Positions 1 through 64,000 of a stretch of 64,000 nucleotides of DNA are shown piece after piece. The translations under genes and the position numbers were made by a program. This stretch comes from Squalus acanthias (Eukaryota). Position 1 is the stretch's first letter. Each line of letters starts with the position of its first letter. The stretch lies in contig CM059432.1 of the NCBI GenBank assembly GCA_030390025.1, positions 73,906,001 to 73,970,000 of the forward strand, read 5' to 3'. The notes under the pieces were generated by a model, which was given only the letters and a program-made list of their open reading frames with translations, was not told where the DNA came from and did not search any database.

Positions 1-1356
1 GCATGGAAGTAGCTTAACAATTTAATGCTCTGCTGGGAACAGGTGATGAAAAAGTTTTCTGGTTTATGCAAGGTTGTCAAGATAAGTGTGCTCACACATA
101 ATTTAACAATGTTGCCTTATAAGGCATCTCAATGGCACTTTACAGTAAACTTGGTGCAGCGTAACATAGGGAGTATGCATTGCACTCTGGCAGCTGTTCA
201 TCAACTTTTCAAATGCAAAGTCATAACCATGGTTTATCAGGGCTGCTGATTGCTGTATTGCTGCGAGCACAATGAGTTTGTCCTGTTACCTGTGAAATCT
301 GGCAAGAAACAAAATCAAAGCACACTGCACAGACAAGGCACCTACATGCTGAATGTATACGCGCTCACATAAGGTGGCAACTGGTCAGGGCACTTGGGTG
401 ACTCATTGGACTGGATTTTCCTCCACTATGGAGTGGAGGGCAAAATTGGGCAATATGGCCTATCACTGCATTTCCACCCCAAGCTATATTCATTCCCTCT
501 GCCCCCGCTGGGATCAACATTGGTCACCCCTTCCCCACCTGCTGCATGGGAGGTGGTAGGCCCCCAGGTTCTCAGCAGATTTACGCTCCGCCCGCCCCTC
601 TTACCACTGCTCCCAGGACCGCGTGGAGAAACGTGGCTGCAGACTCGAGATAGCAGCAGAAAGGCCTGCTATTCTTTAAATGGAAGGAGAGGGCCCAATG
701 AAAACCACCTCTCCCTCCATTTCAATCCCCAACACAGACCTTTTGTAGGCCTCAGTGATGGCCGAGGTCTACAAAAACTGTGGTTTACTTCATCTTTGGG
801 GCTCTTCTGCCCTTTTAACTGCCCTTGCTCCATTCTCCGGTGCTGCACCTATCCAATTCTGTTTTAAAATTATTTATGGAATCAGATTCCACCACCTTTT
901 CAGGTAGAGCATTCCAGATCCCAACAACTCTCTAAGTGAAAAAATTTCTCCTCATCTCCCCTCTAGATCTTTTCCCAATGATTTTGAATCTATGACCTCC
1001 AGTTACTGACCCACTCACCTCTTCTCATAACTGAACTCCCTTATCCCTGCTAAACCTCCTCTGTACCCTTTCAAAGCCTTTACATCTTTCCTGAAGTGCA
1101 GTGCCCAGAATTGACCACAATACTCCAGCTGAGGCCTAACCAGTGATTTATAAAGTTCTCGCATGATCTCTGTGCTTGTATTTTATTCCTCTATTTATAA
1201 ACCCAAGTAACCCATATGCTTTTTTAAACACCTTATCAACTTGCTCTGCTACCTTTAAGGATTTTGTATATGGACACCAAGGTCTCTCTGCTCATTTACA
1301 CTTTTCAAAATCGTGCCATTTATAGTATACTGTCTTTCCATATTAGTCCACCCAAA

Positions 1357-2918
1357 GGTCGAAATTTTCTGGAGGTAGGCGGGGGGGGGCCTCTGTGGTG
1401 GGCGGGAAACCTGGGAGGCCGGGTTTCTCACAAGCCCTGCCGGCTTTAGTGGCAGGGCCTGATTTGAATGTGAAGCCTCGGATTCTCGTCCGCAGCCAGC
1501 CAGATTGAGAGGCTGGCTGGATGCGGGCGGGTAGGCTTCAGTTACATAGAGAGAGCGAGGGGTCGGTCTGGGGGAGGGACCACGGCGGGGGTCGGGGGGT
1601 GGTTGGGGAATGGCTGCCTCGGGGATCGCGGGAGGGGATGTCAGGGAACGGCTACCTCGGGGATCGCGGGAGGGGGTGTCGGGGAAAGGCTGCCTCGGGG
1701 ATCACGGGAGGGGGTGTCGGGGAACGGCTACCTCGGGGATCACGAAGGGGGTGTCGGGGAACGGCTACCTCGGGGATCATGAAGGGGGTGTCGGGGAACG
1801 GCTACCTCGGGGATCGCAGGAGGGGGTGTCGGGGAACGGCTACCTCGGGGATCGCGGGAGGGGGTGTCGGGGAACGGCTGCCTCGGGGATCACGAAGGGG
1901 GTGTCGGGGAACGGCTACCTCGGGGATCATGAAGGGGGTGTCGGGGAACGGCTACCTCGGGGATCGCGGGAGGGGGTGTCGGGGAACGGCTGCCTCGGGG
2001 ATCGCGGGAGGGGGTGTCGGGGAACGGCTGCCTCGGGGATCATGGGAGGGGGTGTCGGGGAACGGCTACCTCGGGGATCGCAGGAGGGGTGTCGGGGAAC
2101 GGCTACCTCGGGGATCGCGGGAGGGGGTGTCGGGGAACGGCTGCCTCGGGGATCACGGGAGGGGGTGTCGGGGAACGGCTACCTCGGGGATCATGAGGGG
2201 GGTGTCGGGGAACGGCTGCCTCGGGGATCATGAGGGGGGTGTCGGGGGTCGACCGGAGGATCGGTGATCGGCACGGAGGGTATTGGAGGATGGGTGGGGG
2301 TCAGCTGGAGATTGGGGGGATCGGCGGGGATGGGGGGGATCGTGAATTGGCGGGGGGGGCGTTGGCCGGGGATCGGGGGAATCGAGGATAGGCAGGGGCT
2401 ATCGGCCGGAGTATCGGCGGGGGGGGGAGAGAGAATCGGGGCTGGCCACCAGAGGATTGTGGCCAGTCTCAGCATCATCGGTGGGGTGCAGCGGGGAGGC
2501 CTCATGGTGGTGATCGGAGCCCTGGGAGGTGATTGGAGGCCTTGTGAGGGGGTCTCCGATCATGGGGGTGGGTATGGTCGGGACCCTGGATCCAGGAGGT
2601 AAGAATAAAGCCACTTACCTCCTGGATGCAACAGGCCCCAGCTCGGCTTAACTGCCGGGTTTCACGAATTATGTGAAACCCGTCCACAGGTAGTTAAATT
2701 CAAAATGGAGGTGAAAAAAAGCGGCTTCCAGCCTCATTACAATATTTAAATTAAGGTAATGTCCCCAGGCAGCGGATTGGCTGCCCGCCCCTGTCCTGCC
2801 TCCGGCAAAACTGGAAGTGGGTGGGTTGGAGGAGGGATCAGGTCGAGAATCCCATTTTTAATAATTTAACTGCCCTCACACTCCAAACCCACACGTTTTT
2901 TAGGAGAAAATTCCGACC
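1357..2918. mobile_element. Non-autonomous Harbinger-type MITE (MITE-1)
   Basis: TIRs GGTCGAAATTTTCT / AGAAAATTCCGACC (13/14 match), AAA duplicated at 1354-1356 and 2919-2921; no coding capacity. Confidence 0.9.
1605..2246 (+). repeat. G-rich minisatellite, 37-38 bp unit, about 17 copies, inside MITE-1
   Basis: Unit GGGGAACGGCTACCTCGGGGATCGCGGGAGGGGGTGTC with variants; explains the repetitive ORFs 1521..2267 and 1610..2233. Confidence 0.97.
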
Positions 2919-3639
2919 AAAGTTTTCACACTTCCCAACATTGAACTTCATCTGCCATGCTTCTGCCCATTTCACTCTCCTGTCTATGTCATCCTGAAGC
3001 CTATAACTATCCTCATCCCTATCTATTACATAGCCAAGTTTCCTATCATCTGCAAACTTTATAATGCTGCTGCCTACACCCGAGTCTAGGTCATTTATAA
3101 AAATTGAAAAGAGTAATGAAAACGGGCTGAAACCAATTTCTTGGCTCTTCTCTCCATCACACCTTGGCATCTCCCGATACGCCTCTTGTATCTTTTTTTC
3201 CTTCAAGCGCCTCACTCAATTTCATCACTTTCACTCTTCATTTAAAATCCATACTGTCCATCACCCAATGCTAACATCCTCCCCGACATGTCTTCTTTTC
3301 TCATCCAACTGACTCCTCATCTCAGTGATTTTGGCCAGAATTTTCACATTGCAGAGCGTGCGGGTCTGGGAGCGGATCGGCAGTTAAAAGCGCTGAAGTT
3401 GATGACGATGACGGCTGACTTCCGCATTTAACTGGAGCCCGTTTCGAAGCGTGCCACGGTCCTGCTCGGGAGAGGCGGGCGACCTTATTCAGGTAGTTAA
3501 CTGCTCAGTGAGGGACCCTTAACAGCCTTTTTAACGTGAGGTTTCAACTTTAACTGGTTGAGCACGGGATTCACGGACCTCGGGAAGCTCGCAGTGAAGG
3601 CAAGACGGGAACTCAGTGGCCATTGTAGATTGGTGGTTA

Positions 3640-3735
3640 GGATCAGATCAGCCATGATCTTATTGAATGGTGGAGCAGGTGCGAGGGGCCAATTGGCCTA
3701 CTCCTGCTCCTATTTCTTATGTTCTTATGTTCTTA
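3640..3735 (+). mobile_element. CR1 3' tail fragment inside Harbinger A
   Basis: GATCAGCCATGATCTTATTGAATGG...CCTACTCCTGCTCCTATTTCTTATGTTCTTATGTTCTT, the same tail as other CR1 copies in the window. Confidence 0.85.
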
Positions 3736-3803
3736 TTGTGCTACTTCATTAAGTGACTGCTGGAAAAAGCACATAAATACACACAGCTTACACTTGCTAC
3801 CAT

Positions 3804-4269
3804 GTCAGCTGTGGCTCAGTGGGTAGCACACTCGCCTCTGAGTCAAAAGGTTGTGGGTTCATAGTCCCATTCCAGGGACTTGAGCACATAAAGCTAGGCT
3901 GACACTCCAGTGCAGTGCTGAGGGAGTGCTGCACTGTTGGAGGTGCTGTCTTTTGGATGAGATGTTAAACCGAGGCCCCGTCTGCTCTCTCAGGTGGATG
4001 TAAAGATCCCATGGCACTATTTCGAAGAAGAACAGGGGAGTTATCCCTGGTGTCCTGGCCAATATTTATCCCTCAATTAACATAACAACAATAGATTATC
4101 AGGTCATTATCACATTGCTGTTTGTGGGAGCTTGCTGTGCGCAAATTGGCTGCTGCATTTCCCAGATTACAACAGTGACTACACTCCAAAAGTACTTAAT
4201 TGGCTATAAAGTGCTTTGAGACGTCCGGTGGTTGTGTTAGGCGCTATATAAATGCAAGTCTTTCTTTCT
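3804..4269 (+). mobile_element. tRNA-headed Deu-domain SINE (SacSINE1/AmnSINE-like), full length
   Basis: A-box TGGCTCAGTGGG, B-box-like GGTTCATAGTCC, Deu core CAGTGCAGTGCTGAGGGAGTGCTGCACTG...TAAACCGAGGCCCC, L2-like tail GGCGCTATATAAATGCAAGTCTTTCTTTC. Family recognised from memory. Confidence 0.88.
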
Positions 4270-4444
4270 AAGGGAAAGGCTGTTGCTGACACCATTTTAT
4301 ACAGAAATTTTGCTTTCAGGAGTTTGCAGGTGATTTCTGCAACCTCTGAATCCACTCTCACCAAATTGCAAGTCACTCTCAGTACATTGGAGGATTGTGT
4401 CTCTAATCTCCACTTTACCTGCCATCTATCAGATCAGCAAGGGT

Positions 4445-5669
4445 GCCGCTTACGCTGTTTCACCTTGGACCTCAGATTCAGACCAAGATGAGCCCCAGCA
4501 CCAACAACACCAGCCACACCAGCAGCAGCAGCAACAACACCAGCCACACCAGCAGCAGCAGCAACAACACCAGCAGCCATCTCCTCAACGACCTGATGCT
4601 CCACAGGAGAGAGGGGATCAGCACAGGGGTGCACTGTGCTGGAGGCGATACCCCCAACACAGGGTATACAGCCAGAGGATGCGCTTCCTGGACATGACTG
4701 AACAGCAGTGCTTCAGGAGGCTCAGGCTATCGTGGCAGACATTTGTAGTTTGCTGGAAGAATACCTGCTGCCCAGAGGACCTGGTGGACATGCCTTACCA
4801 GTGGCTGTCAAAGTCATCACCGCCCTCAACAATTCACCTCAGGCTCCTTCCAGGGATCTGCAGCAGACATTTGCAGGATTTCGCAGTCGGCCGCCCACAA
4901 AAGCATCACCTAGGTGACCAATGCCATGTTTCACAAGTCAGCCATTTCAATAAACTTTGCCACTGATGAAGGCAGTGTTACTGAGCAGGCACTTGGCTTT
5001 GTGGCTCTGGCTGGCTTCCCACAGGTGGAGGGTGTCATCGACTGCACACATGTGGCTAGCAAGGCACCCCCAGGTCACCCAGTAGTGTTCATGAACCGGA
5101 AGGGTCTCCACTCCCTCAATGTTAAAAAGATCATCATGCATGTGTGTGCCAGATTCCTAGGGAGCTGTCATGACTCTTTCATCCTGCGCCAGTCCAACCT
5201 CCCTCAGCTCTTCGCACCTCCAAACAGACTTACCAGCTAATTGCTTGGAGACAAGGGCTATCCACTGAAGATGTGGCTGATGATACCCTTGAGCAGGCCA
5301 AGCAATGAGGCCGAGGAGTGCTATAATGAAAACCACTTGTCAACCAGATGTGTCATAGAGCAAGAAATCGGCATGCTGAAGATGTGCTTCAGATGCCTTG
5401 ACAGATCTGGAGGAGCCCTTCAGTACACACCAGCCAGGGTCCCCAGAATCATCGTCATATGCTGCGCGCTGCTCAATATAGCACAGCAACGAGGATTGGA
5501 GCTACAGGAGGAGCAAGGCGCAGAGCGCACAGCCTCTTTGGAGAAGGAGGAGGAGGAACAGGTGGAATTCGAGGAGGAGGAGGAACCTGAGGTGGTGATG
5601 GCACCAGCAGCGGCGCACATTGCTGCCCGGAAGGCCTGGGATGGCCTTATAATGGCCCGATTTAGTTAA
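4445..5669 (+). pseudogene. Harbinger (HARBI1-like) DDE transposase, frameshifted/stopped
   Basis: Fragments [49 protein letters not shown] across several frames; N-terminal poly-Q and C-terminal poly-E. Confidence 0.93.
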
Positions 5670-5935
5670 GTTGCACCAGTCCACCCATCTGGCTCCCAGA
5701 TGCTGTACCAACTTCACCCCAGCCCCACCCCACCCCACCAACACCACAAAGCAGTCCTAAAATGACCAAACCATTCCTGTCAAACAAACACCCATTGCTC
5801 GAGGTTAAGTAATGTCTCACCATTCACTCCAAGTGACAAGGCCACTTCCCAGGTAGCAGGCAAAAATGGACAAGACGGGAAAGCAGTGCAAAGAAATAAA
5901 TTTACGTGCATCATAAGTAGAACTGAAACCTAACA

Positions 5936-7807
5936 CTAACATGGTGTACGTCCTCTGGGTTTTGGAGCTTGTGAGGGCCCCGTCAAAGACTGTTCCTCCT
6001 GCAACTGTGCAGGGGCAGACTCTGCCATCTGGATCCGGGGCAGCATGTGGGACTCTGCCTGAGGGGGAGGCAATGGGGGAGAAGTGGGAGCGCTTTGAGC
6101 AGAGCCCGCACTTCCATGTGCCCTCTCACCATTATCCCTCTCATGGGCCACCCGCAATTCCCTGCTAGCAAGGAGCTGGAGAGCACCTTGCTGCACATCA
6201 GTGGGTCAATGAACGCCCAAGTCTACATTGCTATCTGTTCTAGAGATGAGGTCAATAAGAATCTGCAATCTATTGTTCACAGCAAGCATGTTCTCGTTTG
6301 ACTGGTGCATTTTCTGCTCCATGCAGGTGGCCAACCTTTCCATGGAACAGCTCATCGTCGCCATCGCCTGCGAGATGGTGGTGCTCATGTTGGAGATGGA
6401 CTCCTCCATTCTGTGTACAATCGTGCACATCACGGCTGAAAAAGCTGCCTGTGCCTCACGCATTTGTTGCTGCTCCTCCAAGATCAAGCTCTTTGTTGAC
6501 AGCCCCCGAGGTTCAGCATCTGCATGCAGCTCAGCAGAGCTTGGAGTGTCCTGCGCCCTCCGGCGAGGAGTCTCCACTGCTGTCCCTGTCAACACCATCT
6601 GCTCTTGTTCACTTGTGATGTGTGAGACACCAGGTGACAACACTACTCTGTCTTGCAGGACCCACCAACATAAGTGTATCTGCGCTGGAGCTGGGTGTGC
6701 TTGGGCCTGGTGACAGTGCACCCACAGAGAATGGAGCTTCCTCTGAGGAGTCGTCTTCCTCCTCCAGCTGGACAGTGGGGGGGTGGGGGGGGTGGGGTGG
6801 GCAACTGATGATCCTGTGGGAGAGTAAAGACATGAATTAGATCTCTTATGATAAGAATGTGTAACGTTACCATTATGCCATGATGATATTTCACTGGCTG
6901 CTGACATCAGTCACCATGAGTGACTGTTGTATGCCATGTGGGATATTTCATTCTGTCACTAGGTTGCTGGGAGGTCCTCCTCTCTCTGTCTCCCACCACC
7001 AGCAGTTTTTTCACTCCACTTATTTCGAGAGCATCCTCCTCTGCTGGAGTCAAATTAGTATATATTGGAGGGCCACCTCCAGTTCTTTCTCTTTCTCTCC
7101 TATTCTGCGCTCTCTTCTCCTGCAAGGAGGGAAAGAAGAGAACTTTGAGTGAGAGTGATAGAATGAGTGTAAGGGATGTATGGGCTACATCTGTAGAGGG
7201 TGTCTATGAGGGAGTGGCATGACAGTGCCAAATGGCTTCCTTCCTACACTACAACAGTGACTACACTTCAAAAAAGTTCTTCATTTGCTGTAAAGCGCTT
7301 TGGGCGTCTGGTGGTCATGAAAGGCGCTACAAGTCTTTCTTTCTTTTCTTTCTTCTGTGGCGTTACTTTGTAGGTTTGCATTAGGCTGAGGGTGAGTGTC
7401 AGTGGTGGTTAGTCAGGTGGGGATGTGAGTAGGTGCATAGACAGTGAGAGATGGGTGCACCTGCAAAGTAGGTTGGTGTGAGGAGTGATGTGCAGGAGTA
7501 GGCTTGGGAAGGCAGAGTGATGGAGTTGGGGTGATATCAGGTTGTAGTTGAGTGTGGCATTGCACTCACCTTTCCTGACCTCATGAGATCATTATACCTC
7601 TTGCGGCTGACAACACCCCTGCTGCTCACTACTTGTGCGATCTCCAGCCATGTCCTCTTGGTTTCACTGGCTGCTCTCTTCCTGCTGCTACCAGGGAATA
7701 GGACCTCCCTCCGTGCTCTGACTCCCTGGACCAGAACTTCCAGGGACCAGAACTTCCAGGGAGGTATCCGAGAACCTGGGTGCAGCCTTCTGGCACTGTG
7801 ACTCCAT
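5936..7807 (-). pseudogene. Three-exon Myb/SANT-like partner gene of Harbinger A (exons about 7807-7570, 7119-6960, 6813-5936), disrupted
   Basis: APRFSDTSLEVLV..GVRARREVLFP..WLEIAQVV..RYNDL; AAG|GTGAG donor, TTGCAG and CCACAG acceptors; exon 2 RERERTGGGPP. Confidence 0.88.
7225..7352 (+). mobile_element. 3' fragment of the Deu-domain SINE
   Basis: ACAACAGTGACTACACTTCAAAA...TAAAGCGCTTTGGG...AAGGCGCTA, similar to 4140-4269. Confidence 0.85.
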
Positions 7808-9594
7808 TTTTGCTTGCACCCACACGAAAGTCTTCGATATATAACAAAAGCCACCTCTCCCAACCACCTGTGAGCCTCCTCCAACAACCTTTAACTGGGA
7901 TGTGTGCAAGGCTCCTTTAAATATCTGAGTTGAAAGCGAGTCATCGGTGACGTCGTCAGACCCACTCCATTTAATTGTCTGGGAAAACCGCATGACTGTT
8001 TCAATTGATCCAATTCAGTTAAACGCGGGATGGCGACCCGCTAAGGCCCCCACGTACCTGCCCCGACTCTAAGGTGAAAATTCTGGCCTTCAGTTTTCAC
8101 CTCAATTCCTCTTGCCCTCTTCCTCCAAATTCACCACCCTCCTGTCCTCTCTGTTTCAGCCTCCATATGAACTTTCCCACTGATATCCTTGGCCACCCCC
8201 TTGACTTCACCATCTCTCATGGCCTCTCGGCACCCATGACCTCAATTATGAACAAGCTATCTTCGATCACTTCTTCGTCTCCCTTACCATCCAGATCCCA
8301 CTACCCTCCTCCAATCCCACTAATGACACCATCCTCTCACAGAAAAAAAAATCCCCCAGGTCATTTACAACCACATTCTCAGATTCCCAAAGCCCTCGGC
8401 TTTTATCCTCTACTTGTGTTGACACCTCTGCAGCTGTTGATTTGCGTAATTATTTACTAACCTCTCTATTCAATGCTCTTCTTCCCACCCTGTCATTTCC
8501 CCCAGTGCAGCCCTATCTTCACTGCCTAAAGACTGGCTTGACCACATCAAGCACTACCATGCTTCACTCTCCTCAGTGAGAGCCACCTACTATTCCAGGG
8601 CCCTAAAATTCCAATCGGAAGTGAAGGCAGAAGTCTGATGGATCACCCGTGGACGGCTGCAATTTGGGACAGAAGCAGATCAGTCCTTCACTCTGTGTAA
8701 AAAATTGGCCCAAATTCCAGAGAGATGGGGGGATTCCTCTGTCCTTCCACGCCCTAGTTGAGGGCATATCTGGGCGTGTTTCAAGGCTAGCCCAGGAATT
8801 TTGGCCAGCATGCCCTCTCAAGGTCAAGTGGCACCTATGCGAAAAGAAATTGATTACCATAAAATTACTGGCTATTTTTCTTAAATTCTGAGTTTCAGAG
8901 GTGTCTTGGTCCATTGTATCTGACTGCCTGCATCCAGTTTTATAAATTTAAAAGTGCATGCAGACTTTTCTTCCAAGCTGTAGACAGGCTCTAAAACCCA
9001 AGACTATGTAGTGAAGACCTTCATTCTGATCAGGATTGCTGCCATATGGTAAATAAGCTTTCTCTTTATTTAATTATCAGTGATAGCAATGGCTCCAATG
9101 TACAGAATACAAATGATAGTCACAGTGTCCACAGGCAAGTACAAACAAAACAAATAATATTGAAGCCATTATACCAGGCATGAACAGATCAATTCAGGGT
9201 CACAAGGGACGTCAGATTAATGTGCTACTGCTTACATATATTTATTTATTAGTATTAAGCTACTACATTCATTTGTACTATAAAAATATTACCAGCTCAT
9301 AACTTTTCTACTAACCTGGATGTTGGGAATCTGTGACAGTTCCTTTTATCCGCTGAATCTTTGTTTTGAAGAGTTCACTAAAATCTAACAATGAAAAGGC
9401 CTCAGACCAGTTTTCATTGAAAGTGGTGCAATACTATATCAGTGTCATATTTATTGGACTGTGTCTTTAAAAAGAAAATTAAATTTGTGTCTACCATATT
9501 CGTTCCTCTGTTGGTCTACCCAACTACCATTTGTGTAGGATCACTCAAAATATCTACAATATTGTTTAATCTGGAAACATCCAGATGATAGAAG

Positions 9595-9895
9595 GTAAGG
9601 TAGCACAGTAGCTATGGTACTGGATTAGTGCATCAGAGGTCATGAGTTGAAATCCTATTCTGGCAAATTGTAAAATTGAATTAACAAAGCAGAAAAATAA
9701 CCATGAAAGCTGCTGGATTGTTGTAAAAACCTGACTGGTTCACAATTACCTTTCAGGGAGAGACCTCGCACCTCTACCTGATCTGGTCTACATGTGACAC
9801 TAGTGCCTGACTATGTGGTTGACTCATAATGCCCTCAGGACAACTTGGGATGGGCAATAAATACTGCCTTGCCCAAATCCCAAGAACAAATATAA
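9595..9895 (+). mobile_element. Decayed SINE, second family; its 3' tail resembles the LINE at 10228-11408
   Basis: tRNA-like head, ACCATGAAAGCTGCT..., tail GGGATGGGCAATAAATACTG...CCCAAGAACAAAT; a second copy lies at 19365-19670. Confidence 0.7.
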
Positions 9896-10022
9896 CAAAA
9901 TACATGACACTTCAATGTAGTGTAATATTATCCAAGTTAACTGGGTACAGTTGGTAGAAAATGCTGGCTTTTTACTTAGGATGTCTACCATACTAATGAG
10001 AAAAGAACCCTTCTTCTTGCAG

Positions 10023-10120
10023 CTCCTCGATATAACCATTCAGAGTTCCTTCAAGCAGCTGGTGTGCCAACAAGTCCAGTGAAAGATCTTTCAAATGATG
10101 AGTTTTCCCAAAGCTTTCAA
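10023..10120 (+). CDS. Candidate host-gene exon (98 nt), xPRYNHSEFLQAAGVPTSPVKDLSNDEFSQSFQ
   Basis: TACTAAT branch-like motif, CTTCTTCTTGCAG acceptor, CAA|GTCAGT donor, open frame, non-repeat context. Protein not recognised. Confidence 0.3.
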
Positions 10121-10227
10121 GTCAGTCCTCTATAAATTCTATAAACAGAATTATTATGGGAACGGTAGCACAGTAGTTACTGGGCTAGTAATCCAGAGGC
10201 CTGGACTAATAATCCATAATTATTCAT

Positions 10228-11408
10228 TTTTTATGGGATGTGGGCGTCGCTGGCAAGGCCAGCATTTATTGACCATCCCTAATTGCCTTTGAAAAGGTGG
10301 TGGTGAGCCGCCTTCTTGAACTGCTGCAGTCCATGTGGTGAAGGTACTCCCACAGTGCTGTTAGGTAGGGAGTTCCAGGATTTTGACCCAGCGACGATGA
10401 AGGATCGGCGATATACTTCTAAGCTAGGATGGTGTGTGACTTGGAGGGGAACTTGGAGGTGATGGTGTTCCCATGTGCCTGCTGCCCTTTTCCTTCTAGT
10501 TGGAAGAGGTCGCGGGTTTGGGAGGTGCTGCCGAAGAAGCCTTGGCGAGTTGCTACAGTGCATCTTATAGATGGTACACACTGCAGCCACGGTACGCTGG
10601 TGGTGGAGGGAGTGAATGTTTAAGGTGGTAGATGGGGTGCCAATCAAGCGGGCTGCTTTGTCCTGGATGGTGTCAAGCTTCTTGAGTGTTGTTGGAGCTG
10701 CACTCATCCAGGCAAGTGGAGAGTATCCCATCACACTCCTTACTTGTGCCTTATAGATAGTAGAATGGCTTTGGGGAGTCAGGAGGTGAGACACTCACTG
10801 CAGAATACCCAGCCTCTGACCTGCTCTTGTTGCCACAGTATTTATGTGGCTGGTCCAGTTAAGTTTCTGGTCAATGGTGATCCCCAGGATGTTGATGGTG
10901 GGGGATTCGGCGATGGTAATACCATTGAATGTCAAGGGGCGGTGGTTAGACCCTCGCTTGTTGGAGATAGTCATTGCCTGGCACTTCTGTGGCGCGAATG
11001 TTACCTGGCACTTATCAGCCCAAGCCTGAATGTCGTCCAGGTCTTGTTGCATGCGGGCATGGAGTGCTTCATTATCTGAGGAGTTGTGAATGGCGCTGAA
11101 CACTGTGCAGGATTCAGCGAACATCCCCATTTCTGACCTTATGTTGGAGGGAAGGTCATTGATGAAGCAGCTGAAGATGGTTGGGCCTAGGATACTGCCC
11201 TGCGGAACTCCTGCAGCGATGTCCTGGGGCTGTGATGATTGACCTCCAACAACCACAGCCATCTTCCTTTGTGCTAGGTATGACTCCAGCCAGTGGAGAG
11301 TTTTTCCCTTGATTCCCATTGACTTCAATTTTACTAGGGCTCCTTGATGCCACACTCGGTCAAATGCTGCCTTGATGTCAAGGGCAGTCATTCTCACCTC
11401 ACCTCTGG
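10228..11408 (-). mobile_element. 5'-truncated non-LTR retrotransposon (CR1/L2-group RT), 3' end present
   Basis: ALDIKAAFDRVWHQG, GVPQGSILGPTIFSCFINDL, IYKAQVRSVMGYS, WNSLP in ORFs 10795..11397 and 10279..10794. Confidence 0.93.
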
Positions 11409-12208
11409 AGCAGTAGAACTTCTATCCGCCCCAAAATGGTCCCTGATATTAGTGGGCGCGCAGTCGAAGGAAGGGAATTTGCATTCCGGGAATTTCATCA
11501 GCCCCACCACTGAGCAATCTGAGGGCTGGGATGAACCCGGTGCACAGGTCGGTGTAAGTGTTGCCCACCTAGGCATCCAGCCCTGAGTCCTGGCCTGGAC
11601 TTCCATACAAATGTCGCCTCCATAATTGGGCAGTTTGAAAAACATTCCCTGGCCAGGGAAGCCAACTGTAGCACTAGTGACTTGCCAGTGCCACTTTTCC
11701 CATGCCCCATTCTCTGGCAAGTGCCCTAGATGCACCCACAGTGGTGCAGGTACCAGCAGCTGGTATTTAAATTATGTGACCTCACCATGACCGTAGATAC
11801 TCTGATGTGGTCAGATGATGAGGTCATTGGCGCCTGCTTCGCCACACCTCTTCTAGTGGAACAGGACCAAGGAACTTTGGCCTCCTTGTTATGTTTAGGA
11901 TGCTGAACTAACTGCCAACCAATTCATACGCAACAGCAAATGTCCTATAGCTAACTAAAGCTAGAGAAAATAATACTCAATAATTGTTTTTGCTGTTTCA
12001 GAGCAGCCCAGATGCAATCCCTGTTTGAATGGATGAACATGCCAGATGATTATCTTTGGATTGGACTGGAAAATAAATATTGCTCAATGTTGCCTATATT
12101 AAATCTTACTGCATCCAGTACATCTATCCTAGTGGTAAAGATTTATCTAATTATCTGGACTGCGCTGTGCATATGAAAGGATACTAGATGCTATTTCCAT
12201 GTACTTTA

Positions 12209-13080
12209 GGGGTGAATTTCCTCATTGTTTTCTGCTTATGTCCAGTGCATATTCAGAGCAAGTAAAATTTTGTGGCAGGAAAATCAGGTAAAAGTAATTT
12301 TCACCAGTTTTCTGTCATAAAGTCGCTACCTTCTCCCATAGGTTTCCACGTGTTTTTTGCCCTTCCTGCAATTAACTGTTGAGTTCCACTGGCCCTCATT
12401 TACATATATTATAATGAGGGCCAGTGGCTCTGCAGATCCAAGTTTTCTGCTTTTACACTACTAATGCATTCTGGGTAATTTAGACTGAGAATTATAAAGG
12501 TACAACAGGAAGAAGTGAGGAGTTTCTTAGCCTGAAGAGTCTGGAAAGTTTCATTCGTGATTTCTGCAGCTGGGAAACATTTTTTGAAGCATATTTTTTG
12601 CCATTCTGTCTACACAGACCTGGACTTGCTTCTGACAGGGTCAGACAACAGCCAAGGTAGCTGCTGTAGCTTTCCCTCCAGGTAAAGTCAAGCGAGAAGA
12701 GGATTAGAAGCAGCAGAGGCCATTAAAGGCAAGGTTTTTAACTTTCCACTGTGGGGGCAGGAAGAGCAGGGGTGCTCTTCTGTGCTCAAAAAGGAAAGTT
12801 GAGGCCTCCCCAGCCTCAGACTTCCTCCCATTCCGTACCCCAAAAGCCTTCCAGAACCCAATCCCCTAAGTGCCGGTGGGAGGCCAAGGGCAAGCTGGCA
12901 GCCGCTTCCCACCCACTCCCCGATTGTTTTGGGCAGGAGGTTGGCTGGCAGCATGTTGATGAGGCTCAACGGTTAAAATCGCTGTGACCTCATTCTGCCA
13001 CAAGCAGGTAGGAATCTAACTGAAACCAGCTATTTTCTGCCGGAAAGCTGCTGGCAGTTAAAATGACCGCCCCTTCCCCC
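12209..13080. mobile_element. Decayed Harbinger-type MITE remnant(s)
   Basis: Starts GGGGTGAATTTCC; 12720-12810 resembles the interior of the MITE at 47808-48478; no matching right TIR or TSD found. Confidence 0.4.
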
Positions 13081-13129
13081 CGCCTCGTTCCAAAGTAACT
13101 CTACATGCTAGTTCTTTAATGTTATTGTG

Positions 13130-14414
13130 TTAAACTGCTGACATCCTTTGTGACTGTGACAAAGGTAAACTATCCCTCCTCGTCCTTCTTGACCTGTCTG
13201 CAGCCTTTGACACGGTTGACCACTCCATCCTCCTCCAATGCCTCTCCACCGTCGTCCAGTTGGGTGGGACTGCACTCACCTGGTTCCATTCTTATCTAAT
13301 TGTAGACAGAGAATCACCTGCAACGGCTTCTCTTCCCGCTCCCGCACTGTTACCTCTGGTGTCCCCCAAGGATCTATCCTTGGCCCCCTCCTATTTCTCA
13401 TCTACATGCTGCCCCTTTGGCAACATCATCCAAAAACACAGCGTCAGTTTCCACATGTATGCTGACAACACCCAGCTCTACCTCCCCACCACTTCTCTCA
13501 ACCCCTCCACGGTCTCTAAATTGTTTGACTGTTTGTCCGACATCCAGTTCTGGATGAGCAGAAATTTTCTCCAATTAAATATTGAGAAGACCAAAGCCAT
13601 TGTTTTCGGTCCCCACCACAAACTCCGTTCCCTAGCCACTGACTCCATCCCTCTCCCTAACATCTGTCTGAGGCTGAACCACACTGTTCGCAACCTTGGT
13701 GTCATATTTGACCCTGAAATGAGCTTCCGACCACATATCCGCAGCATAACTAAAAACACCTATTTCCACCTCCGTAACATCGCCCGTCTCCGCCCTTGCC
13801 TCAGTTCATCCACTGCTGAAACCCTCATCCATGCCTTTGTTACCTCTAGACTTGATTATTCCAACGCACTCCTGGCTGGCTTCCCACATTCTACGCTACG
13901 TAAACTTGAGGTCATCCAAAACTCGGCTGCTCGTGTCCTAACTAGCACCAAGTCCCGTTCACCCATCACCCCTGTGCTCACTGACCTACATTGGCTCCCG
14001 GTTAAGCAACGCCTCGATTTTAAAATTCTCACTCTTGTTTTCAAATCCCTCCATGGCCTCGCCCCTCCCTATCTCTGTAATCTCCTCCGGCCCCACAACC
14101 CCCTCCTCTAATTCTGCCCTCTTGAGCATCCCTGATTATAATCGGTCAACCTTTGGTGGCCGTGCCTTCTGTTGCCTAGGCCCTAAGCTCTGGAATTCCC
14201 TGCCTAAACCTCTTCACCTCTCTACCTCTCTTTCCTCCTTTAAGACGCTCCTTAAAACCTACCTCTTTGACCAAGCTTCTGGTCGTCTGCCCTAATTTCT
14301 CCTTATGTGGCTCAGTGTCAAATTTTTGGTCTTTTAATACTCCTGTGAAGCGCCTTGGAACGATTTACAACATTAAAGGCACAATATAAATACAAGTTGT
14401 TGTTGTTGTTGTTG
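13130..14414 (+). mobile_element. 5'-truncated L2 LINE (RT and 3' end)
   Basis: LLDLSAAFDTVDH, GVPQGSILGPLLF, YADNTQLY, SRLDYSNALL, LHWLPVKQR; ends ATATAAATACAAG(TTG)n. Confidence 0.95.
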
Positions 14415-15553
14415 GAATGTTGCTGGTGCCAATGCACTGGTATCATACAGCCAGCAGCAACCCTACAGTAAACTTGCCAGATTCAATAAGACCAGCCACT
14501 GGTAAAACCCACTAAAAACGAGTCTTTCTGACACCCAGTCTTAGCAAAACTGTCAAGTTTATTTACTTTGGGGCTGCTGCGAGCTGTGCAGGACCTGCAC
14601 ATCGGGAGATAGCCATACTAGCAAGGCACTGGACCCAGTATAATACAACAGTCCTGTACAGGTTTGCACACTGAGAGTAGGTGGCAAGCCCCAGTTGGTG
14701 CTATATTTGGGCAATCTATTTTCTGAGTCGCACATTTGCCCCAGGCCCTTCCCACAGGTCTTTTGGTAGAACCTGTTTTTTTTAATGGCAGTCATTTAGT
14801 TAGTGTTCTGTGTTCAGTTTTAAACAAACACGGAATGAGGCTGTTTCCATCCCCCGCATCCTCTTTGTCCTTGAAAGAGCTTAGCTAAATAGGTCATTTC
14901 TTGTGGTACAAGGGAGGAGAGATTGTTTGTTCCAGATTGCAAGAAGTCTGGCTCCTGTGCTGCTGCTTTCCCCAGGCTGCTGGGCTGAAACATATTTCCC
15001 AAGAATGTGCTCTGCACTGTACTACCTTTCCACCATAATAATTTGATTTTTGGTAGTGATTCTGTTATCCTTAGGGATATACAGAGTAAATTTTGGCTGG
15101 CTCCTGTAACCACAGACAATTCACCCACAGACATCTATAATTCGCTGCCTTTTCAGAGATGCCGGCCATAAATTTTGTGATCAAGGCTTTTTTTAAAGAA
15201 TTATTAAGATAACAGCTGTTTGGGTGTCTATAATCCCTTTTTTTAAGGGCCTAAAGCATCATGCCCACCAGTCCCTGATTTAGCACTACAAACTGCAGCT
15301 GCCTCTTTTTGTTCTCACAGACATATGCTAATATTTCTTAAATCGTGTGCTGCACCACTGCCATCTGCTGCTTACCAGGTGTCTTTGCCATCAGCTGTTA
15401 GGATCCTGAAATCTATAAAAATATAAATGAAGTGCCTTTCAGAAAAACATTTTCCCAGTCCCAGTGACAGCTTTAGTATCAGTGTTAGATGAGGATTAGA
15501 AGAATAGGACTTGCAGCCAGCATGTGTATTCTCAGCTGTACTGCAAAAATATT

Positions 15554-16156
15554 AGCCTAGAAATCCCACACTTTGTTTTCAGTGCAGCGGGCAGGACTTC
15601 TGCCGACTGCTTTGGCCTACTATTAACCCCATCCCAAAGCTTGAGATTGGGTCATTTGAATATTCAGCACATCAGAGCCCCCCACCCCGCTGAAGAGGCA
15701 TAAGTCAGAGTGGCATCCTATCACTCCAAAGTGCGGCAATAAGTTTGTAATAAACTGATCAAAATGCCCCTCAAGGAGCAAAAGGACAGCCTTTTAAAGG
15801 TAATCAAACCAGGATCAATTATCTCTGCTTTCTTTAGTCTTGGGTTCTTCCTTAAGGTCCACATTGAGACATACACCTGTTCTCGGCAGGCATAGGGTCC
15901 ACTGGGCCTATCAGAGGCAAACTGGGCAGAATTCCCAGGGTAGGCCAAGAGCTGTACCCAGACACACCTCCACAGTTTGATTTGGTCACAACAGGGCCGG
16001 GCCTAAGAAACACCTGTCCTCCTTGACCATAATTTGCTGGGGAAGTTGCGAGGAATGGAAATTTGGTGGTTCCAGTTTCCACTTCAAATTGCACCCCCTT
16101 CCCCCCAACCGGGATCGTGTGGCAGTTCTGCACCCCTCAATTGGAATTTCTACCCT
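15554..16156. mobile_element. Decayed Harbinger-type MITE
   Basis: Ends AGCCTAGAAATCC / GGAATTTCTACCCT fit the window's terminal pattern; TSD unclear. Confidence 0.45.
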
Positions 16157-16825
16157 ATGTGACCCAATGACATGACTTTAGCATTGTCTCAGGTTAAAAA
16201 GCAGAGTTATTCACCATCAGTGATTGCTAATTGTAATACTTGCTAAAGTAACCCTGCAGATAATCTTCTCATGTCCTGAAATCTACGGGGGCGATTTTCT
16301 GAGGCCTGAGGAGACAGGTTAGGAGGTGGGTTTGGAGGCGGGAAAGGCAGGAAAATAGGAAAAAATGAGTGCGGGTTTGGAACCCGCCTCCAACCCGCCT
16401 CCGCGGGATTTTGCCGGTGCCGGCTTTGCAGGGCGGGAAACGGTCCCACCTCCAGCTGGCCAGAGAGCTTGTTAAGAGGCTTAAATGCTCGTTAAGGGCC
16501 TCTCTCAGCCTATTTTGAGCGGCCCTCGTTATTTTTCGACCATTTCGGCATGTTCCACGACCCTCCTAAACCACGCCAGCTAAACCTGGCGGGTTGACAA
16601 GTGGGTGGTCTCCTCACAGCTACAGGTCCAACATTAAATCGGAGATTTCATCAGGGATTAGTTGCAGCTGGCAGAACTTTGTTTTAAAAGGACTTTGAGC
16701 ACTTTTAGCAGGCCTTCCGAAGTCAGAGGTGCTGCAGCTTGAATCTATCAACTGTGGGACCTCCTTGGAAGACCCTCTCCCCGCTTGCAATGAGCGCTTC
16801 CCCAACGGAGGCATCTGCCAGCAGC

Positions 16826-18136
16826 ATGGGAACCATTCATTTTCTTTCACCATGGACCTCAGATTCGGATGAGGAGCATCCACGGCAGCAGCAGAACCAG
16901 GCAGCTCAGCAGCAACAGCAGCAGGAGCCCCAACCTCCTGCTCAGCCACCTGATGCTGCACAGGGTAGAAGGCGCCAGCGCATTGAGGCACCTCGCCGCA
17001 GGACGTACCCCCGACAGAGGGTTTACAGACAGAGGATGAGCTACCTCAACATGAGTGAGCAGCAGTGCCAAAGGAAGCTGAGACTTTCGCGAGAGGCTGT
17101 CCGAGAGATCTGCGGACTGCTGCAGCAAGACCTGGTGCCCAGAGAAATGGGTGGACACCCCTTACCAGTGGCTGTCAAATTCACCACCGCACTCAGCTTC
17201 TTTGCCTCAGGCTCCTTCCAGGGATCATCAGCAGACATCAGCGGCATCTCCCAGTCGGCCGCCCACAGTTGCATCACGCAGGTTACCGGCGCCCTTTTCG
17301 CTAAGGCCCACAATTACATCCAGTTCTCAAGGGATCAAGCAAGTGTAACCGCCCGTTCAGTTGGCTTTGCAAATATGGCAGGCATGCCAATGGTGCAGGG
17401 CGTCATAGACTGCACACATGTGGCCCTTAGGGCACCCCATCACAACCCAGCTATCTTTGTCAACCGAAAGGGCTTCCACTCCCTCAACGTACAGCTGGTT
17501 TGTAACCACAAGAAGGAGATTTTGCATGTTTGCACCAAGTTCTGTGCTAGTTGCCATGACTCTTTCATCTTGCGGCACTCTAGTGTTCCTCCGCTTTTCA
17601 GTCCGCCAAACCAACTTAACGGATGACTCCTTGGTGACAGAGGCTACCCCCTGAAGAAGTGGCTAATGACGCCGATCAGGAGGCCAGCTAACGAGGCTGA
17701 AGAGCGCTACAACGTCAACCACACTTCGACCAGGTCCATCATCGAGCAAACCATTGGGTTGTTGAAGATGCGCTTCCGATGCCTTGACCGATCAGGTGGA
17801 GCCCTGCAGTATACACCATACAGGGTCTCCAGAATGGTCATGGTCTGCTGTGCACTGCACAACATCGCACAGCGTCGTGGCTTACAGCTTCCTGATGAGT
17901 AAGTGGCTCAGTTCCAGCCCTCCTCAGATGAGGATGAGGAGGAGGAGGATGAGGAGGCTGAGGAGGAGGAGGATCTGGAGGAGGAGGAGGACCAGGAGGA
18001 GGAGGAGGAACAGGAGGAGGAGGAGGAGCAGGAGGAGGTCAGAGTGCCGGTCTATCGACCAGCAGCAGCGGCAGCACGCGAGCACATGGCTGCCCATGGT
18101 GCAAGGGATGAACTTATTCTGGCCAGATTTGCATAG
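16826..18136 (+). pseudogene. Harbinger transposase, single frame with nonsense codons ending 17626 and 17902
   Basis: [37 protein letters not shown]; long E/D-rich tail. Confidence 0.93.
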
Positions 18137-18384
18137 GTTGCCCAAGTTGGCACATGTCCTTGGCTCCATCTTAAGACATCATTGACAATGGACATGTCTC
18201 TCTGGCCTCCTTTCACTCTGACCACCAACCTGACAATGCAAGTGTCGCAGAGCCCGCAATGTGGAGCTGCCTAAGGTGAAAGAACAGATGCCATATCGCC
18301 AACATTTTGGCATCAAATCATTTTAATGCTTTCCAACAGGGATGGCATTTCATCAATACACAGAAACACTTACCCAATCTGCAC

Positions 18385-18563
18385 ACAGATCTGGAGGTTA
18401 TATCCCTTGCCAGCTGGACCCACACAGCCTTGGTTTCTTTGGGAGGCCTCTTCCTCCCAGATGAGTGGAAGAGCACCTCCCTGCTAGCTGTCACCCCCTC
18501 AACCAACATTTGCAGCGCCTCATCCGAGAGCCTCGGGGAGGCCCTTGCCTTGGAATTGGACAT
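18385..18563 (-). pseudogene. Myb-like exon 1 stub of element B
   Basis: MSNSKARASPRLSDEALQMLVEGVTASREVLFHSSGRKRPPKETKAVWVQLARDITSR, then homology ends. Confidence 0.85.
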
Positions 18564-19117
18564 AGTGGTTTCTCAGAATGTGTTACAGGTGGTGCAGCAT
18601 CGGCAAAAATCCAGTGGAATGATCCAAGGCAGCAAACAGCCCTAAAATCAGGCTGGAAAAGTGATGTCAACAGAGGCGAGTTTCAGTCCCAAAACACTAA
18701 TTGACCAAGAGCAACCCACACCTCTCAAATCAAGTGGCCAATCAGGGGAAGATCACAATTTTTTGAAAACTATTAGTGGAGGCGAGTTTCAAACCCACCC
18801 AACCGAAACCTGCCTCCATCTCGCCTCCAGTGGGAAAATCGCCCCCTACGTCCCAGTTTAAAATTTGACATTGGTTATCATTTCTTCACACTTATTTTTG
18901 TCATGCTAGTTTCATCAATAAATGCAATACTTCACAAATATTTGACACCACTACAAAACTAAGTCAGCTTATTATCACAATACAACATCTATCTTGATAC
19001 TCATCGGATGATGCCCTTGGAAGCGCACTGGAATCAATGGACAGAATATCTGATGCCAGCAGCTCTTAAGTGGCTGCTGGTTTCTCTTAACACTGTCCTG
19101 CCATTGAGAAGGGAAAG

Positions 19118-19260
19118 ATGGCTCCATCAACTGCAAGAAGGCAAACTGCACCTTTCAAAAATGCAGCTTTAGAGGTCCCATTGCAGAAGGTCCTCCACAG
19201 AAGGAATGCTCAAGTTGGAGCAGAGGGACAACCTCCTGTCAGTAGCAACATGTTTATGAA
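19118..19260 (+). pseudogene. Very old Harbinger Myb-like exon 1 remnant
   Basis: MAPSTARRQTAPFKNAALEVPLQKVLHRRNAQ resembles the RAPRFS..ALE.LV..V..RR..LF motif of the other copies. Confidence 0.45.
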
Positions 19261-19364
19261 TTCACATCAACTGGCTGGTTGGCGGGGCACTTGGGTGACA
19301 TTGATTTTCTCTCATCTTCCCCATTCCAACTTATATCCCTTTTCTATGTATTTATAGTGGAAAG

Positions 19365-19670
19365 CTGCTTACAGTAGTCTAGCTGTTATAATACTAGGTT
19401 AGCAGCTCAAGTGTTCAAATCCCACTCTGGTATGTTGTAAAATTGAATTAAATAAATCTGTTAATTTGACCATGAAAGCTGCTAGATATTTGTAAATCCC
19501 AACTGGCTCACTAATGTCCTTCAGAGGGGGATCTGCCACTCCGACCCAATATGGCCTTCATGTGACTTCAGGTCCACATTACATAGTTGATTCTTAATGC
19601 CCTCAGGGCAACTAGGATTGGGCAATAAATACTGGCTGTCAGGGTCACATCCCAAAGAACAAATAATTTT
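19365..19670 (+). mobile_element. Decayed SINE, same family as 9595-9895
   Basis: GTTCAAATCCC B-box, ACCATGAAAGCTGCT, tail GGGCAACTAGGATTGGGCAATAATACTGG...CACATCCC. Confidence 0.7.
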
Positions 19671-21971
19671 TAAAAATAACAGAAGGCAGTAGATGATGAC
19701 TGGAGATTGTAATCCACAGTTAAAAGCCTTTGACTCCTTTTGAGAAAAGAGTGCATTGTATTCTGGTCTGGAGGCAATTGAGTTATTAAACCTGCCTTTG
19801 CTTTTTATTTTTTAATTTCCCTACTCACTCATTCACTCATTTATTCCCTCACATCAAATGTTCATTGCAGTGCGGCAACATAACACACTATACTGTTTTG
19901 CCAGTTAAGCTCTTTCTGAAGGAGTGTCTTACTGCCTGCATTCTGAAATAGGTTCTTCTTCTGATTCCATAAGTGCCAGCAGAATGAGGTGTAGAGGCCA
20001 ATTACCAACAAGCACCTCACATCCCTCAATCCAACAGTGGCAAGAACCAGCACAGATAAATCCACACTGGAGTGGTTCAGATAGTGAACTGTAGAAGAGC
20101 ACCTTTGGTGAAGCACTGAGAGCATGAGTGAGGAGGAGAAAGGAGCGGGGACATTGAAAAGCTACAGACTGCTGGTCAGAGGAGCTGCTTAAGGGATCTG
20201 TCAGCTACTGAGCCCTGGGATTTGGACTTCACAGGATCTGCCTACACAGTTTGATAGCCCAGCATCAACATTTCATAGAAGTAATTTAAGAGTGTACCAA
20301 GCATTTTGAGGCTTACCTGTGCAGTGCTGCATGACCTCCTGATCAAGCTGCAACCTACCATGGAAAGCGAAGTGCTCCGAGGCCAAGGTCCTGCACTCAG
20401 GAATAGTGTCTGTAGCTAATGCTGACTGGAGACATTTCAAGCCCTTGACTCTTTTTGAAGAGGCACATTGGACACCACAGTGTATAAGAATATAGAAGGA
20501 ATGGAGAGGTTGAGGGTGAAGCTGGATGCTTCCCCCAAGCTTAGTGTTAGTATCACTGTGCTATTGTTGTGTCTTCTCCCCACTCCCTCTCTCTTTCACG
20601 AACTCACTCACAAGCATACACTCAAGTGCAAAACCATCATACACAGTATATTCCAATGCAAGTATTATTCAAAGGTGCCTCTCCTAATTTGTGGAGGAGC
20701 AGCCTGTGTGCACGGTCAGAATTGAGAAACATCATAGGCTCTCCCAATAACACTTGCTTTGCAAGATGTTTAAATCTATAATAAAGCTCTCGCACATTCT
20801 GTGCAAAACAGCACACCGCTGGCAGGCAACCAGGTCAAGAAATTGTCCCGATACACAAGTGTAGGCAGAAAAGAAGCAATTTCCTGAACTTGTGATTTTA
20901 CAACCCCCAGCTATGGTAAACAAGGAGGTTGTCAGGATACTGGATGAGATAAAAATAGATGAAGAGGAGGTACAAGAAAGGCTGGCAGTACTTAAAGTGA
21001 ATAAGTCATCTGGCCCGCATGGGATGCTGTGGGAAGAAAGGGTGGAAATTGCGAAGGTGCTGGCCACAATCTTTCAATCCTCCTTAGATGCAGGGGTCAT
21101 GCCAGAGGACTGCAAATGTTACACCCTTGTTCGAAAAAGTGGAGAAGGATAAACCTGGCAATTACAGGCCAGTCAGCTTAACATCGGTGGCGGGGAAGCT
21201 TTTAGAAACAATGGCCGGAATTTTCTGGGGTTCATGCGGGCGGGATTGGAGGCGGGACGGGTGGGAAATTTGAAATATCTTACAGCGGGTCGGGAACCCG
21301 CCATCATCCCGCCCCCATGCGCCTTTCCCTCGGGCACGTTTGCCGGTGCAGCAGTGACCCAAATGGCAGAGGCAGGCGAGCTAATCTAAATCATTATGAG
21401 GTACTTGTCAGACCCTTAAACGCCTTTTTCACCCTACCTTTCAAATTTCCCTGGATGAGCACGGGAATCACATTGCTCTGGAACCACATCTGTGAATCTG
21501 AGGCAGAAGCTGAGTGACCATTGATCCAGCTCATTAGTGCACAGCACGAAAAGTAAAATAAAAACTCCAACCTCACAGCTGATCACTTTCATAAAGCAGA
21601 TGCTGTTGCTGACTGCATTGTCAGCACAGACTTAACTTTCTAGAGGTTGTAAGTGTTTCCAGCAACGTCGGCATCCAGTGTCACCTCATTGGTAGAACCT
21701 ATCACACCATTGACAGATTGCTTCTGTCATCTCTACTTGACCTGCCATCTATTCCATCAGCATGGGTGCCATTTATACTGTCTCACCTTGGTCCTCAGAA
21801 TCGGACCACGGTGAGCCCCAACACCAGCAGCACCAGGCACACCAGCAGCACCAACAATGACACCACCAACCTTCTCCTCAACCACCTGATGCTGCACAGG
21901 ACAGAGGGCATCAGCGCAGGGCTGCACCGCGCTGGAGGCTATACCCCCAACACAGGGTATACAGGCAGAGG

Positions 21972-23000
21972 ATGAGCTTCCTCAACACGACGGAGCAGCA
22001 GTGCAAAAGGAGGCTCAGGCTATCATGCCAGGTCGTCGCAGACATTTGCACATTGCTGGAGGAAGACCTGCAACCCAGAGCAGTGGGTGGACACGCCTTA
22101 CCAGTGGCTGTCAAAGTCACCAGCGCCCTCAACTTCTTTGCCTCAGGCTCCTTCCAGGGATCTGCAGCAGACATTTGCGGCATCGCACAGTCGGCTGCCC
22201 ATAAATGCATCACACAGGTCACCGATGCCGTCTTTAACAAGTCAGCCAATTATATCAAATTTTCCACTGATGAAGCCAGTGTTACTGAGCGGGCGATCGG
22301 CTTTGCCGCTCTGGCTGGCTTCCCACGGGTGCAGGGCATCATCGACTGCACACATGTGTCCATCAGGGCACCCCATCATCACCCAGGAGTGTTTGTCAAC
22401 TGCAAGGGCTTCCACTCCCTCAAAGTGCAGCTCATCTGCAACCATAGGAAGATCATCATGCATGTGTGCACCAAATTCCCTGGCAGCTGTCATGACTCTT
22501 TCATGCTGCGCCAGTCCACCCTCCCTCAGCTCTTTGCCCCTCCAAACAGACTTTCCGGCTGGCTGCTTGGAGAAAAGGGCTATCCATTGAAGACGTGGCT
22601 CATGACACCCTTGAGGAGGCCAAGTACTGAGGCCCAGGAGAGATATAATGAAAGCCACATTTCCACCAGATGTGTCATACAGCAGGCAATAGGCATGCTG
22701 AAAATGTGTTTCAGGTGCCTTGACAGATCTGGAGCAGCCCTTCAGTACGCACCAACCAGGGTCGCCAGAATCATTGTGGTCTGCTGCGCCCTGCACAATA
22801 TAGCACAGCAGCGAGGATTAGCGCTGCATGAGGAGCAAGGCACTGAGTGCACAGCCTCTTCAGAGGAGGAGGAGGAGCAGGAGGAGCATCAGCTGGAAGA
22901 CAAGGAAGGGGAGGAGCAGGAGGAACCTGTGATCCAGATTCCACCAGCACCTGAGCACATTGCTGCCCAGGAGGCCAGGGATGGGCTCATCATGGCTTGA
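21972..23000 (+). CDS. Harbinger transposase core ORF (342 aa), probably catalytically dead; upstream N-terminus (from ATG 21762) frameshifted
   Basis: IIDCTH retained, but GEKGY and VIQQ replace the GDKGY and IEQ seen in sister copies. Confidence 0.8.
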
Positions 23001-23311
23001 TTTACTTAACTTTACGCACGCATTACACCCATATGGCTGCCACATGCTGTGCCAGGTTGGCACCATCCCACAGCAACACCATAAAGCATCCCTACAATGA
23101 CCAAGCCATTCCTTTCACACTGACCACCATTGCTGGAGGTAATAGTATGTCTCACCATTCACTCCAACTCACTAAGCTACTTCCAAAGGTGCACACAAAT
23201 TTGTCCATGACCGGAAAGTGGTGAAAATAAAGATTTTTATATGTGACACCACAGCAATGGAAACTTTACAGAAATATTTAATAAAATACCCAAGTGGCTA
23301 CCCTTGTGAAT

Positions 23312-24663
23312 CTACTTGTGTTTCATCTTTCTCTTACGCGTACTTCTATGAGGTGCTACCCCTGTGGCTTCAGCAGAGGTAGAGGCAGCCTGCTCACTTC
23401 CCTGCTGCGACTGCACAGACCCTTTTGGCGGACGTCCTCTGGATTTTGGAGCCTGTGATGGCCCCGCCAAAGTCTGCTCCTCCTGCGACTGTGCAGGGGA
23501 CAGACTCGGCCATCGCTGTCCGAGGAGGCATCGGAGGCTCTGACTGGGAGGGGGGCAACGAGGCAGAAGTGGGAGAGCTTTGAGAGGAGCCCCCACTTGC
23601 ATGTCCCCTCTCACCATCATCCCTCTCATGGGCCACCCGCACTTCCCTGCTAGCAAGGAGCTGGAGAGCACCTTGCTGCACATCAGTGGGGCCATGAGGA
23701 CCCACTTCTACGTTGACATGCCTCCTAAAGAGGAGGTCTATGAGCCTCTGCCATCTATTCTCCTTAGATAGCATGTGTTCCTGTGAGTGGTGCGTTAGCT
23801 GCTCCATGCAGGTGGCTATCCTATCCATGGAAGAGCCTACAGTCACCATCGCCTGCGACATGGTGGTGCTTATGTTGGAGATGGACTCCTCCATTCCCTG
23901 GACATTTGCAGACATCGCAGTCGCAAAACCTGTCAAAGCCTTCTGCACTTCTTGCTACACCTCCAGGATCGCCCTCTTTCTGGATGGCCCCCGAGGCTCA
24001 GCGTCTGCATGCAGCTGAGCAGAGCTGGGAGTGACCTGCGCCCTCCGGCGAAGAGTCTCCACTGCTGTCCCTGTCTCCACCATCTGCTCTTGCTCACCTG
24101 TGAGTTGTGAGACACCAGGTGACAACACTAATCCATCTCGCGTGGAACCCACCAAGGTGTGTATATCTGCACTGGTGCCAGGTGCGCTAATGTCTGGTGA
24201 CGGTGCGCCCTCAGAGGCTGGAGGCTGCTCTGAGGAGTCGTCTTCCTCTTCCTCCTGGACAGTGGTAGGGGGCTCTTGATGGACCTGTGGGAGAGTAAAG
24301 AGATGAGTTAGATATGTCATATGAAGAATGGGTAAAGATACCATTATGCACATGGGAAGGTAGAGTGATGGGGATGTGATGAGAGGCACAGCAGGATGAA
24401 GTTGAGTGTGGCTTTGCACTCACCTTTCCTGATCTAATAAGATCATTGAAACATTTCCGGCACTGCACCCAGGTCCTCCTGACCACATCCCTGCTGTTGA
24501 CCTCCTCTGCTATTTGGAGCCAGGCTCCTTTTGTCTCCTGGGGAGGTCTCTTCCGCCCATTAGAAGGGAAGAGGACCTCCCTGCGTGCCCTCACTCCCTC
24601 CACAAGCATATGGAAGGAGTCATCAGAGAACTTGGGTGCAGCCCTCTGTCTCAGTACAGTCAT
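23312..24663 (-). pseudogene. Myb/SANT-like gene of element C, exon 2 deleted, exon 3 disrupted
   Basis: APKFSDDSFHMLVEGVRARREVLFP..WLQIAEEVNSR..RTWVQCRKCFNDL; C-terminus RSTRKRKMKHK. Confidence 0.88.
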
Positions 24664-25589
24664 GTTTGGCATTCTTTGTAGCAGTCCAATTGTGCAGTGT
24701 GCTGCCTGCACACTCCTAGATGAACCTTCAAATGCAATGTGGCCATGGCTCCTTTAAATATCCCGGCTGAAAATGCGTCACTGCTGACGTCATCAGACCC
24801 GTACCATTTAATAGGGCCGGGTAACGCACAGGGCGGCCTTAATAGGCTCCATTAACAGAAAGTCAATCTCAGGAGTGGCATGGTATGAAGAACGGAGTCA
24901 CGACCCGCCACAGCGACCGCCCGCACCGGACCCGCCCAGGTACAGAAAATTCCGGCCAATAATCCAGGAGAAAATTAACACCCACTTGGACAAGTATGGA
25001 GTAATAAAGAAGAGCCAGCATGGATTTGTTAAGGGCAAATTGTGTTTGACTAATTTGATTGAGTTTTTTGATGAGGTAACAGAGAGGGTGGAATAGGACA
25101 GTGCACTTGATGTTGTGTATATGGACTTTCAAAAGGCATTTGATAAAGTACCACATAATAGGCTTGTTAGCAAAAGTGAAGCCCATGGGATAAAAGGGGC
25201 AGTAGCAGCATGGATACAAAATTGGCTAAGGGATAGAACACAGAAAGTTCTGGTGAATGGGTGTTTTTCGGACTGGAGGGAGGTATACAGTGGTGTTCCC
25301 CAGGGTTCAGTACTAGGACCACTGCTGTTTTTGATATACATTAATGACTTGGACTTGGGGTACAGGGCACAATTTCGAAATTTGCAGATGACACAAAACT
25401 TGGAAGTGTAGTAAACAGTGAGGAAGATAGTAATAGACTTCAAGAGGACAGAGACAGGCTGGTGGAATGGGTGGAGACATGGCAGATGAAATTCAATGGA
25501 GAAAAGTGCGAGGTGATACATTTTAGTAGGAAGAATGAGGAGAGCCAATACAAGCTAAATGGTACAATTTTAAAATTGTGCAAGAACAG

Positions 25590-25732
25590 GGAGAGGGAGA
25601 AGGGAATAGAGGGTTATGCTGATAGAGTTAGATGAGGAAGGATGGGAGGAGGCTCGAGTGGAGCATAAATGGCAGCATGGACTGGTTGGGGCGAATGGCT
25701 TGTTTCTGTGCTGTTTATTCTAGGTAATTCTA
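25590..25732 (+). mobile_element. Short CR1 3'-end fragment inserted into the larger CR1
   Basis: GGGAATAGAGGGTTATGCTGATAG...GGCGAATGGCTTGTTTCTGTGCTGT...TTCTA interrupts the RT C-terminal region. Confidence 0.7.
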
Positions 25733-25828
25733 GACCTGGGGGTGTTTGTGCACAAATCTTTGAAGGTGGCAGGACAGGTTAACAAAGCAGTTAATAAAGC
25801 AGATGTGATCCTGGGCTTTATAAATAGA

Positions 25829-25971
25829 ATTGAGAGGTCGCACAACACCAGGTTATAGTCCAACAGTTTTATTTGAAATCACAAGCTTTCGGAGTTACTA
25901 CTCCTTCGTCGGGTGAAGTAAAGAGATACAGAATCGCCAAAGCATATATAGATAGAGAACAATGCATCTCC
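25829..25971 (-). mobile_element. Short Penelope-like terminal fragment with hammerhead-like motif
   Basis: 14-bp TSD GCTTTATAAATAGA (25815-25828, 25972-25985); minus strand CCGACGAAGGAG..CTCCGAAAGCTT..AATAAA..GTTGGACTATAACCTGGTGTTGT. Confidence 0.8.
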
Positions 25972-26977
25972 GCTTTATAAATAGAGGCATAGGGGGAATA
26001 TTAACGCCCAAAAATGGGTGGGTTTGGGTCGGGTGGCATATAAAAATGTAAAAAATCTAAAACTAACCCCAACCCGCCGCCAACCCACCCACTTCCGGTT
26101 TTACCAGAGGTGGGATGGGGCGCAGGCAACCAACCCACTCGCAGGAGGCGGATTGGTCATTTAAATAATATAATAAGGCTGCGTGCCTCAGAATTAACCA
26201 CCATTTTAAATTTAACCCTGGCCATCCAGGTTTCCCGGGCCTCGGGAAACCCAGCAGCTAAAGGGAGGTGAGGATTGCTGGATCCAGGAGGTAAGTGCCT
26301 TTCCACTTACCTGCAGGATCCAGTTAACCTGCTTCACCCACCCCCCACAATCGGACCCTCTCCCGACCCTTCCGATTTCCCCCTCGCCGACTCTTACAAC
26401 ATTCCCCCCAAAGTCTCCGATCTCCTCCACCACCGGCTCTTACAATCTCCCCCTGAGGTTTTTTTGATCTCCCCCCCACAAGGCCTCCGATCTCCCCTGA
26501 CACCAACCCTTCTGATCTCCCCTTCGAGGCCTCCAATCTCCTCCACCACCGACTCTTCCGATCTCACCCCCCGAGGCCTCTGATCCCTCCTTGCCTCCTC
26601 TCCGCTCCTCAGCTGCGGCCTATCTGTCCAACAGCCAGCCAACCTCTCAACCTGGCTGGCGGAGGCCGGGAAATGGAGACAAATGGCTAAAAATTCGATA
26701 GCCCCTGGAAACGGGCGCAGGATCACGATGCACGATTACCCCGCATCCATGCAAAGTAATGCAGGCAACACGCAAACTTGGTGCTACCTACCAATTTAAA
26801 TGATAGTGGTGTGCAGCCCAGTGCTAAACACGCTGCTGAGTGGCTGCCGCTCAGCAGAGGGCCCAAGCTTGCACCATTTAAAACTAGCCTGCACCTCTTA
26901 AAGGGGAGGTGCAGTTTGACAAGACCAGCTGCTGGAAGTCATTCCAGAAGGCAGTTTCAACTGGGAAACTTACAACA

Positions 26978-27177
26978 ATGGCACAGCAGGCCAGAGAAAA
27001 GGGCTCCAAGGTTCTCAGAGGCAGCCTCAGTACAGGAGGTGGAGAGGAGAGAGGTCATGTTTCCACAGGGAGCCAGGAGGGTCTCCAGACAAACACTGCA
27101 AAGGCAGTGAGAGCAGATAGCTACGGAGGTCAATGCCAACAGAGTTGCCCCGAGGACCTGGATGCAGTGCCGGAAGA
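26978..27177 (+). pseudogene. Myb-like exon 1 (5' part) of D-prime, cut at WMQCRK by a CR1
   Basis: RAPRFSEAA..EVERREVMFPQG..EQIATEVNANRVAPRTWMQCRK. Confidence 0.85.
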
Positions 27178-28597
27178 TTAAAAGGTATGACGGTAGATAA
27201 GCAGTGGCAAACATTTAAAGAGATATTTCAAAATTCTCACCGCATATACTTTCCATTGAGGAATTAAAAACTCCACGGGAAAAGTGATCCATCCGTGGTT
27301 AACTAAAGAAGTTAAGGATAGTATTAGATTAAAATAAGAGAATTATAATGTTGCAAAGAATAAAAGTAAGCCTCAGGATTGGGAGAGCTTTAGAAACCAG
27401 CAAAGGATGACCAGAAAATTGATAAAAAGGGAGAAAATAGAATATGAGAGTACAAGTGGTAAAAAGGAAGAGAGTAACAAAACTAAGTGTTGGTCCCTTA
27501 GAGGCTGAGACAGGAGAAATTATAATGGGGAATAAGGAAATGGCAGAGACTTTAACAAATATTTTATATCTGTCTTCACAGTAGAAGACACAAAAAGCAT
27601 GCCAAAAATAGTGGGGAACCAAGGAACTTAGCGTAACTAAGATCTGTAGAGAAAAAGTACTTCAGAAACTAATGGGATTAAAAGCCAACAAATCCCCTGG
27701 ACCTGATGGTCTACATCCTAGGGTTCTAAAAGAGATGGCTGCAGAGATAGTGGATGCATTGGTTGTGATCTTTCAAAATTCCATAGATTCTAGAACAGTC
27801 CCAGTGGATTTGAAGGTAGCAAATGTAACCCCAGCTATTCAAGAAGGGAGGGAGAGAGAAAACAGGGAACTACAGGCCAGTTAGCCTGACATCAGTCGTC
27901 GGGAAAATGCTGGAATCCATTATTAAGTTAGTGGTAACAGGGCACTTAGAAAATCATAATATGATTCGGCAGAGTCAACATGGTTTTATGAAAAGGAAAT
28001 TGTGTTTAACAAATTTATTAGAGTTCTTTGAGGATGTACCTAGAAGGGAAACCAGTGGATGTAGTATATTTGGATTTCCAAAAGGCATTCGATAAAGAGC
28101 CACATAAAAGGTTGCTACACAAGATAAGGGCTCATGGAGTTTGGGTAATATATCAGCATGGATAGAGATTTGGTTAACGGACAGAAAACAGAGTAGGGAT
28201 AAACGGATCTTTTTCAGGTTGGCAGGCTGTAACTAGTGGGGTGCCGCGACTATTTACAATCTACATTAATGACTTAGATGAAGGGACCGAGTGTAATGTA
28301 TCCAAGTTTGCTGATGATACAAAGCTAGGTGGAATAGTAAGCTGTGAGGAGAACACAGGGTCTGCAAAAGAATATAGACAGGTTAAGTGAGTGGGCAATA
28401 AGGCCTCCCTTTAGCTGTCGTGATACCTGAGGCCCGGGAAACCCAGATGGCCAGGGTTAAATTTTAATTGGTGGTTAATTTTGAGGCACGCAGCCTCATT
28501 ATATTATTTAAATGACCAACCCGCCTCCTGCGAGATGGAGTATAATGTGAGGAAATGTGAGGTTATTCACTTTGGTAGAAAGAATAGAAAAACACAA

Positions 28598-29370
28598 GGG
28601 GGTAAAAATTGAGTCGCGCCCCATTTGGGGCGCTAACCTCGCCGGGGCACGACTTTTAGCGCCCCGAAAAAATTAGCGGCCCCGCGCCGGAACTTCAGTG
28701 GTTGCGCCCCAAGAGGGAAGCGGGGCGCCACTGGAAGCACCCCGCATCCCTCTTGGGGCGCTGCGAGTGAATATCCTGGCGCTACGTGCCGCAGCGCCAC
28801 GCGCTGCGGCACGTCGCGCCGCGGTATTGCAGGCCTTCCTCCCCTTCTTAAAGGGGAGGGACCCTGCGCAGCGCGAACCGGGGCCCAGCTGGGCCCCCAG
28901 GGATCGGGAGTGCCGGCAAAAGAGCCCGGCACTCAAGAGAAGTGCCGGGCTCTTGGAGCGCAGCCGGCACTTCACGGTGGGGGGGCTTCACGGGGGCCGG
29001 GGACAGCAACGGGGGCAGGTGCTGGCAGGCGGCCAGCAACAAAAATGGCTGCCTGCCACCTCTCCTTTAAATATCGCCGCCCCGGCCGCACGTACGCCTC
29101 CCTGAACCCGTCGGACATAGCGTCTGGCGATAAATCAGGGGGCGCGACTGAAGATCACGGCCGGGGCGCGAGCGGGGTGCTGCGCACGGCGATGACGTCA
29201 TCGCCGGCGGCGCAGCGCCACAGGGCGCTACCGGCTGCCGCCGCCGCTAACCTCCCACTAAATTTTTCGGGAGGCGTGGGCGGCGCTGCGCCCGGGCGTT
29301 AGCTGCTTTACGCCCCATTAGCGCCCTCTTAAGGCGCTAACGGGAGGCGCAAGCAGCTGAATTTTTCCCC
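28598..29370. mobile_element. MITE-E, GC/CpG-rich, termini related to elements J and K (opposite orientation)
   Basis: CAA TSD; left end GGGGGTAAAAATTGAGTCGCGCCCCATTTGGGGCGC matches the reverse complement of the J/K right ends. Confidence 0.9.
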
Positions 29371-29976
29371 CAATACTTTTTAAATGGTGAAAAACTATTA
29401 AATGTTGGTGTTCAGAGATATTTAGGTGTCCTCATACAGGAAACACAGAGGGCTTGATTTTACCAGCCCTGAGGAGGCGGGTTTGGAGGCAGGTCAGGTG
29501 GCAAAATGGCTAAAAATGGCGGCGGGTTCCGATCCCGCCGTCAACCCGCCTCCGTGCAACTTTTCCAAAGGCGGGCTTGCAGCCTCCTGTTTGGTCCCGC
29601 CACCAAGCGGCGGGATAGGCTCTTAAGGCAGTTAACTGGTTGTTAACTGCCTGTGTAATCCTATTTTGCCTGCCCTTTTAAATTTTACCACATTTTCAGC
29701 GTGTTTCACATCGTTCCCAAACCATGCCAACTAATTGTGTCGGGTTCACAAGTGGCTGGCTTCTTAACAGCTGCAGCTCCAGCATAAAAACGGAGCTCTC
29801 AACAAGGCTCAGTTGCAGGTGGCAGAGCTTTGTTTTTTCAGGTCTTGGAAAACTTTTTGCAGGTCTACTGATCTTGGAAGTGGTGAAGCTGAGATCCATC
29901 TCCACTGTCACCTCCTGGGAAAACCCTCTCCCCACATTGACTGAGCACTTCCTCAACTGAGATATCTACCAGCAGC

Positions 29977-31197
29977 ATGGGAATCTTTTATTTCCTTTCA
30001 TCCTTGTCCTCAGATTCGGAGGACGAGCAGCCGCGGCAGCAGCAGCACCAGGCACAACAGCAGCACCAACAGCAGGAGCGCCAACCTTCTCCTCAGCCAC
30101 CTGATGCTGCACCGGGCAGAAGGCATCAGCGCAGGGCTGCACCTCGCCGCAAGAGATACCCCCAACACAGGGTTTACAGGCCGAGGATGTCCTTCCTCAA
30201 CATGACTGAGCAGCAGTGCCAAAGGAGGCTGAGACTTTTGCGAGAGGTAGTCGCTGACATCTGCACAATGCTGCACCGACACCTGGAGCCCAGAGGAGCA
30301 GGTGGACACTCCTTATCAGTGACTGTCAAAGTCACCACCGACCTCAATTTTTTTGCTTCAGGGTCCTTCCAGGGATCATCAGCAGACATCAGCGGCATCT
30401 CCCAGTCGGCCGTACACACTTGCATCACGCAGGTAACCGATGCCCTCTTTGCCAAGGCGCACAATTATATACACTTCTCCACGGATCAAGCAAGTGTAAC
30501 CGTGCATGCGGTTGGCTTTGCAAATATGGCAGGCTTGCCAAGGGTGCAGGGCGTCGTAGACTGCTCACATTTGGCCCTTAGGGCACCCCATCACAACCCA
30601 GCTCTTTTTGTCAACCACAAGGGCTTCCACTCCCTCAACGTGCAGCTGGAGTGTAATCACAGGAAGGACATTTTGCATGTTTGCACGAAGTACCCTGGCA
30701 GTTGTCATGACTCATTTATCCTGTGCCAGTCTAGTGTGCCTCCGCTCTTCAATCCGCCAAACCAACTTTCCGGGTGGCTACTTGGAGACAAGAGCTATCC
30801 CCTGAAGACGTGGCTGAAGACGCCATTGAAGAGACCATCCAACGAAACTGAAGAGCGCTACAATGCCAGCCACATTTCCACCAGATCCATTATCGAGCAA
30901 ACCATCGGCTTGCTGAAGATGCGATTCAGATGCCTTGATAGATCAGGTGGAGCCCTACAGTATTCAGCAGCCAGGGTCTCCAGAATCATCGTGGTCTGCT
31001 GTGCACTGCACAACATCGCACAGCATCGTGGCTTGTAGCTGCCTGAGGAACAAGTGGCTCATCGCATAGCCTCCTCAGATGAGGAGGAGGAGGAGGAAGA
31101 AGACCTTGCGGAGGCGGATAAGCCAGCTGCAGCAGCACGCGAGCACATTGCTGCCCAGGATACAAGGGATGCACTAATATTTCCCAGATTCGCTTAA
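29977..31197 (+). pseudogene. Harbinger transposase of F (353-aa ORF, stop at 31038 before the acidic tail)
   Basis: [28 protein letters not shown]; all three putative catalytic acids present. Confidence 0.9.
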
Positions 31198-31472
31198 GTA
31201 GACGAATCAAACAAATGGGGCTGGCACCTTCTTAACACACCATACACAATGGACAAGAACCTGTGGGTTCCTATCACTCTCACCACCATCATTACAAATG
31301 CAAGTCGCCCTGAGCCCTCAATGTGGAACTTCCATTTCCGAGATCACATAGGCCAGAGCTTCAACTGTTTGCCATCACTTCTGTTTAATCCATTCACAAA
31401 AGGATGACAATGTCAAATATTAAAGAAAACAAAAAACAACAGAACAGAACACCCAAGTGACTACCCTTGTGA

Positions 31473-33374
31473 CTAATTGTGCTTTATCTTCCTCTTACGC
31501 ATGCTTCTACGTGGTGCCTCCCCTGTGGCTTCAGCAGATGTGGAGGCCACTTGCTCACTTTCATGCTGCTCCTGCTTCGTCACCTTTGGTGGGCGTCCTC
31601 TAGGTTTGCGAGCCTGTGAGGGCTCGGCAACAGTCTGCTCCTCCTGCGTCTGTGCAGGGGCTGAAACGCCCATCCCAGTTGGGTGAGAACTCTAGTGGGG
31701 CTCTGACCGAGGGCTACTCAGTGGCATGGGAGTGTGAGCGCTTGGAGAGAAGCCCCCACTTCCTTGTTGCCTGCCACCAACATCCCTGTCATGGGTCAGC
31801 CCCACTTCAGTGCTAGAAAGTGGCTGGACAGCACCTTGCTGCACACCAGTGGGGGCCATGAGGACCCGTATCTGCACTGGCAGTCCGACTCAAAAGGACT
31901 TCCATGAAGCTCTGGTTTCTCTGCTCAATAGCTGCCCATCGCTCCTCCAGAGATGTCAGTCTATTCTGAACAGTCACCATGTTTTCCAGACTCTGGCGAC
32001 TTATTTCCTCCATGGCCGTAGTCATCCTCTCCTCTACTGTAGCCAACCTTTCCAGAGAGGTAGTCATCCTTACCACGGAGGTTGCCATCCTTTCCATGGT
32101 GATGCGTTCATGTGCCATTGACTCCACAAAGGCACTGCTCATGTTAGAAATGGACTCCTCCATCCTCTCCACACTCGCAGTGACCCTGGAGACAAAACCT
32201 GCCAGAGACTCCTGCACTTGTTCCTGGAGTTCCAGCACCGCTCTCTTTCTGGATGGCCCCAGAGGCTGAGCAGAGCTGGAAGCACCCTGCGGCCTCCGAC
32301 GAGGACTCTCCACTGCTGTCCCTGTCTCCACCATCTGCTGATGCTCACTTGTGAGCTGTGATACACCAGGTGACAACACTACTCTATCTCCCGAAGGTCC
32401 CACCAAGGTGTGCGTATCTGCGCTGGTGCTGGGTGCGCTGAATTCTGCTGACCCTGCGCCCTCAGAGGTTGCAGCTTCCTCTGAGGAATCTTCCAGCTCA
32501 GCCTCTTCCACCTGGACAGTGAGCAGGGGGGCTGTTGATGGTCCTGTGGGGGACTAAAGGCATGAGTTAGACATGTGATATTAACGTAGCATGCACATGG
32601 ACTTGTGCAGATGATCATAAGTCAATCTGTATGAGCATCAGAAGCCATATCAGTCACTCATGCAATGTAAATGAGAGAGATGCAAAACTATTCTGTCACC
32701 AGCTTGCCCTGATGTGCCCGTCTGTCCGTCCCCCACTTCCAGATTTCCTTGGCTCCAATGAACTCTAGGGCCACCTCCTCAGCGCTGGTGGGATGGGCTA
32801 TTGAGGGTGGCCCTCCTCCTGTCTTCGCCCTTTCCCTCTTATTGTGGGCTCTCTTTTCCTGCAATGAGGGACACAAGTGGAGTTTGAGTGAGAATGATGG
32901 AGTGAATGTAGAGAATCCACAGCATAGATGCTTAGAAGGAGACAAAGATGGATTGAGGTCCCAATACCAAGGGCCCTCCCTGTGTGTTGTTAGTTGTTGT
33001 CATTGCATAATAGTGATAGGGAGTGTGAGGGCAGCATAGTCGAATAGTGAAGTGATTGTGTACATAGAGAGAGAGGGATGGTTAAAGGTGCAAGGGATGC
33101 AAGGGTAAAGTGGGATGTGTAGGGGTAGGTTGGCAATGCAGAGTGCTGATGCTGAGAGGAGATGGGGAGCAGAATGAGGGTAAAGGTGCGGACAAGGTCA
33201 TTGAACTTCTTTCGGCACTGCAGCCAGGTTCTGCTGCACAACAATCTGGAGCTTACTTCCTGGGCCAGTTGCAGCCACACAGAGCACCTCCTTTTGAGCT
33301 CTGGCTCCCTCCACCAGAGCATGGAGGCAGTCATCATCGAAGCGAGGTGAGGCCTTGGGCCTTGAGCTAGACAT
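31473..33374 (-). pseudogene. Three-exon Myb/SANT-like gene of F, disrupted
   Basis: SPRFDDDCLHALVEG, WLQLAQEV..RTWLQCRKKFNDL; exon 2 EKRAHNKRERAKTGGGPP; exon 3 coiled-coil-like with basic C-terminus. Confidence 0.88.
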
Positions 33375-34354
33375 TTCAGGAGTATCAAACAATTAGCAAA
33401 GTATTCACTCTGGAAGTACAGAGGTAGAAAATGAACCAAGGCTGCTTGGAGCCCTTAAAAGCATCTGGATAAATGACGTCAGCAGAGGCGAGTTTCAGAC
33501 CCAAAAGACTAATTGGGCCAGGGGAGCGCACACGCAGGGAATCAATTGAACAATTAGGGCAAAATCGCAAATTTATCCTGCCTGACAGCGGAGGTGGGAG
33601 CGGGACCCGCCGACCACCTGACCCGCACCCAACCCGCCTCCATTAGTAAAATCGCAGCCAGAGAGTTAGCATGTAGGTACAGCAAGCAATTCGGAAGGCA
33701 AATGGCATGTTGGCCTTTATTGCAAGGGGGTTGGAGTACAAGAGTAAGGAAGTCTTACTACAATTGTTCAGGGCTTTGGTGAGACCACACCTCGAGTATT
33801 GTGCTCAGTTTTGGTCTCTTTATCTGAGGAAGGACATACTTGCCTTAGAGGCGGTGCAACGAAGGTTCACTAGATTGGTTCCTGGGATGAGAGGGTTGTC
33901 CTATGAGGAGAGATCGAGTAGATTAGGCCTATACTCTCTGGAGTTTTGAAGAATGAGAGGTGATCACATTGAAACATATAAGATTCTGAGGGGAATTGAC
34001 AGGGTAGATACTGAGCGGTTATTTCCCCTGGCTGGAGAGTCTAGAACTAGGTGGCATCATCTCAGGATAAGGGGCCGGCCATTTAAGACTGAGATGAGGA
34101 GGAATTTCTTCACTCAGAGGGTTGTGAATCTTTGGAATTCTCTGCCCCAAAGGGTTGTGGGGGCTGAGTCATTGAGTATATTCAAGGCTGAGATAGATAG
34201 ATTTTTGGACTCTAAGGGAATCAAGGGATATGGTGATCGGGTGGGAAAGTGGAATTGAGGTTGAAGATCAGCCATGATCTTATTGAATGGCGGAGCATGC
34301 ACGAGGGAACATAGGAACATAAGAATTAGGAGCAGGAGTAGGCCATATGGCCCT

Positions 34355-35194
34355 TCGAGTTTTAATGGAGGCGGAATGGGGCGGGCAGCCAACCTGCTTC
34401 CAGGAGGCGAGTCGTCCATTTAAATATTATAATAAGGCTGTCGTGCCTCAGATTTATCCTCCATTTTAAATTTAACTGTAGCTGGTCGGGTTTTGCAGGC
34501 CTCATGAAACCCACCAGCTAATGGAAGGCGAGGACTGCTGAATCCATTAGGTAAGTGTCTTTACACTTACCTCCAGATCCAGCGACCCTGCCTTACACAC
34601 CCCCCGCTATCGGCGAACCCCCCCAGGCTCCGATCCCCCCCGCAGGAAGCCTCGCCCCCCGTGCTCCCACAGCCCTCTATTGTCGTCTACCTCCCCCACC
34701 CCACTTCCCCTGGCTCCCCCCCGTGTCTCTTCTGGCCCTTCAATGATGCTCCAGACACACACCCCCACCCCCACCCCCGCCCCTCCCCCCCCGGTCTTCC
34801 GGCCCCCAATCATCTCCGGACCTCCCCCCTACCTCTTCGGCCCCCAATCAGCTCCAGACGTCCCCCCTGCTCCTCCGGCCCATCGATCTGCCACTCTGGC
34901 CTCCGATCTGCTCCCGACTTGCCCCCCCCCACACCCCCCACTGCTCCTCCAGTCCTCCCCGTGCTACTCAGGCCCTCCCCGACCACCCCCGGCCCCCACG
35001 CGATCCATCCCTCCATCCTGGTGCTGAATGCCAACCTGCCAACGGTTGGGAAACAAAGGTTTCCAATGCAAATCAGGCCCTGCCGTGAAATTCGGCAGAG
35101 CCTGCGGGAAACCCATGCTCCCGGATTTCCCAACCACTTTCGAGCACCAACCTCCCCCCCACTCCAAACCCGCCAAACTATTACATTTCAGGCC
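34355..35194. mobile_element. MITE-G (MITE-1 family); its other terminus is displaced to 37410-37447 in the opposite orientation
   Basis: Similar to 26100-26330; ends TTACATTTCAGGCC|AAT; partner end reads AAT|GGGGGAATTTTAAC on the minus strand from 37447. Confidence 0.8.
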
Positions 35195-35330
35195 AATGCT
35201 AAATTAAAAGCCACCACAAAACAAAACATTATGAGCCAATTTTATGAATCAAACCATTACAATATTTCATTTAGCTAATCACCCTTGTGCATTATATATG
35301 ATTAATTCCAATATTACATAACAAAGTCAT

Positions 35331-37011
35331 CTAATCACCCTTGTGCATTCCCTTAGTGCCTGTCTTCCGTGCGTCTTTGCCTGTCCTCGTGCTCCTATGC
35401 AATGCTACCCCAGTGGCTGCAGCATGGCTGGTGGAATGCAGCTGACTTTCAGTGGGGGAGACTGCAGATGGCCTTGCAGGACGACCTCGAGCAGCTCTGG
35501 GTCTAGCTGGCCCAGCTTCAGACTGCACCACCTCAGCATGGGTGGCAGCAGTCTGGGCTGGCTGGCTCACAAGCAACAGCAAAGGCACTGGCGGAGTGGC
35601 TGTGGTGGGAAGACGATTGCTGTCATCCTGAGAGAGGACAGCAGGTTCGTGCTCCACGGAGCCACTGCCAATCCTCGGGGGTGGCACCTCAGCAATCCTA
35701 GTAATCTGTTGGAGGACAGATTGCTGAACTGCTGTGACACCCTGCAAGCCCCTTTCAACACTGGTAAACCCAGCCATAATGGCAGCAGTCTGAGCTTGTG
35801 TGGTAGCAAGCTGATTTTGCATGACTTCAGTCTGAGCTTCCATTGCAGCACGCAGACGTTGGGTGGCTTCTGCTTGTGCTGCAATGGAAGCTGAGACATT
35901 GGCCATCAGACACTGCATCATGGTTGGGTTCATAAGTGTCTATAATGAATCTGTCTATCACTTCCACGCTGGAAAGGATGGGCTCCAAGCTCTGAGCAAC
36001 CCCTTTGCAAGGTTGGTGCTGGAATCCTCCATGCTCCTTGACATTGCACTCAGGCTTTCTGACAGGCCTGCCAATGCACCAAGCATTTCGTTCTTCTGTA
36101 GCCCACCCCATCAAAGGCCTCATCTGAATCCATGTGAGACCTCGTCCTCTGGGGAGCTGGCACCTGCACTACCCTTTCCCCCTGCCCTGACTGCAGCCCA
36201 CTCGTACCCGGTTACTCACCACGTGCAGATCCCGCATCTAAGCTGCCCTCTAAAATCCACGCATTGCCAGTATCTGAGCTGGTGGCTGCGAGTGATCGAG
36301 TGATTGTGTTTCTTCTTCATCATTTCTCTCCTCTTCCTCTACAACCACTGGCTGGGCAGTTTGGATTTCTTGGATCTCTGAAATGAGAAAGGCACAAGGG
36401 TAGGTTTGTGGTGAGTGGAGGGTGAAGGGGGAAAGCAAGAGGTGCATGTTTACACCATGTGCAGCTTGTAAGTCAGAAGAGATTGTGGGATGAGGGGGAA
36501 GTGGGATGTGAGATGAGGATTAGGTATGAGCATATCGTCATGTTCAATGGTTTCAGCACCACCGCTGGCCACAGCCTCAGTCACAGCCACTCCAATTATG
36601 CCGAGCACCATCTCCTCAAGTGGGGTCAGGATATGGAGGCGCGCCTGTCCCCCTCTGGTTAGCTGCCGCTGCCTACGGTTGTGTGCCACCTTATCCTGCA
36701 AGAGAGAGGGAAGTCTGTCAGTGAGTGTGGGTCAAAGTTTTTGGCTGATGTGCCTGTCATGGTTGAATAGCTGACAGTGTGTGCAAGCTGTGAGATGTGG
36801 GTGTTAGGCTTGCAGCAGTGGTAAGTGTGTGAGAGTGAGATGGAACACATGAATGTGAGGTATGAGTCATGATTGATAGAGATTGTTGGTAGGTGAGTGA
36901 TATGGGTGTGGTGAATTGAGCAGTGTGTGAGGCTAGTGGTGCAGTTTGTGGGATATGGCATTTGAAGATGCATTCACTGACCTTGACCACTCGTGTGAGA
37001 TCATTGAACTT
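35331..37011 (-). pseudogene. Remainder of the D-prime Myb-like gene (end of exon 1, exons 2-3), inverted relative to its 5' part
   Basis: KFNDLTRVVK|GTCAG; exon 2 DKVAHNRRQRQLTRGGQARL; exon 3 includes ORF 35331..35933. Confidence 0.88.
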
Positions 37012-37408
37012 AACATAAGAACATAAGAATTAGGAGCAAGAGTAGGCCATACGGCCCCTTTATTGCAAGGGGTTTGGAGTACAAGAGTAAGGAAGTCTTA
37101 CTACAATTGTACAGGGCTTTGGTGAGACCACACCTGGAGTACTGTGCACAGTTTTGGTCTCCTTATCTGAGAAAGGACATACATACCTTAGAGGCAGTGC
37201 AATGAAGATTCACTAGATTGATCCCTGGGATGAGAGGGTTGTCCTATGATGACAGATTGAGTAGATTGGGCCGATACTCTCTGGAGTTTAGAAGAATGAG
37301 AGGTGATCTCATTAAAACATATAAGATTCTGAGGGGGATTGACAGGGTAGACGCTGAGAGATTGTTTCCCCTGGCTGGAGAGTCTAGAACTAGGGGGCAT
37401 CGTCTCAT
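37012..37408. mobile_element. CR1 tail (minus, 37012-37058) joined to a CR1 body fragment (plus, 37059-37408)
   Basis: AACATAAGAACATAAGAATTAGGAGC..., then sequence very similar to 33716-34065. Confidence 0.85.
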
Positions 37409-39128
37409 GACCCCAAACCACCTGTTTTTTGGGGTTAAAATTCCCCCATTGTGTCCAAGAGGGCGCTGTGATGGTCAGCAACAGAGGTTACTGACCATCA
37501 TAGTGTGGGACTATTGGTGAATGTGGAATTGGGGTTGCGTTCACTGGCACCACAATCAGATGAGTCGATCACGGACAGCCCGGGCAGAAAGGAATTGTCT
37601 GGGTTGCCTCCTCCCTTCCTCCTCCTCCTCTTCCGCTTCTTCCTCCTCCTCCTCTACCTCTTCCTCCTCTTTCTCCGCCTCCTCCTCAGCTGGTCACAGT
37701 ATTCCTGGTGGCAAAGGCTCTGCCCTCATGATGGCGAGGTTGTGGAGCATGTAGCAGACTATGATGAATCTTGAGATGCCCTCTGGTGAGTACTGCAGGG
37801 CTCCTCCAGAGAGGTCCAGGCAGCGGAAGCATTGTTTAAGGATGCCAATGGTCTGCTCTATCAGATTCTGTGTGGCAGCATGACATTTGTTATATGCCTG
37901 CTGCCCACATGTGGTTGGGTAGCACATCAGAGTCATGAGCCTGGTGGTCAGCGGATAGCCCTCGACACCCAGTAGACCCTCTGGTTTGTCGTGGTGGCTC
38001 AAATGCTGATGGTACAGCGGACTGGCACAGAATGAAGGCATCATGGATGCTACCAGGATACTGAGCATTGACCTGCATGATGCGCTGAGTATGGTCGCAC
38101 ACCAGCTGGACATTCAGGGAGTGGAATCACTTCCAGTGGTGGTACATCTCCGAATTGAGATACAGTGCCCGCAAAGCGACGTGTGCGCAGTCAATGGCAC
38201 CCTGCACCATGGAGTAGCCTGCTAGCCAGTCGAAGCCACATGCTCGCTCTGCCTGCTTCTCTCTGGCAAGAGAGAATGAAATGGATTCAGCTCTGTTTGC
38301 ATACAGAGGGCGAAAAATTCCGCAGCATCCGATTTTTTGGCTCTACGGGTGCCTTTTTGTGACGAAAATGGCGTCTGTGCCACGTGCACACACTTTTGGT
38401 ACGTGCCATCTTGGTGAGGGCGTTAGTGCTGGCACTGGGAGCGTGTGCCAGAAGTATGTAGAGTAGGCAGATCGTGACGTCAATTAGCGTGCAATTTTCG
38501 TCCTCAACACTGGAACTAACGCCCTGTGTTACCCTCACACAGCTCAACATGCGTTCAGCAGCAGCAAGGACCCCCTACCAGTGCTATTTAAAGGGATTAT
38601 CACATACTTACAGGTTAGTTACTGATTAATTTCTACTGGCGCTGTGTAAGTTTGTGGAAGTGTTTGGAGCTGCTAGTGGAGAAGGCCTTGCTTCTGACTT
38701 CAAGGGTCAGACCACTTGCTCCAAATCATGGGGGCTCTAGTTGTCTTCCCCTTTGACCTGCAGCATGACAGGGAGATGGAGCAGAGGCAGCTGCTTGCAG
38801 AGGGAGGAGGAGGAGGGGGCGAAGGGCTCTCAGCAGGAGACCTTACCCACCTGGGGTCTTCCGAGAGCAATTCTCTTACCTCAGCCTGAGCCAGGAGCAG
38901 TGTGTGAGGCATCTGCACTTTACGAAGGATGTGCTCATGGAATTCTGACATATCTTGCAACCAGACCTGCAGCCTCACTCCAGGGCAAGGACAGCGCTGC
39001 CAGTGGCTGTGAAGGTGACCGTGGCCCTGAATAGCCTTGCATCGGGATCCTTCCAGGCTGGAGCAGGCGAAATCTGTAACATCTCCCAGTTGCTCCCAGT
39101 TGCTGTCCACTGCTGCATAAGAGAGATG

Positions 39129-39313
39129 TGAGAAGTCGCACAACACCAGGTTATAGTCCAACAGTTTTATTTGAAATCACAAGCTTTCGGAGCTGCTGCC
39201 CCTTCGTCAGGTGAAGTGAAGGAATACGAATCGGCAAAGCATATATAGACAGAGAACAATGCCTGTGTAGCGTACAATCTCAGACGACTACAGTTAATCT
39301 ATCTGACTATCTG
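39129..39313 (-). mobile_element. Second Penelope-like terminal fragment
   Basis: 14-bp TSD GCATAAGAGAGATG (39115-39128, 39314-39327); highly similar to 25829-25971. Confidence 0.82.
39177..39215 (-). ncRNA. Minimal type I hammerhead ribozyme motif
   Basis: Minus strand TCAC-CTGACGA-A-GGGG cagcag CTCC-GAAA-GCTT-GTGA: both core boxes, stems I and II, palindromic AAGCTT in place of stem III. Confidence 0.65.
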
Positions 39314-40212
39314 GCATAAGAGAGATGACAGGGGCTCTTTATGCCAGGAGAGGGGACTTCATTGTCTTCTCTCTGATCAGAGAGAAGCAGATGGAGCATG
39401 CACGTGGCTTTGCCAGGATAGCTGGCTTCCCCATGGTGCAGGGTGCCATCGACTGCACACACGTGGCTTTGCGGGTGTCACATCTAAATGCTGAGATGTA
39501 CCGCAACTGCAAACGTTTCCACTCCCTGAATGTGGTGTGCGATGGTGCTCAGCACATCATGATGGTGAATGCCCAGTATCCTGGCAGCAGTCATGATGCT
39601 TTTATTCCGGAGTGATTATTTGCAACGCATTTTTCACTCTCGCTGCACATGCGCATCTGTTTGGTACCGCGCATGCGCAATCAATCCGGTCGCGCATGCG
39701 CAGTACCAAACAGTGCGGCGGCTACAGCCTGCAACTCCACGCTTGCCTCGGCTCCGTGGGGTCGGGTTGGTGGCTGGGGGTTGGGGGGAGGAGAGGGGAT
39801 CGAAGTTGGGGAGAGGAGAAGGGATCGAAGCGGGGGAGGAGAGGGGATCGAAGGGGGGATCGAGAAGGGATCGAAGCGGGGGAGGAGAGGGGATCGAAGG
39901 GATAGCCTTGGGAACCGCTTGAATTTGGTTCTAATTGCCGATGGCGCAATGAGTGGGTGGGAGTTCCGGGCCGGGGTGGCGGTGGGCCCGAACATTTGCA
40001 AAGGAAAATGATATTGCGAGGTGAAAGCTTTGACTGCCATCCTTGGTTGGATGGTGGGCATCCGTGCGTTTACCCCAAAATGTTGTTGGTCTGTAACCAG
40101 GGCTCGAAAGAACAAGAGAATAACGATTCAAAGCAGCCCTTCGCAGGTGCTGTTTTTCCAGCCTCACTATCTTATGCAGCCATAACTGAAAACCAACAGG
40201 AGTTTGTAATCC

Positions 40213-41440
40213 CAGTCAGATCAGAGAGGAGAGGGGATCGAAGGGGAGAGAGGAGAGGGGATCGGAGGAGCGAGATAAGAGGGAATCAAAGGGGGGAGAG
40301 AGGAGAGGGGATCGAAGTGGGGAGAGAGGAGAGAGGATTGAAGGTGATAGAGAGGAGAGGGGATTGAAGGGGGAGAGAGGAGAGAGGATTGAAGGGGGAG
40401 AGAGGAGAGGGGATCGAAGGGGGAGAGAGGAGAGAGGATTGAAGGGGGAGAGAGGAGAGGGGATCAAAGGGGGGAGAGAGGAGAGGGGATCGAAGGGGGG
40501 AGAGAGGAGAGAGGATTGAAGGGGGAGAGAGGAGAGGGGATCGAAGGGGGAGAGAGGAGAGAGGATTGAAGGGGGAGAGAGGAGAGGGGATCAAAAGGGG
40601 GAGAGAGGAGAGGGGATCGAAGGGGGGAGAGAGGAGAGAGGATTGAAGGGGGAGAGAGGAGAGAGGATCGAAGTGGGGAGAGAGGAGAGAGGATTGAAGG
40701 GGGAGAGAGGAGAGGGGATCGAAGGGGGAGAGGAGAGAGGATTGAAGGGGGAGAGAGGAGAGGGGATCGAAGGGGGGAGAGAGGAGAGGGGATCGAGGGG
40801 GGAGAGAGGAGAGGGGATCGAAGGGGGGAGAGAGGAGAGAGGATTGAAGGGGGGAGAGAGGAGAGAGGATCGAAGGGGGGAGAGAGGAGAGAGGATCGAA
40901 GGGGGGAGAGAGGAGAGAGGATCGAGGGGGGAGAGAGGAGAGAGGATCGAAGGGGGAGAGAGGAGAGAGGATCGAAGGGGGGAGAGAGGAGAGGGGATCG
41001 AAGGGGAGAGAGGAGAGGGGATCGAAGGGGGAGAGAGGAGAGGGGATCGAAGGGGGGAGAGAGGAGAGGGGATCGAAGGGGGGAGAGAGGAGAGGGGATC
41101 GAAGGGGGGAGAGAGGAGAGGGGATCAAAGGGGGAGAGAGGAGAGGGGATCGAAGGGGGAGAGAGGAGAGGGGATCGAAGGGGGAGAGGAGAGGGGATCG
41201 AAGGGGGAGAGAGGAGAGGGGATCGAAGGGGGAGAGGAGAGGGGATCGAAGGGGGAGAGGAGAGGGGATCGAAGGGGGAGAGAGGAGAGGGGATCGAAGG
41301 GGGAGAGAGGAGAGGGGATCGAAGGGGGGAGAGAGGAGAGGGGATCGAAGGGGGGAGAGAGGAGAGGGGATCGAAGGGGGAGAGAGGAGAGAGGATTGAA
41401 GGGGGAGAGAGGAGAGGGGATCGAAGGGGGGAGAGAGGAG
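40213..41440 (+). repeat. Polypurine minisatellite, about 21-24 bp unit
   Basis: (GAGAGGAGAGGGGATCGAAGGGG)n with GATTGAA variants; a few related units at 39785-39905. Confidence 0.97.
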
Positions 41441-41849
41441 CTCGGAGAGAGAGGAGGTCGGAGAGGGTGGAGAAGGTCAGGAACTCGGGGAGAGAAGGTC
41501 AGGAACTTGTTGGGGGCGGGGGGAGTACAGTGAGAACAGTGGGGAGGGGGAAGAACATGATCCAAGTCTAAAGGAGCGGGGGGAGAGAGCAAGAACATGA
41601 TCCAGAGGGGAAGATAGATCACGTTCTGCCACCCTCTGTTAAGCCTGGATCATGTAATTCCATCACCATCTCGTTTACACCTGCACCACGTTCTCCCTCT
41701 CCTCCCCATCCCCACCCCACACCCCAGGCCACAGCAGTTAAGGCAGCTCACTACCACCCTCTCAAGGGCAACTAGGGATGGGCAATGAATAAATGAATTT
41801 TTAAAAATGAGAGCATATTCTGTGTTGGTTCTATAACATTACATTTATG

Positions 41850-42135
41850 TGTTATTTGCTGGACTCGATGACCAATGTTCTCCTGGCCAGCCTCCCATCT
41901 TCCACCCTCAATGAAATTGAGCTCATCCAAAACTCTGCTGCACATATCCTAACATGCAGCAAGTCGCATTCACCCATCACATGTGCTCGCTAAGCTGCAT
42001 GGCCGCACAGCTGTCCAGAGGTCCCGCACAGCCCGTTAAAGGGACCATGCACCCCAAAAAAAATTAGGGGGAACATTGTCCACCAACACCTTGATTTTAA
42101 AATTCGCATCCTCCTGTTAAAATCCCTCCTATCTG
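41850..42135 (+). mobile_element. Decayed L2 fragment with a partial hAT MITE (about 41990-42078)
   Basis: GAGCTCATCCAAAACTCTGCTGC...CACCCATCAC..TTGATTTTAAAATT resembles 13905-14045; half-MITE ends GGGAACATTG. Confidence 0.7.
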
Positions 42136-42876
42136 AACTCGGCAGTGTGAGTGCTCCTAACCCGCGAGGGTCAGCCTGTCTGTTCTCTGAAAGCAGCAGT
42201 GTGAGCTCTGGAGCTGGCTGTCAATGAATGGATCAGATTACACATTGCAAAGATCTTGATTACTCAGGCAGGCAGGATCTAATTGCACATTCCAGACAAA
42301 CTGCTGGGTGTGTCTTGTCCTCCAAGGGGACTAATCAGAACTTTGGTGTTGCAAATAGTTACAGCCCTATTATTCTGCAACAGTCCGCAGCTCCCTCAGT
42401 CTTTGAGCCACCAAGACAAAACAGAAGGTGGCTACTGGGCATCAAGGGCTATCCGCTGACCAGATGGCTCATGACTCGGCTCTGCAACCCAACCACACGT
42501 GGGCAGCATGTGTACAATGAGAGCCATGCTGCCACATGGAATCTGATAGAGCAGATCATCGGCGTGCTTAAACAATGCTTCCGCTGCCTGGACCGCTCTG
42601 GAGGAGCCCCGCAGTACTCACCAGAACGCGTCTCAAGATTCATCATGGTCTGGTGCATGCTCCACAACCTTGCGACCATGGGGGCAGAGCCCTTGCCATC
42701 AGGCAACCAGCTAAGGAGGAGGAGGAGGAGGAGGAAGTGGAAGAGGAGGAAGCAGAAGAGGAGGAACCGGAAAGGAGGAGGCAACCAAGACAGCACTTTT
42801 CTGCCCAAGCTCTCCGTGATAGACACATCCAACGTGGTACCAGTGAACCAATTCCCCATTCAACAATAGTCCCACA

Positions 42877-43040
42877 CAATGTTCCCTCTTTTTTTTTGGC
42901 CCGCGCCTTTAACAGGCTGCGTGGGCCATTCAAAATTCCGCGCCTGCACTGTTTTTCTATTCAAAAGCTGGCTCACTGGCTCACTGGCTGCGCGGGACCT
43001 CAAGATCACTGCATGGCCGCGCAGCTTAAAAGGAACATTA
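42877..43040. mobile_element. hAT-type MITE (164 bp)
   Basis: 8-bp TSD GTCCCACA on both sides; TIR CAATGTTCC / GGAACATTA. Confidence 0.9.
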
Positions 43041-46000
43041 GTCCCACATCTTACCTTCTCTCTGTTACTGACCATCACAGTGTCCTCTTGGCCACAATGC
43101 TACAATAAAAGCCACCACAAAAGAAACATTCCAATCCAACTTTATACATCAATCCATCCAATATTACATAACAAAGTCACCTGGCCACCCTTCTGCATTC
43201 CCTTAGTGCCTGTCTTGCTTGTGCCTTTGCCTGTCCTAGTGCTCCTGCGAAGTGCTACCCCAGTGGCTGCGGCATGGCTGGTGGAGGGATGTTGACTTTC
43301 AGTGGGGGAGACTGCTGATGGCCTTGCAGGACGACCTCAAGCACCTCTGTGCCTAGAAGGCCCAGCTGTAGACTGCACCACCTCGGCATGGGCGGCAGCA
43401 GTCTGGGCTGGCTGGCTGACAGGCAACAGCAAGAGCACAGGTGGAGTGACAGTGGTGGAAGGACGAATGCTGTCATCCTGAGAGAGGACAGCAGATTCTT
43501 GCTCCACGGAGCCACTGCCACTCCCCCAGGGCAGCACCTCAGCATTCCTAGCCATATGTTGGAGGACAGATTGCTGGGCTGCTGTGACACCCTGCAAGCC
43601 CCTTTCCACACTGGTAAACGCAGCCACGATGGCAACAGTCTGAGCTTGCATGGCAGCAAGCTGAGCCTGTATGACAGCAGTCTGAGCTTGGATGACTTCA
43701 GTCTGAGCTTCCACTGCAGCACACAGATGTTGGGTGGCTTCTGCTTGTGTTCCAATGGAAGCTGAGACATCGGCCATCAGACGCTGCATCATGGTTTGGT
43801 CCACAAGTGCGCTAATGGATCTGCCCACCCCTTCCACGCTGGAAAGGATGGGATCCAAGCTCTGCGCAAAGCCCTGTGCAAGGTTGGTGCCGAACACTTC
43901 AATATTCCTTGATATTGCACTTAGGCTTTCTGGAAGGTTTCCCAATGCACCAAGCATTTTGTTCTTCTGTAGGCCACCCCATTGAAGGCCTCATCTAAGT
44001 CCTGTGCAGCAGAACTCGTGTGCGACCTCGCCCTCCGGGGAGCTGGTAACTGCACTACCCTTTCCCCCTGCCCTGGCTGCTGGCCACTCGTGCCCAGTGA
44101 CTCACCATGTGCAGATCCCGCCTCTCTGCTACCCTCTGAACTCCACGCAGTGCCAGTATCTGAGCTGGTGGCTGCGAGTGTCAGATCAAGTGACGGTGTT
44201 TCTTCTTCATCATCACTCTCCTCCCTCTTGTTCTTGCACCACTGGCTGGGCAGGTTGGATTTCTTGGGTCTCTGAAATGAGAAAGGCACAAGGGTAGGGT
44301 TGTGGTGAGGGGAGAGCGGGGAAAGCAAGAGGTGCATGCTTACACCATGTGCAGCTTGTAAATCAGAAGAGATTGTGGGATGAGGGGAAGTGGGATGTGA
44401 GAAGGAAGATTACTTATGAGGATACTGACATCTTGTATTCTTTCAGCCCCACCACAGGCCACGTGCTCAATGATGCCACTCCCAAGAATGGCAAGCTCTG
44501 TCACTTCCATGGGGATAAGGTAATGCAGGCGAGCCTATCCACTGCCAGTTAGGTTCTGCTGGAGCCGGTTATGCATCACCTTTTCCTGCAAGAGAAAGGG
44601 AAGTGAGTGTGGTGCAATGTGTTTGGGTGATGTGCCTGTCATGGTTGAATAGCTTGCAGTGTGTGCAATATGTGAAATGTGGGTGTGAGGATTGCAGCAG
44701 TGGTACCTGTGTGAGGGTCAGGTAAAGCTATGAATGTGAGGTATGAGTTGTGTTTGGTAGAGATTGTTGGTAGGTAAGTGATGGGGCTGTGGTGCATTGA
44801 GCAGTGTGTGAAGCTAGTGGTGCAGTTTGTGGGATATGGCATTTGAAGATGAATTCACTGACATTGACCACTCCTGTGAGGTCATTAAAATTCTTCCTGA
44901 ATTACAACCACGTCCTCGTGGCTACACTGCTAGCATTCACCACAGTGGCTATCTGCTCCCACTGCACTTTATACTGTTGCCTGGAGGGCCTCCTGGCTCC
45001 ATATGGAAAGAGGACCTCTCTCTTCCTATTCACCTCCTCCACCAAGGCCTCCAGTGCTGCAATGGAAAACCTTGGTGCACGCTCTCTCCCCTGTTATGCC
45101 ATCATAAGTTGCTTTTCATTGTCTTTGCCATGCCAGTTCAATGAGCTGCTGCAGGCAGAATGAACCTCCCCTTTAAGAGGTGCAGACTGCCCTTAAGTAG
45201 TGCAGGCTAGCTTTAATTGGTGCTAGCCTCACACAAATTTGGGCCCCCTGCTGAGCATTCAGCCACTCAGCAGCGCATTCAGTGCTGGCCTGAACGTTAT
45301 AATCATGGAAATGATCAGACAGCATGAAGTTTGCAGCTGCCTGCTGGAGGTTGATTGCGCATCGCGATCCCCGCGTCCGTTTTCGGGGGCAAACCAATTT
45401 CTAGACTCACTTCCCTTATACAGGAGTGGACGGCAAACTGGGAGCTGTTACAGATGTCACCTGCTCCAGCCTGGAAGGAGTCCAACACGGAAAAGTTCAA
45501 GGCCACGGTCACCTTTACAACCACTGACAATGCCGTCCTCGCCCTGGACTGAGGCTACAGGTCTGCCTGCAGCAGGTGGCAGATTTCAGTGAGCACCTCC
45601 TTAGTAAAACGGAGACATTGCATAAACTGTTCCACGCTGAGGTTGAGGTAGGAGAATATCTCCCTGAAGACCCTGGGGTGGATATGGCCTCCTGCTGAGA
45701 GCCCTTCTCTTCCTCCTCCTCCTCCTGCCTCTTCTAGCAGCTTGTCCTGCTCATTGTTCCTGTCCTGCTGCAGGCCAAGGGGGCTACAAACTACTGCACC
45801 CGTGTCTGGGAGCAACTGGTCTGAGCAGACCCCTTGCAAGTCAGTACCAAGTCCTTGAGCACGTGCCACACCACTCCTTGTGGACTTTTGGCAACTTTAA
45901 AGAAGCCTAGAAAACACTAAATACTTCTACAAACACAGCTAGTAGAAATCAATCAGCAACTAACCTGTAAGTAGGTGACGATCCCTTTAAATAGCACTGG

Positions 46001-47807
46001 TGGGGCTCGCGTTCAGCTGTGCGATGTTAAGAGAGGGCGTTAGCTCTAGTGTTGAGGTCGAAAATGGCAGCACTGGCATCAAATCAGCGTTACGCTCTGA
46101 TTGACGCCTCGAACTACGTACTCTGCATACGTCCGGCACACGCTCCCAACACCGATGCTAACACCCTCACCAAAATGGCGTCCGGTGTTGCCCACACCAA
46201 AAGTGTGCGTGTGCTGCTCGGACGCCATTTTCGAGCCAAATTAGCACCCGTTGTTTGGGCACTACGCAACTGAATTTTTAGCCCAAAAAATGTAAATCAG
46301 GTCCTGACATTAAATTTGGCAGAACCTGCAGGATACCCATTCTTCTGGGTTTCCCGACCTCAAAACAGCACCCCCATCCCACCCCCCTCCCAACTCCGTC
46401 CCCACCTCCAGCTAATATTGGGGCCATACAGTACAAAAGCCAGGAAGTTATGCTAAATCTATATAAAGCATTAGTTCGGCCCCAGCTGGAGTATTGCATC
46501 GAATTCAGGGAAACACACTTTCAGAAGGATGTGAAAGCTTTGGAAAGAGTACAGAAGAGATTTACTGGAATGGTTCCAGGGATGAGAGATTACAGTTATA
46601 GGGATAGACTGGAGAAGCTGGGGTTGTTTTCCTTAGAGCAGAGAAGGCTAAGAAGAGATTTAATAGAGGTGTTTGAAATCATGAAGGGTTTAGATAGAGT
46701 AAATAAAGAGAAACTGTTTCCAATGGCTGGAGAATCGATAACGAGAGGGCACAGATTTAAGATGATTGGCAAAAGAACCAGAGACGACATGAGGAAAACT
46801 TTTTTCCACAACGAGTGGTTAGGATTTCGAATACATTGCCTGATAGCATGGTGGAAACAGATTCAATAGTAAGGGAATTGGATAAATATTTGAGGGAGAA
46901 AAAATTGCATGGATATGGGGAAAGGGCGGGGGGAAGTGGGACTAATTGGATTGCTCTGCGAAAGAGCTGGTGCGGACTCGATGGGCCGAATGGCGTCCTT
47001 CTGTGCTGTACTATTTATGATTTTATGATTCAATCACACAATTCCCAAGGTACAGATACTATTAGAAAAGTCACCCCACAAATAATAAAAACATTACAAT
47101 CTTTTAAGTAAATCTTCACATCTATGAAACAACGGCTTTCAGTGTAATTACTAAATGGTATAGATAACTATTTTTCTTATGCATACTTTTAGACAGTCTA
47201 GCCGAGATGAAATACAGCACCCTTTGGCTGTGATGTTTCCTTGAATTCTAACACAATGATGTATTATTGCTTGGTTCTTGACCATGGTGCCTGATTCTGA
47301 GTAATGGTTTTTGAGGATGATAATTGGGAACTGGCAGCAAAGCTTGGCTACAAGTGCTTTTGTGCATGCTATATCAGGAAGTTTTGGGTATTACTAAATT
47401 AACTACTAATGTTATATTTAAGAAACCAACATTTTGCAACTACTTGGATCTTTTCCTCCACCTAGTGGTCTAGCTTCTTTCTGCAATGTCCCCAGTGGAA
47501 AAAAAGCTGTTCATTCAAACTTCAGAATAAATCTTGTCAACACAAACAATCTCTATGACTTTGTTTTAGGCGTAGTATCATATTGGGAATGCTGGAACAG
47601 CCACTTGAAAATGAACAACATGAGGATCATTAAAATTAGCAGTATTAAATTTTGTTTGATGCATTTATATATACTAGTGGACCTCACAAGACATTGCTTA
47701 AAGTGTGTCAGAGGATATGTTGTTTTAATAGGAGCGTTATACCATATAATGTGTAATGTATTATTATATAAGTTGATTCCCCCATGTCCCTATGCGTGAG
47801 CAACAAA

Positions 47808-48478
47808 AGGCCCGATTTAATCCTGTTGACCATGGGATCGGGGCCGGCAGGTGGTTAAAATTGCGGCCAGACGCTTCCCGCTGCGTTCCCGAAGCATTTA
47901 CTCCTGCCGCCATTTTAACCACGCAGTTTCCGGTCACAAGGAAGGTGCCCGCCACAGGCAAGAAGGGCCTCATTAATCTTTAAAAGTCGGGTTCTGATGA
48001 GATTATTCAGATCCCAACGTGGTTAAAATAAGTCACAGTGCTAGGCCTGTCAATGAAAACTGGTGGCAGGCAGGATCGTGGCTAGAAGAGGCCGAGGAAA
48101 GTTAAAATTTTTAATTTTTTTCTTGGTATCCTGGAGGGCCAAGAGGAGTAGGCGTGCTCTTCCAGGGCCTATAATGAAACCTTGGGTCTCCACAGCCCCC
48201 TCACCAACCCCGCACCCGCCCCCCACTGGCCAGCCCCATCCACGATTGCATCCAGAAACACCCTCACCATTTACCTTAGTGCCGACGTCCATTCCTTCGG
48301 CCTGCTTGCACATAAAATTCTGCTCCCGCTCATCAGGCTTCTTGTCATTCCTGTCAAGAAGACGGTAATGAGGCCCAGGAGTTAAAATTGTTTGGGCCTC
48401 CCACCGATGCCTCCATGGGCACTTCCCACCCACCCCTCCCCCACACGCTGCACTCACAGCCGAGTTAAAATCGCGGCT
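47808..48478. mobile_element. Harbinger-type MITE
   Basis: Ends AGGCCCGATTTAA / TTAAAATCGCGGCT with AAA on both flanks. Confidence 0.7.
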
Positions 48479-48838
48479 AAAGTGGATCCTTTCCTTTAAT
48501 TTCTTTCAGCTTCCTTGACACTGTGTAATTCTTTCTGTGTGTGTCTCTCTGTCCTTCTAGTTATCTTGTACCCATTTTGCTGTTTGCATGATTTCACAAT
48601 TTTCTCTTTTGTCACTTCTGCATTTTTGCTTGTGTTCAAATGTTTTTCTCACTCTTTTATTCACCCTATTTCTATAAAACTTTCCTTCCTTCTGTCTCCT
48701 CTATGTCTCCTAATATCTCTGTATTGGTCTCACACATGGGAGCTAACTTCTGGCTGTTGGAGGTGGGTATGACAATTACATGTGGAGAGGTTGTTTGAGA
48801 GGTGTTGAATTTTCGATGTAGGTCATAAGCGTACTCAG

Positions 48839-49720
48839 TGGGGTTGAGAATTGGGAGAATTGGTAAGATTTGGATCAGAAGTCACACACAGATTACCCAA
48901 AGGGCCTTAGGAGTCATAGGTCATTTTATTAAGGAGCAGTAGTTCAAATATAATCAAATACAACACGCAATCAGGATAGACAAAGTAGACATACGACCCG
49001 TATCAGATAAGAACGGTTTACCGGCCCCGGAACGGATGGACGGATGGGGGTTGAGGCAGAACGGTGATCTCGGATCTCTGCAGCCTGCGGCAGTGGTCAC
49101 TTCCTCTTTGGTCATCCCCTGAGGCTGGCGGAGGTGTTAAGCCGAAGCTAGCATGAATCCACCTCAGAGGTTGAGTTTGACCAAGGTGTTAAGACTAAGC
49201 TAGTATGAATCCACCCCAGGGAAGCCCTTCCCCTCTCTGCCTCCCCGGAGAAGCTCTTCCCCTCTCTGCCTATTTTTCCCTTTCAGCTGCCCATTTATAT
49301 ACACGTTATTTTGGGGTGGGGGGGGGCGCGGTGGATACCTCGCATCAATCATTTGTTACCCATTCAATTGTCCAATTACAGGGGAATAGGTACCTTTGGC
49401 AGACCCCTCCCAGACTCATGAGGTCATTCCTCTGCTTATCTCCTGTTTGGACATCTTGCACTTTCTCCTAGACAGTTTGGTTATCATAAGGCTCCTTACT
49501 CGACCTCTTATCAGGCCTAGCTATACCTACATGAAGGCCTGTTTCTGTGTTATGCCCTTATAAATGACCTCCACTCTTTTTGAAACTCCTTATCTGACAT
49601 GTTTGGTTTCTTCTGTATCATCAGTTTATCCTGGCTGCTGAGCTAAGCGAAACCATTACTTTCATAAAACCATTATTTCTTTTACAATTCACAATTTCTT
49701 CCAATTCACGATTTCTTACA
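48839..49720 (-). mobile_element. Solo LTR (882 bp)
   Basis: TG...CA ends, 5-bp TSD CTCAG; minus-strand TATATAAA (49301-49294) upstream of AATAAA (48930-48925); internal ~30-bp direct repeat at about 49133 and 49184. Confidence 0.75.
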
Positions 49721-50038
49721 CTCAGGAGGGGTGAAAGTCAGAGACATGGGGGAAAGCACCGTAGTCTGGGGTGTGGGAAAGCTGGCGGCTGTGCTATGGG
49801 AGCACTGGGGAGGTCTGGGGTTTGACAGTACTGTTGGGATATTTAGAACATCGGCAAGGGTTCTGGGGATATAGGAAGATTCAAGGCTTTGGAGACAGCA
49901 TGGGATTAGTTTTGGATTTCTCTAGCAAAGAGACTGCACAGACATGAAACATTCTTCTTCTGTGCTGTAAACTTCTATAGTTCTAATGGGGGACAGGGTG
50001 TGACAAAAATAAAATGTTCTTGTCTTTTTAAAGATTTA

Positions 50039-51545
50039 GGGGGGAGAAATTCATGTGGTTTGCACCACACATTAGTGCCACGAGATGGCGCTAAAACGCC
50101 GTTGAGAGCTTTAACGCCACCTGATACCGGTTCCAGCGCCATACGCCATATCGATCTTGCCGGTAGTGCTGCCGCTGAAGTGGATTGTGACATCAGTGAA
50201 TGTGCAACATTCACTTGGCGCCCGTTCTTAAAACTTCGCTACAGCCAATGAACTTACTGGCTGGAGAAAACAATGACAGCTTCAGGTGGCATGCAGCAGC
50301 AGGAAGCCGGCTCCAGCGATGCTATTTAAAGGGATCATCACCAATCACTCGGACCTGACAGGTTTTTGAAGTTTGAGTGGCTGTGTGCTACTTCCTGCTA
50401 CTGGAAGAGTTTTCTTCAGTAAGTTCAAGGTTCTTTGGTATCAGGGAGTGTTCTGGCAAGTACAAAACTCCATAATTATTTCTGAAAAGCTTCAACCTGC
50501 AACTCTTGCTAAAGGTCACCTCGCCCTCCAGGATATATGGCGAAGGGAGCAGAGGCAGCGAGACAATCGGCCTTCCGGATGGGATGTCCATGACCGGCTC
50601 ATCAGACTCCGATTCGCATGAATGAAACGCCAGAACCCCATAGCTCACCACATCCCCATCATCCAATCCCTGTCTCACACCATATCACAGCATCCTCTTG
50701 GGTGCAAAGGTGAAATGAGAGAGACCACAAAATATTAAAAACACAGTTAATAAATTTATCTATAAACATATCACACATATCACATGAATTCTAATAACTA
50801 ACGACCCTTGTGCCTGCCATAGTCGAATAGCTGCTATTGTGTGCAATGTGTGAGATGTGGATGTGAGTGTTGCTAGGTAGAGGTTGTTGATGGGTGACTG
50901 CTGGGAGTGTGTTGCATTGAGCTGTGTGTGAAGCTTGTGGTACAAATGGTGGTATGTACCATTTGTTGAAGCCTTTACTCACCCTGACCACCCGTGTGAG
51001 GTCATTAAACTTCTTCCTGTATTGGGTGTGGGTCCTGGGGAGCACAGTGCTGCCCGTGACGTGGTGTGCCACCTCCCTCCACATAGTCCGGCAGACTTGT
51101 GCCGAGGGCCACCTGCCAGTTGCCGGGTACAGGACCACCTGCCATCTCTAAAATCTCTGGGTTCTCTCCCTGGGGTGGCGATCTGCCATCAGGATTTGTA
51201 ATTAAGTGCTACTTCTCCTTGTTCTTCTTCTTCTGGTTGTTGAGGCAGCTGCACACCAAGCAATGCTGAGAATGAGGTGCTGCAGCATCAATGAACTTCC
51301 CCTTTAAGTAGTGAAAAAAGCCTGTGGCAATCATTACTTGCGTTTAGACTACACCTGATATTGGTCCATCTTTTCAGTGTAACGCCAATGAGCTTAAGTT
51401 TTTAGACGAGAATCATGACTGCAATCATTTTAATGAGGATTGAGGACGAATTTTGCGTATAGCCTAGACGATTTTCAGGTGGCGCTACTTTACCATTTTT
51501 AGTCTAAACACTGCCCATTTCTTGGCTATAACTAATTTCTAGCCC
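50039..51545 (+). mobile_element. Harbinger internal-deletion derivative I
   Basis: TTA TSD; ends GGGGGGAGAAATT / AATTTCTAGCCC; transposase tail HDRLIRLRFA; Myb exon 1 WREVAHHV..RTHTQYRKKFNDLTRVVR on -. Confidence 0.8.
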
Positions 51546-51574
51546 TTAAGATTTAAACTAACAAAACAGAACAG

Positions 51575-52435
51575 ATCTAGAAATAGGGAAAATACTGGAC
51601 TGGTCAGGTGGGCAGAAAAGTGGCAAATGGAATTCAATCCGGAGAAGTGTGAGGTAATGCATTTGGAAAAGGCTAACAAGGCAAGGAAATACACAATAAA
51701 TGGTAGGATACTGAAAAGTGTAGAGGAACAGAAGGACCTTGGAGTGCATGTCCATAGATCCCTGAAGGTAGCAGAACAGGTAGATAAGGTGGTTAAGAAG
51801 GCATACGGGATGCTTTCCTTTATTAGCGAGGCATAGATTATAAGAGCAGGGAGGTTATGCTAGAGCTGTATAAAACACTAGTTAGGACACAACTAGAGTA
51901 CTGTTTATAGTTCTGGTCGCCACATTACAGGAAAGATGTGATTGCACTAGTGAGGGTACAGAGGAGATGTATGAGGATGTTGCCAGGACTGGAGAATTTT
52001 AGCTATGAGGAAAGATTGGATAGGCTGGGGTTGCTTTCTTTGGAACAGAGGAGACTAAGGGGAGATTTAATTGAAGTGTATAAAATTATGAGGGGCCTAG
52101 ATAGAGTGGATAGGAAGGACCTATTTCCCTTAGCAGAGTGGTCAATAACCAGGGTGCATAGATTTAAAGTAATTGGTAGAAGGATTAGAGGGGAGTTGAG
52201 GAGAAATATTTTCACCCAGAGGGTGGTGGGGGTCTGGAACTCACTGCCTGAAAGGGTGAAGGGTGGTAGAGGCAGAAACCCTCATCGCATTTGAAGTGCC
52301 ATAACCTACAAGGCTACGGACGAAGAGCTGGAAAGTGGGATGAGGCTGGATAGCTCTTTTTAGGCCGGCACAGACACAATGGGCCGATTGGCCTCCTTCT
52401 GTGCCAGAAATGTCTATGATTCTATGATTCTATGA
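51575..52435 (+). mobile_element. 5'-truncated CR1
   Basis: WQMEFNPEKCEVMH, LEQRRLRGDLIEVYKI, WNSLP; (TCTATGAT)n tail. Confidence 0.93.
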
Positions 52436-52624
52436 AATAAAGAGTGATGGGAATTGAAAAGATATAGAAGTGAGAAGTTGTGGTACAGAATAAGGGCTGG
52501 TATAAGATAGTTCAAAATGCATACACTGATACTGCAGGTAAGTGTGAAGAATATAATGATATGACCACATGTGGTAATAATGACAAAATAAACATATCAG
52601 TTCAGGGAGTGCGGAAAATGGATG

Positions 52625-53040
52625 ACTCAGTTCTATATATGAATGCTAGGAGTCTTAGGAATAAAATGGGAGACCTCGAGGCCCTATGATATCATTGACC
52701 TCACAGAGACCTGGTTCAACAATGACACAGGTTAGATTAATTTATAGTAAGGCTGAGCAGAGCGCCCTATAATCCAGGTCACTCGCACCCAATGTGCATC
52801 TGTACTACCTGCACCAAGCTCCACAAAATCAAATCATGAAGCATTGCAATGAGTCGTGTTCCACAGGGTTCTGTATTGTGGCCATTCTTATTTACTATGT
52901 GCATAAATTATCTAAATTTAGGAATCGAGGGAACAGTATTGAAATTTGCTAATGACACCAAATTAGGGGCTATTGCCAATTGTGATGAAGGTTGTGAAAA
53001 ACCATAGCAGAACATAGGTTGGCAGCATAGCTAGATAGTT
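52625..53040 (+). mobile_element. Very decayed CR1 pieces (endonuclease start and RT)
   Basis: YMNARSLRNKMGDLEAL..LTETWF; VPQGSVLWP..KFANDTKL. Confidence 0.65.
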
Positions 53041-53551
53041 AGCATTCCCCATTAAAATTCAGCCCAACGTTTCAGAACTGATCTTGCTTGTCTTGAAAGC
53101 CATTGTTTAGGGAACACATTGTGAAACTTGTTTTGTTTTCCGGTAGATTCTTCCCAAGATGAGGAAGCCACAGAAAGTGATGGCACAGCCCCAAGTACTT
53201 CACAGCACATTGCACCAAGTGCTCCCCATGTGCCTAGATCCAGCACAGATATTAGCACCCCAGAATCTACAGCAAGTGACATTGAGGAACAGGCATGGGT
53301 GAAGCACAAATTACATGAGGATGTGCAAGTGGAGGTGGCAGAAGAGGAAGCTAAAAGATTTGATGAGGCTGTTAACCATGGTTAAAGGAAGCTTTGGTCT
53401 CCATGGAGCCACCATTGCAGTCTGTCTTCACCAGGGTGCGATAGTTGGTTGCCTTTGAATGAGGTATCATGACTGTTGCCTGAGACGTGGACATTGCCTT
53501 CCATAATGCAATGACCCTGACTAGTTGTACTTTGATATAAGCCATGGCATT

Positions 53552-53812
53552 AAGAACATAAGAACATAAGAAATAGGAGCAGGAGAAGGCCACGCGGCCT
53601 GCTCCGCCATTCAATAAGATCATGGCTGAACTTCTACATCAATTCCACTTTCCCACCCTATCCCCATATCCCTTGATTCCCTTAGTGTCCAAAAATCTAT
53701 TGATCTCAATCTTAAATATACTCAATGACCGAGCAGCCACAGCCCTCTGGGGTAGAGAATTCCAAATCTTCAAACCCTCTGAGTGAAGAAGTTTCTCCTC
53801 ATCTCAGTCCTA
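53552..53812 (-). mobile_element. CR1 3' end
   Basis: AGAACATAAGAACATAAGAAATAGGAGCAGGAG..., the reverse complement of the CR1 tail. Confidence 0.88.
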
Positions 53813-53814
53813 AG

Positions 53815-53995
53815 ATGCATTATGTCATAAGCGCGCCATTAACACCCACTGGATTTTGGGATATCCATCAGAGTAGTGAAATTGGGCAACCCTGTCATGG
53901 TGCTGTTGATATTCTATGAGAAAAGAACAACAAACAATGTCCCTGCTGAACAATGCATCAGTCACTTGTTTAATACATCTGTGGGCAGAGGAGGA
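53815..53995 (-). pseudogene. Old Harbinger transposase remnant
   Basis: SAHRCIKQVTDALF..GYPKIQ. Confidence 0.6.
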
Positions 53996-55658
53996 GTGGG
54001 AGCTGGTAATTGCTTCAGTGGGGGTGCGGGGAGAGGAGGGCTGAAAATTGTCATAGTTGGGGAGGAAGCAAAATTGCATCTGTGGGGCAGCAAGTGCCTG
54101 AGAATTACCTTGAGAGGGGAAGGAAAGAGATAAAAATTGACACATTGCGGGGAGGGGGTTGAGTGGGGATGGAAGGAAGAGCAAATGAAGCATGTATTCT
54201 CTCTGAAGTGCTCATCTTTCACACGCAAACATCTAATTTTTAGCCTTCTGGTTAGATTTTGTTACAATGACGGTTTCTGCGACTGGGTTGTTAGCTGCAT
54301 TAAGTGGTCCAAGACGCACGGCTGCAATTACAGCATTGATTGGGGAAGGTCCTTGTGAACAGGATGGGAAGATACCAAATGCTGCAAGACAGGAAGTGAG
54401 TTTGCTGGATTTTTTTAAATTAGTATGTTAGGACATACACACTAGACCTGACAGTGCAGCAATATTTAAAATTATTCAATCGCCGAAGCAATAGGTACAT
54501 TTATCCCAGGGCCTCAATGAGTGGTTAACAAGGGAGCAGGTACAAACCTGGTTTTAATTTTTATTTGAATCAATAAATATGAGAATGAAAGGTAGCAGCT
54601 GCTTAAGATAGAGGAGAAAAATTATATATACATTTTAACTTTTAAAAAACTGTACAAAATAAAAGTAAAAGTTAAAATAATAAAATGATAAGAAAGTCAA
54701 GATGCTGGCCAAGCTGGCAAAAACATTTCAGAAACTATTTCCACAGACATCCAATTGAGCAATCGTCATAACATATTCACATAGGGAAAAAACATTATAA
54801 ATGTGGACATGGGAATTTATAATAGGAAAAAGCTGACACAATAAGTGTGACAAAAACATGACAACAGGAAGTCAAGTTGTACAGGTAGGAAATGTATGCA
54901 GATATAGAAATATATAAACGTATATATAAATAAAAAATATTTTTTGAGAATAAAAATAAACTTGTACAAAACCTGCTTTTCAGCCATAGGAACAGTGTGC
55001 TAAATTCTAATAGAGAGTGTGCAGGCCATGGGTGGAGCAAACCCAGCAGTCAGGAACATAGGTACTGGAAACATAGGAATATAGGAACAGGAGTAGGCCT
55101 TTTAGCCCCTCGAGCCTGTTCCGCCATTCATTGAGATCATGCTGATCTGGGACCTAACTCCCGCCTTTGCCCCATATCCCTTAATACCTTTGGTTAACAA
55201 AAATCTATCAATCTCAGATTTAAAATTAACAATTGATCTAGCATTAATTGCCATTTGCGGAAGAGAGTTCCAAACTTCTACCACCCTTTTCCGCTGCGAC
55301 CACCTGCGCGCGCAGATTGTGACATCATTCCATGGTGCAACGCCCTTGTGGCGCCCCGGAGCGGAAATTGAGTGGCGCCCCCTGCCTTACCGCCTGGCGC
55401 ATCCAACGACCGGAAGACTGGAACGCTATCAATCGCTGTGGGGCTGGGGGGGGCGCTATTTAAAGGGGGCCTCTTCCTGTCTTTTTCTGTGGTCGACATT
55501 TTTGCACCACTCGTTCTGAGAGAGAGAGAGAGATTCGGAGAGAGAGAAAGAGAGACTTCTGCATTGACTCAACGCTTTGTGAGGTAGTTTTGCCTACTGA
55601 TCCTAACTTCGCTGGTTCTTTAGTTGCAGTCCTTCATTACTTTGCTTGCAAAGAGAAT

Positions 55659-56819
55659 ATGGGGGCTGCACTGATTGGGGGCGTCGTCCTGCTCCAGCTG
55701 AATCGGAGGATACAGAGACGCAGAGAGAGAGTGGCAATGATGGCCAGACGGAGGAGGGCCAACAGGCGTATGTACAGGAGAGCTTACCCTCCCAGGGTAT
55801 ATCGTGAACAGCTCTCCTACATCCATATGTCTGAGGAGCTGTGTTTGCGAAGGCTGCGATTCAGCAAGGAGGTGGTCACTGAGCTCTGCCACCTGCTGCA
55901 GCCAGATCTGCAGCCTCAACTGAGGTCCAGGACGTCTCTGTCGGTGGCAGTGAAGGTCACAGTGGCTCTCAACTTTTACGCTACTGGCTCATTTCAAGCT
56001 GCTGCTGGGGACCTCGCCAATATCTCCCAGTTCGCGGTGCATTGCTGCATCCGGCAGGTCACAAATGCCCTCTTTAAAAGGAGACGAGAGTTCATCTCTT
56101 TCCCCATGACCCCAGACAAGCAGCGTGACCGCGCTCTGGGCTTTGCGAGGGTAGCGGGCTTCCCCATGGTGCAGGGCGCCATTGACTGCATGCATGTGGC
56201 TTTGCGTGCTCCGCATGAGAATGCCGAGGAATTCCGGAACAGAAAGGGGTTCCATTCCTTGAATGTTCAGTTGGTCTGTGACCACAGACAGCTGATACTC
56301 GCTGTCAATGCCCACTATCCTGGCAGCTGCCACGATGCTTTTATCCTGCGCCAGACTACTGTGGCAGAACTTTTCGAGGCACCGCATCAGCCAGTTGGTT
56401 GGCTTCTCGGGGACAAGGGGTATGCATTGAGCACCTGGCTGATGACACCGCTCCGTACGCCCAACACCCCTGCTGAGCTGCGGTACAATGAGAGCCATCA
56501 AGCTACCAGGAACATAATTGAGCGCACAATCGGCGTGCTGAAGCAACAGTTCCGCTGTCTCGACCATTCTGGAGGAGCCCTGCAGTACTCGCCTGAGCGA
56601 GTATCGAACTTCGTAGTTGTGTGCTGCATGTTGCATAACATGGCAATCCTCAGGACCCAGCCAATGCCACCAGGCCTTGGAGCACCACCAGAGGAGGAGG
56701 AGGAAGAGGAGGAAGAGGACGAGGAGGATGATCATCAGCAGCACCAAGGCGGGAGGGCGGCCCACAATGGTCAAACTGCAAGGGCCGTCCGTCAACGGCT
56801 AATAGCAAGCCGCTTCTAG
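55659..56819 (+). CDS. Intact HARBI1-like Harbinger transposase (386 aa from ATG 55659)
   Basis: Uninterrupted ORF with [59 protein letters not shown]-like box at about 55456. Confidence 0.93.
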   Translation: MGAALIGGVVLLQLNRRIQRRRERVAMMARRRRANRRMYRRAYPPRVYREQLSYIHMSEELCLRRLRFSKEVVTELCHLLQPDLQPQLRSRTSLSVAVKVTVALNFYATGSFQAAAGDLANISQFAVHCCIRQVTNALFKRRREFISFPMTPDKQRDRALGFARVAGFPMVQGAIDCMHVALRAPHENAEEFRNRKGFHSLNVQLVCDHRQLILAVNAHYPGSCHDAFILRQTTVAELFEAPHQPVGWLLGDKGYALSTWLMTPLRTPNTPAELRYNESHQATRNIIERTIGVLKQQFRCLDHSGGALQYSPERVSNFVVVCCMLHNMAILRTQPMPPGLGAPPEEEEEEEEEDEEDDHQQHQGGRAAHNGQTARAVRQRLIASRF

Positions 56820-57113
56820 GGCCCCTGCCATTGCTACCAATATTAATGAACCCAGCACGCAACCCCTAAGCCGGCCAAGGCACCAATAATTCCAACCACC
56901 AACCATGTATATTTTGAATACAGAAACTTATTTATTTTACAAACTCTGTGTGTGTCAATTCCTCATGACAAACTCATAGAAATAAACACAAAAAAACAGT
57001 CAATAACATAACTGGTTCTCACAACCTGGAGATAATGTCCAAAACACTAAAGGAAAGTTGGACCATGAACCTCGACCTTTAATAAAAAAATGACCAGCAT
57101 TTTGTCACACCTC

Positions 57114-58933
57114 CTACTTTTTGCCCTTCGAGGGTGATCTCCTTCCCTTGCGCACTTCCCCCCTTCTAACCCTACTGCTCCTCCGTAATGGGACCTCAGT
57201 GGCTGCAGCAAGGCTGGTGGAAGGCTGCTGCTCGTCAGACCCTGACACTGCAGATGCCCCTGAAGGACGGCCTCGACCAGTTCTGGGCCTGGAGGGCCCG
57301 GCTGCAGACTGCACCAACTCTGCATGGGCGGCAGCAGTCTGTCCTACAGGCGGTGGCAAGTGCAGTGGAGAAGTGACAGTGTTGGCAGCAGGAATGCTGT
57401 CATCGTGAGAGAGGACAGCAACTCCCTGCTCGCCCGACACACTGGCACTCCCACGGGGCAGCACTTCAGCATCCGGAGCAATCTGCTGGAGAACAGATTG
57501 CTGGCCTGCTGCGGCGCGGTGACAGCCCCGGGGACATGTGCACGAACCATCGAGGTTGGCAGCAGTCTGTGCTCGCGTGGCCTCAATCTGAGTCTGTATG
57601 AGAGCAGTCAGAGATGGGATCACGGCAGCCAGTGACTGAATTGCAGCACTAAGCGTTAGTGTGGCATCCGCCTGTGCTACAGCGAAGTGCTCCACACTCC
57701 TTGCCAGTGACTCAATGCATTCGGGCACCCTTCCCACTGCACCCATGAGCTCAGTGTGCATGCCCACCGCCTGGGTGTTCATTTCTGCGATCAGCCGCTC
57801 CTCCTCTGCGTCCATTGCAGTAGGAGTGTCTGGCATACTCTCCCTCTGGGGAGAAGGCCCCCGTTCTTCCCTACCCCCATGGTGTTGCTGCAGCCCGCTG
57901 GGTCCTGGAGCTTCACCCTCATCAGACCCTTCCCCCCTGCTCCCCTCCAGGGAAGGCGTGTTCCCAGTGTGGGCATGGGCTTCCTCGGGAGAGGGTGGCA
58001 CTGATGCTCCGGCTTCCTCTTCCTCCTCGGCTGCAGCATCACTCCCAGTGGCAGCTTCAGGGCCCGTCTCCTCAGCTGGTGAATCACCATCTGAAAGCAG
58101 GGAGATACAAGAGTGGCTTTAGCGTGAGGACAGGGTGGCAGTAAGGGAGGAATAAGTGCAGCGAGTTAGCAAGTTGTATTGAAAGTGTCAAAGGCTGGTG
58201 TTGTGAGGGACAAGTGGAAGGACAGAGGACAAAAAGGTGATGACCTTACCATTGCTGTCCAGAACGGGGTCGGCGTCTCCAGTGGCGACGGGACCGATCA
58301 CCCGGCTTGCCACAATCCTGTGGACGCGCTCCTCAAGATCGCTGAGGGGTTGCAGCTGAGGCCGCCCTCCACCTGTCCGTTGCTGCTGTCTCCGATTATG
58401 CGCCAGCTTGGCCTGTAAGAAAAAGGACAGCATCTGAGTAAATATACAGCCATGGTCTTGCCTGATGTGCCTCCCATAGGTGAATAGCCCTTACTGTATA
58501 CAGCCATGGTCTTGCCTGATGTGCCTCCCATAGGTGAATAGCCCTTACTGTATGCAAAGTGTGGAATGTGTGTGTGTGTTTCATGAAAGGGCCATAGGTG
58601 TTGGATGAGTGTTGTGCATTGGGGTTTTAAGACCCTCTGGCCATAGAGTGAGGTTGAGATGGAGGGATGGAGAGGTATTGAGAAAAAGCCACTCACCCTG
58701 ACGACCCGAGTGAGGTCGTTGAACTTTTTGCGGCATTGAGTATGGGTCCTGGGCACCATGCTCCTGGAGGAGACGCTCTGAGCCACCTCCCTCCACACTC
58801 TTCTGAACTCGCGTGGCAAAGGCCTCCTGCCACTCTCAGGGAAGAGCATACATCTTCTGCGCTCCACCGCGCCAACCAGAGCATCCAAGTCCCGCTCGGT
58901 GAAGCGATGAGCGCGTTCTCTCACCCTCTCCAT
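57114..58933 (-). CDS. Intact three-exon Myb/SANT-like protein (458 aa); exons 58933-58697, 58412-58250, 58090-57114
   Basis: GT-AG introns (AGG|GTGAGT, TTACAG|, ATG|GTAAGG, TTTCAG|); 237+163+977=1377 nt, in frame without internal stops; Myb-like N-terminus, acidic linker, heptad-rich segment, basic C-terminus. Confidence 0.88.
58443..58550 (+). repeat. Exact 54-bp tandem duplication in Myb intron 1 of J
   Basis: TATACAGCCATGGTCTTGCCTGATGTGCCTCCCATAGGTGAATAGCCCTTACTG x2. Confidence 0.95.
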
Positions 58934-61034
58934 CCTTGGCAGCAAAATGGATTCACAGGTCTCTCCAGGCCGAGATTCAAGGCTGCAATGAGCAGGGTGT
59001 GGCTGGGGAGCAAGTTGGCCCCCCCCGCTTTAAGAAGTGGCCGGCGCCAGTGTGTCTGTGTTCCCTCGCTAACTGGCAGCAGCTGTGCTGCGCTCGCGCG
59101 CTGAGTTAGCGCCTCACTGCTCGGCCTTTGCGCCTTAAGACAGGTGTGCAGCGCCTGATTTAGCGCTCCACTCACCTCCCGGGGCGGTAAAAGTGAAGTT
59201 TCCAGTCAGTGCCGATAATTAGCGCCAGGCGCTAATATTTGCGTCCAGACGATATTTGCGCCCCAAATGGGGCGCGACCTAATTTTTCCCCCTTTGTGTG
59301 TAGAAGTGTTTCCTAATTTCACTCCTGAAAGGTCTGGCTCTAATTTTTAGACTATGCCCCCCCTGATCCTAGACTCTCCCATCCAGCGGAAATAGTTTCT
59401 CTCTATCTACCCCATCTGTTCCCCTTAATATTATGCAAACTTCAATCAAATCGCCCTTTAACTTTCTAAATTCCAGGGAATACAACCCTAATTTGTGTAA
59501 TCTCTCCTCGTAATTTAACCCCTGGAGTCCGGGTATCCGGTAAACCTACACTGCACTCCCTCCAAGGCCAATATATCCTTCCTAAGGTGTGGTGCCCAGA
59601 ACTGCTCACAGTGGTCTAACCAGGGCTTTATATAGCTGTAGCACAACATCTACCCCCTTGTATTCTTGTCCTCTAGATATAAAGGCTAGCATTCCATTAG
59701 CCTTTTTGATTATTTTCTGTACCTGTTCATGACATTTTAATGAGCTATGTACCTTGACCCCCCAAGTCACTTTGGACCTCCACTGTTTTTAGCTTTTCAC
59801 CATTTAGAATATACCCTGTTCTATCCTTTTTAGGTCCAAAGTGAATGACCTCACATTTGCCTACATTGAAATCTATTTGCCACAGTTTTGCCCATTCACT
59901 TAATCTACTGACTTTGCTGCACAACTATAATACATGAACTTAATTTACCCAATAAATTATCACACAGAAGTTTCATTCAGATACAAACATCATCATTTTA
60001 TTGTCATGTTAATCAGACAAAAGTGCTCACAGCGCCCTCTCAGTTTGCTCTACAAGACTACAGTGAAAACAAGTATCAAATGGAATATTTTACTGTATTC
60101 TTTTTATTGCAGATTAGTTCATTTTGATTGTTTCCTTGCAGGAAAATATCATCTTGCCATTTTGTTTCCCTGATATTCAACAGCATTTAAACTGTTGCAC
60201 AAAGTAATACAGCATGTGATAAATGTAGCCTTGTTGATTGTCCTTAAAACCTCAGGAATCCAACTAAATAGATTGCTGCAGACATTGTAATTAGATGAAA
60301 TAGATTGAGCCAAATAAAGAAAATGACAGTCTTCCTTACTACACTGACATGTGAGATGTTTAATAACAGTTATTCATATTACATTTTCCTGTTGACTCAT
60401 TTCTATTGGGAGTACTCTGTAATCACTGTCAGAGGATAATAGAAATCAAGCAGTATAGATGTTTTCCCACTTTCAGTAAAGGTTGAAGGCATTAAAATAG
60501 TTTGATCATATGCCTGTAATTGATAGTAGTCCTATGATGGAACAAACAGTGGCGTTAACTTTCCTAATATTGTGCTCATAAAGTTCTTGTCATGAGTTGT
60601 AATTGTGTCCTTCACTGCTTCATATTACAATTGGCTTTCACTTTCAATACTATAGCAATGGTTATAACAAGTGTAATATACTTGAGAGATTCGCAGAACA
60701 TCATAAAATGCAAAATCAAAGGTCTCTCATTTTATACAGTCACTTGAACATATTGCCAGAAAATGCTTCCTTTTGTTTTGCAATTTATTTTAACCTTGTT
60801 CATTTTGCTTTGCCCTATTACCTACATCACATACTAAATGGATGACAGGTGACCTGCTCACAAACCTATTTTGCTGTCTATTTTACTCTGGAGCCAGGAC
60901 CTTGGATGAATCAACACCCCCTCAAATATGTGATGAATTGTCTGAATGTTCCAATGTGAGCTTGTGCCCATCCTACTACTATGCACTGGAGCATTAATGT
61001 TATATGCCAGTGATGTTTTTCCACTATAGACTAA

Positions 61035-61927
61035 GGGGTAAAAATTCACTTGGTTGCGCCACCCGTTAGCGCCTTAAGAGGGCGCTAATGGGGCGCAAAG
61101 CCGCTAACGCCCGGGCGCAGCGATGTTTGCGCCGCTCGAAAACTTAACTTGAGATTGTGCGGCGGCGCTAAAACTTACCGCTGCGACCACCTGCGCACGC
61201 AGATTGTGACGTCATTCCATGGTGCAATGCCCTTGGGGCGCCCCGTAGCGGAAATTGAGTGGCGCCCCCTGCCTTACCGCCTGGCGCTTCCAACGACCAG
61301 AAGACTGGAACGCTATCAATCGCTGTGGGGCTGGGGGGGGCGCTATTTAAAGGGGGCCTCTTCCTGTCTTTTATTGTTGGTGGCATTTTTGAACTACGCA
61401 TTCTGAGAGAGAGAGGGAGAGACTTCTGGAGAGATTCAACGTTGTGTGAAGGAGTTTTGGGTACTGAGCAGCACTTTGCAGGTTCATTTTGATTTGCCAT
61501 TCCTTGTATCGATTTAGCAGAGACTGTGGGAGCTGCACTCTGAGCTCTTTGCCTGGTGCTCTCCATTGTTCTTTCCAGCACATTTGATGTGCAAGTCTCT
61601 CCAGGCCGAGATTCAAGGCAGCAATGAACAGGATGTGGATGGAAAGCAAGATTAACCATCCCCTTTAAGAACTGGCCCGTGCCATTGTGTGTCTGTTCCA
61701 TTGCTGACTGACATTACATGAGCTTCGCCAGCGCTCCGAGTTAGCGCCTCACTGCTCGGCCTTTGCGCCTTAAGAGAGGTGTGCAGCGCCTGCTTTAGCG
61801 CTCCACTCACCTCCCGGGGCGGTAAAAGTGAAGTTTCCCGTCAGTGCCGATAATTAGCGCCAGGCGCTAATATTTGCGTCCGGACGATATTTGCGCCCCA
61901 AATGGGGCGCGACCTAATTTCTACCCC
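61035..61927 (+). mobile_element. MITE-K, deletion derivative of the J family with both ends
   Basis: TAA TSD; GGGGTAAAAATT / AATTTCTACCCC; near-identical to J at 55291-55480 and 59100-59292. Confidence 0.95.
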
Positions 61928-62349
61928 TAAAAGTCTACGTTTTTCTGCCCAGTTGTTGACGCAAAGTTAGTCATCAGCAAAGTCAGCTGGCTGTCGTGAA
62001 TTTTCCATGGTCAGCTCATTTGAATAATTATTCATAGCTGCATGCCCAAGAGTGTTGTCTGTAAGCTTGTTCTACATTTACTGCTCACCCATGCCATAAC
62101 CTCACATAAACTTACGGCTCTTGCATTGCATCTCATGCATATCCATAACTCAGTATGACATACCTTCAAGGTGCAACATACAATTGAAAGCCTTGCCTCT
62201 CTTACATCTTACAAAGGCATAACACCTCAAGTCATTGTAAAACAACCTTGCTGCATGATGTACAGTCTCTCACTGACACCCAGGTCAGCATGCAGATTGT
62301 GCAAATATCATTAACTGAGCTGTTATCACCTCCTGCCCTTTTAAGCTAT

Positions 62350-64000
62350 TGTAAACAGTTGAGGTCCCGCAGGCTGAGATTGTCACATCAGGTGGTCGCA
62401 GTCATCTGCAGCCTCCAAGAAGAAGACCTGCGACCTGCTACCTGCTGTACCTGGTGGCCATGTATTATCAGTGGCTGTGAAAGTCACCACCGCCCTCAAT
62501 TGTTTTGCCTCTAGTTCCTTCCAGGGCACTACCGAAGATATACTGAGGGTCTCACAGTCTGCTGCACATAAATGCATCAGGCAGGTGACAGATGGATTGT
62601 TTGCCAGGGCTGGGAGTTATGTGAACTTCCCCTGTGATGACAATAGCCAGACTGCAACCACAAGAATAGGTTCATGCAGGTGTGTGCTAGATTTCCTGGG
62701 AGCTGTCATGATGCTTTCATACAGCGTCAGTCCAACATTCCAGACCTTTTCATTCTAGGAACCAGACTTAAAGGCTGGCTCGTAGGAGACACGGGATACC
62801 CTCTTCAAACTTGGCTCATTACACCTGTGAGGAATCCCACCAATGTGGCGCAGGAGCACTACAATGAGAGCCACATGACCACCAGGTGTGTCATAGAGCA
62901 AGCTTGTTTAAGATGCGCTTCCGGTTCATAGATAGGTCTGGAGGCGCCCTTAAGTACTTGCCAGCAAGGGTGTTGAGAATCATAGTGGTGTGCTGCGTCC
63001 TGCACAACATTACGCAGCAGAGAAGATGACAGTTGGAGGATGACCAAGACACTCATCAGGCATCTTCGGATAAGGAGAAAATTGAAGAAGAGGAGGAGGA
63101 ATATAAAGGTAAGGCACCCATCGCCAGACCAGCCTGCGATGCCAGGGATGCCATAATAGCTAGAAGGTTTGGTTAATTATTCTGACTGGAACAAATAACA
63201 AATGAAAGCCATCACCAGCACTAAACACCAGCCCCCCCTTGCCCCCCCGCCACCCCCGCCCCTCCCTTTGCACTAAACAGTCCTTCAACCACACATACAC
63301 CCATTGCACATCTGCGCAATGAGTCCCATCATGAATTGACATTCAGCATCAAACAAGTTAAAGGGCGAGTTGGCATTCGCCTCCTTGCAATATTAGGCAA
63401 GACGTGGAAGTGTGCTAATCAATAAATTTTATGTGGCGTTATAATAAAAAGAAATTTAACAACATAACATTTTGTCAAACACCGATGTGCCTACCCTTGG
63501 TGAATTACAATTCCTTTAACTTACGCTTCCTACCACTTCTACATGGTGCATCTGATATGGCTTCAGCAGAGGTAGAGGCAGGCTGCTGAGGTCCCTGCCC
63601 TGACTGCTCAGGTCCCTGCCCTGACTGCTCAGGTCCCTGCCCTGACTGCTCAGATGCTTTTCACCTACGATACCTGGGTTTTGGAGCCCCTGAGGGCCCC
63701 ACCAAAGATTGCTTCACATGCACCTGTGAAGGGGCAGACTCGGCCATCGGGAGACGGGGTAGCATGTTGGGTACTGACGGGGGGGCAATGAGTGAGAAGT
63801 GGGAGCACACTGAATCAAGTTCCCACTTCCATGTCCCCTTTCGCCATCATCCCATTGCTGGTCCAGTACCACATCACTCCTACCACTCTGCTGCAGACCA
63901 GCTTGGTGAAAATCAGTGATGCATTGTAAGGCCATGGGTAAGGTATCTATCATCCTGTTTAAGGCGGCAAACATGTTGGTATCCAAAGTCTGCATGACCG
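62350..64000 (+). mobile_element. Decayed Harbinger L (transposase 62350-63175 +, Myb exon 3 63500-64000 -), runs off the window
   Basis: AVKVTTALN..SAAHKCIRQVTDGLF, PGSCHDAFI, GDTGYPL, RCVIEQ; 21-bp unit about x3 at 63584-63650. Confidence 0.88.

Follow-up and report, generated by a model that had tools for sequence, protein, structure and literature searches.

The textbook splice donor as the word most shared by Harbinger MITE families in Squalus acanthias, and a donor hairpin that is probably a local accident

No word is shared more widely among the Harbinger MITE families of the genome considered here than the textbook splice donor. Among nine MITE family representatives, AG|GT(A/G)AGT ranks first of 26,776 one-degenerate 8-mers, and AGGTRAGT occurs 14 times in them against a shuffle mean of 0.3 and a maximum of 3 (300 shuffles), with the caveat that family B was included because of the finding itself and that two pairs of representatives are related. 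The genome searched for all genome-wide counts has 3.7 Gb and is rich in two-gene Harbinger transposons. In the window, i.e., the whole 64,000-nt stretch of S. acanthias DNA that was analysed, this word appears as a hairpin of two opposed donors carried by family B, and this specific hairpin is probably a local accident. As an explanation of the wider pattern we tentatively propose lineage-level selection for promoter-proximal U1 sites in MITEs, the family B stem being a secondary fold-back duplication, which we hold to be possible rather than probable.

The first-pass annotation had described three inverted repeats whose arms are splice donors, each in a copy of the same MITE family, and this description is correct. 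The pattern AGGTAAG-N6..16-CTTACCT picks out only these three hairpins in the window, 0/100 shuffles gave any, and the arms hold a genuine 5' splice-site consensus, far above chance. Copy A lies in reverse orientation relative to copies B and C, and the three hairpin copies, belonging to one family, represent one event and not three. The features concerned are the following.

1357 to 2918, minus strand: MITE copy A of family B, subfamily BA, complete (1,562 bp), with a 14-bp TIR (1 mismatch), TSD AAA and homology to copies B and C
1558 to 2247, no strand: tandem array with a unit of ~38 nt, expanding the variable GATC-rich half of copy A
2590 to 2627, no strand: donor hairpin of copy A, with 14-bp arms and a 10-nt loop
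2597 to 2604, plus strand: donor 2 of copy A, AG|GTAAGA, where the majority in the subfamily has AG|GTAGGT
2613 to 2620, minus strand: donor 1 of copy A, AG|GTAAGT, family-invariant, on the promoter side
2744 to 2751, no strand: TATA-like tract ATTTAAAT, ~125 nt before donor 1 of copy A, a putative promoter element
25992 to 26690, plus strand: MITE copy B of subfamily B1, with an approximate right end, in which no TIR pair was found
26280 to 26321, no strand: donor hairpin of copy B, with 18-bp arms, 2 mismatches and a 6-nt loop; donor 1 at 26289-26296 (plus), donor 2 at 26305-26312 (minus)
28404 to 28534, minus strand: fragment of the family B left half, stopping short of the hairpin
34353 to 35194, plus strand: MITE copy C, whose left end has given way to retro-element sequence and whose right end is approximate
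34549 to 34572, no strand: donor hairpin of copy C, with 10-bp arms and a 4-nt loop, the pairing continuing outward with mismatches

The family B element is a non-autonomous, gene-less PIF/Harbinger MITE, and its earlier description as a non-coding MITE is borne out by the TIR, the TSD and the lack of a real coding frame in copy A, whose ATG frames of at least 60 aa are confined to the tandem array and G-rich repeats, the long ones all crossing the array at 1558..2247. A TIR pair is also present in another family B locus (L044, 867 bp, TSD AAG), and none was found for most B1 loci, as for copy B. The TSDs AAA and AAG are A/T-rich and not TWA, the textbook PIF/Harbinger TSD. The layout of the family runs from the left TIR to the ATTTAAAT tract and, after ~125 nt, to donor 1, the loop, the mirror arm, the variable GATC-rich repeat half and the right end; a second ATTTAAAT tract lies at 26159-26166 in copy B. 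The AT-rich, TATA-like tracts that had been placed to one side of the donors are indeed found ~75-90 and 125 nt away, in a promoter- or first-exon-like layout. The left ~250-290 nt of the MITE are collinear with the left ends of four window Harbingers, and its right end is only weakly alignable to full-length Harbingers. Family B has at least 811 exact 27-mer sites genome-wide, with 7,368 first-look candidates. Rfam covariance models gave 0 matches at E<=0.1 in window positions 1300-3000. As for its surroundings, 69% of the window matched other genome loci, inspection by eye of the frames of 46900-55100 found no obvious host exon, and an array of ~25-nt units with strong G + A skew was observed at 39760-41490.

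Folding of 101-nt windows on the three hairpins gave z values of -3.5 to -5.6 on both strands, and the hairpins of 22 family B copies are predicted at ~-21 to -46 kcal/mol. The stem reaches 17-21 bp in the family majority, where each outer arm has its own self-palindrome, (G)CTGGATCCAG(C). The predicted unpaired probability at both donors of the three window copies is 0.00-0.13, and this prediction supports the suggestion that the stem is able to mask both. An anti-donor read from the opposite strand is itself a donor, so that any stem covering one donor displays two; the mirror donor is thus automatic, and donor 2 needs evidence of its own. In two family B copies (L316 and L317) the hairpin tip alone has been deleted, which indicates that the stem is mutationally active in DNA. 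At the centre of another copy (L319), half of the hairpin has been amplified into a seven-fold tandem with a unit of ~30 nt.

Decay of the GTAAG cores at the rate of their flanks had been named as evidence against the earlier reading, and within the subfamily such decay is what is seen. In a decay test on the 29 best hits to copy B, counting cells that differ from the majority, changes were found in 33/464 cells of the donor cores (7.1%) and 249/3,828 of the non-CpG flanks (6.5%; Fisher p 0.62, within the subfamily); inserted family B copies decay neutrally. A set of 29 BA copies was chosen on window positions 2640-2900 alone, with the hairpin outside the query. Donor 1 is AG|GTAAGT in 19/29 of them, and donor 2 is AG|GTAGGT in 16/29 and AG|GTAAG in 0/29. 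The second GTAAG of copy A is therefore a private change, and the claim that AG|GTAAG persists on both strands holds for the three window copies and fails for the family. The cells changed in this set were 16/232 in donor 1, 60/696 in the arms and 84/580 in the sequence beyond, a weak difference for donor 1 against arms and sequence beyond (p 0.049). Between the majority sequences of B1 and BA, differences fall in 0/8 positions of donor 1 (not significant alone), 1/8 of donor 2, 3/24 of the outer arms and 65/310 of the rest. That the two donors form a conserved unit is not supported, since donor 2 differs between subfamilies and an abundant sister clade keeps donor 1 without the hairpin; nor is the stem conserved together with the donor, as it is missing from that clade and its arms decay like the flanks. 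The constant feature of the family is a single inward-facing donor, ~300 nt from the left end and ~125 nt past an AT-rich TATA-like box, and this donor 1 is constant in four subfamilies, hairpin-bearing and hairpin-less.

The hairpin-less sister clade, first noticed from the loose ends of sequenced contigs matching 26150-26420, comprises 568 exact sites with the left end and donor 1 as in family B. Its donor positions +2..+6 are predicted to be unpaired (0.94-0.99), and a donor-like word on the opposite strand, at most 60 nt away, was found in 4/16 loci. The exon side is highly variable, yet position -2 is A in 14/16 and position -3 is A in 9, C in 4, G in 3 and T in 0, both positions being outside the search pattern; a bias of that kind at -2/-3 is expected from U1 pairing. 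On the left-end tree, in which the outgroup falls among hairpin-bearing copies and which includes two long rows and a long outgroup, the hairpin label needs 4 changes and a single hairpin clade is not rejected (p-AU 0.40). Donor 1 is thus what stays constant, whether a hairpin is present or absent; the stem has the look of an inverted copy, 17-21 nt long, and amplification can do without it.

No RNA data set on record was listed for 21100-27000, and signs of use in RNA were sought in contigs of eight runs that are only guessed to be RNA, from two organisms that are not necessarily S. acanthias. When 21150-26800 was compared with four guessed-RNA runs, the results were swamped by LINEs, and no clear GT..AG or CT..AC intron was present at the donors of interest among the joints listed (15 of 197). 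For 26150-26420, again against four guessed-RNA runs, 24 of the 32 pieces listed cross donor 1 unspliced and 6 end earlier; 2 end at 26291-26292, leaving 12 and 33 letters unseen, and none of the 24 loose ends listed falls at 26290 or 26311. In the genome itself, 12 sites are broken directly after AG, against 811 intact ones (27-mer). Their interpretation as spliced retrocopies was rejected: all are small deletions or insertions within the element, four of them being one duplicated copy, and 0/12 continue into foreign sequence.

Genome-wide, inward-facing AG|GTAAG pairs with a spacer of 6-16 number 2,975 against 174 for a reversed-pattern control, and pairs of the GTGAG form 2,143/2,120 against controls of 239/253, while outward donor pairs, 98 in all, show no enrichment. 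Donor pairs with a spacer of 0-3 amount to 161 (control, 25), further pairs have a spacer of ~22-24 nt, and direct donor tandems reach 2,886+2,860, a figure with no usable baseline because the control pattern is itself a repeat. Thirty-five loci from the first 50 sites listed (20 picked for varied loops) were sorted together with the three window copies into family X (16), family B (11), family Y (4), a long palindrome (2) and singles (5). Donor pairs are predicted to be base-paired in families B, X, Z, Y and W and in one CR1 5' end, and in family X the complementarity is limited to the 8-bp donors. Family Z, a MITE of ~670-845 bp with thousands of sites, sets three or four stacked donors against one opposite donor ~22-24 nt on, and its +3 position swaps A and G (GTAAGT / GTGAGT) between subfamilies; its loci include L164-L170, L174-L176, L180, L181, L124 and L249. 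The main carriers of GTGAG pairs are a CR1-like 5' end and the Myb gene, the latter at the donor of its first coding intron.

Some further arrangements of donors were observed along the way of these counts. Long perfect palindromes at the centre of L032 and L034 have a donor pair as their axis. Two young CR1-like LINE 5' ends have perfect donors before ORF1; a CR1-like 5' end bears an inverted donor pair with a 6-nt loop, TGAGTCA included, at the centre of L116, L117, L119, L120 and L133, and a tandem donor pair in L177 and L178.

In a donor-blind sample of 664 kb, consisting of the window and 60 stretches of 10 kb (20 adjoining the window), 18 TIR/TSD-bounded elements together cover 15,847 bp and account for 22 occurrences of AGGTRAGT; the other 648,153 bp yield 102, many of which fall in Harbinger pieces. 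At least one AGGTRAGT is present in 10/18 of the bounded elements and at least two in 7, and 8 have none. BLAST among families B, X, Z, G and W/Y gave no mutual match at E<1e-3; the left ends of B and Z are distantly alignable, so the MITE families are not all independent. Across the subfamilies of family G, donors were changed in 11/280 cells and non-CpG flanks in 260/2,519, counted over 14 copies that are not independent, and the same lean, without significance, is seen in Z (12/192 vs 82/819) and X (1/48 vs 42/545). Perfect 8-bp inverted repeats cover 3-17% of MITE bases. The proposal that the donors protect against premature polyadenylation finds little support, as a same-strand downstream AATAAA/ATTAAA occurs in 2/6 donor-bearing representatives and the six poly(A) hexamers of family G1 are all on the strand opposite its donors.

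Full-length Harbingers allow the inheritance of donors to be compared with their gain, and three features of the window are relevant here.

21213 to 24957, plus strand: two-gene Harbinger element with a perfect TIR and TSD AAT, DDE_Tnp_4 (PF13359) on the plus strand and Myb_DNA-bind_5 (PF13873) on the minus strand
24400 to 24425, minus strand: donor of the first coding intron in the Myb-like gene (AG|GTGAGT, 24418-24425), then an imperfect anti-donor ACTCAAC
24424 to 24663, minus strand: Myb_DNA-bind_5 domain of the same element

The left end of this element is collinear with the MITE left end and has no AG|GTRAG at the aligned place, and none of 30 loci of the full-length family collinear with B has a donor there. 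A search through 20 transposase loci and 30 relatives of the element at 21213 did not turn up the direct autonomous parent of family B. In six GGCCC-type full-length elements, by contrast, the leader contains a donor (+316 to +367) and, ahead of the ATG, an acceptor-like tract, which suggests splicing, so part of the donor signal can be plain inheritance. MITEs of the GGCCC-type have three or four donors, some of them where most sampled parents have a weak donor or none, and perfect donors number 2-4 in MITEs vs 0-2 in sampled parents; both inheritance and gain are therefore likely. The donors of MITEs lie ~280-430 nt from the element ends, and the gene-less L207 has kept a leader with donors, an acceptor-like site and an ATG. 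Homology between the family B centre and the Myb intron-1 hairpin was considered and set aside as marginal, its z of -0.5 to 5.8 (56 pairs) being inflated by the common consensus.

The Myb-gene intron donor with its near-complement was also seen at 7546-7571 (minus strand) and in L121-L123, L126, L127 and L130; the two are predicted to pair, perfectly in pattern-picked copies and with one mismatch in the others, and the near-complement could tune splicing of the Myb gene. In the 4/4 copies that were not pattern-picked (2/9 fetched right ends usable), the mirror arm in Myb intron 1 is broken to AG|TTGAGT, which makes a mirror donor optional. Perfect AG|GTRAGT words opposite the Myb gene strand, 75-93 nt inside intron 1, occur in two Harbinger groups (L212:3812-3905, L213, L214, L255, L224 and L240; window 36891 and 44772). 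At 16287-18846 lies a Harbinger deletion derivative that has the transposase frame and the first Myb exon only, with a donor at ~18368-18375 (minus strand). The left ends of L096-L113 show, at ~+20 to +50, a subterminal palindrome of G(T/A)GAGTAC halves with a 5-nt spacer, drifting from the donor consensus, which is a candidate Myb-binding site; the GCTGGATCCAGC palindrome is a candidate DNA target of the Myb_DNA-bind_5 domain. Harbinger transposase frames of ~385-392 codons without stops are many genome-wide, some with identical scores on different contigs, which suggests recent Harbinger activity.

One alternative is that inheritance and mutation account for the whole signal with no present function, the donors being first-intron donors of the parent's two inward-facing genes that deletion derivatives have retained as passengers, and the hairpins the result of quasi-palindrome template switching in MITEs rich in hairpins. 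We consider this unlikely. In its favour are the neutral decay of inserted family B copies, leader donors in GGCCC-type elements at distances to be set beside those of the MITE donors, the leader of L207, the weak resemblance between the centre of family B and the donor hairpin of Myb intron 1 and, for template switching, the share of MITE bases in inverted repeats. It has to contend with MITEs holding more perfect donors than sampled parents, which often have a weak one or none at the aligned place, with the conservation between family G subfamilies and with the top rank of AGGTRAGT across families. It is rather unlikely, too, that AGGTRAGT serves as a binding site on DNA, recognised by the Harbinger Myb/SANT-like protein or by a host protein, for which MITEs would have gained extra, end-oriented sites in competition for transposition proteins, the likeness to a donor being incidental. 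Human MSANTD3 may prefer a CACTCAC-type site, which the literature searched did not confirm. The GGCCC-type subterminal palindromes with GTGAGTAC-like halves and the perfect opposite-strand words inside Myb intron 1 would suit such a role, and according to PMC4055405 and PMC9392472 the Myb-like protein attaches to subterminal DNA and brings in the transposase. A fixed dimer site is hard to reconcile with spacers of 0 to ~24 nt and with tandem arrays, however; subterminal palindromes drift from the donor consensus and central sites do not, and the -2/-3 bias is donor-like. AGGTRAGT is found in CR1-like 5' ends as well, which favours recruitment of U1, because a Harbinger protein is not expected to serve CR1.

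The function first suggested for the hairpin was that of a two-way, self-masking donor, selected because it spares host splicing from damage or because, whichever way it is inserted, it supplies host introns with U1. The excess of inward over outward pairs, the predicted pairing in five MITE families and one CR1 5' end, and the recurrence of pairs in families without a mutual BLAST match would agree with it. It appears improbable all the same, its main difficulty being the abundance of family G and of the hairpin-less sister clade, whose donors are one-way and unmasked. Conservation after insertion is absent, donor 2 has changed in subfamily BA, the second donor is broken in the Myb introns that were not pattern-picked, family Z opposes its several donors with one anti-donor, and there is little same-strand poly(A) signal.

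According to the explanation that we prefer, selection for promoter-proximal U1 sites, the left end would still be a promoter and the ~100 nt before the donor a non-coding first exon. Binding of U1 at this donor, with or without splicing, would keep master copies transcribed and open, and lineages with more or better donors would be mobilised more often, the selection acting between element lineages and not on inserted copies; that a DNA transposon benefits from transcription is presumed. A review (PMC10228655) states that U1 bound close to a promoter is able to enhance transcription even where no splicing takes place. The family B stem may have arisen as a template-switch copy of 17-21 nt, comprising the donor and the arm upstream of it, which mirrored the donor automatically, and this stem is predicted to damp, not enable, donor use. 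The hairpin and the second donor of family B are likely a by-product, and it is likely the single near-perfect donor that would attract host U1 to a presumed leftover promoter. This is supported by donor 1 standing in the same place in the sister clade, with a -2/-3 bias as in U1 pairing; by the top rank of AGGTRAGT across families, the A/G swap at +3 in Z and the better-kept donors of family G; by a loose spacing (0-3, 6-16, ~22-24 nt, tandems) that yet comes with no outward enrichment; and by gene-less elements carrying donors where sampled full-length relatives have weak ones or none. The main difficulty, and what fits poorly with selection for U1 sites, is that the family B stem is predicted to bury both donors; the 8/18 Harbinger MITE elements that have no perfect donor also speak against it. 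One route of benefit is removed, since intron protection is independent of splice sites according to a HUSH review (PMC7619638). A bolder version, which to us seems unlikely, is that gene-less MITEs repeatedly evolved extra perfect U1 sites behind leftover promoters, pointing inward from either end, and became more mobile by engaging the host U1 particle, with the hairpin as meeting point and throttle. An RNA-processing signal would then be selected in elements that encode nothing and transpose as DNA.

In MAPT exon 10, SMN2 TSL2 and the HIV-1 major donor, stem-loops sequester a 5' splice site that is used and is tuned by a marginal stem. The family B hairpin is alike in having a donor predicted to be held in a stem, with a mirror donor on the other strand, but its stem of 17-21 bp is dispensable in the sister clade and its donors are putative. 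Introners, reportedly described by Huff et al. in 2016, are said to be non-autonomous DNA transposons with splice sites at their ends that are spliced out whole. Family B shares with them the non-autonomous DNA transposon carrying splice signals; unlike theirs, its donors lie at least 298 nt from the nearer end. Tourist-like MITEs (rice mPing with Ping/Pong), as presented in PMC4055405 and PMC9392472, are alike in short gene-less form, short TIRs, a 3-bp TSD and high copy number, and in ends that align with elements encoding a DDE transposase together with a Myb-like protein; what family B has in addition is a central, perfect, inward 5' splice-site consensus, often several. The word 'splic' gave 0 matches in the available text of PMC4055405, and 'splice' 0 in that of PMC9179366. 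Promoter-proximal 5' splice sites that raise transcription through U1, and U1 telescripting, as treated in PMC10228655, share with family B a consensus donor ~100 nt past a TATA-like tract, whereas here the carrier is a DNA transposon that codes for nothing and brings no downstream exon, and promoter and U1 binding are presumed. In sum, the family B element is a PIF/Harbinger MITE that at best acts like a promoter-proximal donor, and not an Introner.

The literature searched, outside most subscription papers, Repbase reports and supplements, gave no description of donor hairpins in MITEs. The present analysis adds the contrast with the sister clade, the change of donor 2 between subfamilies, the counts of donor-pair orientation and the word ranking. 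A natural matched pair for testing masking is available in family B and the sister clade that lacks the hairpin. Selection for U1 recruitment, if real, would account for MITE lineages that amplify more than their parents do and would link splicing factors to the mobility of DNA transposons, and thousands of ready promoter and donor cassettes would be spread across a vertebrate genome.
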